DNA from: Anaerolineae bacterium
Lineage (GTDB): Bacteria; Chloroflexota; Anaerolineae; S140-20
Direction of reading: 5' to 3'
Length of the DNA: 64,000 nucleotides
Assembly: GCA_027021705.1 (NCBI GenBank)
Contig: JALUTT010000002.1
Span: 11,650 to 75,649, forward strand
Notes under the pieces: model-generated
What the model saw: the letters and a program-made list of their open reading frames with translations, nothing else
Told to the model about the DNA's origin: nothing
Databases searched by the model: none
Translations under genes and position numbers: made by a program
In this document: in pieces, positions 1 to 64,000 of the stretch
How the letters are laid out: every line of letters begins with the position of its first letter
Position numbering within the stretch: position 1 is the stretch's first letter

Positions 1-195
1 TTCTTCCAGCAGCCGCTTCACGGAATGCCCCCAGGCCTCACCTTTCAGGTGCTGGTAGAGGGCCTTGAGCGCCTTCTCGGCGGCCTGCTGGGCGCTGAAG
101 CAGGCCCATTCGTGGTAGCCTCCGGTCAGGTCGGCCCGGGCGTGTTCCAGGTCGCGCCATGCCTGGTCGAGCCAATCCTGGGCTCTGCTGGCCAT
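1..195 (-). CDS. HEPN domain protein (N-terminal part, runs off the window)
   Basis: Manual translation MASRAQDWLDQAWRDLEHARADLTGGYHEWACFSAQQAAEKALKALYQHLKGEAWGHSV...; 'CFxAQQAAEKALKA...GH' is the typical HEPN (MNT partner) signature. Not in the ORF track. Confidence 0.85.
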   Translation of the reverse strand, partial: MASRAQDWLDQAWRDLEHARADLTGGYHEWACFSAQQAAEKALKALYQHLKGEAWGHSVKRLLEE

Positions 196-223
196 TGGGA
201 TGCTCCTTGTGCCTCTCGGGGGG

Positions 224-694
224 CTATGGCAGGAGTCGCACGGCGTCGCCGATACGGATGCGTCCGGGCTGCAGTACCCGGGCGTAAACCCGCGACCAGC
301 CGGGGTGACGCTTCTGGGAGAGACGGCTGTAGTTCCCTCCGACGAACGAATCCCGGATGGTGGCGCAGGGGGTCGTGTGGCGGGTCACTTCGATCAGCAC
401 CTCATCGCCCAGTTGGAGGCGGGTTCCCGCTGTGACCTGGGACCAGTCCAGGCCGACGACGGTGATGTTCTCGCCGGTGGAGCCGGGGAAGATGGGGTGG
501 CCTTCGGCCTGGAGGGCCAGGATACGCTCCAGGGAGAAGAGGCAGAGGGCCCGTTCAGGACCCCCGTGGTGTTCGGTGTCGTTCTGATGATCGCCCACGA
601 TCCCCAGCCGTGTGACTTCCGCTTCGCGGATGGGGTGTTTGGGCACCCCACCGTGGGAGATGTTGATCTGGAAGACGTGGCCCTGCCGGCTCAT
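224..694 (-). CDS. MOSC domain protein
   Basis: [19 protein letters not shown] and PCATI motifs; ATG at 694 overlaps the lipA stop (ATGA). Confidence 0.9.
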
Positions 695-1605
695 CGTCCT
701 TCCCCCCTGATGAGCGTCCGGGCCTGACCCTCGGCGTGGTAGCTGCTGCGCACCAGAGGACCGCTCTCCACCCATCGGAAGCCCATTGCCATCCCCTCCT
801 CGTGCAGGCGGGCGAACTCGTCGGGATGCCAGTAACGGGCCACCGGCAGGTGCTTACGGGTGGGGCGCAGGTACTGACCGATGGTGACGATGTCCACTTC
901 GTGGGCCCGCAGGTCCCGCATCACCTGGAGCACCTCCTCCCACGTCTCGCCCAGCCCCACCATCAGCCCCGACTTGGTGATGGCGTCAGGGTCCATCTCC
1001 TTGGCCATCTGCAGGACCCGGAGGGAGCGCTCGTAGATGGCCTGGGGCCGGACGAGGCGGTAGAGGCGGGGGACCGTCTCCACGTTGTGGTTGAGGATCT
1101 CCGGGCGGGCGTCCATCACCATCTTGAGGGCCTCCCGGTCGCCTTTGAAGTCGGGGATGAGGACCTCGACGGTGCAGCCGGGAACCAGCCGGCGGATCTC
1201 CTCGATGGTGCGGGCGAAGATGTGAGCGCCTCCGTCGGGCAACTCGTCCCGGTTGACCGAGGTGAGGACGGCGTGCCGGAGCCCCATCGCCCGCACCGCT
1301 TCGGCCACGCGGCGGGGTTCCTCTTCGTCCACGGGGCCGGGGCGTCCCGTCTTGATGTTGCAGAAGCGGCAACTGCGGGTGCAGACGTCGCCCAAGAGGA
1401 GGAAGGTCGCCGTCCCTCGCCCCCAGCACTCGCCCAAGTTAGGGCACATCGCCTCTTCGCAGACGGTGTGCAGGACTTTGACCTGCATCAGGTGCTTGAG
1501 GTGCCGGTAGTTGGGGCCGGTAGGCAGCATCACCCGCAGCCAGGGCGGCTTGCGCCGAGGGGGATGGGCGACGGGAATCTGGTCGGGATGGATGACCGAA
1601 CTCAC
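691..1605 (-). CDS. lipA: Lipoyl synthase
   Basis: [12 protein letters not shown] and CTRSCRFC motifs, RSSYHA end; GTG start after AAGGAGGT. The N-terminal extension in the ORF track runs through a MITE. Confidence 0.97.
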
Positions 1606-1628
1606 AGGACCTCCTTGGAGATGTTGGG

Positions 1629-1742
1629 GTAACTGTTTACCCTCCCGCAGGTTAGGCGCGTTTCCGACGCGAAACCGTGCTTCAAATGGCCCATCGGGGC
1701 TGAAAGCGCCCTCGACCGGTGACCTGCGGGAGGGTAGGCTGA
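1629..1742 (-). mobile_element. MITE copy 1 (opposite orientation, one end degenerate)
   Basis: Near-identical to 9965-10086 and 50190-50310 in reverse complement; no target duplication visible. Confidence 0.85.
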
Positions 1743-1757
1743 CTTGACGACGTGCCT

Positions 1758-3953
1758 TCACGACGCTCCCTTCAGCCGCATAGCCACCCGTTCAGGAGTC
1801 AGGGGAATCTCGTCGAACCAGACGCCGGTGGCGTCGCGGACGGCGGCGATCAGGGCCGGGGCCAGGGGCAGGTAGGGCATCTCCCCCATCCCTCGCGCCC
1901 CCCACGGCCCTTCGGGATCGGCGTACTCCAGGATGACCGACTCGACCCGGTCGGGGATGTCCAGCACGGTGGGGATCAGGTAGGTGCTGAGTTGGTCGGT
2001 GAGGACGTACCCGTTCTGGGTCTTGAACTCCTCCAGCACGGCGTAGCCCAGGGCCTGGACGACGCCTCCCTCGATCTGCCCCTCGATGAGCTGGGGGTTG
2101 ATGGCCTGCCCGACGTCGTTGGCCGAGATGACGCGCCGCACGTGGATGAGGCCGGTCTCGTCATCCACTTCGACCTCGACGACCTGGGCAACGTAACCGT
2201 AGGTGAAGTTGGGCATGCTGTGGCCCGTCTCCGGGTCGAAGGGGGTGGTCTTGGGGGCCAGGTAGGTGTGTTCGCCGATGGCCGGCCGCTCCTCGTCGTG
2301 CCAGGCGGCCAGGGCTTTGCGGGCAGCCCCCCGGATGGCGTTGCCGGCCATAAAGGTGCCTCGAGAGGCGGAGGCACTGCCGGCGTTGCGGCTGTTGAGC
2401 GTGTCGGCGGTGACCAGGTGGACCTTTTCCAGCGGAACGCCGACGGCCTCGGCGGCCATCTGGCAGATGACGGTGTGGTGGCCCTGGCCGACCTCGGCAC
2501 CGGCGTAGGTGAGCCAAACCTCTTCGATCTCCCCATCCCCCCGCAGCTCGATGCGGGCCCAACTGTTCTCCTGATAGCCGAAGCTGAAGCCGATGTTCTT
2601 GAAGCCGGCGGCGAAGCCGATCCCGCGCCGAGGGGAGGGTCTCTCCGGGCGGTGCCATCCCCTTTCGTCCTGGGTCCAGCCCCCGGACCGGGCTGCGGCC
2701 TCGATGACCGGCCCGATGGTGACGCCCGGTGGAACAGGGGTGCCCACGGACATCAGGCTGCCCTCCCGCAGGACGTTGCGCAGCCGGAACTCCACCGGGT
2801 CCATACCCAGCGCCTCGGCCAGCTTGTTCACCTGCATCTCGGCGACAAAGGCCCCTTGGGGCGCACCGAAGCCCCGGAAGGCGGCGGTGGGGAGGTTGTT
2901 GGTGTAGACGCCGTAGACATCCACCTTGACGTGGGGGATCTCGTAAGGGCCGGTGCAGGTGACGGTCGTGTTGCCCAGGACCTTGTTGGTCGTGTAGCAG
3001 TAAGCGCCGGCATCGGCGATCACCTCGACCTGGGCGGCAACGATCTTCCCCTCGCGGGTGGCTCCCCAGCGGGCCCGGATGCGCATCGGGTGGCGCTTGC
3101 CGTGGCCGATGATGGACTCCCGGCGGCTCCAGACGATCTTGACCGGGCGCCGGAGCTTCCAGGCGGCCAGGGCCAGGACGATCTGGACGGACATATCCTC
3201 GCGGCCGCCGAAGGCCCCACCGACGGCGGGGTAGACGACCCGCACCTGCTCCAGGGGGAGGCCCAGGGCGTGGGCGATCTGCTCCTGGTCTTCGTGGATC
3301 CACTGCCCGGCCACCTGGACGGTCACCCGGCCTTCCTCGTCCACGTAGGCCAGGCCGGCCTCGGGCTGGAGGTAGGCGTGCTCTTGGAAGGGGAGGCGGT
3401 ATTCCCCCTCGACGACCACGTCGGCCTGGGCGAAGCCCTCATTTACATCCCCCTTGCGCACCCGGTAGTGGACGAGGACGTTGCTGTCGCCTCGCTCCGG
3501 GTGGACGAGGGGGGCGTCAGGCTGCATCGCCTCGACGGGGTCGGTGACGACGGGCAGGTCTTCGTACTTGACCTCGATGAGGGCCAAGGCTTGAGCGGCG
3601 GCCTTCTCTGTCTCGGCCACGACGAGGGCTACCTGGTCGCCGACGAAGCGGACGACGTCGGCGCCGGGCTTGTCGGAGCCGGGGCCGCAGAGGACCGGCT
3701 GGTCGGGCATCTGCAGGCCGTACTCGTTGACGGGCACGTCTTTGGCGGTGAAAACGGCCACGACGCCGGGGTGGGCCTCTGCTCTGCTGGTGTCTATGCG
3801 CCGGATGCGGGCGTGGGGCCGCTCGGCGAAGAGGATTTTCATATGCAGCATACCGGGCATCGAGAGGTCGCCCGGGAAGAGGGCCTCGCCGGTGACCTTG
3901 CTCCGGGCGTCCACCCGGGGGACGGACCGACCGATCACGCGATGGGAACTCAT
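1758..3953 (-). CDS. Xanthine dehydrogenase family molybdopterin-binding subunit
   Basis: [21 protein letters not shown] and RGMGE motifs. Confidence 0.95.
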
Positions 3954-4186
3954 CGGCGCTTCCTCCGTCTCAGCTCCTCGAACTCTTGGAGGGTGATGCC
4001 TGCTTGTTTCAGGATACTCCGGAGCGTACCCATAGGGATTTCACGGGGGTGCATTGGCACGACAACCTGCCGTCCATCGGGATGCCGCAGGATCCGATGA
4101 CTGCCCGTCTGCCGGCGCTCCTCGAATCCCAGACGACGTAGTACCTTCAGCACTTCACGCGGGCGTGGGGGCACGGTCAACCTCAA
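3950..4186 (-). CDS. hicA: HicA-family toxin (mRNA interferase)
   Basis: [36 protein letters not shown]; exact start uncertain. Confidence 0.9.
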
Positions 4187-4400
4187 CGGGGATTCGGGCG
4201 CTCATTACATCTCTGGGAGCTTCTTCTCCTTCCTCAAGGAGGACGGCCAAGTATCCCTCGATGGCTTCACGGATCATGGCGAGGGCTTCATCAAAGCTGC
4301 GGCCGCAAGAAACACAGCCGGGCAGAGCAGGTACTTCCGCGTTCCACCATCCGGGGCTCTCAGGGTCCGGTCGTATGATGACCGTGTAAGCGTAAGTCAT
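4155..4400 (-). CDS. hicB: HicB-family antitoxin
   Basis: VPALPGCVSCGRSFDEALAMIREAIEGYL motif. Confidence 0.9.
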   Translation of the reverse strand: MTYAYTVIIRPDPESPGWWNAEVPALPGCVSCGRSFDEALAMIREAIEGYLAVLLEEGEEAPRDVMSARIPVEVDRAPTPA

Positions 4401-4406
4401 CCTCCC

Positions 4407-5834
4407 CTACTCCCTTGTCGCCTCTTCAAAGGCCCGCAGGATCTTGTAGTAGCCGGTGCATCGGCAGAGGTTGCCGGTGATGCTCTGACGGACCTGCTCG
4501 GGGGCGGGATGGGGCTTCTCCGCCAGCAGGGCAGCGCCGGCCATCAGGAACCCCGGGGTGCAGTAGCCGCACTGGACGGCTCCCGTCTTGATGAACGCTT
4601 CCTGGAGGGGGTGCAGCCGACCATCTTCCCGGAGCCCTTCGACGGTGACGATGCTGGCCCCGTGGGCGCGGGGGGCCGGCACCAGGCAGCTCATCACCGC
4701 GATGCCGTCCAGGAGGACCGTGCAGGCTCCGCACTCCCCCTCGGCACAGCCCTCCTTGGTGCCGGTGAGCCCCACATCTTCCCGCAGCATCCGCAGCAGG
4801 GTCTTGTCGTTGGCCCCGTGTACGGTGACGGCCCGCCCGTTGACGACCGTCTGGATCGGTTCCGGCCCCCCCTCCCGGTGCACGATGGTCCGGCCGGCCA
4901 GGGGGGGGAAGTGGCCGTTGGTCTTGCCCCAGAGCAAGGGCGGGTCCTGGGGCCAGCCGGCCCGCTCCTCGCCCCGCCACACCTGCCGGAGCGCCCGCCG
5001 GGTGAAGACCTCGACCATACGACGGCGGTAGGCAGCGGAGCCCCGCACATCGTCAATGGGGCGGGAGGCCTGGGCGGCCAGGCGGGCGGCCTGGGCGATG
5101 CGCTCCTCATCAAGGGGATGGCCCACCAACAGGGCCTCGGCCTCCTCGGCCCGCACGATGGTGGGGGCCACGCTGCCCAGCGTGATGCGGGCGTCGGTCA
5201 CCATCCCGTCCGGCCCACCGTCGAAGGTCAGCAGCACGGCGACATTGACGACGGCGATGGCCTGGGCCCGGCGCAACCCCAGCTTCAGGAAGGTCCCCCG
5301 CTGGTTCTCCCTCAGCGCGGGGAAGGCGATCTCCACCAGCATCTCGTCGGGGGCCAGGTCCACCTGGCGGACCCCCCGGTAGAAGTCGGCGAGGGGGATG
5401 GTGCGCTCGCCCCGGAGGCTGCGCAGGGTGAGGCGAGCATCCATCGCCCAGAGGGGCGGGATGGTGTCGTTGGCCGGGCTGGCGGTGATCAGGTTGCCCG
5501 CCACCGTGCCCGTGTTGCGGATCTGGGGGGCACCGACGGCCCAGCAAGCGGCGGCCAGGGGGAAGGCCCGCTCGACGCAGAGGGCCGAGGCGATTACCTG
5601 GTTGTGGGTCACCAGCGGCCCCAGGCGGATCCAGCCCTCGTCATCGAGCCGGATGCGGTCGAGGCCGGCGACGCGGCTGATGTCAACGAGCGTCTCCACG
5701 CCGGGGCGCTGCCGGCGTTCCATCTCCAGGACCAGATCGGTGCCGCCGGCGATGAGCCGGGCTCGCTCCCCGTGCTCCGCCAGCAGCCGCAGGGCTTCTT
5801 CCACGGATGTGACGGTGTAGAAGTTGTGCCACAT
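4407..5834 (-). CDS. Xanthine dehydrogenase FAD-binding subunit fused to a 2x[2Fe-2S] subunit
   Basis: AGGTDL and QIRNTGTVAGN in the N-terminal part; GCAEGECGACTV and QCGYCTPG...NLCRCTGY in the C-terminal part. Confidence 0.93.
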   Translation of the reverse strand: MWHNFYTVTSVEEALRLLAEHGERARLIAGGTDLVLEMERRQRPGVETLVDISRVAGLDRIRLDDEGWIRLGPLVTHNQVIASALCVERAFPLAAACWAVGAPQIRNTGTVAGNLITASPANDTIPPLWAMDARLTLRSLRGERTIPLADFYRGVRQVDLAPDEMLVEIAFPALRENQRGTFLKLGLRRAQAIAVVNVAVLLTFDGGPDGMVTDARITLGSVAPTIVRAEEAEALLVGHPLDEERIAQAARLAAQASRPIDDVRGSAAYRRRMVEVFTRRALRQVWRGEERAGWPQDPPLLWGKTNGHFPPLAGRTIVHREGGPEPIQTVVNGRAVTVHGANDKTLLRMLREDVGLTGTKEGCAEGECGACTVLLDGIAVMSCLVPAPRAHGASIVTVEGLREDGRLHPLQEAFIKTGAVQCGYCTPGFLMAGAALLAEKPHPAPEQVRQSITGNLCRCTGYYKILRAFEEATRE

Positions 5835-5936
5835 AGGGTCACCTTCCGTCGTCGTGCTCTGGGTGGGACCGGAGGCTCCCCGGTCTGCCGGCGATGCCGT
5901 CCGGCAGGGATGGGGAAGCCAGGTCCGGTCGTCGGG

Positions 5937-6764
5937 CTATCGGCCGCCGGAGTCAGATGAAGGGGCCGAGGGAGCGGGGGCGCTGCGCAGGCGCTCTCGC
6001 CGGTTCCGCACTTGGATGATCTCGGCCATAATGCTGACGGCGATCTCCTCCGGCGTCTCGGCGTGGATGGCCAGCCCGATGGGGCTGTGGATGCGCCGGA
6101 TCGCCTCCTCGGGCACGCCCCTCTCTTGCAGCGCCTTGGTCGCCGTCACCCAACGCCGGCGGCTGCCGATGACGCCGATGTATGCTGCTTCCGTCTCGAG
6201 GAGGTAGGGTAGGGTCTCCACGTCAAGGGTGTAGCTTCGGGTCACGCTGATCACGTAGGTCTGGGCGTTGATGGGAACTTGACGGACCACTTCTCCCAGG
6301 GAACCAACGAGGAGTTCGTCGGCGTCGGGGACCTGCTCCGGGGTGCAGAGCTCAGGCCGGTCATCGGCGACGATGACGCGGAAGCCCAGCCACCGAGCCA
6401 GGTGGGCGACGGCCTTGCCCACGTGGCCGGCGCCCAGGATGAGCACCTGGGGCGGGGGGAGGATCGGTTCGATGAAGACCTCCATCTCACCGCCGCAGAC
6501 GCCGACGCTCTCAGACCGGGGGCCGGCCAGGGAGTAGTGCTCGAGGCGGGCCTGTCCGCTGCGTAGGACCTCCAGCGCCGTCTGGATGACCCGGTGCTCC
6601 AGTTCTCCCCCGCCGACGGTCCCCTGGGTGCGTCCGTCGGGATAGATCAGCATCCGAGCCGTGGCCCCTCGGGGGACGGAGCCCCGGGCCCGGATGACGG
6701 TGGCCATCGCAACCGGTTGGCCGTTTCTCTGCGCTTCTACAATGGCTGCGTAGAGGGATGTCAT
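5937..6764 (-). CDS. xdhC: XdhC/CoxI family Moco-insertion accessory protein
   Basis: GTVGGGELE, VCGG, GAGHV, YIGVIGSRRR and ETPEEIAVSI motifs. Confidence 0.92.
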   Translation of the reverse strand: MTSLYAAIVEAQRNGQPVAMATVIRARGSVPRGATARMLIYPDGRTQGTVGGGELEHRVIQTALEVLRSGQARLEHYSLAGPRSESVGVCGGEMEVFIEPILPPPQVLILGAGHVGKAVAHLARWLGFRVIVADDRPELCTPEQVPDADELLVGSLGEVVRQVPINAQTYVISVTRSYTLDVETLPYLLETEAAYIGVIGSRRRWVTATKALQERGVPEEAIRRIHSPIGLAIHAETPEEIAVSIMAEIIQVRNRRERLRSAPAPSAPSSDSGGR

Positions 6765-6771
6765 CCGTCGT

Positions 6772-7620
6772 TTATCTTCCCCAAGCTTGAGCTAGGGCAC
6801 GGCGAGCCAGTTGCAGGGCCATCGCCTGCCGGTATTCGGCACTGCCCAGAAAGTCCGACGGCGGATTGGGGATGTCAAGCGTCAGCGTTGCCGCATCCAG
6901 GGGAGCCCCCTGGAGTTCCCGTTCGAGGGCCGGGAGGCGGATGGGGTGATCGGCCACACCCCCCAGGGCCAGACGTATCGCCTGAACGGTGTCGCCGGCG
7001 CGGACCAGCCAGGCGGCGGCGCAGACGATGGGCTGGTCGTGGGGGGTTCGCCCCACCCAGGCCCAGGCGGCCCTGGCCGGCGGATCGTCGGGTCTGGGCA
7101 AGGGCAGGCTGACCTCGGTGATCAGCGCCCCATCGGCCAGCAGTCGCTCTCGGTAGGCCAGGAAGCTCTCCAACGAGGTCTGGCGGGGTTGGGGTGCCCA
7201 GAGGGTCAGGTGGGCGTCCAGGGCCAGCAGGGCAACGATGAGGGGGGTGCTGGCCTGGGGAGCGGCCAGGATCCCGCCGACGGTGGCCGCCGTGCGCAGG
7301 GTGCTGGGGGCGGTGGCGTGGGCCGTCTCCGCCAGCAGCCGTAGGAAGGTCTGGCCGGCCGGTGGATCGCTCAGCAATGGGGCCTGGGCCAACTGCTGAA
7401 GCGTCGTGGTGGCACCGATGCGTAGCCGATCCCCTTCCGAACGGATGTAGGCCAGTCCCAGGTCGGCCAGGTCTACAACGGCCTCCACATCACGGCGCCG
7501 GGAGGGCACGAGGGTGGTGCCGCCGGCCAGGGGAACGGTGCGGGTCTCGCGCCGGCGTAGCAGCCGGACGGCTTCCTCCAGGTCGGTTGGACGGTGGTAC
7601 TCCCGAAGGTTGAGCATCAT
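6772..7620 (-). CDS. FAD-binding subunit of a molybdopterin dehydrogenase (CoxM/XdhB-like)
   Basis: YHRPTDLEEA, AGGTTL, IGATTTL, ATVGG and SAEYR motifs. Confidence 0.85.
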   Translation of the reverse strand: MMLNLREYHRPTDLEEAVRLLRRRETRTVPLAGGTTLVPSRRRDVEAVVDLADLGLAYIRSEGDRLRIGATTTLQQLAQAPLLSDPPAGQTFLRLLAETAHATAPSTLRTAATVGGILAAPQASTPLIVALLALDAHLTLWAPQPRQTSLESFLAYRERLLADGALITEVSLPLPRPDDPPARAAWAWVGRTPHDQPIVCAAAWLVRAGDTVQAIRLALGGVADHPIRLPALERELQGAPLDAATLTLDIPNPPSDFLGSAEYRQAMALQLARRALAQAWGR

Positions 7621-7627
7621 CGGTTCC

Positions 7628-8134
7628 CTACTTTTTCCCTTCTTCTCCTTCTCTAGGCCCTCCGGGGAGGTCGGGGTAGACCTTCCAGTAGGGCTTCTCC
7701 GGCTCCCAAGCGGCACGGAACTCGTCGGGGGGGCGGGCCAGGAGCATCTCCGCCTGGGCGGTGATGGTGCCGTCGGGGAGGCGGATTTCGCCGGCCACCC
7801 TGGCCCGGTGGTTCCCAGGCCGTTCCACCCACCCCACCGCCGTCAGGGGCACGCCCACGGGGGTAGGACGGCGATAGCGGATGTCCATCTTCAGGGTGAC
7901 CATCAGGTCCTCGTCGGAGCCGTGGATGAGCAGGGCGCGGCCGGCCACTTCGTCCAAGATGGCGGCGACGATCCCGCCGTGGACGACGCCGGGGTAGCCC
8001 TGGTATGTCTCCGGCACGGTGATGTGGGCGATCACCCGCTCCTTCTCGTGGTCCTCGTAGAAGGCCAGGTGAAGTCCCACCGGGTTCTGCACACCGCAGA
8101 CGAAGCACATCCGGGAGTTGGGTTGTTTGTTCAT
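7628..8134 (-). CDS. PaaI/hot-dog fold thioesterase
   Basis: CFVCG..NPVGL and YPGVVHGGIVAAILDE motifs. Confidence 0.9.
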   Translation of the reverse strand: MNKQPNSRMCFVCGVQNPVGLHLAFYEDHEKERVIAHITVPETYQGYPGVVHGGIVAAILDEVAGRALLIHGSDEDLMVTLKMDIRYRRPTPVGVPLTAVGWVERPGNHRARVAGEIRLPDGTITAQAEMLLARPPDEFRAAWEPEKPYWKVYPDLPGGPREGEEGKK

Positions 8135-8159
8135 CGCGACCTTGACGGCGTTCTGTGAG

Positions 8160-8372
8160 TTATTCCTTCCAGTAAGCTCTAGCTCTTTCAAATATCTCTT
8201 GTATCGTTTGGCCTTCGTAGAGCCGCCGAGAGATCTCCACGTAATCCGTAGCTTCACGGTGAAGTAGGGTGAGGAATCGAAGTGCAGCAGCAGGACCGAG
8301 GGCCTTGTTCAGGGCTTCGATGCCAATGGTCCTGATTTCCGTATCACTCATAACTCTTACTTTCTTCGTCAT
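8160..8372 (-). CDS. Small putative antitoxin paired with the PIN protein
   Basis: 70 aa, 'GIEALNKALGPAAALRFL...DY' pattern; overlaps the PIN gene. Confidence 0.7.
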   Translation of the reverse strand: MTKKVRVMSDTEIRTIGIEALNKALGPAAALRFLTLLHREATDYVEISRRLYEGQTIQEIFERARAYWKE

Positions 8373-8814
8373 CTTTTGCCATCCTTCTGACGTAGTCAAC
8401 GGGATTCATCACGGCCATTTCGAGGTCCAGTCGTCTGGCCCGTTTGATCAGCTTATCATCACAGGTCAGGAAGACGTCGGCACCGACGTAAGAAGCACAT
8501 GCCAGGTGGATGGCATCTTTCGCAGATAGTGACCCTTCGCGCTGGAAAGCTTCGGCGATCTCCTGGATCGCTTCCTCGGGGCCTACCCGTATCGCGCACA
8601 GAGTTGCTAGGCGAAGCACTTCCAGCTTCCGTTCTGGGAAAGGACAGAGCATAGTTTCATCTTCGTGCATAAAGGACCAGACCAATTGGACTGCACCTTC
8701 TTCCGCCTGTATGAAGATCTCCTGGCAGGCTAGAGCTTCCATCCGAATCCGAATTTGCCCGGGATCGTCGAATCCCCTTTGGAAGCAGTTGTAGTCCAGG
8801 TAGATCAGGGTCAT
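8344..8814 (-). CDS. PIN domain protein (VapC-like toxin)
   Basis: IYLDYNC N-terminus and DAIHLACA..ADVFLTCDD. Confidence 0.88.
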   Translation of the reverse strand: MTLIYLDYNCFQRGFDDPGQIRIRMEALACQEIFIQAEEGAVQLVWSFMHEDETMLCPFPERKLEVLRLATLCAIRVGPEEAIQEIAEAFQREGSLSAKDAIHLACASYVGADVFLTCDDKLIKRARRLDLEMAVMNPVDYVRRMAKDDEESKSYE

Positions 8815-8820
8815 ACGGTA

Positions 8821-9825
8821 TTACCTTTTGCTCGAAGGCGCGAAGGTGTCAATCATCAGCCGGACGTCGCCCAGGGGATAGAGGATGGGGCAGGTGGCTC
8901 CGTGGTCCAGGTACTCCTGGACCTTGGCCTTGGCCTCTTCGGGAGTGCCGCTGGCGGTGATGCGGTAGACCAGGTCGTCCGGCACGTACTGCATCGCCTG
9001 TTCGATCTGCTCCTTCGTGGCCGGCCAGCCCAGGATGGACTGCACCTTTTCCACGACCTCCTGTTTGACACCGCTGGCCTGGGCGATGTGGGGCTGTTGG
9101 GCCAGGTACTGGGTCAGCAGTGCCTTGGCCCCGTAGATGGCCCGATCCCGATCGTGGTCCACCGAGCAGACGATGAGTTGGGGGCGGTCTATCTCCTCCA
9201 GCGTCCGCCCGGCCCGGCGGGCCCCGATCTCCAAGTGCTCCAGAGCGCGGTCGTTGTACTCCGGCGGCACGCAGTAGTTGAGCACCACGCCGTCGGCGAT
9301 CTCGCCGGCCAGTTCCATCATCTTCATCCCGGTGGCCCCGATGTAGATGGGCACGTTGCGGGGCTCCCGGCGACCGTGCACCACGTCCAGTTCGATGCCG
9401 GTCACGTGGACGAACTCGCCGTGGAAGGTCACGTTTTCCATATTCAGGAGCCGGCGGAGCACCGTCACCGTCTCCCGCATCGCCGTCAGGGGTTTGCGCC
9501 GTCGGATCCCCACGTTGCGGGCCAGCGGATCCCACCAGGCCCCGATGCCGCAGATGATCCGGTCGGGGGCCAGATCGTCCAGGGTCAGGAAGGTGGCGGC
9601 CAGGAGGCCGATGTTGCGGGTCCAGTTGTTGATGACGCCGGAGCCCACCTTGATGCGCTCGGTGACGGCGGCGAAGGCGGCCATGGGCACGATGGCGTCG
9701 CGTACCAGGCGGCTCTCGGCCTGCCAGACGGCCTCGAAGCCTTTCTCCTCGGCGTAGCGGACATACTGCATCCCATCCCGGATGGGATGGGCATCCTGCA
9801 GGTAGAGGGCAACACGTTGAGACAC
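8821..9825 (-). CDS. LLM class flavin/F420-dependent oxidoreductase
   Basis: [23 protein letters not shown] and [21 protein letters not shown] motifs. Confidence 0.92.
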
Positions 9826-9964
9826 CGGAGACCTCCTTAACGGGTTGGCGAGGGGCAGCGTCTGGAACCCATTTTACACCAGGACCGTCCATCCGGCAAC
9901 ATTGTCTAGGCGGCCCGCCGGAATAGGGATTCCGGCGTTCCAAAGGCTTATGGGTAGTCGTCGG

Positions 9965-10086
9965 GTATCTATTCAGCCTACCCTCCCGCAGGTCACCGGT
10001 CGAGGGCGCTTTCAGCCCCGATAGGTTACTTGAAGCACGGTTTCGCGTCGGAAATGCGCCTAACCTGCGGGAGGGTGAACAGTTAC
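9965..10086 (+). mobile_element. MITE copy 2 (122 bp) with 8-bp target duplication GTCGTCGG
   Basis: Ends GTATCTATTCA / TGAACAGTTAC, inner IR ACCCTCCCGCAGGT; GTCGTCGG at 9957-9964 and 10087-10094. Confidence 0.93.
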
Positions 10087-10983
10087 GTCGTCGGTGATTC
10101 GGGCCAGCACGAGGCCGATGGACAGGAGGAGGCCGAAGAGGAGCTCCAGTTGGGCGGTTCCGGCCAGGAGCCGGTTCATAGCCGGACCGTCTGGGCTCCG
10201 ACGGAGGGCCCGGATCAAGCGGAGGGCGTTGGGCAGGGAGAGCCAGGGGAGCAGCAGCCAGACGGACCGGCGGCCGGCCGGCCTCAGCAGTGGCAAGAGA
10301 GCGTAGGCGATGACCAGAAGCAGGGTGTACTCCAGCCGGGTGAGCCGTGCGCCCATCAGCACCGCCAGCGTCCGCTTGCCGGCCCGGCCATCGGTCTCAA
10401 GGTCCCGCAGGTTGTTGACGACCAGGATGGCCGTCGCCAGCAGGCCCATCGAAGTCGCGGCCAGCAGGGCGGTGGCGGTGAGGCGCAGGGTCTGAACGTA
10501 GTAGGTCCCGCCGACGGCCACGAGCCCGAAGAAGAGAAAGACGAAGAGGTCGCCCAGGCCGTAGGAGCCGAAGGGGTAGGGGCCGCCGCTGTAGGCGACG
10601 GCAGCGGCGATGGCCGCCGCACCGAGGATCAAGAGGGGCCACCCTCCCACAGCGATCAGGAAGCTTCCCGCCGCCGCGGCCAGGGCAAAGGTGATCCACA
10701 TTCCCCTCCGCAGGTGGGGCAGAGGGATCAGTCCGCTCTGGGCGACCCGAAGAGGACCTTGCCGTCCGGCCCGATCCACGCCCTTGACGTAGTCGTAGTA
10801 GTCGTTGGCCAGGTTGGCCCCGATCTGGAGGAGCAGGGCCACAATGAGCGCGGCCAGTGCCGGGAGGGGAGCGAAGCGCCCGTCGGCGTAGGCCAGCGCC
10901 GTGCCGACCAGAACCGGGGCCACGGCCGCCGGCAAGGTCTTAGGCCGTATCGCGATGCGCCAGGCTTGCCAACGGGAAGACAT
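10060..10983 (-). CDS. menA: 1,4-dihydroxy-2-naphthoate polyprenyltransferase
   Basis: RPKTLPAA, NLANDYYDYVKGVD and NNLRDLETD motifs; the stop codon lies inside the MITE. Confidence 0.95.
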   Translation of the reverse strand: MSSRWQAWRIAIRPKTLPAAVAPVLVGTALAYADGRFAPLPALAALIVALLLQIGANLANDYYDYVKGVDRAGRQGPLRVAQSGLIPLPHLRRGMWITFALAAAAGSFLIAVGGWPLLILGAAAIAAAVAYSGGPYPFGSYGLGDLFVFLFFGLVAVGGTYYVQTLRLTATALLAATSMGLLATAILVVNNLRDLETDGRAGKRTLAVLMGARLTRLEYTLLLVIAYALLPLLRPAGRRSVWLLLPWLSLPNALRLIRALRRSPDGPAMNRLLAGTAQLELLFGLLLSIGLVLARITDDVTVHPPAG

Positions 10984-10984
10984 T

Positions 10985-12289
10985 TCACTGACCGACAAGC
11001 AGGGCGTTGACTTTCTCGGCGGCCGTGGTCAGGACCTGGGCGGGGTCGGCGCCGGTGAAGAGGGCCTCCTCAACGGCCAGGCCGATCTCCCGGCTGGCAG
11101 CGGCGTAGGCGGGGATGTTGGGCCGCACCCGCGCGACGGCCATCTGGTCCACGATCACCTGGGCCCGGGGTTCCTGCTCCAGGTAGGCTCGGTATTCCGC
11201 CGACTCGACGACGGAGCGGCGCAGGGGCAGGTAACCGGTTTCGGTGCTCCACCGGCGGTTGACCTCCGGCGAGGTCATCCAGCGGACGAAGGCCCAGGCC
11301 GCCTCCCGGTCCCGGACGTTGCTGAGGATGGCGATGTTGGCTCCACCGACGCCGGTGGCAGCGCCGGCCGGCCCGGCCGGCAGCGGAGCCACACCCAGGT
11401 CGTCTCCCAGGGCTTGGATGTAGCGGTTCAGCCGAGCGGTGGAGGCCAACAACATCCCGATCTGCCCCTCCTCGAAGCCTCGGTCCGGCGGGCTCAGGGG
11501 CAGGCTGCCCGCCTCAACCATCGTCTGCCAGAAGCGCAGGGCCTCGATGCCGGGGGATTCCTGAAAGCGGGCGGCGCTGTAATCGTCGTTGAAGATCTCC
11601 CCGCCGGCCTGCCAAAGGAAGGCGAACCAGTAGTAGACGACGCCCCGCTTGGCCTGCACCGGAAAGCTCAGCCCCCACTGGTCCGGCTGGCCGTCCCCAT
11701 CCCGGTCGGCGGTGAGGGCCTGGGCCATCGTCGCCAGCTCCTCCCAGGTCGTCGGTGGGCGGTCGGAGTCCAGCCCTGCCTCGCGGAAGAGCCGCCGGTT
11801 GTAGTAGAGGGCGATGTTGCTCAGGGAGAAGGGCATCGTCCAGATGGTGCCGTCGTAGGTGGCCGTCTTCCAGGCCATAGGCCAGATGTCCTCCCGGTCG
11901 AAGTCGGGATCGGCCTGGATGAAGGTCTCCATCGGCACCAGGGCACCGGCATCGGCCAGCTCTGAGGACCAGAACTGGTCCACCATCGAGAGGTCGGGGG
12001 CGGCCTGGCCGGCAATGGCCGTCAGCAGCTTGTCCCGCATCGTCCAGAGGTTGCCCCCGTAGCTGGGCTCGACGACGATGCCGGGGTGGGTCTCGTTGAA
12101 CTCCCGGACCAGGGCCTCGAACTGCTGGCCGAAGGTCCCCCCGTAGGGGTGCCAGAGGGTGAGGGTGACGGGAGCCGGGGTGTCGGTGGGGGCGCCGGCC
12201 GCCGGGGCCTCCGGCGTGCTCCCGGAACCGGCGCAGGCGGTGGAGAGGAGGGCGATGATGGATAGGATGAGCAGGGTGCGTCGTATCAT
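10985..12289 (-). CDS. ABC transporter sugar/glycerol-3-phosphate-type substrate-binding lipoprotein
   Basis: Lipobox LSTAC, LYYNRRLF..AGL...PPTTWEEL, TGYLP. Confidence 0.9.
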   Translation of the reverse strand: MIRRTLLILSIIALLSTACAGSGSTPEAPAAGAPTDTPAPVTLTLWHPYGGTFGQQFEALVREFNETHPGIVVEPSYGGNLWTMRDKLLTAIAGQAAPDLSMVDQFWSSELADAGALVPMETFIQADPDFDREDIWPMAWKTATYDGTIWTMPFSLSNIALYYNRRLFREAGLDSDRPPTTWEELATMAQALTADRDGDGQPDQWGLSFPVQAKRGVVYYWFAFLWQAGGEIFNDDYSAARFQESPGIEALRFWQTMVEAGSLPLSPPDRGFEEGQIGMLLASTARLNRYIQALGDDLGVAPLPAGPAGAATGVGGANIAILSNVRDREAAWAFVRWMTSPEVNRRWSTETGYLPLRRSVVESAEYRAYLEQEPRAQVIVDQMAVARVRPNIPAYAAASREIGLAVEEALFTGADPAQVLTTAAEKVNALLVGQ

Positions 12290-12350
12290 GGCGTTCCTCT
12301 CTGTTTGGTCGGGTGGTCGTATGCGGTCCTTAGTCCTTGGTCCTCAGTCC

Positions 12351-12395
12351 GCGGTCGGCGGTCGGCGGTCGGCGGTCGGCGGTCGGTGGTCGTTG
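12351..12395. repeat. Heptamer tandem repeat (GCGGTCG)n
   Basis: About 5 near-perfect copies plus degenerate flanks, intergenic. Confidence 0.85.
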
Positions 12396-12447
12396 GTTGG
12401 CGATCGAAGGGTCAAGCGGATCACGGCCCACCGGGATGAGGGGCCGG

Positions 12448-13506
12448 TCACCAGACGTAGATGGGGTTGCTGAAGATCCAGCCGCACCGCCGGCCCCGGT
12501 AGGACTTGTAGGCTTCGATGCGGTAGACGCCGGGGTCCACGAGCAGAGCCTTGAGCTCCCGCCCCCGGGTCCGGGCGACGACGCGCCCGTTGTGCAGGAG
12601 CCGGATCTCGGCGGGGGCAGGGACCTGGGCGGTGAACTGGATGCCCATCTGCCGCTTCAGGTCCCCTCCCATCACCGCCTCCTGGGAGCCGCTGCGGGCC
12701 CAGAAGCGGAACCCCCGGGTAGGAGCGATCAGATCGTACCCCACCCAGGCCCGGCCGGCCCTCAGCGCTTCGTAGATCAGCGCTTTGTCCGTCTCGGGGT
12801 CCTGGCGCAGGGGGTGCTCCAGCAGCACGTGGGTGTTGACGGCCCGGAAGAGGTAGGTGTACGGGAAGATGACCCGTTCCATCGGTCCCAGCCGGTAGGT
12901 TGTGCCGTGAGCGTCGGCCCCACCGATGGCGACCACCCGCCGTCCCTGCTGGGTCAGCGTGTCCCACATCGCCAGGGTGTGGCGGAAGGGGCCTCGGATG
13001 CCCCGGGCTGGGAAGAAGGCGTAGAAGATGGCGTGAAGCCGGCTCCGCAGCAGGGCCTTGAACTCCGACATATAGTTCCAGAGCTCCAGGCCGGTGAAGC
13101 CGGTCAGGTGCTCCCAGTCGCACCAGGGGATGGCGGCCAGGTCGGGGTCCAGGGGGCTGCCGCGCTCGACGGGGTGGGCCAGGAAAGTGAGCGCCCCACG
13201 CTCGTTGGCTGCATCAATGAGGGCTTGGGGGTCGCCAGCCTGGGGGGCCATCTCCGCGTCGGCCCCGTAGATGAGCAGGTGGTTGCACTGGGGGTTGCGG
13301 CGGATGTCGTGGACTTCCTCACCGACCAGGAGGAGGGCTTTCCCGTAGTATCCCTCCAGCCCTCCGACCCAGATGTTGTGGTCGGTCACGGCGACGAAGT
13401 CGAGGCCCGCTTCGGCGGCGGCGTGGGCGACCTGGGCGTGGGTCCAGTGCCCATCAGAGTAGGGCGTGTGGCTGTGCAAGTTGCCGGCGTATTCGTACCA
13501 GGGCAT
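12448..13506 (-). CDS. PHP-domain (CehA/McbA-like) metallohydrolase
   Basis: LHSHTPYSDG, VTDHN, AHP and GGADAH motifs. Confidence 0.88.
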   Translation of the reverse strand: MPWYEYAGNLHSHTPYSDGHWTHAQVAHAAAEAGLDFVAVTDHNIWVGGLEGYYGKALLLVGEEVHDIRRNPQCNHLLIYGADAEMAPQAGDPQALIDAANERGALTFLAHPVERGSPLDPDLAAIPWCDWEHLTGFTGLELWNYMSEFKALLRSRLHAIFYAFFPARGIRGPFRHTLAMWDTLTQQGRRVVAIGGADAHGTTYRLGPMERVIFPYTYLFRAVNTHVLLEHPLRQDPETDKALIYEALRAGRAWVGYDLIAPTRGFRFWARSGSQEAVMGGDLKRQMGIQFTAQVPAPAEIRLLHNGRVVARTRGRELKALLVDPGVYRIEAYKSYRGRRCGWIFSNPIYVW

Positions 13507-13529
13507 CGCGTCGTAGGGTCCTCGCCCGC

Positions 13530-14243
13530 TCAGACTTCCAGCTTGAAGGGGTTGAAGTCGGTGTCGTAGTCGTAGTAGTCCTCGTGCTCGACCCGCTTGA
13601 GGCCGTTGACGATCTGGTAGGTGATGGGGGTCATCAGCGCCTCGATGCCGACTTTGAAGATGTAGTTGGTGACGATGAGGGTGAGGGCGATGCTCCAGGG
13701 GAAGACGCCGAAGGCAGAGGCGATCACGATGAAGAAGGCGGTGTCCACCCCCTCACCGACCAGGGTGCTGCCGATGGTGCGGGTCCAGAGCCAGCGTCCC
13801 CGGGTGAGGATCTTCATTTTGGCCATCACGTAGGAGTTGGAGAACTCGCCGGCGAAGTAGGCGATCAGGCTGGCGACGATGATGCCGCCGGAGCTGACGC
13901 CCCCCAGGATGGCGTCGTAGGCGGCCTGGCCGGCGTAGGCTTCCCATTCGGGATCGCCGGGCAGCCGTCCCACGATCCAGAAGATGGCGGCCATCAGCGC
14001 CGAGAGGGCGAAGCCGGTCCAGATCACCTTGCGGGAGCGCCGATAGCCGTAGACCTCCGTCAGCACGTCGCCGAAGATGTAGCTGATGGGGAAGAGCAGG
14101 GTGCCGGCGTCGAAGGCCAGGGGCAGCCCGAAGAGGGAGACGCCCCAGTCCACGATCTTGGCCGATGAAGCGATGTTGCTGATGAGCAGCACGGCCACAA
14201 AGATGGCGGTGATGGTGTCGTAGAACTTGTATCCTCGTGTCAT
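13530..14243 (-). CDS. Queuosine precursor transporter (YhhQ/VUT family)
   Basis: DVLTEVYGY, SNSYVMAKMK and RTIGSTLVGEGVDT motifs. Confidence 0.92.
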   Translation of the reverse strand: MTRGYKFYDTITAIFVAVLLISNIASSAKIVDWGVSLFGLPLAFDAGTLLFPISYIFGDVLTEVYGYRRSRKVIWTGFALSALMAAIFWIVGRLPGDPEWEAYAGQAAYDAILGGVSSGGIIVASLIAYFAGEFSNSYVMAKMKILTRGRWLWTRTIGSTLVGEGVDTAFFIVIASAFGVFPWSIALTLIVTNYIFKVGIEALMTPITYQIVNGLKRVEHEDYYDYDTDFNPFKLEV

Positions 14244-14311
14244 CGCGCCGTTGCCTCGAATAGCTAGGGTGTGATGGGCGGGAGATTGCTGACCTCGGTC
14301 GCCTGAGAGCG

Positions 14312-14578
14312 TCGGGCTTGGAAAGCCCTCCTACCGGGGCGCAGGAGGCCCTTCAGGGTGTAGGAGGCCCTTCCAGGGCCGAAGATCGGGCTTGGAAAGT
14401 CGGGCTTGGAAAGCCCTCCTACAAGGGGGCCACCGGCAGAATCTCTGCGCTGGCCCCATATCGGGCTTGGAAAGCCCTCCTACCGGGGCGCAGGAGGCCC
14501 TTCAGGGCGTAGGAGGCCCTTCCAGGGCCGAAGATCGGGCTTGGAAAGTCGGGCCTGGAAGGCCCTCCTACAAGGGGG
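14312..14578. repeat. GTAG-type REP cluster, duplicated with a 149-bp period
   Basis: TCGGGCTTGGAAAGCCCTCCTAC-like units at 14312, 14400, 14461 and 14549; inverted GTAGGAGGCCCTTCCAGGGCCGA at 14360 and 14509. Confidence 0.85.
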
Positions 14579-15536
14579 TGGTTGGTACGGGAGGCCGTTT
14601 CACCTCGGCCACGCGGTCCCAGAGGCGGCAGAAGGCACAGAGGCCGGGAGCGCTGGTCGGCTGACCGCAGCGCTCGCAGGCGTGGAGCCGCCCTTCCTCC
14701 CGCTCCTGGACGGCGGCGAAGAGCCCCTCCTCCTTGGCCCGCAGGAAGCTGAGGTAGAACTGGAGTTTGGCCCCCGGCGATTGGGCCTCCAGTTGGGCCA
14801 GGAGTTCCTTGTAGGCGATGGTCTTGCTCCCCACGGCGTGGGGGCATTCTTCGTAGATGTAGTCAATCCCCCGCAGCAGGGCGTAGGCCGCCGTCTCCCG
14901 CTCGTAGAAGCGGCAGAAGGGCTTCACCTTCCGGGCCAGGCCGGGGTGGCTGGCCGGCAGCACCGGGGCCTGGCGGGCCAGGTAGCCGGTCTGCCAGTGG
15001 AGCACGTTGGAGAAGAGGACGGCCACCTCGTCGTCCAGGTTGTGGCCCGTCGCCAGCACGTCGTACCCCATCTCGTGGGCGATCCGGTTCATCTCGTGGC
15101 GCTTCACCAGCCCACAGACGGAGCAGGGCTTGCCCCGCCCCCGGTTGCTGATGCGGGCCGCCTCGGGGATGGTCGCCCCGTAGAGGGCGTTGACGTCGAG
15201 GACGTGCAGTTGGGCGTCGGGCCAGAGGGTTTCGACGAACTGCTCCACCTTCTCGAAGGACTGGCCGGAATAGTCGAAGCGGGTGGCGATCCCCAGGTCA
15301 ATGTAGAGGCCATCGGCCTGGTAGCCCAGGCGCAGGAGCACGTCCCAGAGGCCCAGGCTGTCCTTCCCGCCGGAGACGGCGACGAGGACCCGCTCGTCGC
15401 GGCGGAACATCTTGTAGCGGCGGATGGTGCGGGCCGTCTGCTCGACGAACCACTCCTGGTAGTGCTCCCCGCAGAGCGCCAGCTTGTGGTGGCGCATGTT
15501 GATGGCGGCCTTCTGACCGCACTTGCGGCACTTCAT
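14568..15536 (-). CDS. ttuA: tRNA 2-thiolation protein, TtuA/Ncs6-like
   Basis: N- and C-terminal Zn fingers, PP-loop SGGKDS, CSVC, TGHNLDDE and ECP motifs. Confidence 0.9.
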   Translation of the reverse strand: MKCRKCGQKAAINMRHHKLALCGEHYQEWFVEQTARTIRRYKMFRRDERVLVAVSGGKDSLGLWDVLLRLGYQADGLYIDLGIATRFDYSGQSFEKVEQFVETLWPDAQLHVLDVNALYGATIPEAARISNRGRGKPCSVCGLVKRHEMNRIAHEMGYDVLATGHNLDDEVAVLFSNVLHWQTGYLARQAPVLPASHPGLARKVKPFCRFYERETAAYALLRGIDYIYEECPHAVGSKTIAYKELLAQLEAQSPGAKLQFYLSFLRAKEEGLFAAVQEREEGRLHACERCGQPTSAPGLCAFCRLWDRVAEVKRPPVPTTPL

Positions 15537-15733
15537 TACGGACTCCCTCCTGAGATCACGGCCACCAGCTTGATCTCGTCGCCCTCTTCCAGACGGGTAT
15601 CCTCGGTGATCAGCTTGCCGTCGCGCACGGGCAGGACCATCTCCGGCGTCAGCCCGACCTTCTCGATGGCTTCTCGAACGGTGATGCCGGCTTCCACTTC
15701 CCACTCCTGATCGCGAAGGGTGATCTTCACCAT
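15536..15733 (-). CDS. Ubiquitin-like sulfur carrier (TtuB/ThiS/MoaD family)
   Basis: 65 aa ending LEEGDEIKLVAVISGGSP; translationally coupled to ttuA (TAATG). Confidence 0.88.
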   Translation of the reverse strand: MVKITLRDQEWEVEAGITVREAIEKVGLTPEMVLPVRDGKLITEDTRLEEGDEIKLVAVISGGSP

Positions 15734-16017
15734 AGCCTCCTCCTTCCCAGGGTTGTGAATCCCGGAGACCGGGTCTTCGGCTGCTGGATTCACGCCCGGA
15801 TTGTACGCGAAAGCGGGGTGAGCGTCAAGGCGCAGGGTGGCCATCGGGGATCGTCGGGAAGGCGTAGGGTATCCGTAGGGAAAGCGTGGGGAGGGCGTTC
15901 AGAAAGAAAATCGGCTTTGTGGTAAAGTACAATCAGCAAGGCGCTCCTTTTCTCCTCCTTTGCATAGAGAGCCGGGTAGGGTGCAGGCCCCCGCCCGGCT
16001 CTCTGTGGTCTGGCGGA

Positions 16018-16056
16018 AAGCAGCCCTCCCGGTCCCTGGGACCGGGAGGGCTGCTT
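16018..16056 (-). terminator. Probable intrinsic terminator of the sqr operon
   Basis: Long GC-rich hairpin AAGCAGCCCTCCCGGTCC / GGACCGGGAGGGCTGCTT downstream of the dsrE-like gene. Confidence 0.65.
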
Positions 16057-16098
16057 GTGTGTATCCCCTCGCTCACGGAGCGTGGATGGAGGGCTAGG

Positions 16099-16605
16099 TT
16101 AGATGAAGATGATCTGGGCGCCTTCGGTCATGTCAATGAAGTCGCTGGCGGTGACGATGCCCTCGACGCCTTCGACGAAGTCGTCCATCGTCAGGCCCAT
16201 CATGTCCACCGTCATCTTGCAGGCGTACAGCTTGGCACCACCATCCACCAGCATCTGCAGGTATTCGCGCACCGGCGGCACGTCCAGGTCCGCGATCTTC
16301 TTCTTCAAGAAAGCGGTGGCGAAGGCGGTCATACCCGGCAGGGCGCCCATCCACTGGGGGATGCCCAGATTGCCGGTGGGCAGACCCATCAGGCTGAACT
16401 TGAAGCTGGTGTTGGCGACCGGGGCGATTTCCAGGTGGTCCACGCGCTTCTTGTTGATGATGTCCAGCCCCCAGAAGGTGAAGAAGATGGTCACGTCCAC
16501 GCCATTGCCCAGGGCGGCCCAACCCATAATCAGGGCCGGCAAGGCCATGTCTAGATCGCCCTTGGAGCAGATGAAGGCGATATGGCGGTTCTTTTCCTCA
16601 GCCAT
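16099..16605 (-). CDS. DsrE/DsrF/DrsH-like (DsrE2-type) sulfurtransferase
   Basis: IFFTFWGLD and LYACKMTVDMMG motifs. Confidence 0.9.
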   Translation of the reverse strand: MAEEKNRHIAFICSKGDLDMALPALIMGWAALGNGVDVTIFFTFWGLDIINKKRVDHLEIAPVANTSFKFSLMGLPTGNLGIPQWMGALPGMTAFATAFLKKKIADLDVPPVREYLQMLVDGGAKLYACKMTVDMMGLTMDDFVEGVEGIVTASDFIDMTEGAQIIFI

Positions 16606-16703
16606 TGTTGCTCTCCTTGATCCTGTGTCGGGAAGACCCCAAGGGTTTCCGGCCGGAGAACCCTTAGGGCCTTCGGCGGCTCCGAGAAGATCCAGGCGTG
16701 CTC

Positions 16704-17021
16704 TTAGACGCAGCCTTGGGGCTTCCCCAGCCCGGCGATGCGGGCGACCTTCTTGGCCGGGCCTTTGGGGAAGAGCTTGAACAGTTCCTTGGTGGGGATG
16801 CCCCCGGCTTTGGTGATCCGCCGCAGGGTTGGCGGTTCCCCCCGCGCCTTGAAGTCGGCCCGGCAGAACTCGATCACCTTCCAGTGGCGGTCGGTCAACT
16901 CCTCGATGCCCTCCTCACGGGCGAGCACTTTGGCGATCTCCGGCGTCCAATCGTCGGGGTTGACCATAAACCCCTCATCGTCGAACTCAATGGGCTTCCC
17001 AGCGATCTCTCGAACAGCCAT
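16704..17021 (-). CDS. tusE: TusE/DsrC family sulfur relay protein (single C-terminal Cys)
   Basis: DDEGF..PDDW, LTDRHWKVI and LFPKGPAKKVARIAGLGKPQGCV motifs. Confidence 0.9.
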   Translation of the reverse strand: MAVREIAGKPIEFDDEGFMVNPDDWTPEIAKVLAREEGIEELTDRHWKVIEFCRADFKARGEPPTLRRITKAGGIPTKELFKLFPKGPAKKVARIAGLGKPQGCV

Positions 17022-17080
17022 AGGTTTTCCTCCTTATTGGCTCTATAGCTTCTTCTGGCTTTATAGCTTACAGCTCTGGA

Positions 17081-17181
17081 GCTTGCCCCCTGCCCCCTGC
17101 AACTTGCCCCTTGCTCCTTGCCCCTTGCCCCCTGCCCCTTGCCCCTTGCAACTTGCAACTTGCAACTTGCCCCTTGCCCCC
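17081..17181. repeat. Heptamer tandem repeat (CTTGCCC/CTTGCAA)n
   Basis: About 14 imperfect 7-bp units between the DUF1641 gene and tusE. Confidence 0.9.
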
Positions 17182-17183
17182 TC

Positions 17184-17924
17184 TCACTTCGCGCTCTCAC
17201 CAACGGAGCGGAGCACGAGCAAGGTCTTGGAAAGTCCTCGCCGGACGGCAGGGTCGTTCAACTGCCGCAAGATGTGCAGCAGCGAGGTATCGGTCGGTTC
17301 CTCGGCCCTGGCCGTGACGGCCACCTGACCCATCATCTGCATGATCTCGGGCTGGGTCATCTCCTTGATGGTCCGCAGGATGAGGACGATGTTGTCGGCC
17401 AGTTGGCGCACATCCTCCTCGGTGAAGGAGGTCACGATCCGATCCACCATCTCCAGACCGCCCTGCAGGAAGACGAAGTACCCCTTCTGCTCCATCTCCT
17501 CCAGGCGGCGCATCAGGGTGAGGAAGACCTCCCGCGTGAGCGGGCTGAGGTCCTGCCACAGGTCCATCAGGCTCTCCAGTTGGTCCAGCATCTGCTCCAG
17601 GTTGCGGGTGTTGCGCAACAACCGCTTGAGGAGGTGGAAGATGTCCTCGATCTGGACGTAGCCTTCGATCTCCTCCAGTTGCTGGACCGAGAGCCGGAAG
17701 ATGTCGTTGAAGATGGGCGTCAGGTCGTCCTTGAGCTCATCCCACTCCTGGCGACGACGGCGCTGCTGGCGGGCTTCCTCGGTCAGAAAGGCGACCTGGG
17801 TGGTCAGGGCATCCAGCTTCTGGTGGATCTCCGCCAGGGCTTGAGCCGGGGGAAGGTCCGCCGCCACGGCCAGAGGGGCTTCTTGGGCTTGCCTGGGGTC
17901 TTGTGCCATCTGCCTTGCCTCCAT
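17184..17924 (-). CDS. DUF1641-like helical protein (common SQR neighbour)
   Basis: C-terminal SLLHILRQLNDPAVRRGL motif; coiled-coil character; SD GGAGG. Confidence 0.8.
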   Translation of the reverse strand: MEARQMAQDPRQAQEAPLAVAADLPPAQALAEIHQKLDALTTQVAFLTEEARQQRRRRQEWDELKDDLTPIFNDIFRLSVQQLEEIEGYVQIEDIFHLLKRLLRNTRNLEQMLDQLESLMDLWQDLSPLTREVFLTLMRRLEEMEQKGYFVFLQGGLEMVDRIVTSFTEEDVRQLADNIVLILRTIKEMTQPEIMQMMGQVAVTARAEEPTDTSLLHILRQLNDPAVRRGLSKTLLVLRSVGESAK

Positions 17925-17935
17925 CGAAGCGCCTC

Positions 17936-19168
17936 CTACATCCACTTGCCGGCCATCGTCATCTGCGCCGGGATGGGCATTTCCTTCCCCTTGAGCAGGA
18001 TGTTCCAGTAGATCCAGCGGAAGAGCATCTTGCCCCAGTGGTTGACCTCCGACTCCTGGAGCAGGGAGAAGGGGCCGATGCCCGGCAGGGGATACTTCCC
18101 CGGCAGGGGCTCCACGTCGTAGTTGAAGTCAATGAGGATGCCCTTGCCAAAGCCCGATTCGATGTAGCAGTTGGCGTGGCCGTCGAAAGCGTGGATCATC
18201 TCCAGGCCGTCAATGTAGCGCAGGAAGTTCTCGACGAAGACCTCCACGGCGAAGTGGGCCACCGAACCGGCCTTCGACGTGGGGAGGTTGGCCGCGTCGC
18301 CCAGGGCGAAGATGTTGTCGAACTGGGTGGAGAGGAAGGTGTGCTTGTCCACCGGCACGTGGTTCAGTTCGTCCCCCAGCCCTGAGCGCTCGATGACGTC
18401 CGCGCCCATATTCACCGGCACGGCGACCAGCAGGTCGTAGGGGATCTCCTGCTCGTCATAAGAGATGAGCAGCTTCTTGTCCGGGTCCACCCGCTCGACG
18501 AAGAACTCGGGCACCACGGAGATGTTCTTCTCCTCCAGGATGTTGCCCAGCAGCTTCGAGGCCCGGGGCTTGGTGAAGGCACCGGGCAAGGGGGTCACCA
18601 GGGTCAGTTCCACCCGATCCCGCATGCCCTGGGTGTAGAAGTACCAGTCGGCCAGCATGATGAACTCCAGGGGGGCGACAGGGCACTTGAAGGGCGTTTC
18701 CATGATCGTGACCACCATACGGCCCCCGGACCAAGTGCGCAGGTGACGGGCCAGAGCCAAGGCTCCCTCGTAGGTGTAGAAGTCGTGGATGGACTTGCGC
18801 CATTCGTGTTCGGCCAGGCCGGGCGTCTCCTCGGGCCGAGGATGGGTGCCAGTGGCGATGATGAGGAAGTCGTAGTTCAGGTAGCGGTTGTCCTTGGCGA
18901 TGCGCACCCGGTTGTGCTCCGGCTCGATCATCTCGATCTTGGAGACGATCATCTCGACGCCCGGTGGGATGAAGTCCCGCTTGGGCTTGATCACGTCGTT
19001 CCGACCGTAGATGCCAAAGGGGATGAAGAGGAAGCCGGGCTGATAGTAATGGGTCTCCTCCTGGTCCACGATGGTGATCTTCCACTCATCGGGGTCCAAG
19101 TGGTGGACCAGTTTGTTGACGACCATCGTTCCGGCCGTCCCGGCTCCAAGGACCAGTAATCGTTTCAT
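17936..19168 (-). CDS. sqr: Sulfide:quinone oxidoreductase (type III-like)
   Basis: GAGTAG, HYYQPG, FKCPVAPLE, GDAA..PTSKAGS, HANCYIE and NHWGK motifs. Confidence 0.88.
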   Translation of the reverse strand: MKRLLVLGAGTAGTMVVNKLVHHLDPDEWKITIVDQEETHYYQPGFLFIPFGIYGRNDVIKPKRDFIPPGVEMIVSKIEMIEPEHNRVRIAKDNRYLNYDFLIIATGTHPRPEETPGLAEHEWRKSIHDFYTYEGALALARHLRTWSGGRMVVTIMETPFKCPVAPLEFIMLADWYFYTQGMRDRVELTLVTPLPGAFTKPRASKLLGNILEEKNISVVPEFFVERVDPDKKLLISYDEQEIPYDLLVAVPVNMGADVIERSGLGDELNHVPVDKHTFLSTQFDNIFALGDAANLPTSKAGSVAHFAVEVFVENFLRYIDGLEMIHAFDGHANCYIESGFGKGILIDFNYDVEPLPGKYPLPGIGPFSLLQESEVNHWGKMLFRWIYWNILLKGKEMPIPAQMTMAGKWM

Positions 19169-19184
19169 CGTGTTCTCACTCCTC

Positions 19185-19949
19185 CTACAGGTTGGTTAGT
19201 TGGGCAATCGTCTTCAGTTTTCCCACCAGGACGCTGCGCTCGGTGGCGATGTGGGAGATGATGTCGGCGATCCGCTGCAGCAGGGAGAGCACCCACGCGC
19301 GCCGGTCCTGCTCCAGATGGTAGACCTCCTCCAGGTGGGGGATCAGGACCTCCGGCGAGACCTCAAAGGTGGCGGCGATGGCCTCGATCTCCTCCTGAGA
19401 CGGGGGCCAGCGGTCGGGGGCGATGCCGCCCACGATGACCATCCCTTTCAGTTCAGAGCCGACGCGTACGAAGGCGCGGGCGCAGAGGAGTCCCAGGTGG
19501 CTCCGGGTGAACTTGGGCTCCAGTTCGACCGTAGCAGCCAGGCCCTGCCATCCCTCGATGCACTTCTGGAGGGCGTTGGTGTGTTGGTTGATGGCGGAGA
19601 AGAGGCCGCACGGATTGCTCAACCGGGTGATGGGGCGGACCTGCATGTCGGTGATGATCAGCATCAGGCCCAGCGCCTCGGCGAAGGTGTCTTGGATCAG
19701 TTGGACGCATTCTAGGGGCAGCAGGGAAGCCAGGTCATCGTCGGCAGGGGGGGAGGGGGTGAGTTGCAACGAGGGTGTTGAGCCGTTCACCTGGGCCTGA
19801 AGCCATTCCTTCACCCGGTCGGCCGGGAAACGCCACAGCCGGCCCACCTTGATGGCCGGAATCTGACCGGCCTCGGCCATCCGGTAGATGGTCGAGCGGT
19901 CCACCTGGAGCAACTCCTGCATATCCTTCGCGGTCAGCATTTCCGCCAT
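19185..19949 (-). CDS. Transcriptional regulator: excisionase-like HTH_17 plus PocR ligand-binding domain
   Basis: LTAKDMQELLQVDRSTIYRMAEAGQIPAIKVGRLWRF followed by LIQDTFAEALG..IITD..SNPCGL. Confidence 0.85.
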   Translation of the reverse strand: MAEMLTAKDMQELLQVDRSTIYRMAEAGQIPAIKVGRLWRFPADRVKEWLQAQVNGSTPSLQLTPSPPADDDLASLLPLECVQLIQDTFAEALGLMLIITDMQVRPITRLSNPCGLFSAINQHTNALQKCIEGWQGLAATVELEPKFTRSHLGLLCARAFVRVGSELKGMVIVGGIAPDRWPPSQEEIEAIAATFEVSPEVLIPHLEEVYHLEQDRRAWVLSLLQRIADIISHIATERSVLVGKLKTIAQLTNL

Positions 19950-20045
19950 ACTGTCCCTCCCCCAGTTATTGTGATAACCGGAACTTTCGCGCTTATTGTA
20001 CCCTGCCTTTTTCTGCACGATAAGTGATATATTGCAGGATTCAAA

Positions 20046-20114
20046 CGTGATAAGTGTCACAATATGCAGAAAAGGAAACAAGATGCAGAATATGCAAAGT
20101 GTGCAGGGCTAGCA
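20046..20114. promoter_or_regulatory. Putative operator: CRP-like palindrome plus 9-bp-periodic nGCA repeats
   Basis: CGTGA-TAAGTG-TCACA at 20046-20061; nGCA at 20084, 20093, 20102 and 20111; same layout at 30196. Confidence 0.65.
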
Positions 20115-20220
20115 TAGATCTGAAGCGTTGGCCGGCGTGGATAACCCTGAGTCAAGACTCCCGAAGTCTGCCAGACCTCAGGAGTCTCCCAACACTTATT
20201 CGCGCTAACGGGCCTTGTGG

Positions 20221-20706
20221 TCAGCCGAGGGAAGGGGTCAAGCGGGCGTCGGGGGGAACCGTCTGGGTGCGGTCTATGACCACCTGGCGGTCAGCATTTT
20301 GCCGCAGCGCCAGGTGGGGCAGGGGGTGGGCGGCAGGACCGGCCTCCACGGTCCCGTCGGGAGCGAAGCGGCTGCCGTGGCAGGGGCAGCGGAACCCCTC
20401 CGGCGTCTGGTCCACCAGGCAGCCCAGATGGGTGCAGACGGCGGAGATGGCGAAGTAGCCGTGCTCGTCCCGGGCCAGGTAGGCCCGGGCCGGCGCGATG
20501 TAGAGGAGGCCGCCGGGGGCGAGGGAGGAAGCGTCCGGAACCGGGACGGGCGGCGGCGCTGGCGTGGTGATGGGCGGGGTGAGGAAACGCCAGAGGGCTC
20601 GCACCGAGCCCAGGAGGGCGAGGACCAGGCTGCCACCCAGCAGCCGGCCCAGGAAGGTCCGGCGGCTCATCCCCTCTCTCGTTCGGGAGGCGTCGTGCTC
20701 GTTCAT
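20221..20706 (-). CDS. Rieske [2Fe-2S] protein with Tat anchor
   Basis: SRRTFL, CTHLGC and CPCHGS motifs. Confidence 0.95.
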   Translation of the reverse strand: MNEHDASRTREGMSRRTFLGRLLGGSLVLALLGSVRALWRFLTPPITTPAPPPVPVPDASSLAPGGLLYIAPARAYLARDEHGYFAISAVCTHLGCLVDQTPEGFRCPCHGSRFAPDGTVEAGPAAHPLPHLALRQNADRQVVIDRTQTVPPDARLTPSLG

Positions 20707-20721
20707 TGGACTTGCGTTCCG

Positions 20722-22179
20722 TTACGGTGGTGACAGGAACGGCTTCAGCGCGTCGTCGCGCGGATAGGCGTGACAGGCGTGGCAGTAACGCGATTCCTGC
20801 TCGTCGGGTTTCTGTTGGCAGGCGCTCCCGTAGACCAGCGGCACCTCCACCTCTTCTCCCGACACCTTGAGGGTCTCCACGAAGCGGCCCGGTGCCACCT
20901 CTCGGACGGCCCACATCTTCTCTCCCCTAGGGGTGACGACCACCCGGTCGCCCACCCGGAGCTTCCCGTGGCCGTTGAGTTGGGCCTGGCGCATCGCCGG
21001 CTCGTCCTCGGCCGTGATGGGGGCCGTCTGAGGGAGCTCCCACAGCGTGCCGTGGCAGGTGCGGCACCGGACCACCTGGCTGTCGGTGACGGCATCGGCG
21101 ATGTGGCCGTTCCCCATCACCTCGTCGCTGGTATGACAGTCTATGCAGTCCAGCTCCCACTCGCAGAGGGTGAACTGGCCGATGGGCTGGTAGTACTCGG
21201 CCAGGCGGCGCTGCTGGCGGGGCAGGAAGTCGGAGAGGGAGGGGCCGGCCGGCGGCAGGTCCGGGCGTGGCGTGAAGGCCATCGTGCGCAGGGAGTAGTT
21301 GCCCCGGTTGTGGCAGTGGTTGCACTGGGAGAAGGGGATGGCGGTGGTCAGGCGGTGCAGCCGGCCGTGGCCGGGCTCGTCCCGAGGGATGGTGGGGTCC
21401 TGGCCCCGGTAGAGGCCGTCGTCGGCGTAGAGGTAGTGGCAGGCGGCACAACCGGTGCTGCGGTAGCGGTAAGGCTGGGGCGTCGCCGGCTCCGACAGGT
21501 GGCAGCCGCCCTCCAGGCAGGATCGACGGAAGCGGGTGTCTATGGGATGTCCGGAAGCGGTGACGCCCTGGGCGGCGAGGGCCGGCATCAGCTCGTCGGG
21601 GGCGGAGACGGGCAGGGGCTTCAGCGCGGCGACGAAGCCGGGCGGTGGGTTCGGGTCCTGGGCAGCCATCACCCCGTAGCGCCCCTCCTGGTCGGGCTGA
21701 GCGCCGAAGGCGTGGCGCACCAGGGCGATGCCGCCGGCGTAGGTGGCCATCAGGCTGCGGCCAACCCGCTCCACCCCATCGCGGCCTGCTTGGCCCGTGT
21801 GGCTGTGGCAGTTGCAGGCCCGGGCCATCGTCGCGAAGCCCGAGGGGTTGCGTCCGCCCACCAGCCCGGCGTGGGCCCGCTCCCGGTCCAGGGCCAGCCC
21901 GTTGCCACCGTGGCAGCTCACGCAGCCGAAGGTCTCCAGGGGATGGCTGGGGCTGATCTCCTCGATGCCCACGTGGCAGGTCGTGCACAGCTCCGGCTGG
22001 CCTGTCCGCGAGGGGGTGATGGACCGGATGCCCAGAGGGATGGGATCGTCGGGATGGGCGGCGTTGTAGCGGCGTTGCCATTGCTGCCACTCGGCCTGCC
22101 CGGTCCGCCACCAGGCGAAGGCCATCGCCAGGAGCAGAAAGAGGGCAGCTCCCACCGTCCACCGGACCGGATGCTTCAC
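20722..22179 (-). CDS. Membrane-anchored multiheme cytochrome c
   Basis: Seven CxxCH motifs (CTTCH, CVSCH, CAACH, CNHCH, CIDCH, CRTCH, CHACH) plus atypical CNCH and CLEGGCH; N-terminal TM helix. Confidence 0.92.
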   Translation of the reverse strand: MKHPVRWTVGAALFLLLAMAFAWWRTGQAEWQQWQRRYNAAHPDDPIPLGIRSITPSRTGQPELCTTCHVGIEEISPSHPLETFGCVSCHGGNGLALDRERAHAGLVGGRNPSGFATMARACNCHSHTGQAGRDGVERVGRSLMATYAGGIALVRHAFGAQPDQEGRYGVMAAQDPNPPPGFVAALKPLPVSAPDELMPALAAQGVTASGHPIDTRFRRSCLEGGCHLSEPATPQPYRYRSTGCAACHYLYADDGLYRGQDPTIPRDEPGHGRLHRLTTAIPFSQCNHCHNRGNYSLRTMAFTPRPDLPPAGPSLSDFLPRQQRRLAEYYQPIGQFTLCEWELDCIDCHTSDEVMGNGHIADAVTDSQVVRCRTCHGTLWELPQTAPITAEDEPAMRQAQLNGHGKLRVGDRVVVTPRGEKMWAVREVAPGRFVETLKVSGEEVEVPLVYGSACQQKPDEQESRYCHACHAYPRDDALKPFLSPP

Positions 22180-23249
22180 GGTATCACCTCCCCCACGGTC
22201 AAGACGATGAGGAGCAGGGCGATGAAGGCGAAGAGGGCCTGCACAGGGCCTCGTCGTCGGTCGAACCAGCGGCCGGCCCGGGCGTGGGGGTCCAGCCAGG
22301 GGATGGCGGCCAGGAGGGTGAGCAAGGCCAGCGGGATGCCCACCCCGGCCCAGAAGGGGGGGAGGTGGCGCAGCAGGCGCTGTACCCAGAGGAAGATCCA
22401 GGGAGCCTGGGCCGTGGGGGGAGGGCGGTCCAGGGAGGCAGAGGCACCTAGAGGGGCCGGGCGGAGGGCTGAGAGCAAGAGGAGCCCACCGGTGATCAGG
22501 AGGGCGGCGATGGTCTCCCGCTGGAAGAGGACTTCCTTGGAGACCATCCGGCGGGGCCGGCCCGCCGGGCGCGGAGGGCGGGAGATGCCGCCGTCCACCC
22601 GCAGCCGGAAGAGGTGGTAGACGATGCCGAAGACGACCGGGAGGGTCAAGCCGATGACGTGCCAGCCGTAGAAGCGGAGCAGGGCCGCCTCCCCGATCTG
22701 CCGGTCGCCCACCAGCACCAGGTAGAGGGACCGGCCCAGATGGGGGATCCGACCGACCAGGTTGGTGCCCACCAGCAGGGCCCAGTGGGCGCCCTCATCC
22801 CAGCGCAACACGTAACCGCTGAAGTCCCAGAGCAGGACGAGGACCAGCAGGCCGAGCCCGATCAGCCAGTTGAGGCGGCGGGGGCGGGCGTAGGCCCCGG
22901 TGAAGACGATGCGGGCCATGTGGAGCGTGACGGCCAGGACGAAGAGCTGGGCGGCCCAGTAGTGGAGCGCCCGGATCAGGCTGCCAAAGGCCACCACGTC
23001 TTCGATCAGGACGATGGAGGCGTGGGCCTCCTCCGGCGTGGGCTGGTAGTAGAGGGTGAGGAAGAGCCCGGTCAGGATGGTGAGGGTGGCGGCCAGGATG
23101 CTGATGCCGCCCAGACCGAAGGTGTAGGTGAGGCGGATGCTCTCGGCCGGGAGGCGGTCCGGGTGCAGGGCGTAGAGGATAGATTGGTGTCTCTGCCAGA
23201 GACGGCGGCGCCGTCGGGTAGAAGTGAGGACGCGCATCATCCTCGTCAT
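22176..23249 (-). CDS. Cytochrome b (bc-complex type)
   Basis: Heme His pairs RALHYW..LHMAR and GWHV..YHLF; SGYVLRWD; real start at MTRMMRV. Confidence 0.9.
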   Translation of the reverse strand: MTRMMRVLTSTRRRRRLWQRHQSILYALHPDRLPAESIRLTYTFGLGGISILAATLTILTGLFLTLYYQPTPEEAHASIVLIEDVVAFGSLIRALHYWAAQLFVLAVTLHMARIVFTGAYARPRRLNWLIGLGLLVLVLLWDFSGYVLRWDEGAHWALLVGTNLVGRIPHLGRSLYLVLVGDRQIGEAALLRFYGWHVIGLTLPVVFGIVYHLFRLRVDGGISRPPRPAGRPRRMVSKEVLFQRETIAALLITGGLLLLSALRPAPLGASASLDRPPPTAQAPWIFLWVQRLLRHLPPFWAGVGIPLALLTLLAAIPWLDPHARAGRWFDRRRGPVQALFAFIALLLIVLTVGEVIP

Positions 23250-23284
23250 CGGATCCCCTCCACAGGCTACCCGAGCCCCTGGGG

Positions 23285-24322
23285 TCAGCGGGCGAAGACG
23301 GGTAGGAAGTGGGAGAGCTGCCCGGCGTAGACGAAGACGTAGCGCAGCAGGAAGCCGCCGATCAGCACCAAGAGGCTGCTGGCCAGGCTCAACTGCCGGC
23401 GGTACTTGATGGCCCCCTCCTTCAGGATGATGGGGAAGAGCTCGTACCCCTCGACGGCCAGGGGGAGCAGCAGGCCCAGCCCGATCACGCCGATCCAGAA
23501 GGGGGCGGTGAAAGGCCCTCCCAGGATCAGCTTGAGCGAGGCGGCCGAGCTCCAGGTGTTCAGCGTCTGGTGCAGGAAGAAGGGGATGATGATGAAGATC
23601 TCCAGCACGATCAGCACGGCGTCCACCGAGACCAGCAGGTGCCGTTCGTGCTCCAGGGCTGCCGGGTCCAGCAGGTCTCCCACCAGGGTGGCGACCAGCA
23701 GGAGGAAGGCCACGCCGGTGGACATAGCCGAGAAGAGGAAGAGCTGGGCGACCATCGGGGTGTTCCAGAAGGGGCGGGCCGGGATAGCTCCCAGGAGGAC
23801 GCCGGTGTACATCCCTACGCCCAGGGAGATGGGAAAGCCGACGGCGGCCAGCACCCCTCGCCCGATGCGCACCGTCCGGGAGGGGATCGGCTGCCAGCGG
23901 GCAGGGGCGAGGAGGTCGCCGACGCGCTGGGGAACCCGGATCAGGTTGCGCAGGGGCCGGGGCAGCCAGAGGACCAGGTAGAGGAGCGAGACGATGACGA
24001 AGAGGGTCAGCAGCCAGCTCCCGATGGACATGGGCGAGGTAAACTGGATGGTGGTGAAGAGCAGCCAGAAGTGCAGAGGGCGTCCCAGGTCGAAGACGAG
24101 CATGGCGAGGCCCAACATCAGGGGCCAGGGGGCCAGCAGGGCTCCCAGCCTGGCGATGCGGCGGTAGCGCCCGCCGCCCAGGTAGGTGGCCAGGCCGGAC
24201 ATGGCGAAGATCCCGGCGCTGATGCCGGCGGTGTAGAGGTAGATGACCACCAGCAGGCCCCATTCGATCGTCGTCGGTGATCCGCTGTAGCCTTGGAGAA
24301 AAGGGTCGTAGGTTGTGGGCAT
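23285..24322 (-). CDS. psrC: NrfD/PsrC family membrane anchor
   Basis: WGLLVVIYLY, DLGRP, SPMSIGSWLL, YTGVLL..RPFWN and GGFLLRY motifs. Confidence 0.92.
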   Translation of the reverse strand: MPTTYDPFLQGYSGSPTTIEWGLLVVIYLYTAGISAGIFAMSGLATYLGGGRYRRIARLGALLAPWPLMLGLAMLVFDLGRPLHFWLLFTTIQFTSPMSIGSWLLTLFVIVSLLYLVLWLPRPLRNLIRVPQRVGDLLAPARWQPIPSRTVRIGRGVLAAVGFPISLGVGMYTGVLLGAIPARPFWNTPMVAQLFLFSAMSTGVAFLLLVATLVGDLLDPAALEHERHLLVSVDAVLIVLEIFIIIPFFLHQTLNTWSSAASLKLILGGPFTAPFWIGVIGLGLLLPLAVEGYELFPIILKEGAIKYRRQLSLASSLLVLIGGFLLRYVFVYAGQLSHFLPVFAR

Positions 24323-24337
24323 CGTGCACCTGCCTCT

Positions 24338-24901
24338 CTAGTCCACGAGGTAGAAGATGGCCGGCCCGGTTCCCGCTTCGGGGTAGAGGGTGTAGTGTTG
24401 GTGGGTGGCGAGCAGCTTGGAGACCTCGCTCTCGGGGTCGTTGAGGTCGCCGAAGTGGCGAGCTCCTCCCACGCAGGTCTCCACGCAGGCCGGAGGCTGC
24501 CCGGCGTCCAGACGGTGCACGCAGAAGGTGCACTTGTCCACCACGCCCCGCTCTTCGTCGAAGTAGCGGGCGTCGTAGGGGCAGGCCTGGATGCAGTAGC
24601 GGCAGCCGATGCACCGGTCGTAGTCAATGAGCACCAGCCCGTCCTCCCGGCGGTAGGTCGCGCCGGTGGGGCAGACCCGCTCGCAGGGCGGGTTGGTGCA
24701 GTGGTGGCAGTTCTCCGGCGCGAAGAAGAGGCTGACGTCGGGATAGCTCCCTTTGGTCTGGTGGGCGATCCAGTTGCGGTGATGTCCGATGGGCACGTTG
24801 TTCTCGACCGAGCAGGCGACCATACAGGCTTCACAGTCTATGCACCGCTTGGGCTCCATCACGAAGACCCAGCGGGGCGTCTTCTTCGTCGTATCCGCCA
24901 T
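24338..24901 (-). CDS. psrB: 4Fe-4S electron-transfer subunit (PsrB/NrfC-like)
   Basis: CIDCEACMVAC, CHHCTNPPCERVCP, CIGCRYCIQACP and KCTFC motifs. Confidence 0.93.
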   Translation of the reverse strand: MADTTKKTPRWVFVMEPKRCIDCEACMVACSVENNVPIGHHRNWIAHQTKGSYPDVSLFFAPENCHHCTNPPCERVCPTGATYRREDGLVLIDYDRCIGCRYCIQACPYDARYFDEERGVVDKCTFCVHRLDAGQPPACVETCVGGARHFGDLNDPESEVSKLLATHQHYTLYPEAGTGPAIFYLVD

Positions 24902-24914
24902 CGTCGTTCACTCC

Positions 24915-27161
24915 CTACGCTTTGGTGACCTTCACCATCGTCTGGCTGAGGGCCTGCGAGCCGGTGATGGGGTCGGTGAAGGTGAGGTGCAGGTCCGAAT
25001 CGCTGGCCCCGGCCCCGTAGGCCGTGCGCAGCCCCTTGCTCAGATGGCCGAAGCCGGGCGTCATGTAGACGCAGTCGGGGCGGATCCGTTCGGTCACGTG
25101 GGCCCGGGTCTTCACCCGACCGGCGGCGCTCTCCACCCACACTTCGTCGCCGTCGGCGATCCCCCGGGCGGCGGCGGCCTTGGGGTGGATCCAGAGGGGG
25201 TTGTCCGGCACCCGCTCGTGGAGCAGCCGGTTGTTGTGGGTGGCGAACTGGGTGTGCTGGGCCACCTTGCCCGTCAGCAGGTAGAACTGGCCTTCAAAGG
25301 GCTCCGGCGGCGCTTCCCAGGTGGGCACGGCGGGAAAGCCGGCGTTGCGCAGCACCTCGCTGGCCAGCTCGATCTTGCCGCTGGGGGTGTTCCAGCTCAG
25401 CGTAGGCTTCCCCTCCGCCTCGGCCGGGGCGGTTTCCGGCAGCCGGTAGAAGCCCCGCTCCTTCAGCTCCTCCAGCGTGATCTCCAGCGGGGCGAGTTGT
25501 TGCCGCAGGTAGTCCTCCTCGTCCTCGTAGGGGAAGTAGTCGCCCAGGCCCAGCCGCTCGCCCAGTTGCTTGAAGATCCACAAGCCCGACCGGCTCTCCC
25601 CCAGAGGCTCGACGGCCGGCTGGCGGATGAAGACGATGCCGTCCACCACCGTCAGTGGGTCGTACCGCTCCAGGTAGCTGGCCTCGGGCAGGACCACGTC
25701 GCTGAACCAGGCGGTGTCGTTCATCGCGATGTCAATGGTGACGATGAACTCCAGCTTGCTGAAGGCTTCCAGTGTCTTGCGACGCTCGGGCAGGGCGTTG
25801 ACCGGGTTCTGGCGGTAGATGAACCAGCCCTTGGCCTGGTAGGGTTCGCCCCGCAGGATGTTGTCGCGGATCTCCTGGAAGACGCCCAGCTTCAGGGGCA
25901 CCAGCGGGTACTTCCAGGGCACGCCGTCCAGCCGCAGGGCGGCCACGCGCGGGTAGGGGGGGTGGGGGAGGGAGGCCAGGCCGGCCCCTTCCTCGCCGGC
26001 GGCCGGCTGGAGGCCGCCGGGCTGCCCCCAGTTGCCCACCAGCGCGTTCAGGATGGCGATGGCCCGCTCCGTCTGGAAGGAGTTGAGGAAGTTGCTGGTG
26101 CGCCAGTTGGGGTGGGCGAAGGCGTGGGGGGCTGCCAGGGCGAACTCGTGGGCGATCCGCCGGATGGTCGAGGCCGGGATCTCCGTCTTGGTGGCGGCCC
26201 ACTCCGGCGTGTAGTCGCGCACCGCCTCCTTGAGCTCGTCGAAGCCCACGGTGTAGGCTTCCACGAAGGCGTGGTCGTAGAGGTCGTTGTAGATGATCTC
26301 GTGGATCAGCGCCAGGTGGAAGGCCAGGTCGGTCCCCGGCTTGATGGGCAGCCATTCCGTGGCCTTGGCTGCCGTCTTGGTGAAGCGGGGGTCCAGCACA
26401 ACGACCTTGGCCCCCCGGGCGATGGCCGCCACCAGCGCCTGGCTCTCCGAGTTGGAGATGGCCTCCAGCAGGTTGCGGCCCGTGTAGATGATGTACTGGG
26501 CAGCGCTGTAGTCGCGGCCCGGCTCCTGCACCCCGTAGGTGAGCAGGTTGGCGACGATCATCGCGTTGAAGCAGAGGGAGCGCTGGGTCCCGTAGTTGGG
26601 CGAGCCGTAGGCTTTCAGCAAGTTCTCGAAAACGGGCTGGAGCAGGTTGTGGGTGGTGCTGAAGATCATCGCCTCGGGGCCGTATTTTTCCTTGATCTCC
26701 AGCATTCGCTCCGCCACGTAGTCCAGGGCTTGCTCCCAGGAGACGCGCTGCCACTTGCCGCTGCCCCGCTCGCCGGCCCGGATCATCGGGTAGAGCAGGC
26801 GGTCGGGGTCGTAGAGGGTGGCCACCCCCGCCTGCCCTCGGGGGCAGAGCATCCCGTTGGAGTGGGGGTGATGGGGGTTGCCGTCCAGCTTGTAGACCTT
26901 CCCGTCCTTGACCTTGGCGACCAGGCCGCAGCGCCAGACGCACTGCTCGCACAAAGAGTAGACCTCGCGGTCGAAGACGACGGGCGGGAGCGGTTTCAGT
27001 CCACCGTCCGGCGAGAGGGACGGCTCCAAGGAGAGGCGGGGGAGCCGCAGCCCCAGCCCCAGGGCGGCCAGGGTCCCGGCGCTCACCCCTAGGAAAGTCC
27101 GCCGGCTGATGGGGCGGTCCAACACCGACGGTTCGGGTGCTTCACGTCCTTTCTTGCTCAT
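24915..27161 (-). CDS. psrA: Polysulfide/thiosulfate reductase-like molybdopterin catalytic subunit
   Basis: Tat motif SRRTFL, FS0 motif CEQCVWRC..LCPRG, Mo ligand region QRSLCF, DVVLPEASYLER. Confidence 0.88.
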   Translation of the reverse strand: MSKKGREAPEPSVLDRPISRRTFLGVSAGTLAALGLGLRLPRLSLEPSLSPDGGLKPLPPVVFDREVYSLCEQCVWRCGLVAKVKDGKVYKLDGNPHHPHSNGMLCPRGQAGVATLYDPDRLLYPMIRAGERGSGKWQRVSWEQALDYVAERMLEIKEKYGPEAMIFSTTHNLLQPVFENLLKAYGSPNYGTQRSLCFNAMIVANLLTYGVQEPGRDYSAAQYIIYTGRNLLEAISNSESQALVAAIARGAKVVVLDPRFTKTAAKATEWLPIKPGTDLAFHLALIHEIIYNDLYDHAFVEAYTVGFDELKEAVRDYTPEWAATKTEIPASTIRRIAHEFALAAPHAFAHPNWRTSNFLNSFQTERAIAILNALVGNWGQPGGLQPAAGEEGAGLASLPHPPYPRVAALRLDGVPWKYPLVPLKLGVFQEIRDNILRGEPYQAKGWFIYRQNPVNALPERRKTLEAFSKLEFIVTIDIAMNDTAWFSDVVLPEASYLERYDPLTVVDGIVFIRQPAVEPLGESRSGLWIFKQLGERLGLGDYFPYEDEEDYLRQQLAPLEITLEELKERGFYRLPETAPAEAEGKPTLSWNTPSGKIELASEVLRNAGFPAVPTWEAPPEPFEGQFYLLTGKVAQHTQFATHNNRLLHERVPDNPLWIHPKAAAARGIADGDEVWVESAAGRVKTRAHVTERIRPDCVYMTPGFGHLSKGLRTAYGAGASDSDLHLTFTDPITGSQALSQTMVKVTKA

Positions 27162-27183
27162 CTCGCGTTTCCCCTTTGGCGTT

Positions 27184-27762
27184 TTACGCTTTCTGTCCTG
27201 TGCTCCCCACCTGGTCGGCCTTCGCCCTGGGGTCGCCCGTCTTGCCCAGGACGTAGAAGAGGATCAGCGTGATCTCCGTGAACAGGATGATCAGCAACCA
27301 GGGGTTGGCGTGGATCAGGTCTGCCAGGACGACGCTACCCAGGTTGGCCAGGGCCGAGATCTTGGGGAAGACCTGCGGGTAGGTCAGGCCGTAGAGGATG
27401 GCCCCGACCAGGAAGCCCAACATCCCGGGGATCAGGTAGTCCAGGTTGCCTTGGCCGCCACCGGCGACGCAGGTTCCCGGTCAGAAGCCCGCCAGGGCCA
27501 TGCCCACGCCGAAGATCAGCCCGCCCACCAGGTTGCCGACGACGTAGGTGGGGGTGATTTTCATCAGTGTGATCACGCCCAGGGCTTGCAGGCCGTAGAG
27601 GCCGATCATCCCCACGACCAGGGCGGACATCATGAACTTGAGCACGGCCAGGTCCGTGAAGCGGAAGACGTTGACGATCTTGGAGTACTTGGTCAGGCCG
27701 GCCTTCTGCAGCAGCCAGCCGAAGCAGAAGCCGAAGATCAGCGCGAGCAGGTAGTCGAGCAT
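27184..27762 (-). CDS. YeeE/YedE family sulfur-compound transporter, probable selenoprotein (in-frame UGA at 27481-27483)
   Basis: The two track ORFs are in frame; read-through gives GMALAGF-U-PGTCVAGGGQGNLDY, with UGA at the conserved GxCPG Cys; a hairpin follows directly. Confidence 0.85.
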
Positions 27763-27772
27763 CGTATTCCCC

Positions 27773-28309
27773 CTAGAACTTGCTGCCGTAGAGGATCATC
27801 GCGGTCACGATGCCGGAGACGAACATACCGGCGATGAAGATGAAGGCGGCGGGAGCCAGGGCGATCCCCCCGGCGATGGCCAGCCCGCTGGTGCAGCCGC
27901 CGGCGATGCCTGCGCCGTACTCCAGGATGATGCCGCCGACGAAGGCGGCCACCCAGCGCTTCCAGCGGCTGGGCCCGAAGACCCGCTTCCACTGGGGGTC
28001 GGGCACCGGGTCCAGTTTGAAGGTGTCGGAGAGCTTGGAGGCGGCGAAGGCCCCGAAGAAGGCACCGACCAGCAGGATCACCTGCCAGGTGATGCCCGGC
28101 GGCATGACGAACTTGAAGTAGAGGTTCTTCTCCACCAGGTCGGGTGCCACCGCCTTCAGGATGAGCCCGCCGATGTTCTCGAAGGAGCCGGAGGCTCCGA
28201 TGGCCTGGTGGCTGAGGGCGACGATGAGGACGGCGACGATCCCCAGGCCGGCCCCCGACCAGATGGGGGACCACTCTTCTTTCCTCAGAGCGCGGATGAT
28301 CGCGTTCAC
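27773..28309 (-). CDS. YeeE/YedE family sulfur-compound transporter
   Basis: GAGIAGGCTSG motif; hydrophobic and Gly-rich. Confidence 0.9.
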   Translation of the reverse strand: MNAIIRALRKEEWSPIWSGAGLGIVAVLIVALSHQAIGASGSFENIGGLILKAVAPDLVEKNLYFKFVMPPGITWQVILLVGAFFGAFAASKLSDTFKLDPVPDPQWKRVFGPSRWKRWVAAFVGGIILEYGAGIAGGCTSGLAIAGGIALAPAAFIFIAGMFVSGIVTAMILYGSKF

Positions 28310-28328
28310 CTTTCCCTCCCTTTCTCTC

Positions 28329-29324
28329 CTATGAGAGCTCCTTGCGCAGCGCCATCAGCAACTCCACCTCCTCAGGGTCCAGGCGGGTGACGGCGGAGAG
28401 CAGGTTCAAATCCAGACGGGAGACCGCTTTGAGCACCTGCGGCCCCAGGGGGCGGTTGCTCAGCAGCCGGGCGATGGCTTCTAAAGTGGCGGGATCGGCC
28501 TCGGCCAGGGTGGCGATGACCTCCGCCAGCGCTGGCGGTTCGGCGGTGGGGGCCGGCTGCCCGGTGGGGTAGGGCCTTACCTCGCCAGGGGATGGGATGG
28601 ACGGGGGCGCAGCGGGGGCACCGGCCAGGGCCGCCTGCATCTCCATCAGCATGTTGGCCCGCCACCAGGCGGCGAGGCGGCTGGGCACCTGCTCGAAGTG
28701 CCACACCAGGCCGAGGAAGACCAGGGCCAGCAGGAGGATGAGGGCGATGAGCACCAGGTTGCTGACGTTGGTCCTGGGCTGTTCGGCGGCCTGGCTCTCG
28801 GCGTAGACCTTGTTCAGGTCAATGATCTCGCCTCCCGACGGGGCGCTCACCGGACCGGCTGCGGCCGGGGCGGCGGGGGCCTCCGAAGAGGGCGCCGAGG
28901 GGGCCGATGGGGCTTCGCCGGCCGGAGGGGCTCCACCGCCGCCGCCGGTGCCCACTTCAACGCCCAGCACGCCGGCGTACTGCTGGGCCAGGTCCATGTA
29001 GTCGTTGGGGTGGCACGACTGACAACTGGCCTGGACGTCGCCCAAGGGGGCGACCAGCCCCTGGTGGGCGGCTTCCTTGTCCGTGGCCTGCACGTCGCCG
29101 GCGTGGCAGAATTCGCAGAAATCGCCGAAGGCGTGGGCCGTGTGCCACTCCCCCTCGTTGTTCACCGGGTCCTGCCCTTGCACCTCGTGGCAGTTCTTGC
29201 AGGAGGAGACCGAGGACCCGCACTGGGCTACTGCCTGTCGCTCGTTCAGCCCCCCCATCAGCACCAGGCTGAGGGCGGCCAGGGCGAGCAGCAGGCCCAC
29301 CCGTATCGGTATGCGACGGTTCAT
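28329..29324 (-). CDS. Triheme cytochrome c with Pro/Ala linker and C-terminal TM helix
   Basis: Signal peptide; CKNCH, CEFCH and CQSCH motifs. Confidence 0.85.
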   Translation of the reverse strand: MNRRIPIRVGLLLALAALSLVLMGGLNERQAVAQCGSSVSSCKNCHEVQGQDPVNNEGEWHTAHAFGDFCEFCHAGDVQATDKEAAHQGLVAPLGDVQASCQSCHPNDYMDLAQQYAGVLGVEVGTGGGGGAPPAGEAPSAPSAPSSEAPAAPAAAGPVSAPSGGEIIDLNKVYAESQAAEQPRTNVSNLVLIALILLLALVFLGLVWHFEQVPSRLAAWWRANMLMEMQAALAGAPAAPPSIPSPGEVRPYPTGQPAPTAEPPALAEVIATLAEADPATLEAIARLLSNRPLGPQVLKAVSRLDLNLLSAVTRLDPEEVELLMALRKELS

Positions 29325-29360
29325 GCTTCCCTCCATCCAACTCCGTGCGATGGGTGACGG

Positions 29361-30092
29361 TTACGATCTTGCCGAAAGGCCACGCTCCGTGGCGAGGTGG
29401 GACATGATGTTGGCGATGCGTTGCAGCAAGGTGAGCACCCAGGCTCGCCGGTCCGCTTCCAGGTGGAAGACCTCCGTCAGGTGGGCGGCCAACGCCTCTG
29501 GGGGAACGTCGAACGTGGTGGCGATCGCCCGGAGGGCCTCGTCGGAGGGGGGCCAGTCGTCGGGGGCAACGCCTCCCAGGAGCACCATGCCCTTCAACTC
29601 GTGGCCAACGCGGATCAAGGCCCGGGCGCAGAGGAGGCCGGAGGTCGTGCGCGTGAACTGCGGCTCCAGGTCAATGATGGTCGCCAGATCGTGCCAGTCC
29701 TGGATGCAGTGGGAGAGGGCGTTGGGGTTCTGGACGATGATCTCCAGGAAGCCGCAGAGGTTGCTGAAGCGGGTGATGGGGTGCCCCTCCAGATCGGTGA
29801 TGACCAGGGTCACGCCCAGCGCCTCGGCGAAGGTGTCCTGGATCAGCTGGACGCACTCCAGAGGCAGCAGGGAGGCCAGGTCGCTCTGGGAGATCAGGGC
29901 ATCGGCGGGAAGGGATGGGGCCGAAGTCTCGACCCGGCTCTGGAGCCACCGCTTGACCAGGTTAGCGGGGAAGCGCCACTGCTTGCCCACTTTGATGGCC
30001 GGGATCTGACCGGCCTCGGCCATCCGATAGATGGTCGAGCGGTCCACCTGGAGCAGCGCTTGCAGGTCCTTGGCGGTCAGCATCTCGTCCAT
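29361..30092 (-). CDS. HTH_17 plus PocR regulator, paralog of 19185-19949
   Basis: Long identical stretches with the first copy (VDRSTIYRMAEAGQIPAIKVG, DLASLLPLECVQLIQDTFAEALG). Confidence 0.85.
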   Translation of the reverse strand: MDEMLTAKDLQALLQVDRSTIYRMAEAGQIPAIKVGKQWRFPANLVKRWLQSRVETSAPSLPADALISQSDLASLLPLECVQLIQDTFAEALGVTLVITDLEGHPITRFSNLCGFLEIIVQNPNALSHCIQDWHDLATIIDLEPQFTRTTSGLLCARALIRVGHELKGMVLLGGVAPDDWPPSDEALRAIATTFDVPPEALAAHLTEVFHLEADRRAWVLTLLQRIANIMSHLATERGLSARS

Positions 30093-30195
30093 AGGCTTCC
30101 TCGTTCCGTGGGTCGAATATGTGAAAGTTTGAACGTGCGTGCCCATCTTAGTCCGTTTCCCCGTCTCCAGCAAGTGACGTATGGCAGCGCCAACA

Positions 30196-30267
30196 GGTGA
30201 CAGACGTCACAATCGGCATTAGGCGCATTGGCTGCAGAAGATGCAATCGAGATATGCGGCATATGCA
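30196..30267. promoter_or_regulatory. Putative operator: CRP-like palindrome plus 9-bp-periodic nGCA repeats
   Basis: GGTGA-CAGACG-TCACA at 30196-30211; nGCA at 30215, 30224, 30233 and 30242, then TGCG/TGCA at 30255 and 30264. Confidence 0.65.
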
Positions 30268-30446
30268 AGTTGGCCGGGGGACTGCCGCCGGCCCGACGCG
30301 CGGGGCTGAACCTCGGCGCTGAGGAGCGTGACCAAAAGCTGTTGAATCACTGAGCAACTGAAGGAAATGAGCTCACTGAGGGGTTGTACGCCTCCTACCC
30401 GCCGTCGGGTCACGGCCTTGCCGACGACCTGGGCCGCCCTGCCCAA

Positions 30447-30724
30447 GGCTCAGTGTCTTCACCTCCCTCAGCTTCAGGGATTCTGGGGGCTTGGTTGGCG
30501 GACGGACAAGCTGTCAACGGATTGGGAACGGATTGAACGGATTTGGAACGGATGGGGTGGTGCTCCCAAGAGGGCTTGTCCAGCCTTTCGCACCGCTTCG
30601 TGCCCTTTGAGCTCTTGGTGTCCTTCGTGTCTCCCGCCGTGGCCGGAGTGGACGAGCTGTCAACGGATTGGGGAACGGATTGAACGGATGGGGGACGACG
30701 GCTCAGTGTCTTCACTTCCCTCAG
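30447..30724. repeat. Composite intergenic repeat region
   Basis: GGCTCAGTGTCTTCACYTCCCTCAG at 30447 and 30700; two blocks of GCTGTCAACGGATTGGG(G)AACGGATTGAACGGAT. Confidence 0.75.
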
Positions 30725-30988
30725 TGCGTCAGTGATTCCAGGGGCTTTTGAACCGAGCGTGACCGGAGGCTGTTGGGGGAAAGATGCAGGAGCGTTGCGC
30801 TTCTACCGCTCCCAACCCATTTTGGTCACACTCGGCGCCGAGAGGGCGAAATCAGCGGCCGGCGGCTGGCGGTCGGCAGTCGGCGGGTGGGGTGAAAGGA
30901 AAGGGCGCGGAAGCCAGGGGCTCCCGCGCCCGATGGGGTCAAAAGGGGAAAAGCGTCGCGAGGACGCGAGGACTTGCGTCCCTCCAGG

Positions 30989-33352
30989 CTACTTCCGCTG
31001 CAGCCGGATGGTCACCTCCAGGGGTGAGGGCTCGTCGGAGACCAGCAGGTCGTCCTCCATCAGTGGGGTGTACCCCTCGGCCCCCACGATGATGCTGTAG
31101 CGCTGGCCCCGCTCCAGGGGCAAAGGGAGCTCGAAGTAGCCGTTGCGGTCGGCCGTGGCCCAGGTGTAGACCTGGGTCTCGTCGCCATCCCACTCGCCGG
31201 TGCGGACGCCAGGCTGGAGGACGATGAAGGCAGCCCCTTCGATCCCCCGCCCGGTATCGGCGTCCAGGATCGTCCCTTGGATGATGAGGCCCTCCGTAGG
31301 AGGCAGGGGGGTGGGGGTGGGGGCCGCACCACTGCCGATGACGGCGGTGCCGCTCTGCACCAGTTCCCCTTCTACGTAGAGCTCCAGGGTGTAGGTGCCA
31401 TCGTCAAGGGGTTGGCCGCTCTCCCGGTAGATACGGTCCCAGAAGAGGCCGCTCTCCCCCCACTGCCAGGTGGCCTCGAAGCGGGCCAACTCCTCCCCGT
31501 CCAGCAGCCACCGCTCCTCCCAGGCCATCCCATCGCGCATACCGGTGTACTCCCAGAAGACGTAGAGTTCCTCTAGGCTGCTGGGGAACTGGGTTCCGGG
31601 GTTGAGGGGCTGCTCGTCGGCATCTATGCCGCTGGCGAAGGTGATGGGACCGAAGGCGGAGGTGCCGGCCTCCCCGGCGACGGTGAAGTCGGCCACGGCG
31701 ACCAGCTTCTCTTCGATGTAGAGCTCCAGCCGGTAGCTGCCCGGCTCCAGCGGCTCGCGGCTGTCCAGGGCCACCCAGGTGGAGCCGCTGGCCCCCTGGT
31801 CCCAGGTCCCGCCGCCCTCGGCGACTGCCTCGCCCTCGTAGTACCAGGTCCGGCTCCAGGCCAGGCCATCGCGCATCCCCTCGTAGTCGAAGAAGGCGTA
31901 GACGCGCTGGATGCCGGCCGGGAGCAGGCGGCCGGGGTTCACCGGCTGCCCATCGTCGGTGATCCCCTCGGCGAAAGTGAGGTTGCGGAAGGTGGGCCGG
32001 CCCGTCTCACCACCTCCCACGACGATGGACGCTTCGGCCAGCTTCTCCCCCTCCACGTAGAGCTCGACCCGGTACTCCCCATCGGCCAGCCCCTGCTCGT
32101 TGAGGATGGCGACCCACCAGGTGCCCGACTCGCCGCCGGCCCAGGGGCCGGGGGGGATGCTGCCCCCCTCGTCGTACTCGCCGTTGTAGTACCAGCGGGC
32201 CTCCCAGGTGAGCCCATCCTGCATGTTCTCGTAGTCGAAGAAGAGGTAGATGTGGGTGCTGCCGGAGGGGAGCTGGGTGACGATGGCCGTCGGCTCGTCG
32301 TTCTCCGTCACGTCGGGGGCGAAGAGGAGCCGGCTGAAACGGGGGGTCCCCGTGGGGCGCTCGGAGGGCTGCGGCGTAGGCTGGGCGATCCCCATCCGGG
32401 CGGCCTCGATGAGCCCCTTGGCCAGGTTGATGGGGCGGAGAGCATTGATGAAGCCGCCGACGGGGATGCAGTTGTCGTTTTCGTCAATCCGTCCGTCGCC
32501 GTTGGTGTCGGCCAGGTAGCGGCAGTCGGCGAAGCGCTCGGCCCCGCCGTAGCCCACTTGGGTGGGGACGCCGACCAGCTCGCCGGCCATGTTGGCCCCC
32601 AGCCCACCGCTGTTGCCGCCGGCGATGGTGGCATCGGTCTTAATGTAGGCCCGTCCCTCGATCCCCCGCTCCCGGGTGAAGCCGCTGACCGAGCCCTCGG
32701 TGAGGGTGATCGTCTCTCCGCCGATGCCCGGATAGCCGAAGATGCGCAACCGGTCGCCCAGCTCCAGTTGGTCCGAGTCGCCCAGAGGCACGTAGGCCAG
32801 GTTCAGAGAGGCCGGGTCCACCGGACGTCCGTTCAGGTCCGTGGTGATGCGCAGGACGGCCAGGTCGAGCCGGGGGTCCATCGCGACCACCTCGGCCAGG
32901 TAGGTCAGTTCGGGGGGCTCGTCGGAGTGGCTGGTGAGGGCGATGCCCAGGGCGTCGGGGCGGTAGGCCGGGTCGGGATCGGTAGCGACGTGGGCGTTGG
33001 TCAAGATGTAGCCGTCGGGGCTGACAATGGTGCCGGAGCCGGTCCACAGGGGCTGGTAGCCGTTAGGCCCCTCTTGGAGGGCGATGATCTGGACGGTGGC
33101 CCGGATCAGGTGCCGGATGCGCTGGTGCTCCTCTTCGGCGCCGGGGGGCGTTGCAGGGGCCTCGGTGGGGGGCGTGGTCGGCGCGGTCGAGGTCTCCGTC
33201 GGGGGAGCCGGCGTTTCCGGCTGGCGGACCGGCGCTTGCGTGGGGCGGGCGGTCGGCGTGACGGTGGGCAGCGCCCCGCCGGAGGAGAGGTTGCACGCCA
33301 GCGCCGACAGGATCAACAGGCCGATGAGAAGGGGGGAGATGTTCTTGTTCAT
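30989..33352 (-). CDS. Trypsin-like serine protease lipoprotein with three repeated beta domains
   Basis: Lipobox ALAC; GSG..ILTNAHV, DLAVL and GNSGG triad motifs; three ~110-aa repeats ending YRVELYVEGE-like. Confidence 0.88.
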   Translation of the reverse strand: MNKNISPLLIGLLILSALACNLSSGGALPTVTPTARPTQAPVRQPETPAPPTETSTAPTTPPTEAPATPPGAEEEHQRIRHLIRATVQIIALQEGPNGYQPLWTGSGTIVSPDGYILTNAHVATDPDPAYRPDALGIALTSHSDEPPELTYLAEVVAMDPRLDLAVLRITTDLNGRPVDPASLNLAYVPLGDSDQLELGDRLRIFGYPGIGGETITLTEGSVSGFTRERGIEGRAYIKTDATIAGGNSGGLGANMAGELVGVPTQVGYGGAERFADCRYLADTNGDGRIDENDNCIPVGGFINALRPINLAKGLIEAARMGIAQPTPQPSERPTGTPRFSRLLFAPDVTENDEPTAIVTQLPSGSTHIYLFFDYENMQDGLTWEARWYYNGEYDEGGSIPPGPWAGGESGTWWVAILNEQGLADGEYRVELYVEGEKLAEASIVVGGGETGRPTFRNLTFAEGITDDGQPVNPGRLLPAGIQRVYAFFDYEGMRDGLAWSRTWYYEGEAVAEGGGTWDQGASGSTWVALDSREPLEPGSYRLELYIEEKLVAVADFTVAGEAGTSAFGPITFASGIDADEQPLNPGTQFPSSLEELYVFWEYTGMRDGMAWEERWLLDGEELARFEATWQWGESGLFWDRIYRESGQPLDDGTYTLELYVEGELVQSGTAVIGSGAAPTPTPLPPTEGLIIQGTILDADTGRGIEGAAFIVLQPGVRTGEWDGDETQVYTWATADRNGYFELPLPLERGQRYSIIVGAEGYTPLMEDDLLVSDEPSPLEVTIRLQRK

Positions 33353-33435
33353 CCCGGTGTGCTCCTGGGGAGGCAGTTATCGGGAGGGAGAGCAGGAAGC
33401 GCTCAAGGTGCGTTCAGGCGCTCCCTAAGAGGTTG

Positions 33436-33636
33436 TTAAGCAAGAGCAACCTCGTACTCGATGTGGGTTGGCATAGTCATCCGGTGGGATGCGTCCAAGA
33501 TCTCCAGGGCTACCAGGTTCCCTGACGCATCGTAATCGAGAATAATTCCGGGCTTGTCTTCGTCGCTTTCCGCTACGGGGGCGTCGGAGAAAATCACCGT
33601 CAGGGTGTCGGTCTCTCGGTCATAGATGATTTTCAT
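33436..33636 (-). CDS. DUF2283 family putative antitoxin
   Basis: YDRETDTL..ESDE..GIILDYD..GNLVALEILDAS. Confidence 0.85.
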   Translation of the reverse strand: MKIIYDRETDTLTVIFSDAPVAESDEDKPGIILDYDASGNLVALEILDASHRMTMPTHIEYEVALA

Positions 33637-33926
33637 TCTTCTTCTCTCCAATACTTCTTCACCTTGCTGGTGCGATAGACGGTCACCACCTCCGGTGGCT
33701 CACGATCAATGTCTACGAAAACCCTCAGCAGGTGCTCGCGTGGTGGTTTACCCCATTCAACACGGGATTGGTAGACGACACGCCCCTCTCGCACGGGCAA
33801 GACTTGTTCTGGCATTGAGAGGGTCTTCATCACTTCCACCTCTTGGATTCTGCGTCGGGCCATTTGTTGGCGAGCGTGGTCGGTCAGCCGGTACCTTATG
33901 AGCGGTCTCGCAACATGCTTTTCCAT
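33633..33926 (-). CDS. DUF4258 family (RelE/BrnT-like) putative toxin
   Basis: LTDHARQQMARRRI..LRVFV..VVTVYRTSK; ATGA overlap with the DUF2283 gene. Confidence 0.8.
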   Translation of the reverse strand: MEKHVARPLIRYRLTDHARQQMARRRIQEVEVMKTLSMPEQVLPVREGRVVYQSRVEWGKPPREHLLRVFVDIDREPPEVVTVYRTSKVKKYWREEE

Positions 33927-33933
33927 ACCACCT

Positions 33934-34524
33934 TCATAGCTGCCGTAGCGATTCGAGGAAGGCCCGCAGGCGGCCCTGCTCGGCGTCGAAGCGGTCGGCC
34001 TCCGCCAGCAGGGTGGCGATGACCACCCGCTCGCCGTCCAGCCGGAGCGCCACGTCGGCCCCCACAACGACGACGGGGAGCTGCTCCACGTAGGGGTTGT
34101 CGCCGGTATAGACAAAGGTGAAGGTGCGCCGCGTCGCCACCTGCCCTTGGACCTCCACCAGGTCGGTCCGGAGGGGCTTGTAGGCGATGGCGGTCCGGCT
34201 TCGCTCCAGGGCCAGCCCCTCCAGGGCCAGCCGGAGGTCGGCCTCCGGGGCGAGGGGGCGGACGCGGAGCTCCAGCGTGGTGGGGAAGGTCCCGCCCATC
34301 GGATCGCGCACCCGGAGCAGGAGGGTGGTGTCGCTGCTGCGCCGCCAGCCGGCCGGATAGCGGACGCTGATGCCGGTGTTCGGGTCGCGGAACTCCGTTG
34401 TGCGGCTCAGCACCGAGGCCCGCAGGAACCATCCCAGGGCCAGTCCGATGAGGACCAGGCCGAGGACCAGCCAGTCGGCGTATCGGTCTCGATCTCCCGT
34501 GACGGGACGGAGGGTTGAAACCAT
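33934..34524 (-). CDS. Hypothetical membrane-anchored protein
   Basis: N-terminal TM helix, 'SVRYPAGW' PsbP-like motif, fits the operon. Confidence 0.7.
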   Translation of the reverse strand: MVSTLRPVTGDRDRYADWLVLGLVLIGLALGWFLRASVLSRTTEFRDPNTGISVRYPAGWRRSSDTTLLLRVRDPMGGTFPTTLELRVRPLAPEADLRLALEGLALERSRTAIAYKPLRTDLVEVQGQVATRRTFTFVYTGDNPYVEQLPVVVVGADVALRLDGERVVIATLLAEADRFDAEQGRLRAFLESLRQL

Positions 34525-34586
34525 CGTGGACTCCTTGCGATGCGAGGGCGCGGACGGAAGGCGTCAAGAGCCGGATGGGCCGGGGC

Positions 34587-35543
34587 TCATTGCTGTTGAG
34601 GGATGTCGGCCCCGGCGAGGGTCAGCCGGTTGGCCCGGCGCATCAGGTAGAAGAGCAGGCTGAAGGTGGCGGTGGCGACGATGGCGGCCAGGATCAGCCC
34701 CGGCCAGGGGTTGAAGCCGCCCCCTTGGAGGCTGAGGCCGGTGGTCGTCAGCTCCCCTCGCAGGTAGGTGAAGAGGCCGTTGAGGGTGGCGGCCAGGGCA
34801 ACGCCGCCGGGCAGCCACCAGGTCGGCTCGACCTCGAACTTGGCCCGCCCCAGGAAGTAGCCGCTGATGCCGGAGAAGCTGGCCTGGGCCAGGGCGGTGA
34901 CGACGATGCGGATGACGCCGGCCTTCAGGTCCACCCCGCCGCTGGAGAGGACGTAGTGGACGTTGAGGACGGTGGCGAAGCCTAGGCCGGCCGCCGTCCC
35001 GTAGATCACCCCATCCACCCGCTCGTCGAACTCCGGCAGGGGGTAGACGGCGTAGCGGACGGCGGCGTACTTGAGGAACTCCTGGGTGAGGCCGATGACC
35101 AGGATGGAACCCAGGAGGGTGGTCAGGGGGTCGGCTCCCAGCCAGCGTTGCACCTGGAAGAGGTCCTGGACCACCGGGATGGCCACAGCTTGGGCCAGCA
35201 GCCCGCCCAGGAGGAAGATACCCAGGACGTAGCTCTTGGGCTCCGGCTCCAGCCGGTCCTGGAGGTAGAAGAAGGCCATCCAGAGCAGGGCCGGCACCAG
35301 GGCCAGGAGGAGGCCGGCCAGGAGCAGGGGGGTGCCGGCGAGGGTGGGGTTCACCAGGTCCACCAGCAGGGCGACGAGCAGGACGAAGGCGATGAGGGCG
35401 GCGATCTGGAGGAAGCCGGCTTGCCAGAGGCTGCGGCGGTCCCGGGCGACCTTCGCATAGTGATCAGGGCAGTAGGGCCGGCCACCCAGCCGGGGGGCAT
35501 CGGGACCGACGGGCCGGTGGCAGACGCAGCAGATCGTTTCCAT
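34587..35543 (-). CDS. PrsW family intramembrane protease
   Basis: DRLEPEP, TQEFLKY and DGVIYG..AGLGFA motifs; N-terminal Cys-rich motif. Confidence 0.85.
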   Translation of the reverse strand: METICCVCHRPVGPDAPRLGGRPYCPDHYAKVARDRRSLWQAGFLQIAALIAFVLLVALLVDLVNPTLAGTPLLLAGLLLALVPALLWMAFFYLQDRLEPEPKSYVLGIFLLGGLLAQAVAIPVVQDLFQVQRWLGADPLTTLLGSILVIGLTQEFLKYAAVRYAVYPLPEFDERVDGVIYGTAAGLGFATVLNVHYVLSSGGVDLKAGVIRIVVTALAQASFSGISGYFLGRAKFEVEPTWWLPGGVALAATLNGLFTYLRGELTTTGLSLQGGGFNPWPGLILAAIVATATFSLLFYLMRRANRLTLAGADIPQQQ

Positions 35544-35632
35544 ACTTTTCCCCCTCGTGCGGTCAGGACCGGGCGGTGATCCGTAGATGGGACGCGCTTC
35601 GTAGCCTATTGTATACCGCCTTCGTTCAAAAG

Positions 35633-36382
35633 TCAATCGTCCTCCGCGTTTCCGCTCAGCGATTCCTCCTCCAGCCAGTTGTACAGGCTCTGGGTCAGCA
35701 TCGCCCGAACGATGGAGGTCCCGTTGTCGGCAGGAGGATGGGCTTCCAGGGCCCGCAGGAGGTTCTGGGCCACCTCGGGGCTCATCCCATAGCGTTGGAT
35801 GTGGTCGGCGAAGGTATCCTTCACCACCTCTGGCAGGTCGGTGGCGGCCAGGAGTCCCAGGATCTCAACCTCCGAGGTGCGCAGGTGCAGCAGGCGGTAG
35901 CGCAGAGTACGGCGGATGGCAAAGCTCAAGCCCGATGCGTCCACTAGGATCAGCACCCAGAAGGTGCCGAGGATGAGCCCCAGGATGGTGGCGACGTAGA
36001 CCGGGCGCAGCCACGGGTCCCGGCCCAGCCAGGGCAGGAGCGTGAAAAGGGCGAGGGGGATTGCCCGCACCAACCAGGCGATGAGGGCGGAGAAGCCGGC
36101 CACTATGAGCCCCAAGGTCGAGAAGAGCCCCCAGCGGGCGAGTTCCTGGCTCGGCGGGACGAGGGGGGGCAGGGGAGAAAGAGGGAGTTCTAGGACGGCG
36201 TCCAGGGCCACCACGGCCAGCCCCACCAGGGCGGCCGCGGCCATCCAGGTCCAGGGCACGCCGAGCAGCCTCCGGGCCTGGGTGGTCTGTCCCCAGTGCC
36301 ACGTCAGCACGGTGCCCAGCAGCACGCCGAGCCACAGCACTCCTAGGAAAGCACGACGCAGCCAGAGCCACCCATAGGACAT
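35633..36382 (-). CDS. Hypothetical membrane protein
   Basis: Four hydrophobic segments; SD GGAGG before the ATG. Confidence 0.65.
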   Translation of the reverse strand: MSYGWLWLRRAFLGVLWLGVLLGTVLTWHWGQTTQARRLLGVPWTWMAAAALVGLAVVALDAVLELPLSPLPPLVPPSQELARWGLFSTLGLIVAGFSALIAWLVRAIPLALFTLLPWLGRDPWLRPVYVATILGLILGTFWVLILVDASGLSFAIRRTLRYRLLHLRTSEVEILGLLAATDLPEVVKDTFADHIQRYGMSPEVAQNLLRALEAHPPADNGTSIVRAMLTQSLYNWLEEESLSGNAEDD

Positions 36383-36561
36383 CTGATTTCCTCCGACGTG
36401 GGGCACACAGCCGTGCGCCCGTGCTCGGAACGATGGGATCGCTTGCGTTTCTGACCGCGGTGGGAATCCCGAGATCTAAGAAAGTTGCCAGAAGTTGACA
36501 AATCCGACTAAATGGGGGATAATTCTCTCTGTCTGACCAAAACTCTCTTGGATGGACGGCT

Positions 36562-37374
36562 ATGAAGATCACACCCCCTATTCCCAAGGAACACGGTGCC
36601 TGGTTCATGCTGCTGGTGCCCCTGGCGCTGGGCACCGCCATCGCGCCCGTCCGCCACGGGCGGGTTGTCGTCTTCTTGATCGCCGCGTTGAGCTTCTTCC
36701 TGATGCGCTATCCCCTGGCCACGCTGATCAGGACGCGCCGGCGCCCCACGGCGAACCGGACGACGTTGATGCGTTGGGCTGCTTTCTATGGCAGCCTCAG
36801 CCTGCTGAGCGGCGGCTGGCTCGTCCTGGCCCACGGGCTGGTCTGGCTGATGGCGATCGGGATCCTGGGTGGGCTGCTGCTCCTCTTCTACCTGGCGCTC
36901 GTCGCCCGCCGTCGGGAGATGACGGTCTACGGAGAACTGGCAGGCATCTTTGGCCTGGCTCTGGGCGCGCCGATGGCCTACTACGCCGCCAGCGGCCGGC
37001 TGGATACGACGGCCGCCGTCCTGGGACTGATCAACGCCCTCTACTTCGGCGGTTCTGTCTTCTACATCAAACTCAAGGTGCGCCAGCAGCCCCGTCTCCC
37101 CGCCCCCGACCGGATCGGTGAGCGGCTAGTCAAGGCCAAGGCCTGCCTGGCCTACCAGACGGCTGTGCTCACTATTGTGTTGGCCTTGGTGGCGCTGCGG
37201 CAGGCCCCGCTGCTTACCCCCCTCGCCTTCGTCCCGATGACCTTCAAGGTGCTCTACGGAGCCTGGCGCTGGCAGGATCGCAAATCCCTTAACCTGGTCC
37301 GCCTGGGCGTGGCCGAGATTGCTCACTCCCTAACCTTCGCAGTGCTGGTCATCATCGCCTTCGGGAGATCGTGA
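36562..37374 (+). CDS. YwiC-like family membrane protein
   Basis: [12 protein letters not shown]-terminus, GSVFYIK and RLGVAE motifs. Confidence 0.85.
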
Positions 37375-38393
37375 TGGTCGGGCCGCACCGGCGCTACAAC
37401 CCGCTGACGGGGGAGTGGGTCCTCGTCTCTCCCCAGCGGATACAGCGCCCCTGGCGGGGCCAGGTGGAGCCGTCTCCTCAGGAGGCGCGCCCTGCTTACG
37501 ATCCCGACTGCTACCTCTGCCCCGGCAACGAACGGGCCGGCGGCCAGCGCAACCCTCCTTATACCGATACCTTTGTCTTCGACAACGATTTCCCCGCCCT
37601 CCTGCCCGACGCCCCGCCCTTCCAGATGGACGAGCAGGGGCTGCTCATCGCCCGGCGCGAACGGGGCATCTGCCGTGTCCTCTGCTTCTCCCCTCGCCAC
37701 GACCTGACGCTGGCGACGTTGTCCTCGTCTGCCCTCCTGCGCGTGGTAGAGACCTGGATCGAGCAATATCGGGATCTGGGGGCGCGCCCCTTCATCCGCT
37801 ACGTCCAGATCTTTGAGAACAAGGGAACGATGATGGGAGCCAGCAACCCCCACCCTCACGGTCAGGTCTGGGGGGTGGAGCACCTACCCAACGAGCCGGC
37901 CAAGGAGTTGCGGGCCCAGCGAGTCTACCGGCGCTCTCACGGCTCCTGCCTCTTGTGCGACTATCGGGACCTGGAGGTACGGCTGGGGGAGCGGGTCGTC
38001 GGCCAGAACGATCACTTCCTCGTCATAGTCCCCTTCTGGGCCATCTGGCCCTTCGAGACGTTGCTGCTCAGCCGGCGGCACGTCGGCTCCCTGGCCGATC
38101 TGACCGAGGAGGAGCAGGCCGGGTTGGCCGACATCCTCCAGCAGCTCACCCGCTGCTACGATGCCCTTTTCCAAACTCCCTTCCCCTACTCGATGGGCTT
38201 TCATCAGCAGCCTACCGATGGGCACCCCTACCCGGCCTGGCACCTGCACGCCCACTTCTACCCTCCGCTGCTCCGCTCGGCGACCATTCGGAAGTTTATG
38301 GTCGGCTACGAAATGCTGGGGGAGCCCCAGCGGGATCTGACGCCGGAGGAGGCGGCCGGCCGGCTGCGGTCGGTCGCCGGCCGTCGTTTTTGA
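37374..38393 (+). CDS. galT: Galactose-1-phosphate uridylyltransferase
   Basis: [26 protein letters not shown] and KFMVGYEML motifs. Confidence 0.97.
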
Positions 38394-38568
38394 AAACTCC
38401 CTTGAGCCATAATGGTCCCTAAAAGGCGCGACCGTTGGGAGAGGGCACCTCCCGACGGCCACTGACCCCCGCCACCGCTTGCACCGGAGGCAGGGGCTGA
38501 GAGGATTAGAGCGCGACCAAGGGGGACCGCCGATACGCTGGACATTGCACGGTATAGGGAGAGTTGCC

Positions 38569-39084
38569 GTGGGTACGTCTCTGGTAGAGAGGCCTGAGGA
38601 GTCCCTGGAACAGCAGGTAGGCCGGCTGCTCCGGGAGCGGGGGCTGACGCTGGCCCTGGCGGAAAGCTGCACCGGCGGGCTGCTGGGCCACCGCATCACC
38701 GAGGTGCCCGGCAGCTCCGCCTACTTCCTGGGCGGGATCGTCGCCTACAGCTACGAGGCCAAAGAGCGGCTGTTGGGGGTGCGTCACAACACCCTCTACG
38801 ACCACGGCGCGGTCAGTGCCGAGACCGCCGTGGAGATGGCCCGGGGAGCCCGCCGAGCCCTGGGAGCCGACGTCGCCCTCGCCATCACCGGCATCGCCGG
38901 CCCCACCGGCGGCACGCCCGACAAGCCCATCGGCCTCACCTACGTCGCCCTCTCCGCCCGCGACCGGGAGGTGTGGGAGCGGCACGTTTGGAACCAGGAC
39001 CGCAGCGGCAACAAGGCCCTCTCCGCCGAGGCGGCGCTGAAGCTCCTGCTCCGCTACCTGCGGGAGACTGCCGGGGCCGGCTGA
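38569..39084 (+). CDS. CinA C-terminal domain protein (NMN deamidase, PncC-like)
   Basis: AESCTGG, PGSSAYF and ITGIAGP motifs. Confidence 0.93.
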   Translation: MGTSLVERPEESLEQQVGRLLRERGLTLALAESCTGGLLGHRITEVPGSSAYFLGGIVAYSYEAKERLLGVRHNTLYDHGAVSAETAVEMARGARRALGADVALAITGIAGPTGGTPDKPIGLTYVALSARDREVWERHVWNQDRSGNKALSAEAALKLLLRYLRETAGAG

Positions 39085-39096
39085 CCATCCCGCTCC

Positions 39097-39453
39097 CTAC
39101 GCGCCCTCCTCCTCCTCGCCCACCAGGAGGTTGAGCACCAGGCTCACCAGGCTGACCAGCAGCGCCCCCCAAAAGGCAGCCCAGAACCCCTCCACGTAGA
39201 AGCCGGGCGTCAACCAGGCGGCCAGTCGGAAGAGCAGCGCGTTGATGACCAAGACGAAGAGCCCCAACGTCAGCAGCACCAGCGGACAGGTGAGGAGGAT
39301 GAGTAGGGGGCGCAGGAGGGCATTGACCAGCCCCAGCACCAGGGCGACCACGGCCAAGGAGAGGCCGTTGGTGGCGTAGACGCCGGGGATCAGTTGGGTC
39401 GCCACGAAGACGGCCAGGATGTTGATGACCCAGCGGATCAGCAGTTGTCGCAC
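39097..39453 (-). CDS. YvlD-like 4-TM 'phage holin family' membrane protein
   Basis: LVNALLRPLL..LTLGLF.LVINA motif. Confidence 0.9.
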   Translation of the reverse strand: MRQLLIRWVINILAVFVATQLIPGVYATNGLSLAVVALVLGLVNALLRPLLILLTCPLVLLTLGLFVLVINALLFRLAAWLTPGFYVEGFWAAFWGALLVSLVSLVLNLLVGEEEEGA

Positions 39454-39462
39454 CGGCCCTCC

Positions 39463-39840
39463 TCACTCCACGAAGATCTCAACCCGCTCGCCATCCTCTT
39501 CATCAATCACGTCCACGATCTTCCCCTCGGCCCCGGAGCGGATCGCCTCCATCACCTCTTCCAGGTCAATGTCGTTAGGGGCGAAGCGAGCGCCCATCCT
39601 GAGCCCCACGTTGATCAGCCCCCAGGGCAGGTTAATGTTGACCTTGGACCGGCCCGTGTCCAGGTCGGTCACCCGGACGCGGAACCAGCGGGGCTTCCTG
39701 CCCCGACCGCCCGGCCAGCGCTTTTCCCGACGGCGATCCTCCTCCCTCAGGGCTTCCAGCAACTGGGCTCCTTCCTCGGCGGTGATCTGGCCGCTTTCGA
39801 TCATCTTCAGGATCTGCAACCGTTCTTCTGCTGTTGCCAT
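39463..39840 (-). CDS. SHOCT-like domain protein
   Basis: EERLQILKMIESGQITAEEGAQLLEAL. Confidence 0.85.
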   Translation of the reverse strand: MATAEERLQILKMIESGQITAEEGAQLLEALREEDRRREKRWPGGRGRKPRWFRVRVTDLDTGRSKVNINLPWGLINVGLRMGARFAPNDIDLEEVMEAIRSGAEGKIVDVIDEEDGERVEIFVE

Positions 39841-39926
39841 AGGATACCTCCTAATGGGCTGTATGAGCATCCCGACATCTTCACGCGCCGGTCTTGATGA
39901 GCCGCCGAGCGCCCCACGCTATCACC

Positions 39927-41165
39927 CTATCCCATAACCTCGATGGCGGCTCCTTTCTGAGATACCCCCACTCTCAGGGCCCATCCCATCGCCAGGCCCC
40001 CGGCCAGTGTCAGCCCTCCTGCCAGCAAAAAGACCTCTCGCAGTCCCAAGAGCCCACCCAACCAGCCGGCAGCTCCCATAGAGGTCAGGTTGGCTAGGGT
40101 GATCGCCATGTCCACCACCGATCCGGCCCGCCCTAGCATCCGCTGAGGGATCTCCTGCTGCATCATAGTCTGCAATCCCGCATTCAGCGGCGGGATTGTC
40201 AGGCCGACGAAAGGGATGATCAGGAGCGCCGCGGAGTAGCCAGGGGCCATCCCGAAGAGGGCCACCGCGAGCCCCAGCAGGAACATCGCTGTGACTGAGA
40301 CCCGCAGGGGGGAAAAGCGCTTCCCCAGAGTCCCCATCGCCAGCCCTCCCAGGAGCATCCCACCTCCCTGGGCTGCCTGGAGCCCTCCCAGCGCTTCCGG
40401 GGGTGCCTGAAAAGCGCGACGGAGGAAGGGGACGAAGAGCACGTTGACCGCTCCCAACCCCAGCATGGCCACACCCAGACCCAGGATGATCCCCTGAAGG
40501 AGGCGGCTCTGCAGGACGTACCGCACCCCTTCGGCTAGATCGTGCCAGGCCGGTCGCTGGAGGGCTTCCTTGGAGGCAGGGCGGGTGACCACCCCTCGGA
40601 TGCTCAACACCAGCAAGGCCGAGACCAGGTAGCTGGCACCGTCCACCCCGAAAGCCACGCCTGTTCCCCAGCGGCCCACAACGATACCGGCCAGGATGGG
40701 ACCGGAGAGGATCGCCACGGTTCGCCCCACCTGCATCCAACCGTTGGCGGACATCAGGTCCTCCTCCGCCACCAAGGCGGGCAGGAGCGCACCACGGGCG
40801 GGGTAGAAGAGGACGCTGAAGGAGGAGATCGAGAAGGCGATCCCGAAGGCCCAGAACAGGTGACCGGGGTCTCGAAGCAAGAGGAAGGCGGGCACCAGGG
40901 CAGCACGGGCCAGATCGGAGACGACCATCACCCGACGTCGGTCCCAACGGTCCACCAACGTTCCTGCAAAGATGCCTAGGAGGAGCTGGGGGAGGGCGAA
41001 GGCGATCAGCACACCTCCCAGAGCGCGCGCCGAATCGCCTGGGTCTGTGAAGAAGCTGTCAATCCGCACCGCTAGGGCTAGAAAGGAAAAGGTATCCCCG
41101 GCCCCTGAGATCCACTGGGCCAGCCAAAGCAACAAGAAGTTCCGATTGCGCAGCATAGAGCTCAT
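39927..41165 (-). CDS. MFS transporter
   Basis: GTLVDRWDRRRVM motif A; about 12 TM segments. Confidence 0.92.
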   Translation of the reverse strand: MSSMLRNRNFLLLWLAQWISGAGDTFSFLALAVRIDSFFTDPGDSARALGGVLIAFALPQLLLGIFAGTLVDRWDRRRVMVVSDLARAALVPAFLLLRDPGHLFWAFGIAFSISSFSVLFYPARGALLPALVAEEDLMSANGWMQVGRTVAILSGPILAGIVVGRWGTGVAFGVDGASYLVSALLVLSIRGVVTRPASKEALQRPAWHDLAEGVRYVLQSRLLQGIILGLGVAMLGLGAVNVLFVPFLRRAFQAPPEALGGLQAAQGGGMLLGGLAMGTLGKRFSPLRVSVTAMFLLGLAVALFGMAPGYSAALLIIPFVGLTIPPLNAGLQTMMQQEIPQRMLGRAGSVVDMAITLANLTSMGAAGWLGGLLGLREVFLLAGGLTLAGGLAMGWALRVGVSQKGAAIEVMG

Positions 41166-41171
41166 GACGTG

Positions 41172-42194
41172 CTACTCCCGGCTCAATACCAGGCGCATAT
41201 GGATCAAGGTCTGGACCGCCTCGAAGCCGACCCCCTGCAGCAGGTCGAGCGCCAGCTGGTCTTCGTGGGAGAGGCGGGCGGTGATGGGGTGGCCAGGCGC
41301 CGAGGTCAGCACGGCCAGGCCCTGGGCGATCAGCGCGGCCTCCACCTGCCCTCGGACCGACGGGGCGACGAGGAGGCGGAGGCGATGGCTTGCCCGCCTC
41401 TGCCGACGCACCTCCACGCCCACCGCCGCCAGCAGGCGGTCCCCTTGCTCCCACAGCCACCAGGAGCGACGCCGTCCGCTCAGCCAATCCCCCAGCCGCT
41501 CCCAGAGGCCCAGCCGGTAGGGATCGGGACGGACGGGGGCCATCCAGGCCAGGCCGTCCGGCCAACTCTCTCGGGCCAGATGATAGATGTGGCGCTGATC
41601 CCCGGGACGGGCGGGGCGGAGCGGCTGTGATGGCGCGGGGAGGGTATCCGGGGGAGCGTCCGGCGGGCGTTGGAGGAAGATCACCCGCCCCTCCTCCTGG
41701 AAGCCCAGCCGCCGATAGAGGCGCAGGGCGGCCTCGTTGTTGGCCCGCACCTGGAGTCCCACCCACGCACCACCGTGCTGACGGGCAAAGGTGATGGCCG
41801 CTTCCATCAAGGCGGTGCCGATCCCCTGCCGTCGGTAGTCGGGGTGGACGGCCACGTTGCCGATCAACCAGCCCTGCCCGCCGGGACGAGGCAGGCCCGA
41901 TCCGTAGGGGGGGAAGGGGCGGATGGAGGCGTTGCCCACGATCCGCCCCTCCTCGACCCAGACGAAGCCGGAGAGCACCCCCTCACCGGGGGGCACGACC
42001 TGGTTGGTCAGCCAGAGCAAGGGGGAGACCCAGGCCAGCCAACGCATCTCCCGCAACGCCCGCCGGCCGGCCTCGTCCAGTTCATCCCCAAAGGCCAAGG
42101 CGATCAGGTCGGCCACGGGCCGCAGGTCGGTGATGGCGCGAAAGGGACGAATTCCGTCGGGGTTCCGACGTCCCCGAGCAGCCTGGGCGACCAT
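41172..42194 (-). CDS. GNAT family N-acetyltransferase
   Basis: VAVHPDYRRQGIG and NEAALRLYRRLGF motifs. Confidence 0.9.
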   Translation of the reverse strand: MVAQAARGRRNPDGIRPFRAITDLRPVADLIALAFGDELDEAGRRALREMRWLAWVSPLLWLTNQVVPPGEGVLSGFVWVEEGRIVGNASIRPFPPYGSGLPRPGGQGWLIGNVAVHPDYRRQGIGTALMEAAITFARQHGGAWVGLQVRANNEAALRLYRRLGFQEEGRVIFLQRPPDAPPDTLPAPSQPLRPARPGDQRHIYHLARESWPDGLAWMAPVRPDPYRLGLWERLGDWLSGRRRSWWLWEQGDRLLAAVGVEVRRQRRASHRLRLLVAPSVRGQVEAALIAQGLAVLTSAPGHPITARLSHEDQLALDLLQGVGFEAVQTLIHMRLVLSRE

Positions 42195-42198
42195 CGGC

Positions 42199-43377
42199 CT
42201 ACGATCCCATCGCCTCGAGGAGTCGGGCCGCTTCCTCGGCGCTCAGCTTGCCCGCCTCGACCATCCGCAGCACCATCAACCGTTCCTCCTCGGTGACCGG
42301 TTCCTCGTCCTGACGGATGCGCACATCCCGCTCCGGGGCGACGTCCTCCTCCCACCACCGCCACTGCCGCTGAGCTGCTCTGGCCCGGCGTCGGGCCGCC
42401 TTGGCCATCTTCCGGGCGTGGCGTTGGGCACGTCGGGCGGCCTTCTCCGCCTTGCGCCGCACCTTCCTGGCCTCCCAGCGACTCAACTGGGCCTGGATCA
42501 GCGCATCAATCTCGCTGAGTCGGGCGTCCAACTGGCGTCCGACCTCCGCCATCACCCGCTCGATGGTCTCCTCGATCTCCTCTCCCAAAGTGACGCCGAA
42601 AGCGACACCCACGCCCTCGGTGGGGGGAGCGAGGAGCACATCCCCACCGGCCTGGACCTCCAGTGTCGCCTCACCCGTACCGATCCGACCAACCAGGCGA
42701 TGGCGCTCCGGCTGTTGACGCTCCACGAAGGAGATCGCTTCGTCCTCGATGATCTCGCCTTCTGCCTGCACCGTCACCTGGACGTTGCTCTCCTCGTCCA
42801 GGCGGAGGAGCGCATCGCCATCCACCTGGAAGCGATACGTCTTCCCAGCCGTCAACGGGGTGTGGAGCAAAAGGTCGCCTTCTACCTGCTCGACGGCAGC
42901 ACCGCCTTCCAGGTCTCGGACCACCAGGTCCCCGGCGATCTGCTGGGCAGTCAGGAGCCCCTCCACCTGCTTGAGGATGACGTCGCCGAAGACCTGGCCC
43001 AGGGTCAGGTCTCCCTGGACCCGTCGGGCGTGGAGGTCCCCCTGCACCTCATCGGCCGTCGTCGGCCCCACCTGCTTGAGGGTCAGGTCGCCGCGCACCT
43101 GGCGCAAGGCCAGCGGCCCCTCCAGACGACGCAGCGTCAGGTTTCCCTCGGCCCGTTCCACGGTCACCGTCGTTCCCTCGGGACAGACGACGGTGCAGCG
43201 GGCCTGGAGGCTCAGGGTGAAGGTCTCGCCCTCCCTGCTGACCTCCATCTCCATCGCATTCCCATAGAGCTTGACGACGATCTCCCGTTCCCCTTCCCCC
43301 CGAATGGTCAGGTCATCCTCGCTGTGAGCAATGGTCAGGTGGGGGCGAGCCGAAACTTCGAACCGCTGAACGTACAT
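42199..43377 (-). CDS. DUF4097/Toastrack-like beta-repeat protein with C-terminal SHOCT-like domain
   Basis: Repeated V.GDL.L units; C-terminal EERLMVLRMVEAGKLSAEEAARLLEAM. Confidence 0.8.
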   Translation of the reverse strand: MYVQRFEVSARPHLTIAHSEDDLTIRGEGEREIVVKLYGNAMEMEVSREGETFTLSLQARCTVVCPEGTTVTVERAEGNLTLRRLEGPLALRQVRGDLTLKQVGPTTADEVQGDLHARRVQGDLTLGQVFGDVILKQVEGLLTAQQIAGDLVVRDLEGGAAVEQVEGDLLLHTPLTAGKTYRFQVDGDALLRLDEESNVQVTVQAEGEIIEDEAISFVERQQPERHRLVGRIGTGEATLEVQAGGDVLLAPPTEGVGVAFGVTLGEEIEETIERVMAEVGRQLDARLSEIDALIQAQLSRWEARKVRRKAEKAARRAQRHARKMAKAARRRARAAQRQWRWWEEDVAPERDVRIRQDEEPVTEEERLMVLRMVEAGKLSAEEAARLLEAMGS

Positions 43378-43432
43378 CTTGCCCTCCTGTCTCGAATCCA
43401 GAGCCTGCTGTTGGCGGAGAACGGCTCACGCC

Positions 43433-43813
43433 TTACCGCTGGCGGAGGAGGTTCAACGCCTCCTGGGCTGTGATCTTGCCTTCCTGGAGCATCTGCAACA
43501 CAGCCATCCTCTCCTCTTGAGGGGGCGGAGCACCCTCTTCCTCGGGGATCTCGTAGCCCAGGGCCCGGATCACCTCCCGCAGGCGGCTGCGGACGGTGGG
43601 GTAGGAGAGCCCCAGTTCTTCCTGTACCCGGTTCAGCTTCCCCTCGCAGCGGATGAAGGTCTCGATGAAGTGGAGCTGTTCGGGCGTAAGCTGGTGGAAC
43701 CGTCCTAGGTCGAAGTGACCTTCGATGCTCGTGTCGCAGTTGCGGCAGTAAAGCCGGGTGACGATCAGGGTCTCCTGACAGACAGGACACCGACCGATGA
43801 GAGGGTACACCAT
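43433..43813 (-). CDS. DUF2089 family protein (Zn ribbon-HTH-SHOCT-like)
   Basis: CPVC..CRNC, LGLSYPTVRSRL and GKITAQEAL motifs. Confidence 0.9.
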   Translation of the reverse strand: MVYPLIGRCPVCQETLIVTRLYCRNCDTSIEGHFDLGRFHQLTPEQLHFIETFIRCEGKLNRVQEELGLSYPTVRSRLREVIRALGYEIPEEEGAPPPQEERMAVLQMLQEGKITAQEALNLLRQR

Positions 43814-44244
43814 GCAGCCTCCTTTCGCCTGCCAGGCCGGCCACCGGATGCGGCCTGGCTCCACGCCCTCAGCCCAGATGGGAACGTCTGGGGCTTCCGA
43901 CCTGCAAGATTATAGCACGAAAATTGATGTCTGTCAAGGGGGAAACTTAATTTTCTTTGTCGGAATGTGAATATTCTCAAGCTCGTTATTTACTTTCTTA
44001 AGGGTGTCTTTCCCTGCGGCTCCGCTTTCCCCATTGTTGCCACCGGATGACGCATCCTGTGGCGGTTCGGAGGATTGCGCATCCGCCAAGAGCGCTGGGA
44101 AGCTGGGTTGGGCGTTCAATAGGTCGGCTGGAGGATGGTCACCCATAGGAGCAAACAGCCGTTCGCCCCTATGGACGGGGCCCGGCGATCTACTTCCTAC
44201 GGGGAGGCCACCAGCCTTTGGAGGGGAGGGAGGGAACAAGGTGA

Positions 44245-44994
44245 TCAGGAGGCCGGCTTCCGCCGGTCACGTGGGGAGAGGTGCCGGTGTCGCCACCAGA
44301 CCTGCCAGACACGGAGGGCGGCTTCGATCTTCACCGGGATGGACATCTTGGAACGTCCAATCCGGCGATCCTCGAAGTAGATGGGGATCTCCAATACTCG
44401 GAAGCCCAGCTTCTGGGTCACGTAGGCCATCTCGACCTGGAAGACGTAGCCGTTGGAGCGGATGGTCTCCAGGTCAATGGCCTCCAGGACCTCCCGCCGC
44501 CAGCATTTGAAGCCGGCGGTGGCATCCTTCACCTTGAGGCCCAGGATGGGGCGGGCGTAGACACTGTTGGCCCACCAGCTCAACAGGTAGCGCCCTAATC
44601 CCCACCGCTCGTCCAGCCGGCCCCCTTCCACGTAGCGGGACCCAACGACAACGTCGTATTCCCGGACCTTCTCCAGAAACCGGGGGATGTAGCGGGGGTG
44701 ATGGGAGAAATCGGCGTCCATCTGGATAATGTAATCAGCGCCCCGGTCCAGGGCCCAGCGGAATCCGGCGCGATAGGCCCGCCCCAACCCCCGAGGGCCG
44801 GTCCGGTGGAGGACGTGCACCCGTTCCGGATAGCGACGGGCTAAGCCATCCGCAATGCGCCCCGTCCCGTCGGGGGAGGCATCGTCCACGATCAGCGTCT
44901 CTAGCCCTTCGATCTCCAGGGCCAGCAGCGCCGTCACCAGGGGGGTGACGTTCTCGGCTTCGTTGTAGGTGGGGACGACGACGATAGGTTTCAC
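44245..44994 (-). CDS. Polyprenol monophosphomannose synthase (GT2)
   Basis: [21 protein letters not shown] and SNGYVFQVE motifs. Confidence 0.92.
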
Positions 44995-45016
44995 CGCTTG
45001 CCCTCCAGGGAGAGTA

Positions 45017-45068
45017 CGGCCAAAGAAAAAAGGGTTTACGCAGGCGACCTGGCCCGGCGCAAACCCTG
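45017..45068 (-). terminator. Probable intrinsic terminator
   Basis: Hairpin AGGGTTT..AAACCCT with an A-run on the + strand (U-tract on -) just after the response regulator stop. Confidence 0.6.
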
Positions 45069-45093
45069 GCGAGGCAGAGCTAAGGTGCAGCCC

Positions 45094-45969
45094 TCAGCGC
45101 GTCACCGTCTGCGCTTTGATCGCGGCCCGCTTGATGTCCATCGGCGTGGCGAAGGGACCGTCCTTATCGGTCACCACTCCGACGGCGATGGAGATCTGGG
45201 GACGGGAGCTTCGATCGGTCTCCCGATCCTTGAGGGGGTAGAAGTAGTCTATGGCCTGCTCTAGGCGCGATGTCACTTTCTGCTTCAGGTCCTGCACCTT
45301 GGCCGGCGTGGTGACCACCAGGAAATCGGCTTCCCCCAAGTGCCCGATGAAGGGGTCCCCATCTCCGATCTCCTTAGCCACATTGCGCATCATCAGGGCC
45401 ACGGCTCGCAGGACATCGTCGCTGGCCACAAAGCCATAACTATCGCTGAACTCGCGCAGGCCTCGGATTCCCACGGAGAGCAACGCCCACCCCCCCTGCT
45501 GGAGGGCTGTCTGGAGGCGTTCATCAATGAGGGGGTCTGTGGGAAGGCCGGTGATGGGGTTCACCAGGGTGCCCAGGCTGGCTCGCCGCAGGGCGTTGCG
45601 CACCCGGAGGCGAAGCTCCTGGATGTCGAACGGTTTGGTGATGTAATCCACCGCGCCCAATTCTAGCCCCGTCAGGCGGTCAATCCGTTCCCGGCGTTCG
45701 GTGAGAAAGATGATAGGAATGTGCTCAGTGCGACGATGGGATCGGAGCCGACGGCAGACCTCGTACCCGTCAATGTCTGGCAGGCGAATGTCCAGCACGA
45801 CCAGGTCCGGGATCACCTCCTGGGTCAACCGCAGGGCATCCTCTCCCCAGGCAGCGGAGAGCACCTCATAGCCCTGAGCCTCGAAGTAGGCCGTGAGCAT
45901 CTCCGCCGTATCCACATCGTCTTCAACCACGAGGATTCGTTGCACCTCTGTCATCGGTTTTTCCTCCAC
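45094..45969 (-). CDS. Response regulator with degenerate GGDEF-like output domain
   Basis: REC motifs (VEDD, LDIRLPDIDG, DYITKPF); NPITGLP and HLGEADF in place of GGDEF. Confidence 0.85.
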   Translation of the reverse strand: MEEKPMTEVQRILVVEDDVDTAEMLTAYFEAQGYEVLSAAWGEDALRLTQEVIPDLVVLDIRLPDIDGYEVCRRLRSHRRTEHIPIIFLTERRERIDRLTGLELGAVDYITKPFDIQELRLRVRNALRRASLGTLVNPITGLPTDPLIDERLQTALQQGGWALLSVGIRGLREFSDSYGFVASDDVLRAVALMMRNVAKEIGDGDPFIGHLGEADFLVVTTPAKVQDLKQKVTSRLEQAIDYFYPLKDRETDRSSRPQISIAVGVVTDKDGPFATPMDIKRAAIKAQTVTR

Positions 45970-45981
45970 GACAGACGGTGG

Positions 45982-46611
45982 CTAGCCAATCGGGTCTTTG
46001 TAGACCAGGAACTCGCAGCTCTTGTCCCCCACAGCGATGCAGGCGATCTCCTCAACGCGGAACTCCTTGCCTCCACTGGCCCACCGGAGGCCCTCTTGCA
46101 GCAGGCCGACGGCAGCATGGCAGACAGGCTTCTCGGCCTTGCGTCCCCAACAGACAGGGCAGCGCTCGATGATGTAGACGAAGTTCCCATCGCGCTCCTC
46201 GACCCGGCTGATCTGGTCGCTGACCTGGGTGAAGACCCGCGCCATAGCCGGCAGCCCCATCTTGAGCTTCATATGAAGGGGGACCATCTTCAAGGCCAGA
46301 TCACCCACGCCAGCCAGTGCGCCAAAGCCCTGCAACCCTCGAGCAAAGGAGGCCCTGCCAGCCCGGAGTGCCAACCCTCGTCCCCCTCGAGGTCCGTACA
46401 TATCCTCCAAAGCCTGGTTTAGGGCAGCGTAGTCGGCGAAGTCGAACTCCTTCTCGAGGTTATCCGGGGGGAAGTTATCAATGTACTCGCTCAGGCCGGC
46501 CATGTTGAGGATGGCGTTCAAGCCATTCCTCCCCATGATCTCCTCCATCGCCTGCAAATAGATGCGGGCGATCTTATTTGGGTAGTAGTACCCACTCTTC
46601 TCCTTAGCCAC
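45982..46611 (-). CDS. V4R (4-vinyl reductase) domain protein
   Basis: CPVCWG..PVCH..E..CIAVGDKSCEF. Confidence 0.85.
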   Translation of the reverse strand: MAKEKSGYYYPNKIARIYLQAMEEIMGRNGLNAILNMAGLSEYIDNFPPDNLEKEFDFADYAALNQALEDMYGPRGGRGLALRAGRASFARGLQGFGALAGVGDLALKMVPLHMKLKMGLPAMARVFTQVSDQISRVEERDGNFVYIIERCPVCWGRKAEKPVCHAAVGLLQEGLRWASGGKEFRVEEIACIAVGDKSCEFLVYKDPIG

Positions 46612-46919
46612 GCTGTGACCTCCTGCTGCAGTTGTGGGTTCCCAATCGAACTACAGGCTGAAATGGGTGTAAGGCATACCAGCCCTTCCCAGGTCCGTAG
46701 CAGGCGCGAGACCCTCCCCCGGCCAGAGGGGACGGCTATGGCAACGCACCGACGCCCGGTGAAGGGCAAATCACTGAGTAGATTACCATAGGTAGAGTTC
46801 CTTGTCAAGGTGTGCCCCATAACTTTCTGGGGCTTTTCGGTGCTCAAGCCAACCCCGGATTTCCAAGGTCTCCGCGAGGCGTCTTCACCCTGAGATGCCC
46901 TCGGACTCGGCTCCTCTCA

Positions 46920-48254
46920 TCACAGCGTCTCCAGATACCGGTCCAGCTCCCACGGGGTAACCTGAATGCGGTAATCGTCCCACTCAGCCCGCTTGGCCCG
47001 GGTGAAGACCTGGTAGATGTGCTCCCCTAGTGCCTCCTGGATCACCTCGTCGGCGTCCAGTTCCTTCAGAGCCTCTCCCAACGTCCCCGGCAGCACCTTG
47101 ATGCCCCGCTGGCGCAGGTCCTCATCGGTGAAGAGATAGACATCCTCGTTCACCGGCTCCGGGGGCGTCATCCCTTTTTCGATCCCGTCCAGGCCGGCGG
47201 CCAGCATCGCCGCGAAGGCCAGGTAGGGGTTGGCGCTGGGATCGGGACAGCGCAGTTCCACCCGAGTGGACTGCTCCCGTCCCGGAGAGTAGCGGGGGAT
47301 GCGGATCAACGCCGAGCGGTTGATCTGCGCCCAGCAGATGTAGACGGGAGCTTCGTATCCGGGCACCAGCCGCTTGTAGGAGTTCACCGTCGGAGCTACC
47401 ACGGCCGCCAGCGCCCGCGCGTGGACCAACTGACCGGCAATGAAGCCGTAGGCGATGGGCGAGAGGTGATAGGGATCGTCGGGATCGTAGAAGGCGTTCT
47501 TCCCGTCCAGTGTGAAGAGGCTCTGATGGGTGTGCATCCCCGATCCGTTGACGCCGAAGATGGGCTTGGGCATAAAGGTGGCGTAGAGACCGTGGGTGGC
47601 AGCGATGGCCTTGACCGTGTACTTGAAGGTCATCGCGTTGTCCGCGCTGGTGAGAGCATCGGCGTACCGAAAGTCAATCTCGTGCTGCCCGGTAGCCACC
47701 TCGTGGTGCCCCATCTCCACCTCCATCCCCATCGCCTCCAGAGCCAGGATGATGTCGGAGCGAACCCGCTGAGCTTCATCGCGGGGGGAGAAGTCGAAGT
47801 AGCCGCCCACATCGTGGGGCACCGGCTGGGTAGGGTAGTCCTGGTCTCTCTTGAAAAGGAAGAACTCCAACTCCGGCCCCGTGTTGTAGATGTATCCCAT
47901 CTTGCGTGCCCTGGCCATCACCCGCTTCAGGATGTAGCGGGGGTCTCCGGCGAAGGGCTTCCCATCAGGGCGATGAACGTCGCAGATGATCCGGGCCCGG
48001 CGGCGCTCCGGACTGCTCCAGGGGAGCACCTGGTAGGTATCAGGATCGAGGTGGAGCACCATATCCGATTCGTAGATGCGGGCGAACCCCTCAATGGAGG
48101 AGCCGTCGAACCAGACCCCTCGGTCCAGTGCTTCCTCCAACCGCCCAATGGGGATGGTGACACTCTTGATCGTCCCGGCGATGTCGGTGAACTGAAGACT
48201 GACAAAGCGCACCTTGTCCTCGCGGGCCCGCTCCAGCACTTCCTGCGCGTTCAT
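46920..48254 (-). CDS. glnA: Glutamine synthetase type I
   Basis: FDGSSIEGF, HHEVATGQHEI, FMPKP..NGSGMH, NSYKRLVPGYEAP and ELRCPDP motifs. Confidence 0.96.
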   Translation of the reverse strand: MNAQEVLERAREDKVRFVSLQFTDIAGTIKSVTIPIGRLEEALDRGVWFDGSSIEGFARIYESDMVLHLDPDTYQVLPWSSPERRRARIICDVHRPDGKPFAGDPRYILKRVMARARKMGYIYNTGPELEFFLFKRDQDYPTQPVPHDVGGYFDFSPRDEAQRVRSDIILALEAMGMEVEMGHHEVATGQHEIDFRYADALTSADNAMTFKYTVKAIAATHGLYATFMPKPIFGVNGSGMHTHQSLFTLDGKNAFYDPDDPYHLSPIAYGFIAGQLVHARALAAVVAPTVNSYKRLVPGYEAPVYICWAQINRSALIRIPRYSPGREQSTRVELRCPDPSANPYLAFAAMLAAGLDGIEKGMTPPEPVNEDVYLFTDEDLRQRGIKVLPGTLGEALKELDADEVIQEALGEHIYQVFTRAKRAEWDDYRIQVTPWELDRYLETL

Positions 48255-48391
48255 CGCTCCCTCCTTGACTGTAGGCTGTGGAGAACAGGGGAGCCCCCCC
48301 GTCCTATAGAAAAAAGGGCACGACAGGGCGTGCCCAAGGCGCAAAAGAGAGAGGGCGCGGCAGCTCTAGAAGGACCGCGCCCTTTGTTAAG

Positions 48392-48469
48392 TGGTCGGGG
48401 CGGGCGGATTTGAACCGCCGACCTCTACAACCCCATTGTAGCGCGCTAGCCGAGCTGCGCCACGCCCCG
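48392..48469 (-). tRNA. tRNA-Pro (GGG)
   Basis: CGGGGCGTGGCGCAGC...CTACA-ATGGGGT-TGTAG...GGTTCAAATCC...CCA cloverleaf. Confidence 0.95.
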
Positions 48470-48527
48470 AAAGTCCCTCCAATTATACCACGTTCGCCAG
48501 ATTCGGCAAGTGGTCTCGCCACCGCGC

Positions 48528-50165
48528 TCAGATGGTCACGGTCACCTCGTGGTACCCCGTGGCCCCGTCAGGGCGTGTGGGCCGCCTCTCCTCGATCTGC
48601 AAAGCTCCGGTGCCGTCGGTGGCTCGCACCCGGAAGGTGTGCCGCCCTGGGACGGCGGGCCAGTCGTAGCGCCACTGTACCCAGGTCAGCGGGCTCAGGG
48701 GCGGAGTGCGCAGCACGGCCTCCACCCAGGGGCCGCCATCCACCTGGACCTCGACCTTCTGGATGCCGCGGTCTCCCGCCCAGGCGATGCCCCCGATGGG
48801 TACCTTCCCGTCCACCTGTTGATCAACGGCCACGGTGTCAATCACCGAGATGATCCGGGGCCGGGCCTCGGCGCTCCAGCCCCGATCTACCCAGTAGCCG
48901 GGTCCCTCCCGGTCAATGGCCTCGATGCGGGTGATCCACTTGGGCTGTTTCATCCCGTACCGGTTTGGGATGTAGATGCGCAGCGGGTAGCCGTGCTCCA
49001 CCGGCAGCGTCTCGCCGTTCATCCCGTAGACCAAGAGGGTGCGCGGGTCCATCAGATCGGCCATAGCGACGCTCTCGTAGAAGCCATCGGCCGCCTCGAC
49101 GTAGAGTTCCCGGGCCTCCGGGCGCAAGCCCAGGTCCTGCAGGAGATCGCGGAGGCGGACACCGGTCCAGTACCCGGTGCCGATGAGGTCACCGCCGATG
49201 GGGTTGGAGATGCAGCTCAAGGTGATGGCCTGGGTCACCGGCGGGTAGGCCATCAGGTCGGCCAGGGTGAGGGGGCGGGGGTTGTCGAAGAGGCCATCCA
49301 CCTGGAGCACCCACGAATCCCCTTCGATGCTGACGGGACGGGCGTTGATGTCAATGCGGTAGAAGGCTTCTGTCGGCGTCACCTCGGGCCGGGTGCCGGG
49401 GGCCGGCGCGATGAAGTCGCGCGGGGCGACGGCGAGGGTGGCTTGAGGGGAAGCCCCCGGCAGCGCACTCCCGGCCGCCAGGGGCGGGGTCGGCGTCGGG
49501 GGCACGGAGGCCGCCCCGCCGGGGAGGGGCTGACCCGCACCCGAGGGGGCCGGGCGGCTCCCCAGCAGACGGCCCAGCCCCCACGCACCCAGGACGACGC
49601 CGGCCGAGCCCACCGCCATCTTGGCCAGCAGGGCGCGTCGGAAGGCCCGATCCTGGGGGGAGAGCGTTGGCTCGGCGGCCGGGGAGAGCGCGTGGCCCAG
49701 CAAGGCCCCCCCACCGGCGAGGAGCAGCCCGATCCAGAGCAGCCCCCCGACCGGTTTCGCCAGGACCCCGGCGCTCACCTCGATCCCGCCCACGAGGAGG
49801 GCGAGGAGGAGCCCTCCACCCGCCCCAACCTGCCAGCCGGGACGGGTGGTGCGCCCTATCGCCAGGGCAAGCAGCCCCCCGAGCACTCCACCGGCCACGA
49901 CCACCAACCCGATGGCCATCGCCTGTTCAACCCCCTTGGCGACCCGATCGGTCGGTCCCAGACCTACCAACCGGACGAGCCCAACGATGCTGTCAATGCC
50001 CAGGGTGACCACGTTGCCGGGGAGGACGCGGGCCAGCCAGTCGAAGAGGTCAAAGGGCACGAAGGGAAGGGCGGCAAGTTGCTCTCCCAGGAAGAAGAGG
50101 GCCACCAGCGGGCTGCTGATGAGCGCTCCCAACAGGATGCCGAGGGAAAAGGTGGGTCTCCGCAT
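48528..50165 (-). CDS. Membrane-bound sulfite oxidase-like molybdopterin oxidoreductase
   Basis: TLSCISN, MNGETLPVEHGYPLR, YGMKQPKW, GYWVDRGW and VRATDG motifs. Confidence 0.9.
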   Translation of the reverse strand: MRRPTFSLGILLGALISSPLVALFFLGEQLAALPFVPFDLFDWLARVLPGNVVTLGIDSIVGLVRLVGLGPTDRVAKGVEQAMAIGLVVVAGGVLGGLLALAIGRTTRPGWQVGAGGGLLLALLVGGIEVSAGVLAKPVGGLLWIGLLLAGGGALLGHALSPAAEPTLSPQDRAFRRALLAKMAVGSAGVVLGAWGLGRLLGSRPAPSGAGQPLPGGAASVPPTPTPPLAAGSALPGASPQATLAVAPRDFIAPAPGTRPEVTPTEAFYRIDINARPVSIEGDSWVLQVDGLFDNPRPLTLADLMAYPPVTQAITLSCISNPIGGDLIGTGYWTGVRLRDLLQDLGLRPEARELYVEAADGFYESVAMADLMDPRTLLVYGMNGETLPVEHGYPLRIYIPNRYGMKQPKWITRIEAIDREGPGYWVDRGWSAEARPRIISVIDTVAVDQQVDGKVPIGGIAWAGDRGIQKVEVQVDGGPWVEAVLRTPPLSPLTWVQWRYDWPAVPGRHTFRVRATDGTGALQIEERRPTRPDGATGYHEVTVTI

Positions 50166-50189
50166 AGGATGTCACCCCTTTCATCAAGG

Positions 50190-50310
50190 GTATCTATCAG
50201 CCTACCCTCCCGCAGGTCACCGGTCGAGGGCGCTTTCAGCCCCGATGGGCTATTTGAAGCACGGTTTCGCGTCGGAAACGCGCCTAACCTGCGGGAGGGT
50301 GAACAGTTAC
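50190..50310 (+). mobile_element. MITE copy 3 (121 bp) with 8-bp target duplication CATCAAGG
   Basis: CATCAAGG at 50182-50189 and 50311-50318; same ends and core as copy 2. Confidence 0.93.
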
Positions 50311-50425
50311 CATCAAGGTAGACTTACGCAACGATAAAGTTATTATACACCAAAAGGCCGAAACTGGGCAAAGGTGCCGATTCGTGTATAATGGCCTTAC
50401 TGCACAGTGGCAGGGGAGGACAGGG

Positions 50426-50956
50426 ATGAGCCACATGACACAGAACGGGCGTGTCCCGCCCATCGTTTCCATTGTGGGCCGGTCAGACAGCGGGAAGACG
50501 ACGCTGCTGGAGCGACTGATCCCCGAACTGCGGGGACGGGGCTACCGGGTGGGGACGATCAAGCACCACGCCCATCCAGGCTTCGAGGTGGACAAACCGG
50601 GCAAGGATACCTGGCGTCACGCCCAGGCAGGGGCCGAAGCGGTCGCTTTGGTTGCACCGGGGAAGATGTTCCTCCTGCGCCGGACCGAAGGCGAGCTGGA
50701 CCTGGGGGCCGTCGCGGCGATGATGGGCGAGGTAGACATCGTGCTGACGGAGGGGTATCGGTGGGCCGATACGCCCAAGGTCGAAGTGGTGCGGGCCGCC
50801 CGCAGCCGCGAGCCCCTTTGCACCTCCGAAGAGTTGGTCGCCCTGGTCACCGACCTCCCCCTGGAGATGGGGGTCCCCCGCTTCGATCTGGAGGAGGTGG
50901 AGGGACTGGCCGACCTGCTGGAACGGCGGTTCCTGCGAAGTCAGGAGGAAGGCTGA
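50426..50956 (+). CDS. mobB: Molybdopterin-guanine dinucleotide biosynthesis protein B
   Basis: GRSDSGKTT, IKH, DKPGKDTWRH and LTEGY motifs. Confidence 0.93.
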   Translation: MSHMTQNGRVPPIVSIVGRSDSGKTTLLERLIPELRGRGYRVGTIKHHAHPGFEVDKPGKDTWRHAQAGAEAVALVAPGKMFLLRRTEGELDLGAVAAMMGEVDIVLTEGYRWADTPKVEVVRAARSREPLCTSEELVALVTDLPLEMGVPRFDLEEVEGLADLLERRFLRSQEEG

Positions 50957-52218
50957 TGGACCTGGAACGGTTGGCGGCGCTGGCGGAGCGGTTCACCGGC
51001 GGGCCGGTGCAGGTGGAGCCCCGCCGTTGCCTGAACGTCCGCCATCGAGATGCCGGCTGTCGCCTCTGTGCTGAGGCCTGCCCTGTCGAAGCGATCACCG
51101 TTGCCGAGGACCCCCTGGCCCCCGTCGTCCCGGCCGGCGTCGTCGGGGTCCGTTCGACCAGCCCGGCGGTGACGCTGGACGAGGAGGTCTGCGCCAACTG
51201 CGGCCTTTGCCTGCGGGTCTGCCCCACCGGCGTCTTCAGCCAGCCCGGTGCTGGCGAGGACCGGCTGCGGGCGACGGTGGCCGCGCTGCCCAGTGGAGAG
51301 CCGGTCGAGTTGGCCTGTCCGCTGGGGGCGGAGCGGCGGGAGAGCCGCCTGCCCGAGGGCGCTGTGGTGGCCACACCCCGCTGCCTGGCCGCGCTAGACG
51401 TACCTCTGCTGCTGACGCTGGCCCTGGACGGTCATTCCCTCTGGCTCAACGACGCCCTCTGTGCCGACTGCCCTCTGGGGGCGGTGCAGCCGGCCATCGT
51501 CGCTGCCGCTCAGGAGGCCAACGGCTGGCTGGGGGCCTTCGGACGTGGGGTCAAGGTTTGCACCTACACGGCGAACCCCGAGGGGCTGCTAGACCGGCCC
51601 CGCCCGGTCCGGCCCCTGGCGGGCGAGGAGGTACCCGTGAGCCGGCGGGACTTCTTCCGGGCGCTGGCCGGGCTGGTTTCGCAGGCGGCGGCCACCGTCG
51701 TCGCGGCGGGGCTTCCCCAGGTCGGAGAGGACCTGCCGCAGCCGATGCGGGGATTGCCTCCCAAACACGTGCCGGCCCAGCGGCGGCGGTTGCAAGCGGT
51801 CTGGCGACGGGTGGGCCGTTTCCCCGGCCCGGTGCCGACGGCGGACCTGCCCATCGCGGCGCTGGAGGTGGCCTCGGATCGGTGTACCGCCTGCACTCTC
51901 TGCGCCCGCTTCTGCCCCACCGGGGCTCTGGAGTTTCGGGACGATGAGGCGAGCTTTGTCCTTTTCTTCCGGGCGGGCCTCTGTGTGGACTGCAGGCTCT
52001 GTCTCCGGGTCTGCCCCACCGAGGCGATCACCTGCGGCGAGCAGATCGCCGGGCACCGGCTGCTGGCGGAGGAAGGGGAGTCGTTGGTGGCCGGCCGCCT
52101 GGCTCCCTGCCGGCGCTGTGAAGCGCCAACGAACGCCGATGTCGGTGGCGGCCTCTGCTACGTCTGCCTCCTGCGGCCCGACTCCCTGGTCGGGCTGCGG
52201 GACCTGCTGGGGCCGTGA
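50956..52218 (+). CDS. Polyferredoxin-like 4Fe-4S binding protein
   Basis: CRLCAEACP, CANCGLCLRVCP, CTACTLCARFCP and CVDCRLCLRVCP motifs; TGATG coupling to mobB. Confidence 0.88.
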   Translation: MDLERLAALAERFTGGPVQVEPRRCLNVRHRDAGCRLCAEACPVEAITVAEDPLAPVVPAGVVGVRSTSPAVTLDEEVCANCGLCLRVCPTGVFSQPGAGEDRLRATVAALPSGEPVELACPLGAERRESRLPEGAVVATPRCLAALDVPLLLTLALDGHSLWLNDALCADCPLGAVQPAIVAAAQEANGWLGAFGRGVKVCTYTANPEGLLDRPRPVRPLAGEEVPVSRRDFFRALAGLVSQAAATVVAAGLPQVGEDLPQPMRGLPPKHVPAQRRRLQAVWRRVGRFPGPVPTADLPIAALEVASDRCTACTLCARFCPTGALEFRDDEASFVLFFRAGLCVDCRLCLRVCPTEAITCGEQIAGHRLLAEEGESLVAGRLAPCRRCEAPTNADVGGGLCYVCLLRPDSLVGLRDLLGP

Positions 52219-52233
52219 TGCCCTGGGGGTGGG

Positions 52234-53058
52234 TCAGCCGCGTCCCGGCAGCATAGGCCGGCCCAGAGCCTGGGCTACCTCCCGTCGCACCGCTTCGTCG
52301 TCAATGTAGAAGACCTGGCCGCTGCGGGCGGGATCGGCGACGGTGGCCAGGTAGAGGATGACCTGGGCGGGCTCTTCGGGGGGGCGGAGCCAGCCCTGCT
52401 CGTAGTAGGCTCGGAAGCGGGCCACGTTCTCTTCGCCGAAGTCCTCGGGAGGGGCCTGGCGGACTTCCTGCTGCATCTGGGTCTCCACGATGCCGGGCCA
52501 GAAGCTGTAGATGGCGATGCCGTCGGGGGCGACTTCTCGGGCGACGACGCGGACGAAGTGGTCGAGGCCGGCCTTGGCCGCGCAGTAGGCGCTCCAACTG
52601 GCGACGGCGGAGCGGGCGGCTCCGCTGGAGACGTGGATGATCCGGCCCTGGCGGGCTGCCCGCATCGGCCCCAGGGCGGCGCGGGTGACGTGGAAGGCCC
52701 CCACCAGGTTGATGGCCAGGTTGGCCTGCCAAGCGGCGGGGTCGGCCCGCCAGACGGGGACGATGGGATGGATGACCCCGGCGGCATTGACGACCACATC
52801 CAGCCGACCGAAGCGTTCCACGGTGCGGGTGACCAGGTATTCGACGGCGGCGTAGTCGGCCACATCACAGGGGAGGGCCAAGGTCTGGACGCCCCAGCGG
52901 GAGGCGGCCTCCTGGGCGGTGGCCTCGATCTCGGAGCGGGTGCGGGCGGCAACGACGATGTGGGCGCCGACCTCGGCGCAGGCCAGTGCGGCGGCGCGAC
53001 CGATGCCGCGCCCCCCGCCGGTGACGAGGACGGTTTTGCCTTGGAGTGTGACGGTCAT
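52234..53058 (-). CDS. SDR family oxidoreductase
   Basis: TGGGRGIG, NAAG and YCAAK motifs. Confidence 0.93.
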   Translation of the reverse strand: MTVTLQGKTVLVTGGGRGIGRAAALACAEVGAHIVVAARTRSEIEATAQEAASRWGVQTLALPCDVADYAAVEYLVTRTVERFGRLDVVVNAAGVIHPIVPVWRADPAAWQANLAINLVGAFHVTRAALGPMRAARQGRIIHVSSGAARSAVASWSAYCAAKAGLDHFVRVVAREVAPDGIAIYSFWPGIVETQMQQEVRQAPPEDFGEENVARFRAYYEQGWLRPPEEPAQVILYLATVADPARSGQVFYIDDEAVRREVAQALGRPMLPGRG

Positions 53059-53138
53059 CGGGTCTCCTCCTGAGCGTGCTGAAGGATGATGGGATGGTTG
53101 ACGACTTGGGGGGATTGTGGTAAACTACAGCGCGAAAC

Positions 53139-53212
53139 GGGGCCGTGGTGTAGTTGGTGAACATACCGGCCTGTCAAGCCGGAGATCGCGGGTTCAAGTC
53201 CCGTCGGCCCCG
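53139..53212 (+). tRNA. tRNA-Asp (GTC), CCA not encoded
   Basis: GGGGCCG acceptor stem, CCGGC-CTGTCAA-GCCGG anticodon arm, GGTTCAAGTCC. Confidence 0.95.
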
Positions 53213-53417
53213 CTCATAGGAACTCCGCCTCAACTCAAGGCTTAGGGCCTTGTGAGGGGAGGTCAAGCAGGGGAGCCATCCTGCCGAGCGTCGGCCAACG
53301 TCGGAGGATGGCTCTTGTTTTTTCACCCGTACTTTGGAACGCCTGGATTTGCTCTTGATCTTGTGGATAGGTGGCGGCCATCGCCGTGGCCTGCTCTGAG
53401 CGAAAGGATGCCTGCCC

Positions 53418-55550
53418 ATGCGAAAAACCTTTACTTTGCTCTTCTCCCTCGCCCTGCTGCTGACCGCCTGCGGCGGGACGCAGCCCACGCCCGCCGGCCC
53501 GCCGAATCCTCCGGCCAGCCCGCCGCCCAATCAGCCCGGCAACCCGCCGCCCCCGCCGCCAGGCTCCCCTCCGTCTCCGCTACCTGCGGTGTCCCCCGAA
53601 CCTTCTCCCACCGCGCTCCAGGGCGCAACGTCTGATTGCACCGCCGGCGATCCGCAGGAATCGCCCATCTACAGCCACCAGGTGTACCTGACCACATCCC
53701 CCGACGGCCTGACCTTCGACGGCGACGGGGCGCTGATCCTCGACCACGCCTCGGTGCCCGACCTGGTCATCGGGCCGGACGGCCGCCTGTGGGTCTATTT
53801 CGTCAACGGTGAGCCGGGGCATCACGGTATCTTCGCCGCCCGTCAGGCCGAAGACGGCTCCTGGGAAGTGCTGGGCTGCGTCACCCTGGACGGGCAGTTC
53901 AACGGCAACGCCGTGGACCCCAACGTCACCCGCCTGCCCGATGGTCGCATCCAACTGGTCTACTTCGAAGGCAGTTTCGTCGGCGAGGGGCCCAAACTCG
54001 GCCCCGACGACCCGCACCCCATCTACCGCGCCGTCTCGGAGGACGGGCTGCACTTCACCGGGCAGGAGCAGTTGATCGCCGTGCCGGGCGTCACCGACCC
54101 CAGCCTGGTGCAACTGCCCGACGGCTCCTGGCTGATGGCCCTGCAGCGCGAGGGGGCTACCCTGCTGGCGCGCAGCACCGACGGCGCGTCCTACGAACTG
54201 ATCGAACCGACCTTCCGGGAACCCGGCATCGGCGAACTGGGGCTGCTCCCCGACGGGCGCGTGGCGCTCTACCTCTCGCAAATCCACGTCTCCGCCGACG
54301 GCGGGCAGACCTGGGAGACCGTCCCCGGCCGGGTGCCCGGCAACGGGATGGACGCCTCCATCATCGCCCTGCCAGATGGCGGCTACGCCTTCGCCTACAA
54401 GCGCATCGCCGGCGGTGCGGGGCAGCCGGGGAACCCACCTCCTGGGGGCGCGGGGCAGCCGCGCCCCACTCCTACCGGCGACGCCGGCATGTACACTGGC
54501 GAGCAGTCCACCGAAGCCCTGTCGCGCGAAGACTACCTGGCGCAGGTGGTGACCGAGACGCCGGCTTCCGGTCGGTGGCGCTATGTCACCACCCTGTTCG
54601 GCACGCTGGAAGCCGGGCAGCGCTACGATGTAGGCGGTTTCTGCCGCATCTTTCCGCAGGCCGATGGTGACGGCTACGACGTGACCTTCGGCGGGGCGTT
54701 CGACAACCGCGAGGTGGAAGAAGCCCGTCGCTACGCGGGCGATGTGCGCCGCACCCTCTCCGCCGACCTGAGCACCTGGGGCGAGCCGCAGCAGTTCTCC
54801 ACCCATCCCGGCGACTACGCCATTGACACCGACGGGCAGTTCTACTACCTGCTCAACGCCCATCCCGAGGGCTGGGTGCTGGGCAAGTACGATGCCGATT
54901 TCAACCTGGTGAAGGAAACCATCGTGCCGCTGCCCTCGGGACACGCCGCCAACGACCAGATGCTGCGCGTCTGGGATGGCCGGCTCTACCTGAGCGGCAT
55001 CTACAACCCGGACAACCCGGACATGCGCTCGAATAAGGACGCCAACCCCGATGAAGTGCTCTACACCCACGTGTGGGTCTACGACACCGACCTGAACCCG
55101 CTGGAAGACCACATCCTGGACGATGAGCCGAACATCAACGGCGGCACGCTCATCCCCTACGGCGACGGCTTCGCCTACGTCTCCGCCGACAACTTCCTGC
55201 GCAACAACCTAAAGGCCTTTCTCTACGATGCGAACTGGGATTTCGTCCGCAGCGTGCTGTTAGAGGAGAATGCCCAGTGGTCTATGGGGGGAACGGTGGC
55301 CGATGGAAAGATTTACATAGCCTACCACCGCGGGAAACATATCCAGGGCGATGTGATGCTGGACATTTTCGATACGGACTGGAACCTATTGGAGCAGATC
55401 CCGGTCACTGCGGTGGCGCAGAACTTCAACGCCCAGCGCCCCTGGGTGCTGCTGGACGGTGACCGGCTGTTCGTGGCCTACGATCTCAGCGGCGGCGGCG
55501 CGGGGATGCTCAATTTGCAGTGCATGATCAACGTGTACGAGCGCCGGTAG
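53418..55550 (+). CDS. Large lipoprotein with two probable beta-propeller (glycosidase/sialidase-like) domains
   Basis: Lipobox LTAC, Pro-rich linkers, Asp-box-like SPDGLTF/SEDGLHF/STDGASY/SADGGQTW and DP.V.LPDG repeats. Confidence 0.75.
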   Translation: MRKTFTLLFSLALLLTACGGTQPTPAGPPNPPASPPPNQPGNPPPPPPGSPPSPLPAVSPEPSPTALQGATSDCTAGDPQESPIYSHQVYLTTSPDGLTFDGDGALILDHASVPDLVIGPDGRLWVYFVNGEPGHHGIFAARQAEDGSWEVLGCVTLDGQFNGNAVDPNVTRLPDGRIQLVYFEGSFVGEGPKLGPDDPHPIYRAVSEDGLHFTGQEQLIAVPGVTDPSLVQLPDGSWLMALQREGATLLARSTDGASYELIEPTFREPGIGELGLLPDGRVALYLSQIHVSADGGQTWETVPGRVPGNGMDASIIALPDGGYAFAYKRIAGGAGQPGNPPPGGAGQPRPTPTGDAGMYTGEQSTEALSREDYLAQVVTETPASGRWRYVTTLFGTLEAGQRYDVGGFCRIFPQADGDGYDVTFGGAFDNREVEEARRYAGDVRRTLSADLSTWGEPQQFSTHPGDYAIDTDGQFYYLLNAHPEGWVLGKYDADFNLVKETIVPLPSGHAANDQMLRVWDGRLYLSGIYNPDNPDMRSNKDANPDEVLYTHVWVYDTDLNPLEDHILDDEPNINGGTLIPYGDGFAYVSADNFLRNNLKAFLYDANWDFVRSVLLEENAQWSMGGTVADGKIYIAYHRGKHIQGDVMLDIFDTDWNLLEQIPVTAVAQNFNAQRPWVLLDGDRLFVAYDLSGGGAGMLNLQCMINVYERR

Positions 55551-55652
55551 GACATCATCTCCAGTGTCAACGTTCCGTCGTTAGAGGCGGGGTTTTTCAA
55601 AATTGAACGGCCTGGTGGTCGTGCGGGACATCCGCGCTTTAGGCCTCTCCGA

Positions 55653-56426
55653 CATCCCCCTCCCGCAGGTCCCAAGGTACTCGGCAATGGCAACGGCTTG
55701 CCGGCAGCGGCCTACGACGCGCTTTAGGCTGTGGGAAGGACCTGCGGGAGGGTTCCCCCTATGCATCCCCCTCCCGCAGGTCCCAAGGTACTCGGCAATG
55801 GCAACGGCTTGCCGGCAGCGGCCTACGACGCGCTTTAGGCCGTGGGAAGGACCTGCGGGAGGGTTCCCCCTATGCATCCCCCTCCCGCAGGTCCCAAGGT
55901 ACTCGGCAATGGCAACGGCTTGCCGGCAGCGGCCTACGACGCGCTCTAGGCCGTGGGAAGAACCTGCGGGAGGGTTTCCCCTATGCATCCCCCTCCCGCA
56001 GGTCCCAAGGTACTCGGCAATGGCAACGGCTTCCCGGCAGCGGCCTACGACGCGCTTTAGGCTGTGGGAAGGACCTGCGGGAGGGTTCCCCCTATGCATC
56101 CCCCTCCCGCAGGTCCCAAGGTACTCGGCAATGGCAACGGCTTCCCGGCAGCGGCCTACGACGCGCTTTAGGCCGTGGGAAGGACCTGCGGCAGGGTTTC
56201 CCCTATGCATCCCCCTCCCGCAGGTCCCAAGGTACTCGGCAATGGCAACGGCTTCCCAGCAGCGGCCTACGACGCGCTTTAGGCTGTGGGAAGGACCTGC
56301 GGCAGGGTTTCCCCTATGCATTCCCCTCCCGCAGGTCCCAAGGTGCCTGGCGACGGCAACGGCCGACCGGCAGCGGCCTACGACGCGCTTTAGGCTGTGG
56401 GAAGGACCTGCGGGAGGGTTCCCCCC
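55653..56426. repeat. Tandem array of seven 111-bp palindromic units
   Basis: Units start at 55653, 55764, 55875, 55986, 56097, 56208 and 56319; each is bounded by CCCTCCCGCAGGT / ACCTGCGG(G/C)AGGG. Confidence 0.97.
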
Positions 56427-56449
56427 AAGGGTTAGAGCGCCGAGAAGCC

Positions 56450-56878
56450 CTACCTCCCCAGGATCCGCTGCAGGTTCGCCACCCCCTCATCGGCGGCCTT
56501 CTCGTTCTGCCGGAGCAGGAGCTTCTCCGCGATCTTCCCCACAGCGGCGACCGGCACCGTGTACTCCAGCCGAAGGGTGACCCGACTGCCCTCCCCCTCC
56601 GGCTCGATGGTCCAAGCCCAGGTGCTGACGAGGCCACCCCGCGTCTCGACCACATGGCGGCGGGGTGGCTCGTGCTCCTTGACCACGCCGGTCCCATTGA
56701 AGGAAAGGCCGGCCATCTTGAAGGTCCACTCCCAGCGGTAGTCCGTGCCCTCGCCGGTGAAGTTCCGGCTGTCGGTGAGGCCGGGCAGCCATTGGGGGTC
56801 GTTGGCATGATCGGCCAGGAAGGCGAAGACCTTCTCCGGCGGTGCGTTGACGTGGAAACGACGTTCAATGACAGCCAT
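56450..56878 (-). CDS. SRPBCC family protein
   Basis: VNAPPEKVFAFLAD..PQWLPG and W.IEPEGEGSRVT motifs. Confidence 0.88.
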   Translation of the reverse strand: MAVIERRFHVNAPPEKVFAFLADHANDPQWLPGLTDSRNFTGEGTDYRWEWTFKMAGLSFNGTGVVKEHEPPRRHVVETRGGLVSTWAWTIEPEGEGSRVTLRLEYTVPVAAVGKIAEKLLLRQNEKAADEGVANLQRILGR

Positions 56879-57404
56879 AGCTCCCTCCTCGCTTCTACGG
56901 TCTACTTCTTCTCGGTCTGCTCGTCGGATTTATCCACCCCGTCCATCCTATTAGCGCGGGGGTTCAGCCCCGCGCGTTGGGCCTCGCTCCCTGCCCCTTG
57001 TGACCTGTCACGTACCCCACCCCATTGTAGCACAGCGGTGCAATCATCGCAAGGCCCCACCGTAGTCCATCCCCCCGCTCACTTGTGGGTAATCACCCAT
57101 TCGAAAACCGGTGATTGCTCATATCTTTGGAGATAGGGAGACTGGCCGTCCACGAATAGGGCACGAATACACGAATTAAGGACCGCCTCATTCGTGCATT
57201 GGTGAGAAACTCGTGGACGGCCTGCCACGGACCACTCTCTCGCTCACTTGTGGGTAATCATCGGTTCAAAACCCTTGCCCGGAAGGCGAGAATGGAGTAC
57301 AATATCTTTACCATCTTTACCGATGAAGCCTTGTCCCCAGTCCTCACGTTGATCCCTCGGAACGGACCGCACTCTACATCCTGGCGAGCACCAAGGAGGT
57401 TGCT

Positions 57405-57794
57405 ATGGCCGAAGTCCCTGCACCGGAGATCACGGACAACGATCGGTTGCTGGCGGCAATTGCCTATCCGATCCCTCTGGTCGCCCTGATCATTCTGTTG
57501 GTCGAGGATATGCGCGGACGGGCTTTCCAGAAGTACCACGCCGTTCAGGCGTTGACCTATGCTGTTGCCGTTTTTGTGGTCTTTGTCGCCCTCTTCTGTG
57601 TCCAGGTGGCCACCACTGCTGTTCTGGACATTGGGGTCATCCGCTTCCTGCTGAACTGCCTCTGCCTGGGCATCTACCTTATCCCCTTCTTGGGAGCCCT
57701 CTGGTTCGCCTATCAGGCCTATCAGGGTGAATACTTGGAAATCCCTGTCCTCACCGATCTCCTGAAGCAGCAGGGCTGGATCGAAGGCCGGTAA
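57405..57794 (+). CDS. DUF4870-like membrane protein
   Basis: DRLLAAIAY, KYHAVQA and AYQGEYLEIP motifs; SD AAGGAGG. Confidence 0.8.
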   Translation: MAEVPAPEITDNDRLLAAIAYPIPLVALIILLVEDMRGRAFQKYHAVQALTYAVAVFVVFVALFCVQVATTAVLDIGVIRFLLNCLCLGIYLIPFLGALWFAYQAYQGEYLEIPVLTDLLKQQGWIEGR

Positions 57795-57814
57795 CTCGAG
57801 GAGGGTGAGGAACG

Positions 57815-59527
57815 GTGCATCCAGCCCAGAGCAAGCGCTGGCGGGTCCTCCCGCCAGCGCCCCCTGACTTCCTCCGCCGCTTCGCCGACTTCCATCCCCT
57901 CCTCGCTCAGGTGCTCTACAGCCGAGGCCTCACCGATCCCCGCCAAGCTCGGCGCTTCCTGACCGGTGGGGAGCCGGGGGCGAGCCCCTTCTTCCTGGCC
58001 GATATGGACCGGGCGGTCGCCCGACTGCGACGGGCGATCCGGGCCGGAGAGCCCATCGCCATCTACGGCGATTTCGACGTGGATGGCGTGACGGCCACAG
58101 CCTTGCTGGTGGAGACGCTGCAGGCCCTGGGTGCCCAGGTCATCCCCTACATCCCCCACCGGGTCACGGAGGGGTACGGCCTCAACCCCTATGCCCTGGA
58201 CGAGCTGGCGGAACGAGGGGTGCGGGTCGTGGTCACGGTGGATTGCGGCATTCGATCCCTCAAAGAGGTAGCCCACGGCAGGGCGCGGGGGCTGGAGATC
58301 ATCGTCACCGACCACCATTCCATCGGGCCGGACCTGCCGCCGGCGCTGGCGGTCATTAACCCGAAGCGTCCTGACAACCGCTACCCCTTTCGGGACTTGG
58401 CCGGCGTCGGGGTGGCCTACAAGCTGGCTCAAGCGCTCCTGATGGTCAACCGGCACAACGACCGCCAGCGGGCGGAACTGGACCCGGTGGAACTGACGGA
58501 CCTGGTTGCCCTGGGAACGGTGGCCGACCTGATGCCGCTGAGGGGTGAGAACCGCTACTTGGTCCGGCAAGGGCTGCGGCAGATCAACGCCCGCGAACGT
58601 CCGGGGCTGGAGGCGCTGATCCGGCGGGCCGGCTACGCCGAGAAGGAGGTGAACGCCACTGCCATCGGTTACGTCTTGGGGCCGCGCATCAACGCCGCCG
58701 GCCGCTTAGACCACGCCCGCAAGGCGCTCCAGCTCCTCATCGCCCGCTACCCGGGTGAGGTGGAGCACCTGGCCGACGAGTTGAACGACTTGAACCGCCG
58801 CCGCCAGCAGATCACTCAGGAGACCTACGAGATCGCCCGGGAGCAGGCCCTGGCCGAGGACCCCCAGGCCCCGCTCATCTTCGCTGCCTCGGAGCGCTTC
58901 TTGGAGGGGGTGGTGGGATTGGCAGCGGGACGGCTGGTGGAGGAGTTCTACCGGCCCTCGGTCGTCGTGCGCATCGGCGAGCGGGAGAGCCGGGGGTCCG
59001 CCCGCTCCATCCCCGAGTTCCACATCACCCGTGCCCTCGACGCTTGCGTGGGGCTGTTGGAGCAGCACGGCGGGCACGCGGCAGCGGCCGGCTTCACCGT
59101 CCGCAGCGAGAACCTGCCTGCCCTGGCCCAGGCTCTCAAGGATCTGGCCGCGGAGGCCCTCTCCGATCGGGACCTCCAGCCCACCCTGGAGATTGATGCC
59201 GAGGTCCCCCTCTCCGCCCTCACCCCTGCCCTCTACGAGGACCTGGCCCGGCTGGAGCCCTGTGGGGAAGAGAATCCGCCGCCCCTCTTCCTGAGCCGCA
59301 ACGTCCAGGTGGTCCGGGCCCGGACCGTTGGTTCCGCCGATGCTCACCTGAAGCTGAGCCTCACCGATGGGCGGGTCGTCTGGGATGCCATTGCCTTCCG
59401 CCAGGGAGCGTGGCTGGGGGAACTCCCCTCTCGTCTCGACGTGGTCTACCATCTAGAGGTCAATGAGTGGAATGGGGCCCGCTACCTTCAACTGAACGTT
59501 CAGGACCTGCGACCGGGAGGGAAGTGA
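57815..59527 (+). CDS. recJ: Single-stranded-DNA-specific exonuclease RecJ
   Basis: GDFDVDG, TVDCG, TDHH, PRINAAGR and GGHAAAAG motifs. Confidence 0.97.
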   Translation: MHPAQSKRWRVLPPAPPDFLRRFADFHPLLAQVLYSRGLTDPRQARRFLTGGEPGASPFFLADMDRAVARLRRAIRAGEPIAIYGDFDVDGVTATALLVETLQALGAQVIPYIPHRVTEGYGLNPYALDELAERGVRVVVTVDCGIRSLKEVAHGRARGLEIIVTDHHSIGPDLPPALAVINPKRPDNRYPFRDLAGVGVAYKLAQALLMVNRHNDRQRAELDPVELTDLVALGTVADLMPLRGENRYLVRQGLRQINARERPGLEALIRRAGYAEKEVNATAIGYVLGPRINAAGRLDHARKALQLLIARYPGEVEHLADELNDLNRRRQQITQETYEIAREQALAEDPQAPLIFAASERFLEGVVGLAAGRLVEEFYRPSVVVRIGERESRGSARSIPEFHITRALDACVGLLEQHGGHAAAAGFTVRSENLPALAQALKDLAAEALSDRDLQPTLEIDAEVPLSALTPALYEDLARLEPCGEENPPPLFLSRNVQVVRARTVGSADAHLKLSLTDGRVVWDAIAFRQGAWLGELPSRLDVVYHLEVNEWNGARYLQLNVQDLRPGGK

Positions 59528-59528
59528 A

Positions 59529-60485
59529 ATGCGGGTGTTGGTCACCGGAGGGGCCGGTTTCATCGGCAGCCACCTCTGCGAGGCGCTGCTGGCGCGGGGG
59601 GACGAGGTGGTCTGCCTGGACAACTTCAACGACTACTACGATCCGGCCCGCAAGCGGGCCAACGTTGCGGCCTTCATCACCCATCCCCGCTGCTCCTTGG
59701 TGGAGGCCGACGTGCGGGATCGGGAGGGATTGGCGGCCCTCTTCGAGAGGGTGGGAGGCTTCGACGCCATCGCCCACTTGGCCGCGATGGCCGGCGTCCG
59801 GGCCTCGGTCCCCCGGGCCGTCCTCTACACCGAGGTCAATGTGCTGGGGACCGTTCACCTGCTCGACCTGGCACGGGACTATGGCGTTGGCAACTTCGTC
59901 TTTGCCTCCACCTCGTCGGTCTACGGGCGGACCCGGCGGCTTCCCTTCGTCGAGGACGACGTGGCCGACCGCCCGCTGGCCCCCTATCCGGCGACGAAAC
60001 GGGCCTGTGAGATGATGGGACACGCTTACCACAACATGCACGGGCTGAACTTCACCGCCCTCCGGTTCTTCAGCGTCTACGGTCCCCGGGGGCGGCCCGA
60101 CATGATGCCCTATCGTATCGTGCATCGGCTGGTGCACGACCAGATCATCACGCTCTTCGAAGGGGGGCGGATGCGCCGCGACTGGACCTACGTGGACGAC
60201 ATCGTGCAGGGGGTGGTGGCCGCTCTGGACCGCCCCCTGGGCTACGAGGTGATCAACCTGGGGCGGGGGGAGCCGATCTGGATGGACCGGTTCGTCCGCA
60301 TCCTGGAGGCGTTGGTGGGGAAGAAGGCCCGGCTGGAGACGCCGCCGGCGCCGGCCAGCGAACCGCCGGTCACCTACGCCGACATCGGTAAGGCCCGACG
60401 ACTGTTGGACTACCGCCCTATGACGTCGGTGGAGGAAGGGTTGGCCCGCCTCTGGGCCTGGTATCAGGCGGAGATGGGGGTGTAG
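59529..60485 (+). CDS. NAD-dependent nucleotide-sugar epimerase (UDP-glucuronate 4-epimerase-like)
   Basis: TGGAGFIG, HLAAMAGVR, YPATK and RFFSVYGPRGRPDM motifs. Confidence 0.92.
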   Translation: MRVLVTGGAGFIGSHLCEALLARGDEVVCLDNFNDYYDPARKRANVAAFITHPRCSLVEADVRDREGLAALFERVGGFDAIAHLAAMAGVRASVPRAVLYTEVNVLGTVHLLDLARDYGVGNFVFASTSSVYGRTRRLPFVEDDVADRPLAPYPATKRACEMMGHAYHNMHGLNFTALRFFSVYGPRGRPDMMPYRIVHRLVHDQIITLFEGGRMRRDWTYVDDIVQGVVAALDRPLGYEVINLGRGEPIWMDRFVRILEALVGKKARLETPPAPASEPPVTYADIGKARRLLDYRPMTSVEEGLARLWAWYQAEMGV

Positions 60486-60543
60486 CCGGGGCCTCGTCAA
60501 CCACTGGGGGGCACGGCGGCAGAGCGGGCGGGCTGAGAGGAAG

Positions 60544-60580
60544 AGGCCCACCCTGTCGGACAGGCAGGGTGGGCCTTTGT
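60544..60580. terminator. Hairpin between convergent genes
   Basis: AGGCCCACCCTG...CAGGGTGGGCCT followed by TT. Confidence 0.65.
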
Positions 60581-60605
60581 GGTGCAACGAGTCGTTGAGG
60601 GATGG

Positions 60606-62333
60606 TTACGGTTCGATGTAGAGGAAGAAAGTGCCGGTGGTGATCTCCTGACCTTGGGAGACCGGTTCGCTGGCGGCGGCAATGGCCTTCAGGGGCTTCA
60701 GGAAGGGCTTGACCTCCTGGGTGAAATCCTCGAGATCGGCCGGGCCCATCGCCCCTTCGACCAGGTCCATCGTCTCCTGGATGTTGAAGAAGAAGTAGCC
60801 GCCGTTGGGTTTGGGCAGCGGTGCCGTCGCCGCTTTGAAGAGGGCGGCCTGGCCCAGGACCTCGCCTCCCTCCAGGGCGGTCTTCATCCCGTCCGCCGAC
60901 GTGCTCAGGAATAGGAAGCCATCGGCCACAACGTAGCCCAGCACGGGGCTGCCCATAGGCTCGTAGAGGAACGTGACCTCGCGACCCCCAACCTGCTCCT
61001 GGCGGATCTCCACCTCGCCGCTGGCGGCAAAGATGGTCTCCAGCTTCCCCAGGACGTTGGTCATCTTCCCTTCGTCGGAGACCTCGGTGATCAGCATCAC
61101 GCCCAGGGGAACGTCGGGCATCCCCATCAGGCCCTGGGGGTCGGGGAAGAGGATCAAGGCGAACTCACCATCGAGGAGAGGGAGAAGCTCTTCCTCAAGG
61201 TCCAGCCCCAACTGCTCCCGCAGCATCTGAAGGGCGCTGTCCAACTCCTCGGCGGTGCTTGGATCGCTCTGGCGGAGCAGGTCCAGCCCCGTCTGTATGC
61301 TTGTGCCCAGGTTCATCCCAGGGATGTAGAGGATCGTGTTGGCAGGAACCCGGTCGGGGATCTTGTTCGAGGAGGGGCCGGCCTGGAAGGCTTCCTCGGG
61401 GAGCTTGGCCGGATCGTAGACGATGACCGTGTCCATCCGCACGCCGTTGGGCGTGAAGCCCAGGGAGAAGGCCATCGCCTGGAGGGCTTCCGCCTGGGCC
61501 ATCATTTGATCCACTCCAGGAGTGGAAGGCCCGGCCATGCCACTGGTTATCGCCATCTTGGCCAGCCCTAAGATCTGAGCGTAGTCCACATAGGCGAAGC
61601 CAACCCGCTCCATAGGGAGGCTGCCTTGGACCTTGATGAAGGTCTCATCTTGGGCCAGGCTCCGCTTGCCCTTCCAGGCGTCAATGGCGTCCTTCATCGT
61701 CTCGTCGTCGCTGGCAGCAACGACGAAGTTGTTGAAGGTGGCATAGGTGAGGGGCTGCTCCATCTCATCCTCGACCTGTTTGACGTACAGGGTCACGCCC
61801 TGGTAGGTTTCCTCCTGGAAGACGCCTCCCTCTTGCTCTCGCGCCTTGTCGAGGAAGCGACCCGAGGCTTCCGTGTCGTAGGTGGCGATGGCGACGAGGA
61901 AGCTCGGCTCTCCGCCGGAGACGAGGTTCACTCCGGTGACCGCTATGGCGGCCTCGGGACCCAGCCAAGGCTTGATGTCGGCCTCATAGTCGAAGTCGCT
62001 ATCCTCGAAGAGGGCAGCCGGCCAGTTCTCCAGCTTGTCCCCCACGTCCGTTAGATCGCCCCAAGCCCGCTTCAGTAGGTCGAAGTTGTCGGCCTGCTGG
62101 AGGTTGGGGTTGAAGGTGGCGAAGAGGAAGACATCAGGGGGGATGATCTCGGCTGCCCGGCTCTCCTCGCCTTGTTGAAGGAAGGGGAGCAGGGTGGTCA
62201 GTTGATCGCGCATGACGAAAGCGATAGCCCCGCAGGCGATAAGGGCCAGCAGGAGGGCTCCTAACGCCAGCAGGATCACCCGGGTGGTACGTCCTTGGTT
62301 CTGTCCCGATGGAGCTGTACTCAGTTCGCTCAT
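60606..62333 (-). CDS. DUF3352-like membrane-anchored protein
   Basis: N-terminal TM helix; DIKPWLGPEAAIA and ELLPLLDGEFAL internal duplication. Confidence 0.75.
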   Translation of the reverse strand: MSELSTAPSGQNQGRTTRVILLALGALLLALIACGAIAFVMRDQLTTLLPFLQQGEESRAAEIIPPDVFLFATFNPNLQQADNFDLLKRAWGDLTDVGDKLENWPAALFEDSDFDYEADIKPWLGPEAAIAVTGVNLVSGGEPSFLVAIATYDTEASGRFLDKAREQEGGVFQEETYQGVTLYVKQVEDEMEQPLTYATFNNFVVAASDDETMKDAIDAWKGKRSLAQDETFIKVQGSLPMERVGFAYVDYAQILGLAKMAITSGMAGPSTPGVDQMMAQAEALQAMAFSLGFTPNGVRMDTVIVYDPAKLPEEAFQAGPSSNKIPDRVPANTILYIPGMNLGTSIQTGLDLLRQSDPSTAEELDSALQMLREQLGLDLEEELLPLLDGEFALILFPDPQGLMGMPDVPLGVMLITEVSDEGKMTNVLGKLETIFAASGEVEIRQEQVGGREVTFLYEPMGSPVLGYVVADGFLFLSTSADGMKTALEGGEVLGQAALFKAATAPLPKPNGGYFFFNIQETMDLVEGAMGPADLEDFTQEVKPFLKPLKAIAAASEPVSQGQEITTGTFFLYIEP

Positions 62334-62629
62334 CTTGATCTCCTTTCCTTCACGTCCCGCTCTGTTCATCGGTGTTGTGGCTCTTACGGGATAGCTTATC
62401 ACAGGACGGCTTTTCGCGCAAGAGGGGAAGGCTGACGATAGGCTGACAGGAAGCTTCCCGCCATCGCAGGTTGTTTTTCAAGCGGGGGTGAGGTATACTC
62501 CAGGGTGGTTGTCTGTGCCTTTCTGAGCTGCCTGGCATTCCCAGGAATCCTCCCGCAGGTTCCCCCTGCATGGCCTGCGGGAGGGGGAGGCTGTGCCTTT
62601 CGTTGGTCCATCCTCGAGGAGCGGAGAAA

Positions 62630-63985
62630 ATGCAAGGAAAGGGGTGGATAGTGGGCAGATGGATGCTGTTGCTGGGGCTGCTGCTGGCCCTCGTCGTGCC
62701 GGCGGGGGCCGAGGATGCCGGCCGCTCCGTCCTGTTGGTTGAGGCGGAGGGACCCCTCACTCCGGCTATGGTGAGCTACATCCAGCGGGGGGTGCGCACC
62801 GCTGAGGAGCGTGGGGTGGAGGCGATGATCCTGCGGCTGGATACGCCGGGGGGCCAGATTGACTTAATGAACGAGATCATCCAGGCCATCCGGGAAAGCC
62901 GGGTTCCCGTCGTGGTCTACGTGGCTCCCCGGGGTGCCATCGCCGGCTCGGCGGGCACCCTCATCACCCTGGCCGGTCACGCCGCAGCGATGGCCCCGGA
63001 GACGGCCATCGGGGCGGCCAGCCCCGTCGGCGGTAGCGGCGAGGACCTCAACGAGACCCTGGCGCGGAAGGCGAAGGAGGCGTTGAAGGCCCAGGCACGG
63101 GGGTTGGCCGAGCGGCGAGGGGAAGAGGCGGTGAAGCTGGCCGAGGCCGCCATTGAGGAGGCAAAGGCGGTCAGCGCCAGCGAGGCGCTGGAAGCGGGCT
63201 TGGTGGACTTTGTTGCCGACAGTCTTGAGGAACTGCTGGCCCAGCTGGATGGCTTCACCGTGCAGGTCCAGGGGGAAGAGCAGCTCCTGCGCACAGCCGG
63301 TGCCCGCATCGAACGGCTGCCGATGAACCCTATCGAGCAGCTCCTGCACGTGGTGGTCAACCCCAACGTCGTCTTCCTCCTCTTCACCATCGGTGTCCAG
63401 GCCATCCTGATCGAGATCTCCAGCCCCGGCGGATGGGTGGCCGGCTTCATCGGTGTGGTCTGCCTGGCGCTGGGGATCTACGGCATCGGGGTGCTGCCGG
63501 TCAACTGGCTGGGGCTGATCTTCATTGTTGTAGCCTTTGTCCTCTTCGTGTTGGACATCAAAGCCCCGACCCACGGGGCGCTGACGGCGGCGGGGATCGC
63601 CTCGTTGGTGGCCGGTGCGCTGATCCTCTTCAATTCGGCAGGGGCTCCCTCCTACGCCCGCATCTCCGTCCCCTTCGTCCTCGGCGTGGCCGTGACTACG
63701 TCGGCCTTCTTCCTGTTCATCGTGACCAAGGCCATTCAGGCTCAGCGGGCGCCGGCGATGACGGGAGCCCAGGGGCTGGTGGGGGCGACCGCTCGAGTGC
63801 GCAGTGAACTGAACCCTCAGGGCACTGTCTTCCTGATGGGGGAGTACTGGACGGCGGAAGCGGAGGACGGCCCCATCCCCGCCGGAGAGGAGGTCGAGGT
63901 GGTGGGGGTGGAGGGGATCCGGCTGCGGGTGCGGCGCAAGACGAAGGGGGGATGGGACGCGGATGAACGCGGATGGGACGGATGA
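62630..63985 (+). CDS. nfeD: NfeD/STOPP membrane-bound serine protease
   Basis: LDTPGG, AGSAG, IGAASPV and C-terminal GEYWTA OB domain. Confidence 0.93.
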   Translation: MQGKGWIVGRWMLLLGLLLALVVPAGAEDAGRSVLLVEAEGPLTPAMVSYIQRGVRTAEERGVEAMILRLDTPGGQIDLMNEIIQAIRESRVPVVVYVAPRGAIAGSAGTLITLAGHAAAMAPETAIGAASPVGGSGEDLNETLARKAKEALKAQARGLAERRGEEAVKLAEAAIEEAKAVSASEALEAGLVDFVADSLEELLAQLDGFTVQVQGEEQLLRTAGARIERLPMNPIEQLLHVVVNPNVVFLLFTIGVQAILIEISSPGGWVAGFIGVVCLALGIYGIGVLPVNWLGLIFIVVAFVLFVLDIKAPTHGALTAAGIASLVAGALILFNSAGAPSYARISVPFVLGVAVTTSAFFLFIVTKAIQAQRAPAMTGAQGLVGATARVRSELNPQGTVFLMGEYWTAEAEDGPIPAGEEVEVVGVEGIRLRVRRKTKGGWDADERGWDG

Positions 63986-64000
63986 GCGCGGATGGGGGTG

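Follow-up and report, generated by a model that had tools for sequence, protein, structure and literature searches.

A conserved two-unit cluster of Chloroflexota that joins a PsrA-lineage molybdoenzyme to a Rieske/cytochrome b/multihaem module and a split YeeE predicted to contain selenocysteine

Rieske/cytochrome bc (Qcr) complexes reportedly serve periplasmic Mo-reductases in Campylobacter jejuni and Wolinella succinogenes. In the Nap, Tor and Nos reductases of these bacteria no dedicated anchor oxidises quinol, and their genes do not form a fixed cluster with those of the bc complex. Both alternative complex III and Qrc are built from a Mo-less PsrA-like subunit, a PsrB-like subunit, NrfD and a multihaem cytochrome c. 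ActB is mentioned in PMC10100899. In Geobacter sulfurreducens, the extHIJKLMNOPQS cluster encodes a multihaem cytochrome (ExtM), a Rieske protein (ExtO), a cytochrome b (ExtP), ExtQ, a rhodanese (ExtH) and a Sec-cytochrome (ExtKL), and it has been tied to selenite and tellurite reduction by evidence on the porin ExtI, not on ExtM/O/P/Q (PMC5877670). The YeeE/YedE family is already among the predicted selenoproteins (PMC13188914, PMC9312934).

The window investigated here is the whole 64,000-nucleotide stretch from an Anaerolineae bacterium (GCA_027021705.1, contig JALUTT010000002.1, positions 11,650 to 75,649). No paper describing the gene cluster that it carries was found in the literature.

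Gene content of the locus

The ten genes that the initial annotation had placed in one packed run were all recovered, on the minus strand and in place, by ORFs and by Pfam and NCBIfam matches (Table 1). Within 20221-30173 the order is PocR regulator, trihaem cytochrome c, split YeeE pair, psrA, psrB, psrC, cytochrome b6/subunit IV, multihaem cytochrome and Rieske protein, with intergenic gaps between -4 and 35 nt (24, 19, 10, 22, 13, 15, 35, -4 and 15 nt from regulator to Rieske gene). The first regulator starts at a TTG; an alternative ATG lies at 30092, where the initial annotation ended. A terminator scan inside the run gave nothing terminator-like beyond a 5-bp stem, and a 13-bp stem with a T-tract lies immediately upstream of it (30931-30903). 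Past the Rieske gene, a gap of 139 nt gives a fold of -48.6 kcal/mol whose stem is about 16 bp long; lacking a T-tract, this hairpin was not called by the scan. On the same strand beyond the Rieske gene follow a second regulator, a type III sulfide:quinone reductase (SQR), a DUF1641 protein and a TusE/DsrC-like protein, which are additions to the previous list.

Table 1. Features of the locus, listed in the direction of transcription.
Feature	Position	Strand	Evidence
Regulator 1, HTH_17 (excisionase/MerR-like) DNA-binding domain and PocR sensor domain	29361..30173	-	Pfam PocR 83.8 bits, HTH_17 55 bits
Trihaem cytochrome c	28329..29336	-	3 CxxCH at residues 46, 74, 105
YeeE/YedE half, C-terminal half of single-chain YeeE	27773..28309	-	Pfam Sulf_transp 63.3 bits, profile positions 169-309 of 310; GGCTSG motif
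YeeE/YedE half, N-terminal half, predicted selenoprotein	27184..27762	-	Sulf_transp 72.5 bits, positions 9-155
SECIS-like hairpin	27441..27480	-	fold -19.9 kcal/mol, downstream of UGA
psrA, PsrA/PhsA/SrrA-lineage Mo-bisPGD catalytic subunit, predicted Tat-exported	24915..27161	-	Pfam Molybdopterin 175.8 bits, Molydop_binding, Molybdop_Fe4S4
psrB, PsrB-type four-cluster ferredoxin subunit	24338..24901	-	Fer4_11 109.6 bits; 16 Cys
psrC, NrfD-type quinone-interacting membrane subunit, ~8 TM helices	23285..24322	-	Pfam NrfD 181.5 bits; TM-like segments
Cytochrome b6 fused to subunit IV	22176..23249	-	Pfam Cytochrome_B 131.7 bits, Cytochrom_B_C
Membrane-anchored multihaem cytochrome c, ExtM-like	20722..22179	-	7 CxxCH and 1 CxxxxCH; N-terminal TM 5-23
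Rieske [2Fe-2S] protein, b6f/bc type, Tat-like N-terminal anchor	20221..20706	-	Pfam Rieske 41 bits; CTHLGC-x16-CPCHGS
Strong hairpin, candidate operon end or RNA-stability element	20154..20190	-	within the gap 3' of the Rieske gene
Regulator 2, PocR and HTH_17, paralogue of regulator 1	19185..20081	-	Pfam; 65% identity to regulator 1
Type III sulfide:quinone reductase (SQR)	17936..19168	-	NCBIfam NF049943 644.2 bits, cut-off 525
DUF1641 protein	17184-17945	-	Pfam DUF1641
TusE/DsrC-family sulfur-relay protein	16704-17033	-	Pfam DsrC; TIGR03342 90.5 bits

PsrA carries the twin-arginine motif SRRTFLG and the FS0 Cys motif. It scored 504.9 bits against Thermus thermophilus PsrA (2VPW), with conserved residues at the positions aligned to Cys173, the Mo ligand, and His145, and 620.8 bits against the NCBIfam PhsA model, below the cut-off. 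The top NCBIfam matches of PsrB were TtrB and DsrO. By family topology, PsrAB lies at the outer face of the membrane and haem bH on the cytoplasmic side.

In the cytochrome b the His pairs are spaced H-x13-H and H-x14-H, and the family has APW[FI]F at the usual PEWY position; H96, H110, H197, P283 and W284 are invariant in the alignment and H212 nearly so. The match to ExtP is unspecific: another cytochrome b of this genome, an unrelated paralogue, reaches 269.6 bits, compared with 225 for the locus protein. The initial annotation gave the multihaem cytochrome seven or more haems, and eight motifs were counted here, most homologues having nine; the additional Cys-x-Cys-His site is CxxxxCH or CxxxCH in the 20 other aligned homologues. 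ExtM was the sole NCBIfam family matched (159.7 bits, E 8.7e-47 for the protein of the window), in 21 of 21 family members and always far under the cut-off of 800. The alignment has conserved His, Met and Cys columns, and the invariant M300 and M355 suggest His/Met haems. For the Rieske protein the top NCBIfam match was the b6f iron-sulfur subunit (67.6 bits).

The trihaem cytochrome consists of a signal peptide, a haem domain of about 100 residues, a low-complexity linker, one TM helix and a cytoplasmic tail, with TM-like segments at 9-27 and 194-212. It matched no Pfam family in a profile search, and its closest atlas clusters are unnamed Chloroflexota proteins. Besides the three CxxCH motifs, three distal His are conserved among 24 orthologues, suggesting low-potential haems.

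The N-terminal YeeE half contains an in-frame TGA (27481-27483) in the motif AGF-U-PGTC, in an otherwise open frame. We read it as a real selenocysteine codon, since the same column holds 21 TGA and 28 Cys codons (TGC/TGT) in 49 orthologues and the genome has a tRNA-Sec (contig C27) and a SelB match above cut-off. The apical stem of the SECIS-like hairpin, GUCGCC-GGU-GGCGGC, begins 15 nt past the UGA, and the same hairpin recurs in the majority of the 21 orthologues with TGA, three of which (L029, L031 and L034) show compensatory changes; a weak point is that the mean fold energy of this region does not differ between TGA and Cys-coding orthologues.

The SQR is the Cys form, with H-A-N-C at residue 331, of a model named 'selenoprotein subtype', and the TusE/DsrC-family protein has a single C-terminal Cys (terminus ...GKPQGCV). 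SQR and TusE-like genes are adjacent in the window and in two other loci (L025 and L027), where the SQR also adjoins the cytochrome b/multihaem block.

Conservation among Chloroflexota

Eighty related Chloroflexota loci were compared, of which 37 were fully flanked, that is, with at least 9 kb on either side of the multihaem gene. In 33 of these 37, both psrA and psrB lay no more than 10 kb from the multihaem gene; the Rieske gene was likewise present in 33, and 32 had the trihaem gene together with the two YeeE halves. A cytochrome c heads the psr unit in 32 of the 33 psrAB-bearing loci. The two blocks are collinear in 18, convergent in 10 and divergent in 5 of these, so that they must be transcribed separately in 15 of the 33, and they remain together whatever the orientation. 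In one sample of 401 genomes of the class, 30 carried the multihaem gene and 27 a PsrA orthologue (at least 63% identity). Every one of the 27 had the multihaem gene too, within 10 kb on one contig in 19, and the PsrA clade was not found without it in the 401. The co-location of psr and multihaem genes is far beyond chance. These numbers bear out a conserved unit in which PsrC and cytochrome b are two membrane proteins that interact with quinone, together with a YeeE channel, as the initial annotation had proposed. It had named separate transcription combined with loss of synteny elsewhere as the outcome that would speak against the proposal; the blocks must indeed be separately transcribed in the 15 loci above, but the proposal stands because synteny is kept across genomes.

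Unit 1 is composed of the trihaem cytochrome c, the split YeeE in its Sec or Cys form, PsrA and PsrB, and a membrane anchor that interacts with quinone. Unit 2 is composed of none to two class I monohaem cytochromes c, in most cases a cytochrome b6/subunit IV, the ExtM-like multihaem protein and the Rieske protein; genes for an FmdE-like protein and for a multi-domain rhodanese often follow. Class I cytochromes c adjoin the cytochrome b in many loci, and rhodanese was present in 22 of the 80. The locus of the window thus appears to be one member of a conserved two-unit cluster of Chloroflexota, probably respiratory.

The anchor after psrB was found in every tabulated locus extending past psrB. 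It is swapped by lineage between PsrC, a HybB/HmcC-like NrfD of 402-406 residues (HybB 263.5, HmcC 246.7 and QrcD 146.3 bits) and an FdnI/PhsC-like dihaem cytochrome b561 (73.3 bits with the FdnI-type formate dehydrogenase gamma model). Both alternative anchors appear by these scores to resemble quinone-reducing systems most. Of 51 loci with psrA and psrB, 19 had neither a window-type cytochrome b nor a close-type psrC within 10 kb; in five genomes of this type, a family search located cytochrome b genes elsewhere.

Haem-copper oxidase subunit I was present in 29 of the 30 carrier genomes and in 262 of the 401 sampled, an enrichment confounded by relatedness, the carriers coming from 12 families. 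The genome of the window has other cytochrome b genes on contigs C96 and C3, the one on C3 near an oxidase gene, and DsrA and SoxB were not found in it (94.9% complete). The DNA is present in hydrothermal-vent metagenomes of two studies besides the possible source.

Direction of electron flow

The reading that we favour, tentatively and with less than even confidence, is that the two units act in series via menaquinone and lead electrons from reduced sulfur to an oxidase. The Tat-exported Psr/Phs-type enzyme would oxidise sulfide or polysulfide outside the membrane and pass the electrons to menaquinone via its own anchor; the dedicated Rieske/cytochrome b complex would re-oxidise the menaquinol in a Q cycle, and the membrane-anchored multihaem and monohaem cytochromes c would carry electrons towards the haem-copper oxidase. 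Rhodanese and the Sec/Cys YeeE channel may bring the sulfane-sulfur product into the cytoplasm to TusE-type relay proteins, and the neighbouring type III SQR would supply the same quinone pool. As an anchor follows psrB at every locus reaching past it, the Mo enzyme would always be in direct exchange with quinone, a second quinol enzyme is then most simply placed in series, and an oxidative chain seems no less likely than a reductive one.

Gene content and packing, synteny, co-occurrence, the anchors, the class I cytochromes c, the two invariant Met of the multihaem protein, the oxidase counts, the SQR, TusE and rhodanese neighbours and the vent metagenomes count for the in-series chain. On the other side, the trihaem cytochrome of unit 1 is without a clear role in it and the SQR is adjacent in just three loci. 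The other cytochrome b genes mean that a dedicated complex is not obviously needed, and with DsrA and SoxB not found in this genome there is no known route for further sulfur oxidation. To our knowledge, an oxidative Psr has never been demonstrated. The biochemically characterised enzymes of the PsrA/PhsA/SrrA lineage are all reductases (PMC10100899, PMC12949373), whereas a reverse, sulfide-dehydrogenase role has been suggested for extra psr copies in Epsilonproteobacteria (PMC6896113).

The main rival, possible but rather unlikely, is the electrogenic reduction of a high-potential chalcogen acceptor such as tetrathionate, selenite or tellurite. Menaquinol electrons would run through Rieske/cytochrome b, the multihaem, monohaem and trihaem cytochromes and PsrB to PsrA, a Q cycle would conserve energy, and YeeE would import thiosulfate or reduced selenium as the product. 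Such a route agrees with how strictly PsrA is coupled to the multihaem gene and with the cytochrome c heading the psr unit; the Rieske/cytochrome bc-dependent periplasmic Mo-reductases reported from Campylobacter and Wolinella are a precedent for it, and the YeeE/TsuA models are named for thiosulfate uptake. The selenite reductase SrrA belongs to the same lineage as PsrA, and in Shewanella sp. ANA-3 a homologue of Psr reduces tetrathionate (E0' +198 mV; PMC12949373). The ExtM-like protein also recalls the Geobacter ext cluster with its rhodanese, Sec-cytochrome and link to selenite/tellurite reduction (PMC5877670), but that evidence bears on ExtI and the ExtP match is non-specific. The anchor beside psrB would moreover make the cytochrome route redundant, and electrons from the Rieske protein would need to climb into low-potential PsrB-type clusters.

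An ordinary menaquinol:polysulfide/thiosulfate reductase, co-inherited with a general-purpose Rieske/cytochrome b complex on which it does not directly depend, seems improbable. It would fit the closeness of PsrA to T. thermophilus PsrA and the PhsA model, the conserved residues at the Mo-ligand Cys and His145, the separate transcription units of 15 loci and the rhodanese of 22 loci, as the rhodanese Sud accompanies polysulfide reductase in Wolinella. However, it leaves the pairing in all 27 genomes and the linkage in 33 of 37 loci, kept across rearrangements and anchor swaps, unexplained, and general needs could be served by the other cytochrome b genes. An electron-bifurcating supercomplex is very improbable. 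In it, quinol oxidation at the Qo site would send one electron uphill in potential to the multihaem/monohaem cytochromes and an oxidase, and the low-potential one to endergonic thiosulfate or polysulfide reduction by PsrAB. It would account for the oxidase in 29 of 30 carriers, for a low-potential-type reductase being obligately paired with a Rieske/cytochrome b complex, and for the uphill step that thiosulfate (-402 mV) or sulfur (-275 mV) poses to menaquinol (-125 to -70 mV; PMC12949373). Against it, the sequences reveal no wiring that would lead from the haems of cytochrome b to PsrB, PsrAB and haem bH lie on opposite membrane faces, and 19 of the 51 psrA and psrB loci have no window-type cytochrome b and no close-type psrC nearby.

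Comparison with known systems

The Qcr systems of C. jejuni and W. succinogenes are a precedent for periplasmic Mo-bisPGD enzymes that draw on a menaquinol:cytochrome c reductase; unlike Nap, Tor and Nos, the PsrA described here has its own quinone anchor and clusters with Rieske/cytochrome b genes. With alternative complex III and Qrc it shares an NrfD/four-cluster module wired to outer-face c-type cytochromes, and the alternative anchor matches the HmcC and QrcD models. PsrA nevertheless retains the Mo-ligand Cys and full cofactor domains, and the Rieske/cytochrome b complex is additional.

The YeeE halves share the Sulf_transp fold and the Sec at a conserved channel Cys with YeeE/TsuA and the YeeE/YedE selenoproteins. 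In contrast to YeeE/TsuA, the protein is split in two genes, the C-terminal half encoded first, and it stays far short of the TsuA cut-offs (50.5 of 400). Sec stands in the motif G-[FY]-U-P-G-T-C, as opposed to GUxSG in the selenoprotein review; GGCTSG is in the other half, with Cys instead of Sec.

The likeness to the Geobacter ext/cbc clusters, suggested by the initial annotation, holds for the ExtM-like multihaem protein but not specifically for the cytochrome b. Shared are the Rieske protein, a cytochrome b of the b6 type whose subunit IV is separate or fused, an ExtM-like multihaem protein replacing c1/f, and a rhodanese and selenoprotein nearby. All Ext matches are nonetheless below their cut-offs (ExtM 160 of 800, ExtP 225 of 290, ExtQ 42 of 150), the match of the multihaem protein extends over no more than positions 15-391 of the 599 in the ExtM model, and the porin ExtI, ExtKL, ExtN and ExtS are missing from the window cluster, while no Psr-type enzyme is listed for the ext cluster (PMC5877670).

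PsrABC of T. thermophilus (2VPW-2VPZ) and W. succinogenes and PhsABC of Salmonella share the Tat-exported Mo-bisPGD subunit with a Cys ligand, the four-cluster PsrB and the NrfD-type PsrC. PsrA of the window remains under the PhsA equivalog cut-off of 694, and the Rieske protein, multihaem and trihaem cytochromes and split YeeE to which it is linked are all missing from the model operons. A single orthologue group here has a PsrC-type or PhsC/FdnI-type anchor depending on the genome, and the published criterion for Psr versus Phs, which rests on the anchor type (PMC12949373), would therefore split this group.

The gene run and its surroundings

The initial annotation had described a tightly packed minus-strand run leading from a regulator to a Rieske protein. 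All ten genes of such a run were found, with intergenic distances between −4 and 35 nt, and identities were assigned with Pfam and NCBIfam models. The run is here divided into a psr block (unit 1: trihaem cytochrome c, split YeeE pair, psrA, psrB and anchor) and a multihaem block (unit 2: cytochrome b6/subunit IV, ExtM-like multihaem cytochrome and Rieske protein).

A terminator-like stem is present upstream of the run, inside which the terminator scan detected no comparable stem, and a strong hairpin without a T-tract is located 3′ of the Rieske gene. The sigma-70 promoter scan returned 2 sites vs 1.3 expected and is uninformative. The upstream regions of both PocR-type regulator genes share the motif TTGCATAT-N-C-N-GCAT, which may be a candidate operator or promoter element.

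Positions of the features in window coordinates; genes are numbered in transcription order
Feature	Position	Strand	Remarks
Ten-gene run	20221-30173	minus	gaps 24, 19, 10, 22, 13, 15, 35, -4, 15 nt
Gene 1, PocR/HTH_17 regulator			
Gene 2, trihaem cytochrome c	28329-29336	minus	no family matched
Gene 3, half-size YeeE/YedE (Sulf_transp) protein	27773-28309	minus	
Gene 4, half-size YeeE/YedE (Sulf_transp) protein	27184-27762	minus	
In-frame TGA of gene 4	27481-27483		
Gene 5, PsrA			PhsA model 620.8 bits, cut-off 694
Gene 6, PsrB			16 Cys
Gene 7, PsrC			NrfD, 181.5 bits
Gene 8, cytochrome b6 fused to subunit IV			357 aa
Gene 9, multihaem cytochrome	20722-22179	minus	485 aa; N-terminal anchor; 7 CxxCH and one CxxxxCH
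Gene 10, Rieske protein			cluster-binding boxes CTHLGC and CPCHGS
Terminator-like stem	30931-30903		13 bp, upstream of run
Regions with the shared regulator motif	20082-20110; 30174-30260	minus	upstream of both regulator genes
Second regulator		as run	downstream; 65% identical to the first
Type III SQR		as run	downstream; NF049943 644 bits; Cys form HANC
DUF1641 protein		as run	downstream
Sulfur-relay set	14568-17033		3′ of SQR; the three genes below
TusE/DsrC-like protein	16704-17033	as run	downstream; single Cys
ThiS-family protein	15536-15898		
TtuA-like PP-loop enzyme	14568-15824		
Xanthine-dehydrogenase-family set	691-6791		MoCoBD large subunit, fused FAD/2Fe-2S subunit, XdhC; adjoins lipoyl synthase-like radical SAM gene

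The molybdenum enzyme and the split YeeE

PsrA matched the Pfam families Molybdopterin, Molydop_binding and Molybdop_Fe4S4, displays the N-terminal FS0 [4Fe-4S] motif (C-x2-C-x3-C-x27-C) and is nearest to the PsrA of Thermus thermophilus (504.9 bits). In the alignment with the structure of the latter (2VPW), the residues at the positions of His145 and Cys173 are conserved, Cys173 being the Cys ligand to Mo, and the position of Arg332 is occupied by Trp, directly followed by an Arg. The twin-arginine motif SRRTFLG marks the protein for Tat export, the Pfam TAT_signal match being weak and below its cut-off (16.9 bits). By these cofactor motifs the enzyme is assigned to the PsrA/PhsA/SrrA Mo-bisPGD lineage; the PhsA equivalog cut-off (NF012032) was not reached, nor was it in the genome search (612.4 bits).

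Phylogeny cannot tell PsrA, PhsA and SrrA apart according to section 3.6 of PMC12949373 and to PMC10100899, and the former separates Psr from Phs by anchor type only, Psr having a cofactor-free PsrC of 8 transmembrane helices, not a dihaem PhsC of 5, and no srrE/D/F genes. The anchor in the window is an NrfD-type PsrC of approximately 8 transmembrane helices. Every locus reaching past psrB has an anchor, the type of which varies by lineage: PsrC, an NrfD protein of 402-406 aa nearest to HybB/HmcC/QrcD, or a dihaem cytochrome b561 nearest to the FdnI-type subunit (10 loci of the type of locus L044 and 3 of the type of L084), the latter two being identified by Pfam and NCBIfam scans of the other loci. 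Under the anchor-type rule, this single group of PsrA orthologues would thus be divided between Psr and Phs, depending on the genome.

We noticed also a second PsrA-like clade with 38-44% identity to the PsrA of the window. Seven of its matches contain one in-frame TGA (genomes G374, G252, G367, G360:C2, G301, G280:C14:224375-226639 and G041), and in G280 the gene is about 10 kb from the cluster. This clade is probably a selenocysteine-containing Psr-like enzyme.

A selenocysteine had been claimed for one YeeE half, and the claim is borne out in the alignment and in the genome. The second YeeE gene is interrupted by a single TGA, in the motif AGF-U-PGTC, and its frame is otherwise open; at this column, 21 of 49 orthologues have TGA and the other 28 a Cys codon (TGC or TGT). 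The genome encodes a tRNA-Sec and a SelB scoring 303.7 bits, above the cut-off of 242. A hairpin with a GGU loop begins 15 nt past the UGA and shows compensatory changes; of the three lines it carries the least weight, and its energy did not differ between the TGA group and the Cys group in the SECIS contrast (−18.7 vs −17.7 kcal/mol). Taken together, the UGA/Cys alignment, the Sec machinery and the downstream hairpin identify this YeeE half as a predicted bacterial selenoprotein. Neither half reached the equivalog cut-offs for TsuA/YeeE (NCBIfam, 400 and 645 bits), the N-terminal half scoring 50.5 and 27.7 bits and the C-terminal half 23.2 and 20.8 bits. In the split pair, the first gene corresponds to the C-terminal part of a single-chain YeeE and the second to the N-terminal half, an order that is held in all 49 loci with both halves.

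Linkage of the two units in Chloroflexota

The multihaem protein has 991 relatives at E ≤ 1e-10 among 8000 candidates scored. The 120 matches listed of these are without names or called 'hypothetical', and nearly all are from Chloroflexota metagenome-assembled genomes. By scanning one genome per species, 159 relatives were obtained and 80 loci kept, all labelled Chloroflexota except one Acidobacteriota. Neighbours within 10 kb were counted by tblastn with the window proteins at the 37 loci flanked on each side by 9 kb or more. The initial annotation had proposed to survey synteny across Chloroflexota, and synteny was found to be retained: psrA and psrB occur near the multihaem gene in 33 of 37 loci, the exceptions being L042, L054, L074 and L083. 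The Rieske gene was likewise detected in 33 loci, the trihaem gene with both YeeE halves in 32, a cytochrome b matching that of the window in 22 and the close PsrC type in 12.

The multihaem gene was present in 30 genomes of one sample of 401 from the class. PsrA matches in the same sample fell into two groups, of at least 63% and at most 44% identity, the cut being chosen after the gap was seen. Each of the 27 genomes in the upper group (3 of its 27 hits being partial) carries the multihaem gene, and in 19 both genes are on one contig less than 10 kb apart; the PsrA orthologue was not seen in three multihaem genomes (G193, G311 and G341). Three arrangements of the psr and multihaem blocks occur: 18 loci are collinear, 10 convergent and 5 divergent. 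The two units have thus remained neighbours through rearrangement.

Within unit 2 the order is cytochrome b, multihaem, Rieske, except in L040, L041 and L075 where the Rieske gene precedes cytochrome b and the multihaem gene. Monohaem cytochromes c of class I, one or two in number, are often encoded 5′ of cytochrome b, and the Rieske gene is often followed by genes for an FmdE-like protein and a rhodanese of four domains; in total, 22 of the 80 loci have rhodanese genes. Some loci, of Aggregatilineales and others, have a multihaem-Rieske pair without an adjacent cytochrome b. A Rieske protein acting there without cytochrome b is unsupported, as each of the five such genomes examined carries 1-3 cytochrome b genes at other places. 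In G080, G279 and G193 a cytochrome b of 40-43% identity does adjoin the multihaem gene.

The haem bL and bH ligands of the window cytochrome b are in helices B and D, H96/H110 (x13) and H197/H212 (x14, b6-like); among 24 sequences three of these His are invariant and H212 nearly so. The PEWY-type Qo motif is absent from the subunit IV part, where A-P-W-[FI]-F, whose P283 and W284 are invariant, was assigned by eye as its correspondent. In the multihaem protein, residues 122-125, an invariant Cys...Cys-His site, read C-N-C-H (CxCH) in this lineage vs CxxxxCH or CxxxCH in the 20 other aligned homologues, and a ninth haem may have been lost or be unusually bound here. Cysteines that are invariant outside the haem motifs are C339 and C454 in this protein and Cys35 in the trihaem protein, the last directly following a predicted A-x-A cleavage site and giving a mature N-terminus Q-C-G. 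These three are candidates for His/Cys haem ligation as in sulfur-cycle cytochromes.

Electron flow and comparison with known systems

Psr and Phs are textbook respiratory enzymes whose sole requirement is the quinone pool, and a Rieske/cytochrome b complex oxidises quinol and must have an acceptor of higher potential. Arguing from architecture alone, we tentatively prefer, at somewhat less than even confidence, a reading in which the two units act in series through menaquinone in an oxidative chain. The Mo enzyme invariably retains a quinone-interacting anchor, and action in series would be the simplest reason for the obligate pairing. Because of this serial action, the Psr-type enzyme would be the electron input, passing electrons from sulfide/polysulfide to menaquinone via its own anchor, and the Rieske/cytochrome b complex would oxidise menaquinol and reduce cytochromes c leading to an oxidase. 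Such a high-potential exit is suggested by the class I cytochromes c and by the pair of invariant Met residues of the multihaem protein. The serial chain is further favoured by two of the three anchor types, which most resemble quinone-reducing systems, by the SQR, TusE-like protein and rhodanese nearby, and by a haem-copper oxidase in 29 of 30 carrier genomes vs 262 of 401 overall, in a tally that includes the unpublished genome G345 and in which the carriers are related. The potentials given in PMC12949373 are approximately −275 mV for sulfide/polysulfide vs −125 to −70 mV for menaquinone. Counting against the chain, the characterised members of the PsrA/PhsA/SrrA lineage are all reductases as presented in PMC10100899 and PMC12949373, Dsr and Sox were not found in the window's own genome, and the chain leaves the trihaem cytochrome without a clear role. 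A chain in series would provide the first Psr-family enzyme as an electron-input module, and a route of sulfide-driven respiration for the abundant, mostly uncultured Anaerolineae and Caldilineae.

The reverse direction, in which the bc-type complex feeds an energy-conserving reduction of tetrathionate or selenite, is the main rival and is somewhat less likely than the serial chain. Both acceptors are thermodynamically reachable from the Rieske centre, a cytochrome c is constant in the psr unit, and the Shewanella Psr result recounted in PMC12949373 is one of tetrathionate reduction; the significance would then lie in an energy-conserving tetrathionate or selenite respiration. That the psr block and the Rieske/cytochrome b complex are merely co-located is improbable, this Psr clade always occurring with a Rieske protein and an ExtM-like multihaem protein in the genomes searched, usually also with its own cytochrome b. 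Slightly more doubtful still is a single physical machine, built of the Psr-type enzyme, the haem-linked Sec-YeeE channel and the Rieske/cytochrome b-multihaem complex, that would link the oxidation of quinol to the chemistry of sulfur or selenium in an undescribed way, either with bifurcation at the Qo site driving an uphill reduction of thiosulfate or polysulfide, or with the trihaem cytochrome redox-cycling the U/C-x3-C of the channel so that chalcogen transport would itself be a redox step. Electron bifurcation as such is the least probable.

A description of the cluster was not found in open-access papers and bioRxiv. The Geobacter ext cluster, to which a loose resemblance had been noted, comprises a Rieske protein, cytochrome b, multihaem cytochromes, rhodanese and a Sec-cytochrome in the account of PMC5877670, where the porin ExtI alone is tied experimentally to selenite/tellurite reduction. 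The resemblance stands for the multihaem protein, which matches only ExtM (E 8.7e-47; 159.7 bits vs a cut-off of 800), as do 21 of 21 family members, all well under the cut-off. For cytochrome b it is not specific. ExtP gave 225 bits (cut-off 290) and ExtQ 42 bits (cut-off 150) with the window protein, and ExtP was the best match in 24 of 24 orthologues and ExtQ matched in 23, all below cut-off; an unrelated fusion of cytochrome b to a dihaem class I cytochrome c in the same genome scored higher on ExtP (269.6 bits), so the match is generic and the reading of a specifically ExtP-like cytochrome b is rejected. This fusion (559 aa; contig C96, L008 4320-5999) lies on a contig of 8.7 kb in which tblastn found no Rieske protein resembling that of the window.

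A second module in the genome (contig C22, L007 1139-10327) holds an ExtM-like multihaem cytochrome of 871 aa (232 bits), a TPR protein, a Tat-exported Mo enzyme of 830 aa, an FeS subunit and an NrfD of 473 aa, and adjoins giant DUF11/LPXTG surface proteins. In Ardenticatena maritima, ARMA_0580 (430 aa), which may be an orthologue of the multihaem protein, has 7 CXXCH and one N-terminal transmembrane helix and was found among membrane proteins (PMC5808234). Whichever way the electrons flow, the cluster gives an entry point to what Ext-type Rieske/cytochrome b complexes do. YeeE/YedE is already among the predicted selenoproteins, with the motif GUxSG in the review PMC13188914, whereas the Sec of the window is in another motif, and the cluster adds a new Sec position to the YeeE channel family.

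Follow-up and report, generated by a model that had tools for sequence, protein, structure and literature searches.

A predicted selenocysteine-containing N-half of a split YeeE/YedE channel is encoded in a conserved operon of Anaerolineae-type Chloroflexota

YeeE/TsuA of Spirochaeta thermophila (PDB 6LEO, 6LEP and 8J4C) and YeeE of E. coli are described as thiosulfate uptake proteins (PMC7449682). The solved YeeE consists of one chain, roughly 330 aa long, which contains nine helices and three cysteines. C22, C91 and C293 are reported to line the constriction of an hourglass-shaped pore about 7 Å apart, and the C91A and C293A substitutions abolish function, whereas C22A does not (PMC7449682). 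How the substrate is transferred in the YeeE family is debated, and both a hydrogen-bond relay and a covalent transfer have been discussed (PMC7449682, PMC11582611). A two-gene form is described in Serratia, in which PmpB is an N-half with the Cys91-type cysteine, PmpA is a C-half with the Cys293-type cysteine, and the two are proposed to form a heterodimer (PMC11582611). YedE/FdhT (TIGR04112, NF033796) belongs to the same superfamily and, like the locus described here, is tied to selenium-using organisms.

Selenocysteine (Sec)-containing YeeE/YedE proteins have been catalogued before. The catalogue in PMC13188914 gives the family as PF04143 with one Sec in the motif GUxSG and the representative WP_012471001.1, and a 2022 review also includes a YeeE/YedE selenoprotein family (PMC9312934). 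Supplementary file 4 of Peng et al. 2016 contains five YeeE/YedE selenoproteins from five organisms; the main texts of Zhang and Gladyshev 2008 and Peng 2016 contain no YeeE, YedE or COG2391. Since the reviews and the supplement of Peng 2016 list these selenoproteins, YeeE/YedE is already a known selenoprotein family, and a claim at the family level is not new. The present protein resembles the catalogued ones in that it belongs to PF04143, carries one Sec in place of the conserved pore-loop cysteine, and is predicted by the same Cys/Sec logic. Its motif is different: compared with the motif in the review table, the sequence reads G(F/Y)-U-PGTC and does not contain GUxSG. It is also a half-size subunit, whose partner keeps a cysteine in GGCTSG, and it lies in an operon with a c-type cytochrome and a Psr-like enzyme. 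As judged from sequence, this form stands apart by its (F/Y)UPGTC motif, by the half size of the subunit and by an operon that is conserved in Anaerolineae-type Chloroflexota. No description of a split Sec N-half form was found in open-access papers and preprints on selenoproteins that mention YeeE, YedE, a thiosulfate transporter or Anaerolineae.

The window analysed in this study is a 64,000-nt stretch of contig JALUTT010000002.1 from an Anaerolineae bacterium (GCA_027021705.1). Positions 27762..27184 on the minus strand form one frame of 193 codons, and its sole internal stop is the TGA at 27483..27481 (codon 94). The ORF list showed the two pieces of this frame as a 93-aa ORF (27481..27762) and a 79-aa ORF (27184..27423). 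An initial annotation of this DNA had joined the two ORFs into one frame broken by the TGA only, and the translation agreed with it. Its description of the frame, the stem and the loop position was correct, but the strand (minus) was omitted. Read through, the context of codon 94 is GVGMALAGF-U-PGTCVAGGGQGNLDY, or in its shorter form GMALAGF-U-PGTCVAGGGQGNLD (translation of the minus strand of the window). We predict a YeeE/YedE N-half-type (PmpB-like) selenoprotein gene at 27184..27762 on the minus strand, encoding 192 residues with Sec94 and Cys98 in the sequence U-P-G-T-C. The UGA codon 94 proposed to be read as Sec (27481..27483, minus strand) aligned with the Cys and TGA codons of related loci and with Cys91 of S. 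thermophila YeeE. The read-through protein matched the Pfam family PF04143 (Sulf_transp) at 72.5 bits over profile positions 9–155 of 310 (cut-off 27). Its score against DUF6691 (PF20398) was 23.5 bits, under the cut-off of 27, and many of its orthologs have a precomputed PF20398 match.

The whole gene is covered by contigs of the runs X2 and X3, which come from another study than the possible source run X1. No difference from the window is listed for these contigs at 27481–27483 or in the hairpin described below, although 14 (X2) and 11 (X3) other positions differ. None of the nine runs listed was an RNA run. A sequencing error, which the initial annotation had named as a possible cause of the TGA, is ruled out by these contigs and by the 44 other loci with TGA.

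A phmmer search against solved structures aligned residues 7–106 of the read-through protein with residues 5–103 of S. thermophila YeeE (PDB 6LEO/8J4C, E = 1.8 × 10−6). In this alignment U94 falls on Cys91, and Thr24 stands at the position of Cys22. The alignment thus shows the predicted Sec replacing the cysteine that corresponds to the essential central pore Cys91 of YeeE. The gene directly upstream (27773..28309, minus strand) encodes a 178-aa C-half-type (PmpA-like) YeeE/YedE subunit with Cys139 in the sequence AGGCTSG. It matched PF04143 at 63.3 bits over profile positions 169–309 of 310 (cut-off 27). Its assignment as a C-half rests on Pfam and NCBIfam, and among solved structures it had no significant match (E ≥ 0.17, unrelated proteins). 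This partner half was located directly upstream at all 44 TGA loci and at 33 of the 35 Cys loci, and the Cys of its GCTSG motif was kept at all 77 loci where the partner half was found. The initial annotation had paired the Sec half with the upstream GGCTSG half, which is supported by this strict adjacency and by homology, one protein corresponding to the N half and the other to the C half of YeeE in its single-chain form. On the basis of homology, the gene encodes a predicted N-half-type subunit of a YeeE/YedE membrane channel made of two pieces (PmpAB-like).

The pair shares several features with the described systems and differs from each of them. As in the solved YeeE, a residue corresponds to Cys91 (U94), and the Cys of GGCTSG in the upstream half stands for Cys293. 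The solved protein is one chain with nine helices, whereas here two genes encode 178 and 192 aa. The window pair also has no equivalent of Cys22 (Thr24), carries Sec instead of Cys, and has the additional Cys98. It therefore differs from the single-chain (about 330–350 aa), three-cysteine form of TsuA/YeeE, although the equivalents of C91 and C293 are present as Sec and Cys. The scores against the TsuA/YeeE models were 50.5 bits (NF041049, cut-off 400) and 27.7 bits (NF052577, cut-off 645). As the NCBIfam transporter models score so far below their cut-offs, the function of TsuA is not simply transferable to this pair. No YeeD/TsuB-like gene was seen among the neighbouring genes scanned. The PmpA/PmpB type has the same two-gene split, with a Cys91-type cysteine in the N-half and a Cys293-type cysteine in the C-half, and the present pair likewise consists of adjacent half-size genes with one pore Cys or Sec per half. 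The Pmp proteins are described as about 130 aa long with four helices (PMC11582611), whereas the present subunits are longer and the N-half cysteine is a predicted Sec.

The Sec assignment was examined among related loci. A one-genome-per-species search gave 72 loci, nearly all labelled as Anaerolineae or Chloroflexota MAGs, and a search of 40 relatives gave another 9, making 81 loci. Not every row is independent, since L023 is identical to L063, and the members of the pairs L060/L061 and L085/L086 each share one MAG. The column of codon 94, compared by in-frame tblastn, contained TGA at 44 loci, TGC at 26 and TGT at 9; the remaining two loci showed a gap (L030) or no covering match (L031). 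The alternation of Cys and TGA that the initial annotation had suggested looking for in homologs was thus present, with TGA at 44 loci and Cys at 35. In all 44 TGA loci, that TGA was the only internal stop, and the other stops were natural ends at positions 183–188. In the TGA loci, the mean identity to the window was 70% for the part preceding the TGA and 59% for the part following it, which suggests that the latter is maintained. The local motif of the TGA loci was (F/Y)UPGTC. Cys98 of this motif occurred in 44 of 44 TGA loci and in 18 of 35 Cys loci. The motif GxCPG, which had initially been given for the conserved cysteine of YeeE/YedE, applies to this clade, but the solved YeeE reads GGCASG at the same cysteine.

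A quick tree was built from 74 rows, leaving out six Cys rows whose matches spanned fewer than 140 residues (L024, L027, L029, L095, L100 and L103). At least six changes between Sec and Cys were needed on this tree, two of which were forced by well-supported branches, and a Cys clade of 14 members was nested among Sec forms. The gene shows two features expected of a bacterial selenoprotein gene: its in-frame UGA aligns with Cys codons of homologs, and other organisms carry homologs that contain a UGA.

The genome, which is 94.9% complete, carries a tRNA-Sec (72.5 bits, anticodon TCA), selB (303.7 bits), selA (566.1 bits) and a Sec-type selD with one in-frame TGA. All four genes (selA, selB, selC and selD) expected in a genome with a selenoprotein gene, and named for a search by the initial annotation, are thus present. 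Two FdhA-like genes of the genome also contain an in-frame TGA. The presence of selA was surveyed in 50 hand-picked genomes of the 72 loci, consisting of 25 TGA-type and 25 Cys-type genomes. A selA over the cut-off was detected in 24 of the 25 TGA-type genomes versus 16 of the 25 Cys-type genomes. The TGA-type genome in which no selA was found (G044) is a MAG of unstated completeness. A missing selA is weak evidence in this survey because the genomes are MAGs.

A bSECIS-like hairpin was located at 27449..27473 on the minus strand by folding and by the conservation of its pairing in TGA genes. Counted with the U of the UGA as nt 1, the hairpin begins 12 nt past the UGA and consists of GUCGCC (nt 16–21), GGU (nt 22–24) and GGCGGC (nt 25–30). 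The upper stem pairs nt 16–21 with nt 25–30, and a lower stem of 3 bp pairs nt 11–13 with nt 33–35. The apical loop G22 G23 U24 corresponds to 27462..27460. The stem GTCGCC-GGT-GGCGGC was thus present as first described, and the first G of its loop was indeed the 19th nucleotide after the UGA. According to the bSECIS model in PMC13188914, the apical loop has 3–9 nt, the upper stem has 4–16 bp, a G is in the first two loop positions, the distance from the UGA is 16–37 nt and the MFE is ≤ −7.5 kcal/mol. In the window hairpin, the loop is GGU (3 nt) and lies 18 nt from the UGA, the stem has 6–7 bp and the MFE amounts to −12.4 kcal/mol. This fit, scored against the published criteria and not by bSECISearch, agrees with the earlier view of the stem as SECIS-like.

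The stability of the hairpin was no better than chance, as the z-score was +0.46 and 135 of 200 dinucleotide shuffles folded at least as well. The mean MFE of the 48-nt segments was also alike in TGA genes (−17.7) and Cys genes (−17.9). Stability was therefore dropped as evidence in this G+C-rich DNA. A search of Rfam with a permissive E-value over 27100–27900 returned no SECIS family, and the only matches were eukaryotic lncRNA and miRNA families at chance level.

The pairing itself distinguished the two gene types. Among 45 TGA genes (43 distinct), 94.2% of the pair cells were standard pairs, compared with 29–71% when the partners were slid. The comparison with Cys genes covered 28 of the 35 (27 distinct), with the seven most distant left out, and 64.8% of the cells could pair in the 27 distinct Cys genes. 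Pairs 19–27, 20–26 and 21–25 were unpaired in 16, 21 and 16 of the 27 distinct Cys rows, respectively; the Cys gene L048 still has the full hairpin. The closing pair 21–25 in TGA genes was CG in 29, UA in 5 and AU in 1, which is compensatory. In the UA and AU cases, a synonymous change of the Ala codon (GCU/GCA) was matched by a change of the Gly codon to Ser or Cys (AGC/UGC). Only one of the ten pairs showed such double-sided changes, and the shuffle control for these pairs was not exceeded (380 of 500 shuffles were as high). The covariation in the hairpin is therefore real but thin. Some of the pairing is a consequence of the protein sequence, because Ala-Ala-Gly-Gly-Gly codons in G+C-rich DNA make up the stem.

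The canonical formate dehydrogenase gene of the same genome (FdhA, CARL-U-HSATV) has the sequence GUCGCC-GGUCU-GGCGAC at nt 16–32 after its UGA. The 5′ arm and the GGU (nt 16–24) are identical between the hairpins of the YeeE half and FdhA and lie in the same register. The window hairpin resembles the bacterial fdh SECIS in its position and the leading G(G/U) of the loop, and its stem length and loop size fit the model. The FdhA hairpin has a loop of 5 nt (GGUCU), whereas the loop of the window hairpin has 3 nt. In the selD of the genome, a 7-bp stem capped by a GUU loop comes after the UGA. In the proposed mechanism, SelB and Sec-tRNA(Sec) would decode UGA-94, directed by the coding-region hairpin with its G+C-rich upper stem of 6–7 bp and its GGU loop. 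The occurrence of TGA at exactly one codon in 44 of 81 loci, the lack of other internal stops at the TGA loci and the retention of the hairpin in TGA genes but not in Cys genes go far beyond what chance would give. Judged by the alternation, the machinery and the hairpin, UGA-94 very probably encodes selenocysteine.

The gene lies in a module with the conserved order of c-type cytochrome, C-half, Sec N-half, PsrA/PhsA-like molybdoenzyme and 4Fe-4S subunit. The first gene of the module (28329..29336, minus strand) encodes a 335-aa protein, a putative exported c-type cytochrome whose three CxxCH motifs are CKNCH, CEFCH and CQSCH; the protein had no match in Pfam or NCBIfam. A homolog of the cytochrome was found upstream at 41 of 44 TGA loci and 25 of 35 Cys loci. 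The gene at 24915..27161 (minus strand) encodes the 748-aa catalytic subunit of a predicted Psr/Phs-type molybdopterin oxidoreductase, with the Pfam domains Molybdopterin, Molydop_binding and Molybdop_Fe4S4 and a twin-arginine motif SRRTFLG near the N-terminus. Its best NCBIfam match was thiosulfate reductase PhsA at 620.8 bits, under the cut-off of 694. Homologs of this enzyme were located downstream at 39 of 44 TGA loci and 26 of 35 Cys loci. The next gene (24338..24901, minus strand) encodes a PsrB/TtrB/DsrO-like 4Fe-4S electron-transfer subunit, assigned by Pfam and NCBIfam matches, with homologs at 35 of 44 TGA loci and 21 of 35 Cys loci. It is followed by an NrfD/PsrC-type membrane quinol-interacting subunit (23285..24322, minus strand; PF03916, 181.5 bits), of which homologs were found at 10 of 44 TGA loci within the flanks fetched. 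Upstream of the module, 29361..30173 (minus strand) encodes a regulator with a PocR sensor and an HTH domain (PF10114, PF12728), and PocR-type regulator homologs were found at 9 of 44 TGA loci. Many of the neighbour misses are contig ends or distant relatives.

After the NrfD-type subunit, the genes encode a cytochrome b, a Rieske protein, a second PocR-type regulator, an SQR-like flavoprotein, a DUF1641 protein and a DsrE-like protein. By its gene content, the neighbourhood looks like sulfur metabolism. That the channel pair is so strictly linked to a c-type cytochrome and to a reductase of the Psr/Phs type points to a testable physiological role.

Selenocysteine is normally selected at chemically reactive cysteines. 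As the initial annotation did, we infer a heterodimer, and the UxxxC sequence may have a redox role. The Sec half would pair with the product of the upstream gene, the source of the Cys293 equivalent in GGCTSG. Sec94 and Cys139′ would face each other in the pore, like C91 and C293 of YeeE. The Sec, aided by Cys98 four residues on, would pass sulfur species across the membrane, and thiosulfate, polysulfide and sulfane sulfur are candidate cargoes; a selenium analogue may also be possible. The channel would serve the co-encoded periplasmic Psr/Phs-type molybdoenzyme and the c-type cytochrome.

We speculate that the combination of Sec with a Cys at the fourth residue after it may reflect covalent Se-S chemistry, beyond hydrogen bonding. 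The predicted Sec occurs at the Cys91 equivalent in dozens of species, always with a Cys four residues later, and it may therefore act as a nucleophile, more than as a hydrogen-bond donor. Transient Se-S or persulfide intermediates might form and be resolved by Cys98 or by the partner Cys139, and the channel might deliver sulfane sulfur to the periplasmic molybdoenzyme or receive it from there; both steps are speculative. Taken together, a Sec nucleophile performing covalent chalcogen exchange in a split YeeE, within an undescribed sulfur-trafficking or respiratory module of Anaerolineae, is a tentative and rather doubtful reading. The natural Sec/Cys pairs at an essential central cysteine offer a direct handle on the question of relay versus covalent transfer.

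The UGA may also encode Sec in a pair that is a selenium transporter (YedE/FdhT-like), or that serves a reductase of selenium or another chalcogen, instead of a sulfur or thiosulfate channel. The two halves gave weak NCBIfam matches to the YedE/FdhT selenium-metabolism models (38.2 and 34.7 bits), the organism uses selenium, and Psr-type molybdoenzymes include chalcogen reductases. The YedE/FdhT scores are, however, far under the cut-offs of 350 and 200 (NF033796, 38.2 against 350 bits; TIGR04112, 28.2 against 200 bits), and the best-scoring model of the Sec half is TsuA, which is also under its cut-off. Next to the pair, a yedF-like gene was not seen. PhsA is the best-scoring model for the molybdoenzyme (620.8 bits), and the neighbours are of the sulfur type, including the DsrE-like protein and the SQR-like flavoprotein. 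Moreover, 9 of 25 Cys-type genomes with the same operon showed no selA over the cut-off, which suggests that the module is independent of selenium use. We consider a selenium function improbable on these grounds.

A search with the 93-aa fragment against proteins predicted from public genomes and metagenomes returned 1,777 proteins at E ≤ 0.001. The best 120 of these 1,777 matches were all 92–95 aa long and ended in G(Y/F/I), the residue preceding the TGA. NCBI-named proteins are among them, so public annotation cuts the gene at the TGA, as had been predicted of standard gene callers. These gene calls, together with the ATG-initiated 79-aa ORF downstream, would fit a TGA that is a true stop, in a pseudogene or in a split gene that gives a 93-residue peptide and perhaps a separately initiated 79-residue peptide. 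Several results argue against this. In all 44 loci the stop was a TGA that stood at the Cys column, and neither TAA nor TAG nor any other lesion occurred. The 20 codons from the TGA to the downstream ATG, which contain UPGTC and the hairpin, are conserved in frame. A break at this point would remove the essential pore cysteine, and full-length Cys-type orthologs exist in the same operon. A true stop is thus highly improbable, and the reading of UGA-94 as Sec is preferred. By these comparisons, the gene is almost certainly a genuine, widely conserved selenoprotein gene that is systematically mis-annotated. As gene calls stop at the UGA, the large-scale cutting of the gene would lead to an under-count of sulfur-transport capacity and of selenoproteome size in Chloroflexota.

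Reading of the UGA as a standard amino acid without the Sec machinery (near-cognate Trp or Cys, or a reassigned code) would agree with the W at this site in 4 of the 120 full-length database proteins listed, but it is hardly credible, since TGA serves as a terminator of genes in this genome, the full Sec machinery is present, the column alternates with Cys only, conservation of the SelB-type hairpin is specific to TGA genes, the hairpin matches that of the genome's FdhA, and selA is found in nearly all of the surveyed TGA-type genomes (24/25). The W in these four proteins suggests that some pipelines called the gene under a code in which TGA is Trp.

Residue 101 of the N-half YeeE/YedE subunit lies within the hairpin that follows the UGA (columns 25-27 of the hairpin-region alignments of TGA genes, A1, and Cys genes, A2). 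In the TGA genes, this residue is either Gly, with its GGC codon paired with the Ala codon GCC, or Ser or Cys, alongside a compensating Ala codon. The residue in the Cys genes is mostly Ala (GCG) or Ser. Judged from these alignments, the protein sequence of the N-half at codon 101 appears to be shaped by the RNA structure of the hairpin. One Cys-type (TGC) ortholog, L048, retained a complete hairpin, GUCGCU-GGU-AGCGGC, within positions 2614-2661. This locus looks like a recent Sec-to-Cys replacement carrying a 'fossil' SECIS.

Trp was found at the Sec column (G-x-W-PGT) in 4 of 120 full-length database homologs (P0011, P0033, P0082, and P0115). These are presumably TGA-containing genes from metagenome pipelines that used the TGA=Trp code.

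G000, the genome containing the window, has three other selenoprotein genes. The UGA of selD (contig C41, 5488-6420; L018) lies at a CAG-U-ASK site, and those of two formate-dehydrogenase-like genes lie at CARL-U-HSATV (contig C5, 62785-64938; L104) and HQARI-U-HSATV (contig C56, 110094-112925; L107). Each of the three genes has a hairpin after the UGA. A further YeeE-family protein of G000 (contig C171, 32865-33887; L110) is a paralog of full length in a single chain; it matched the whole PF04143 profile with 234.6 bits, and its gene contains no in-frame stops.

The whole module was present twice, on separate contigs, in each of two MAGs (L060 and L061; L085 and L086). The copy types agreed within each MAG, with a TGA-type pair in one and a Cys-type pair in the other. 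The cytochrome-like gene of the window (28329-29336, minus strand) encodes a 335-aa protein with three CxxCH motifs, an Ala/Pro-rich, low-complexity middle part, and a hydrophobic segment. This protein had no matches in Pfam or NCBIfam, yet its gene is conserved at the head of the module in 66 of 79 loci.

The region 3' of the Psr-like genes (16099-23270, minus strand) looks like a sulfur and electron-transport neighbourhood. It encodes, on the minus strand, cytochrome b (22176-23270), an unassigned 485-aa ORF (20722-22179), a Rieske protein (20221-20706), a second PocR-HTH regulator (19185-20081), a Pyr_redox_2 flavoprotein that is SQR-like in size (17936-19168), a DUF1641 protein (17184-17945), and a DsrE-like protein (16099-16605).
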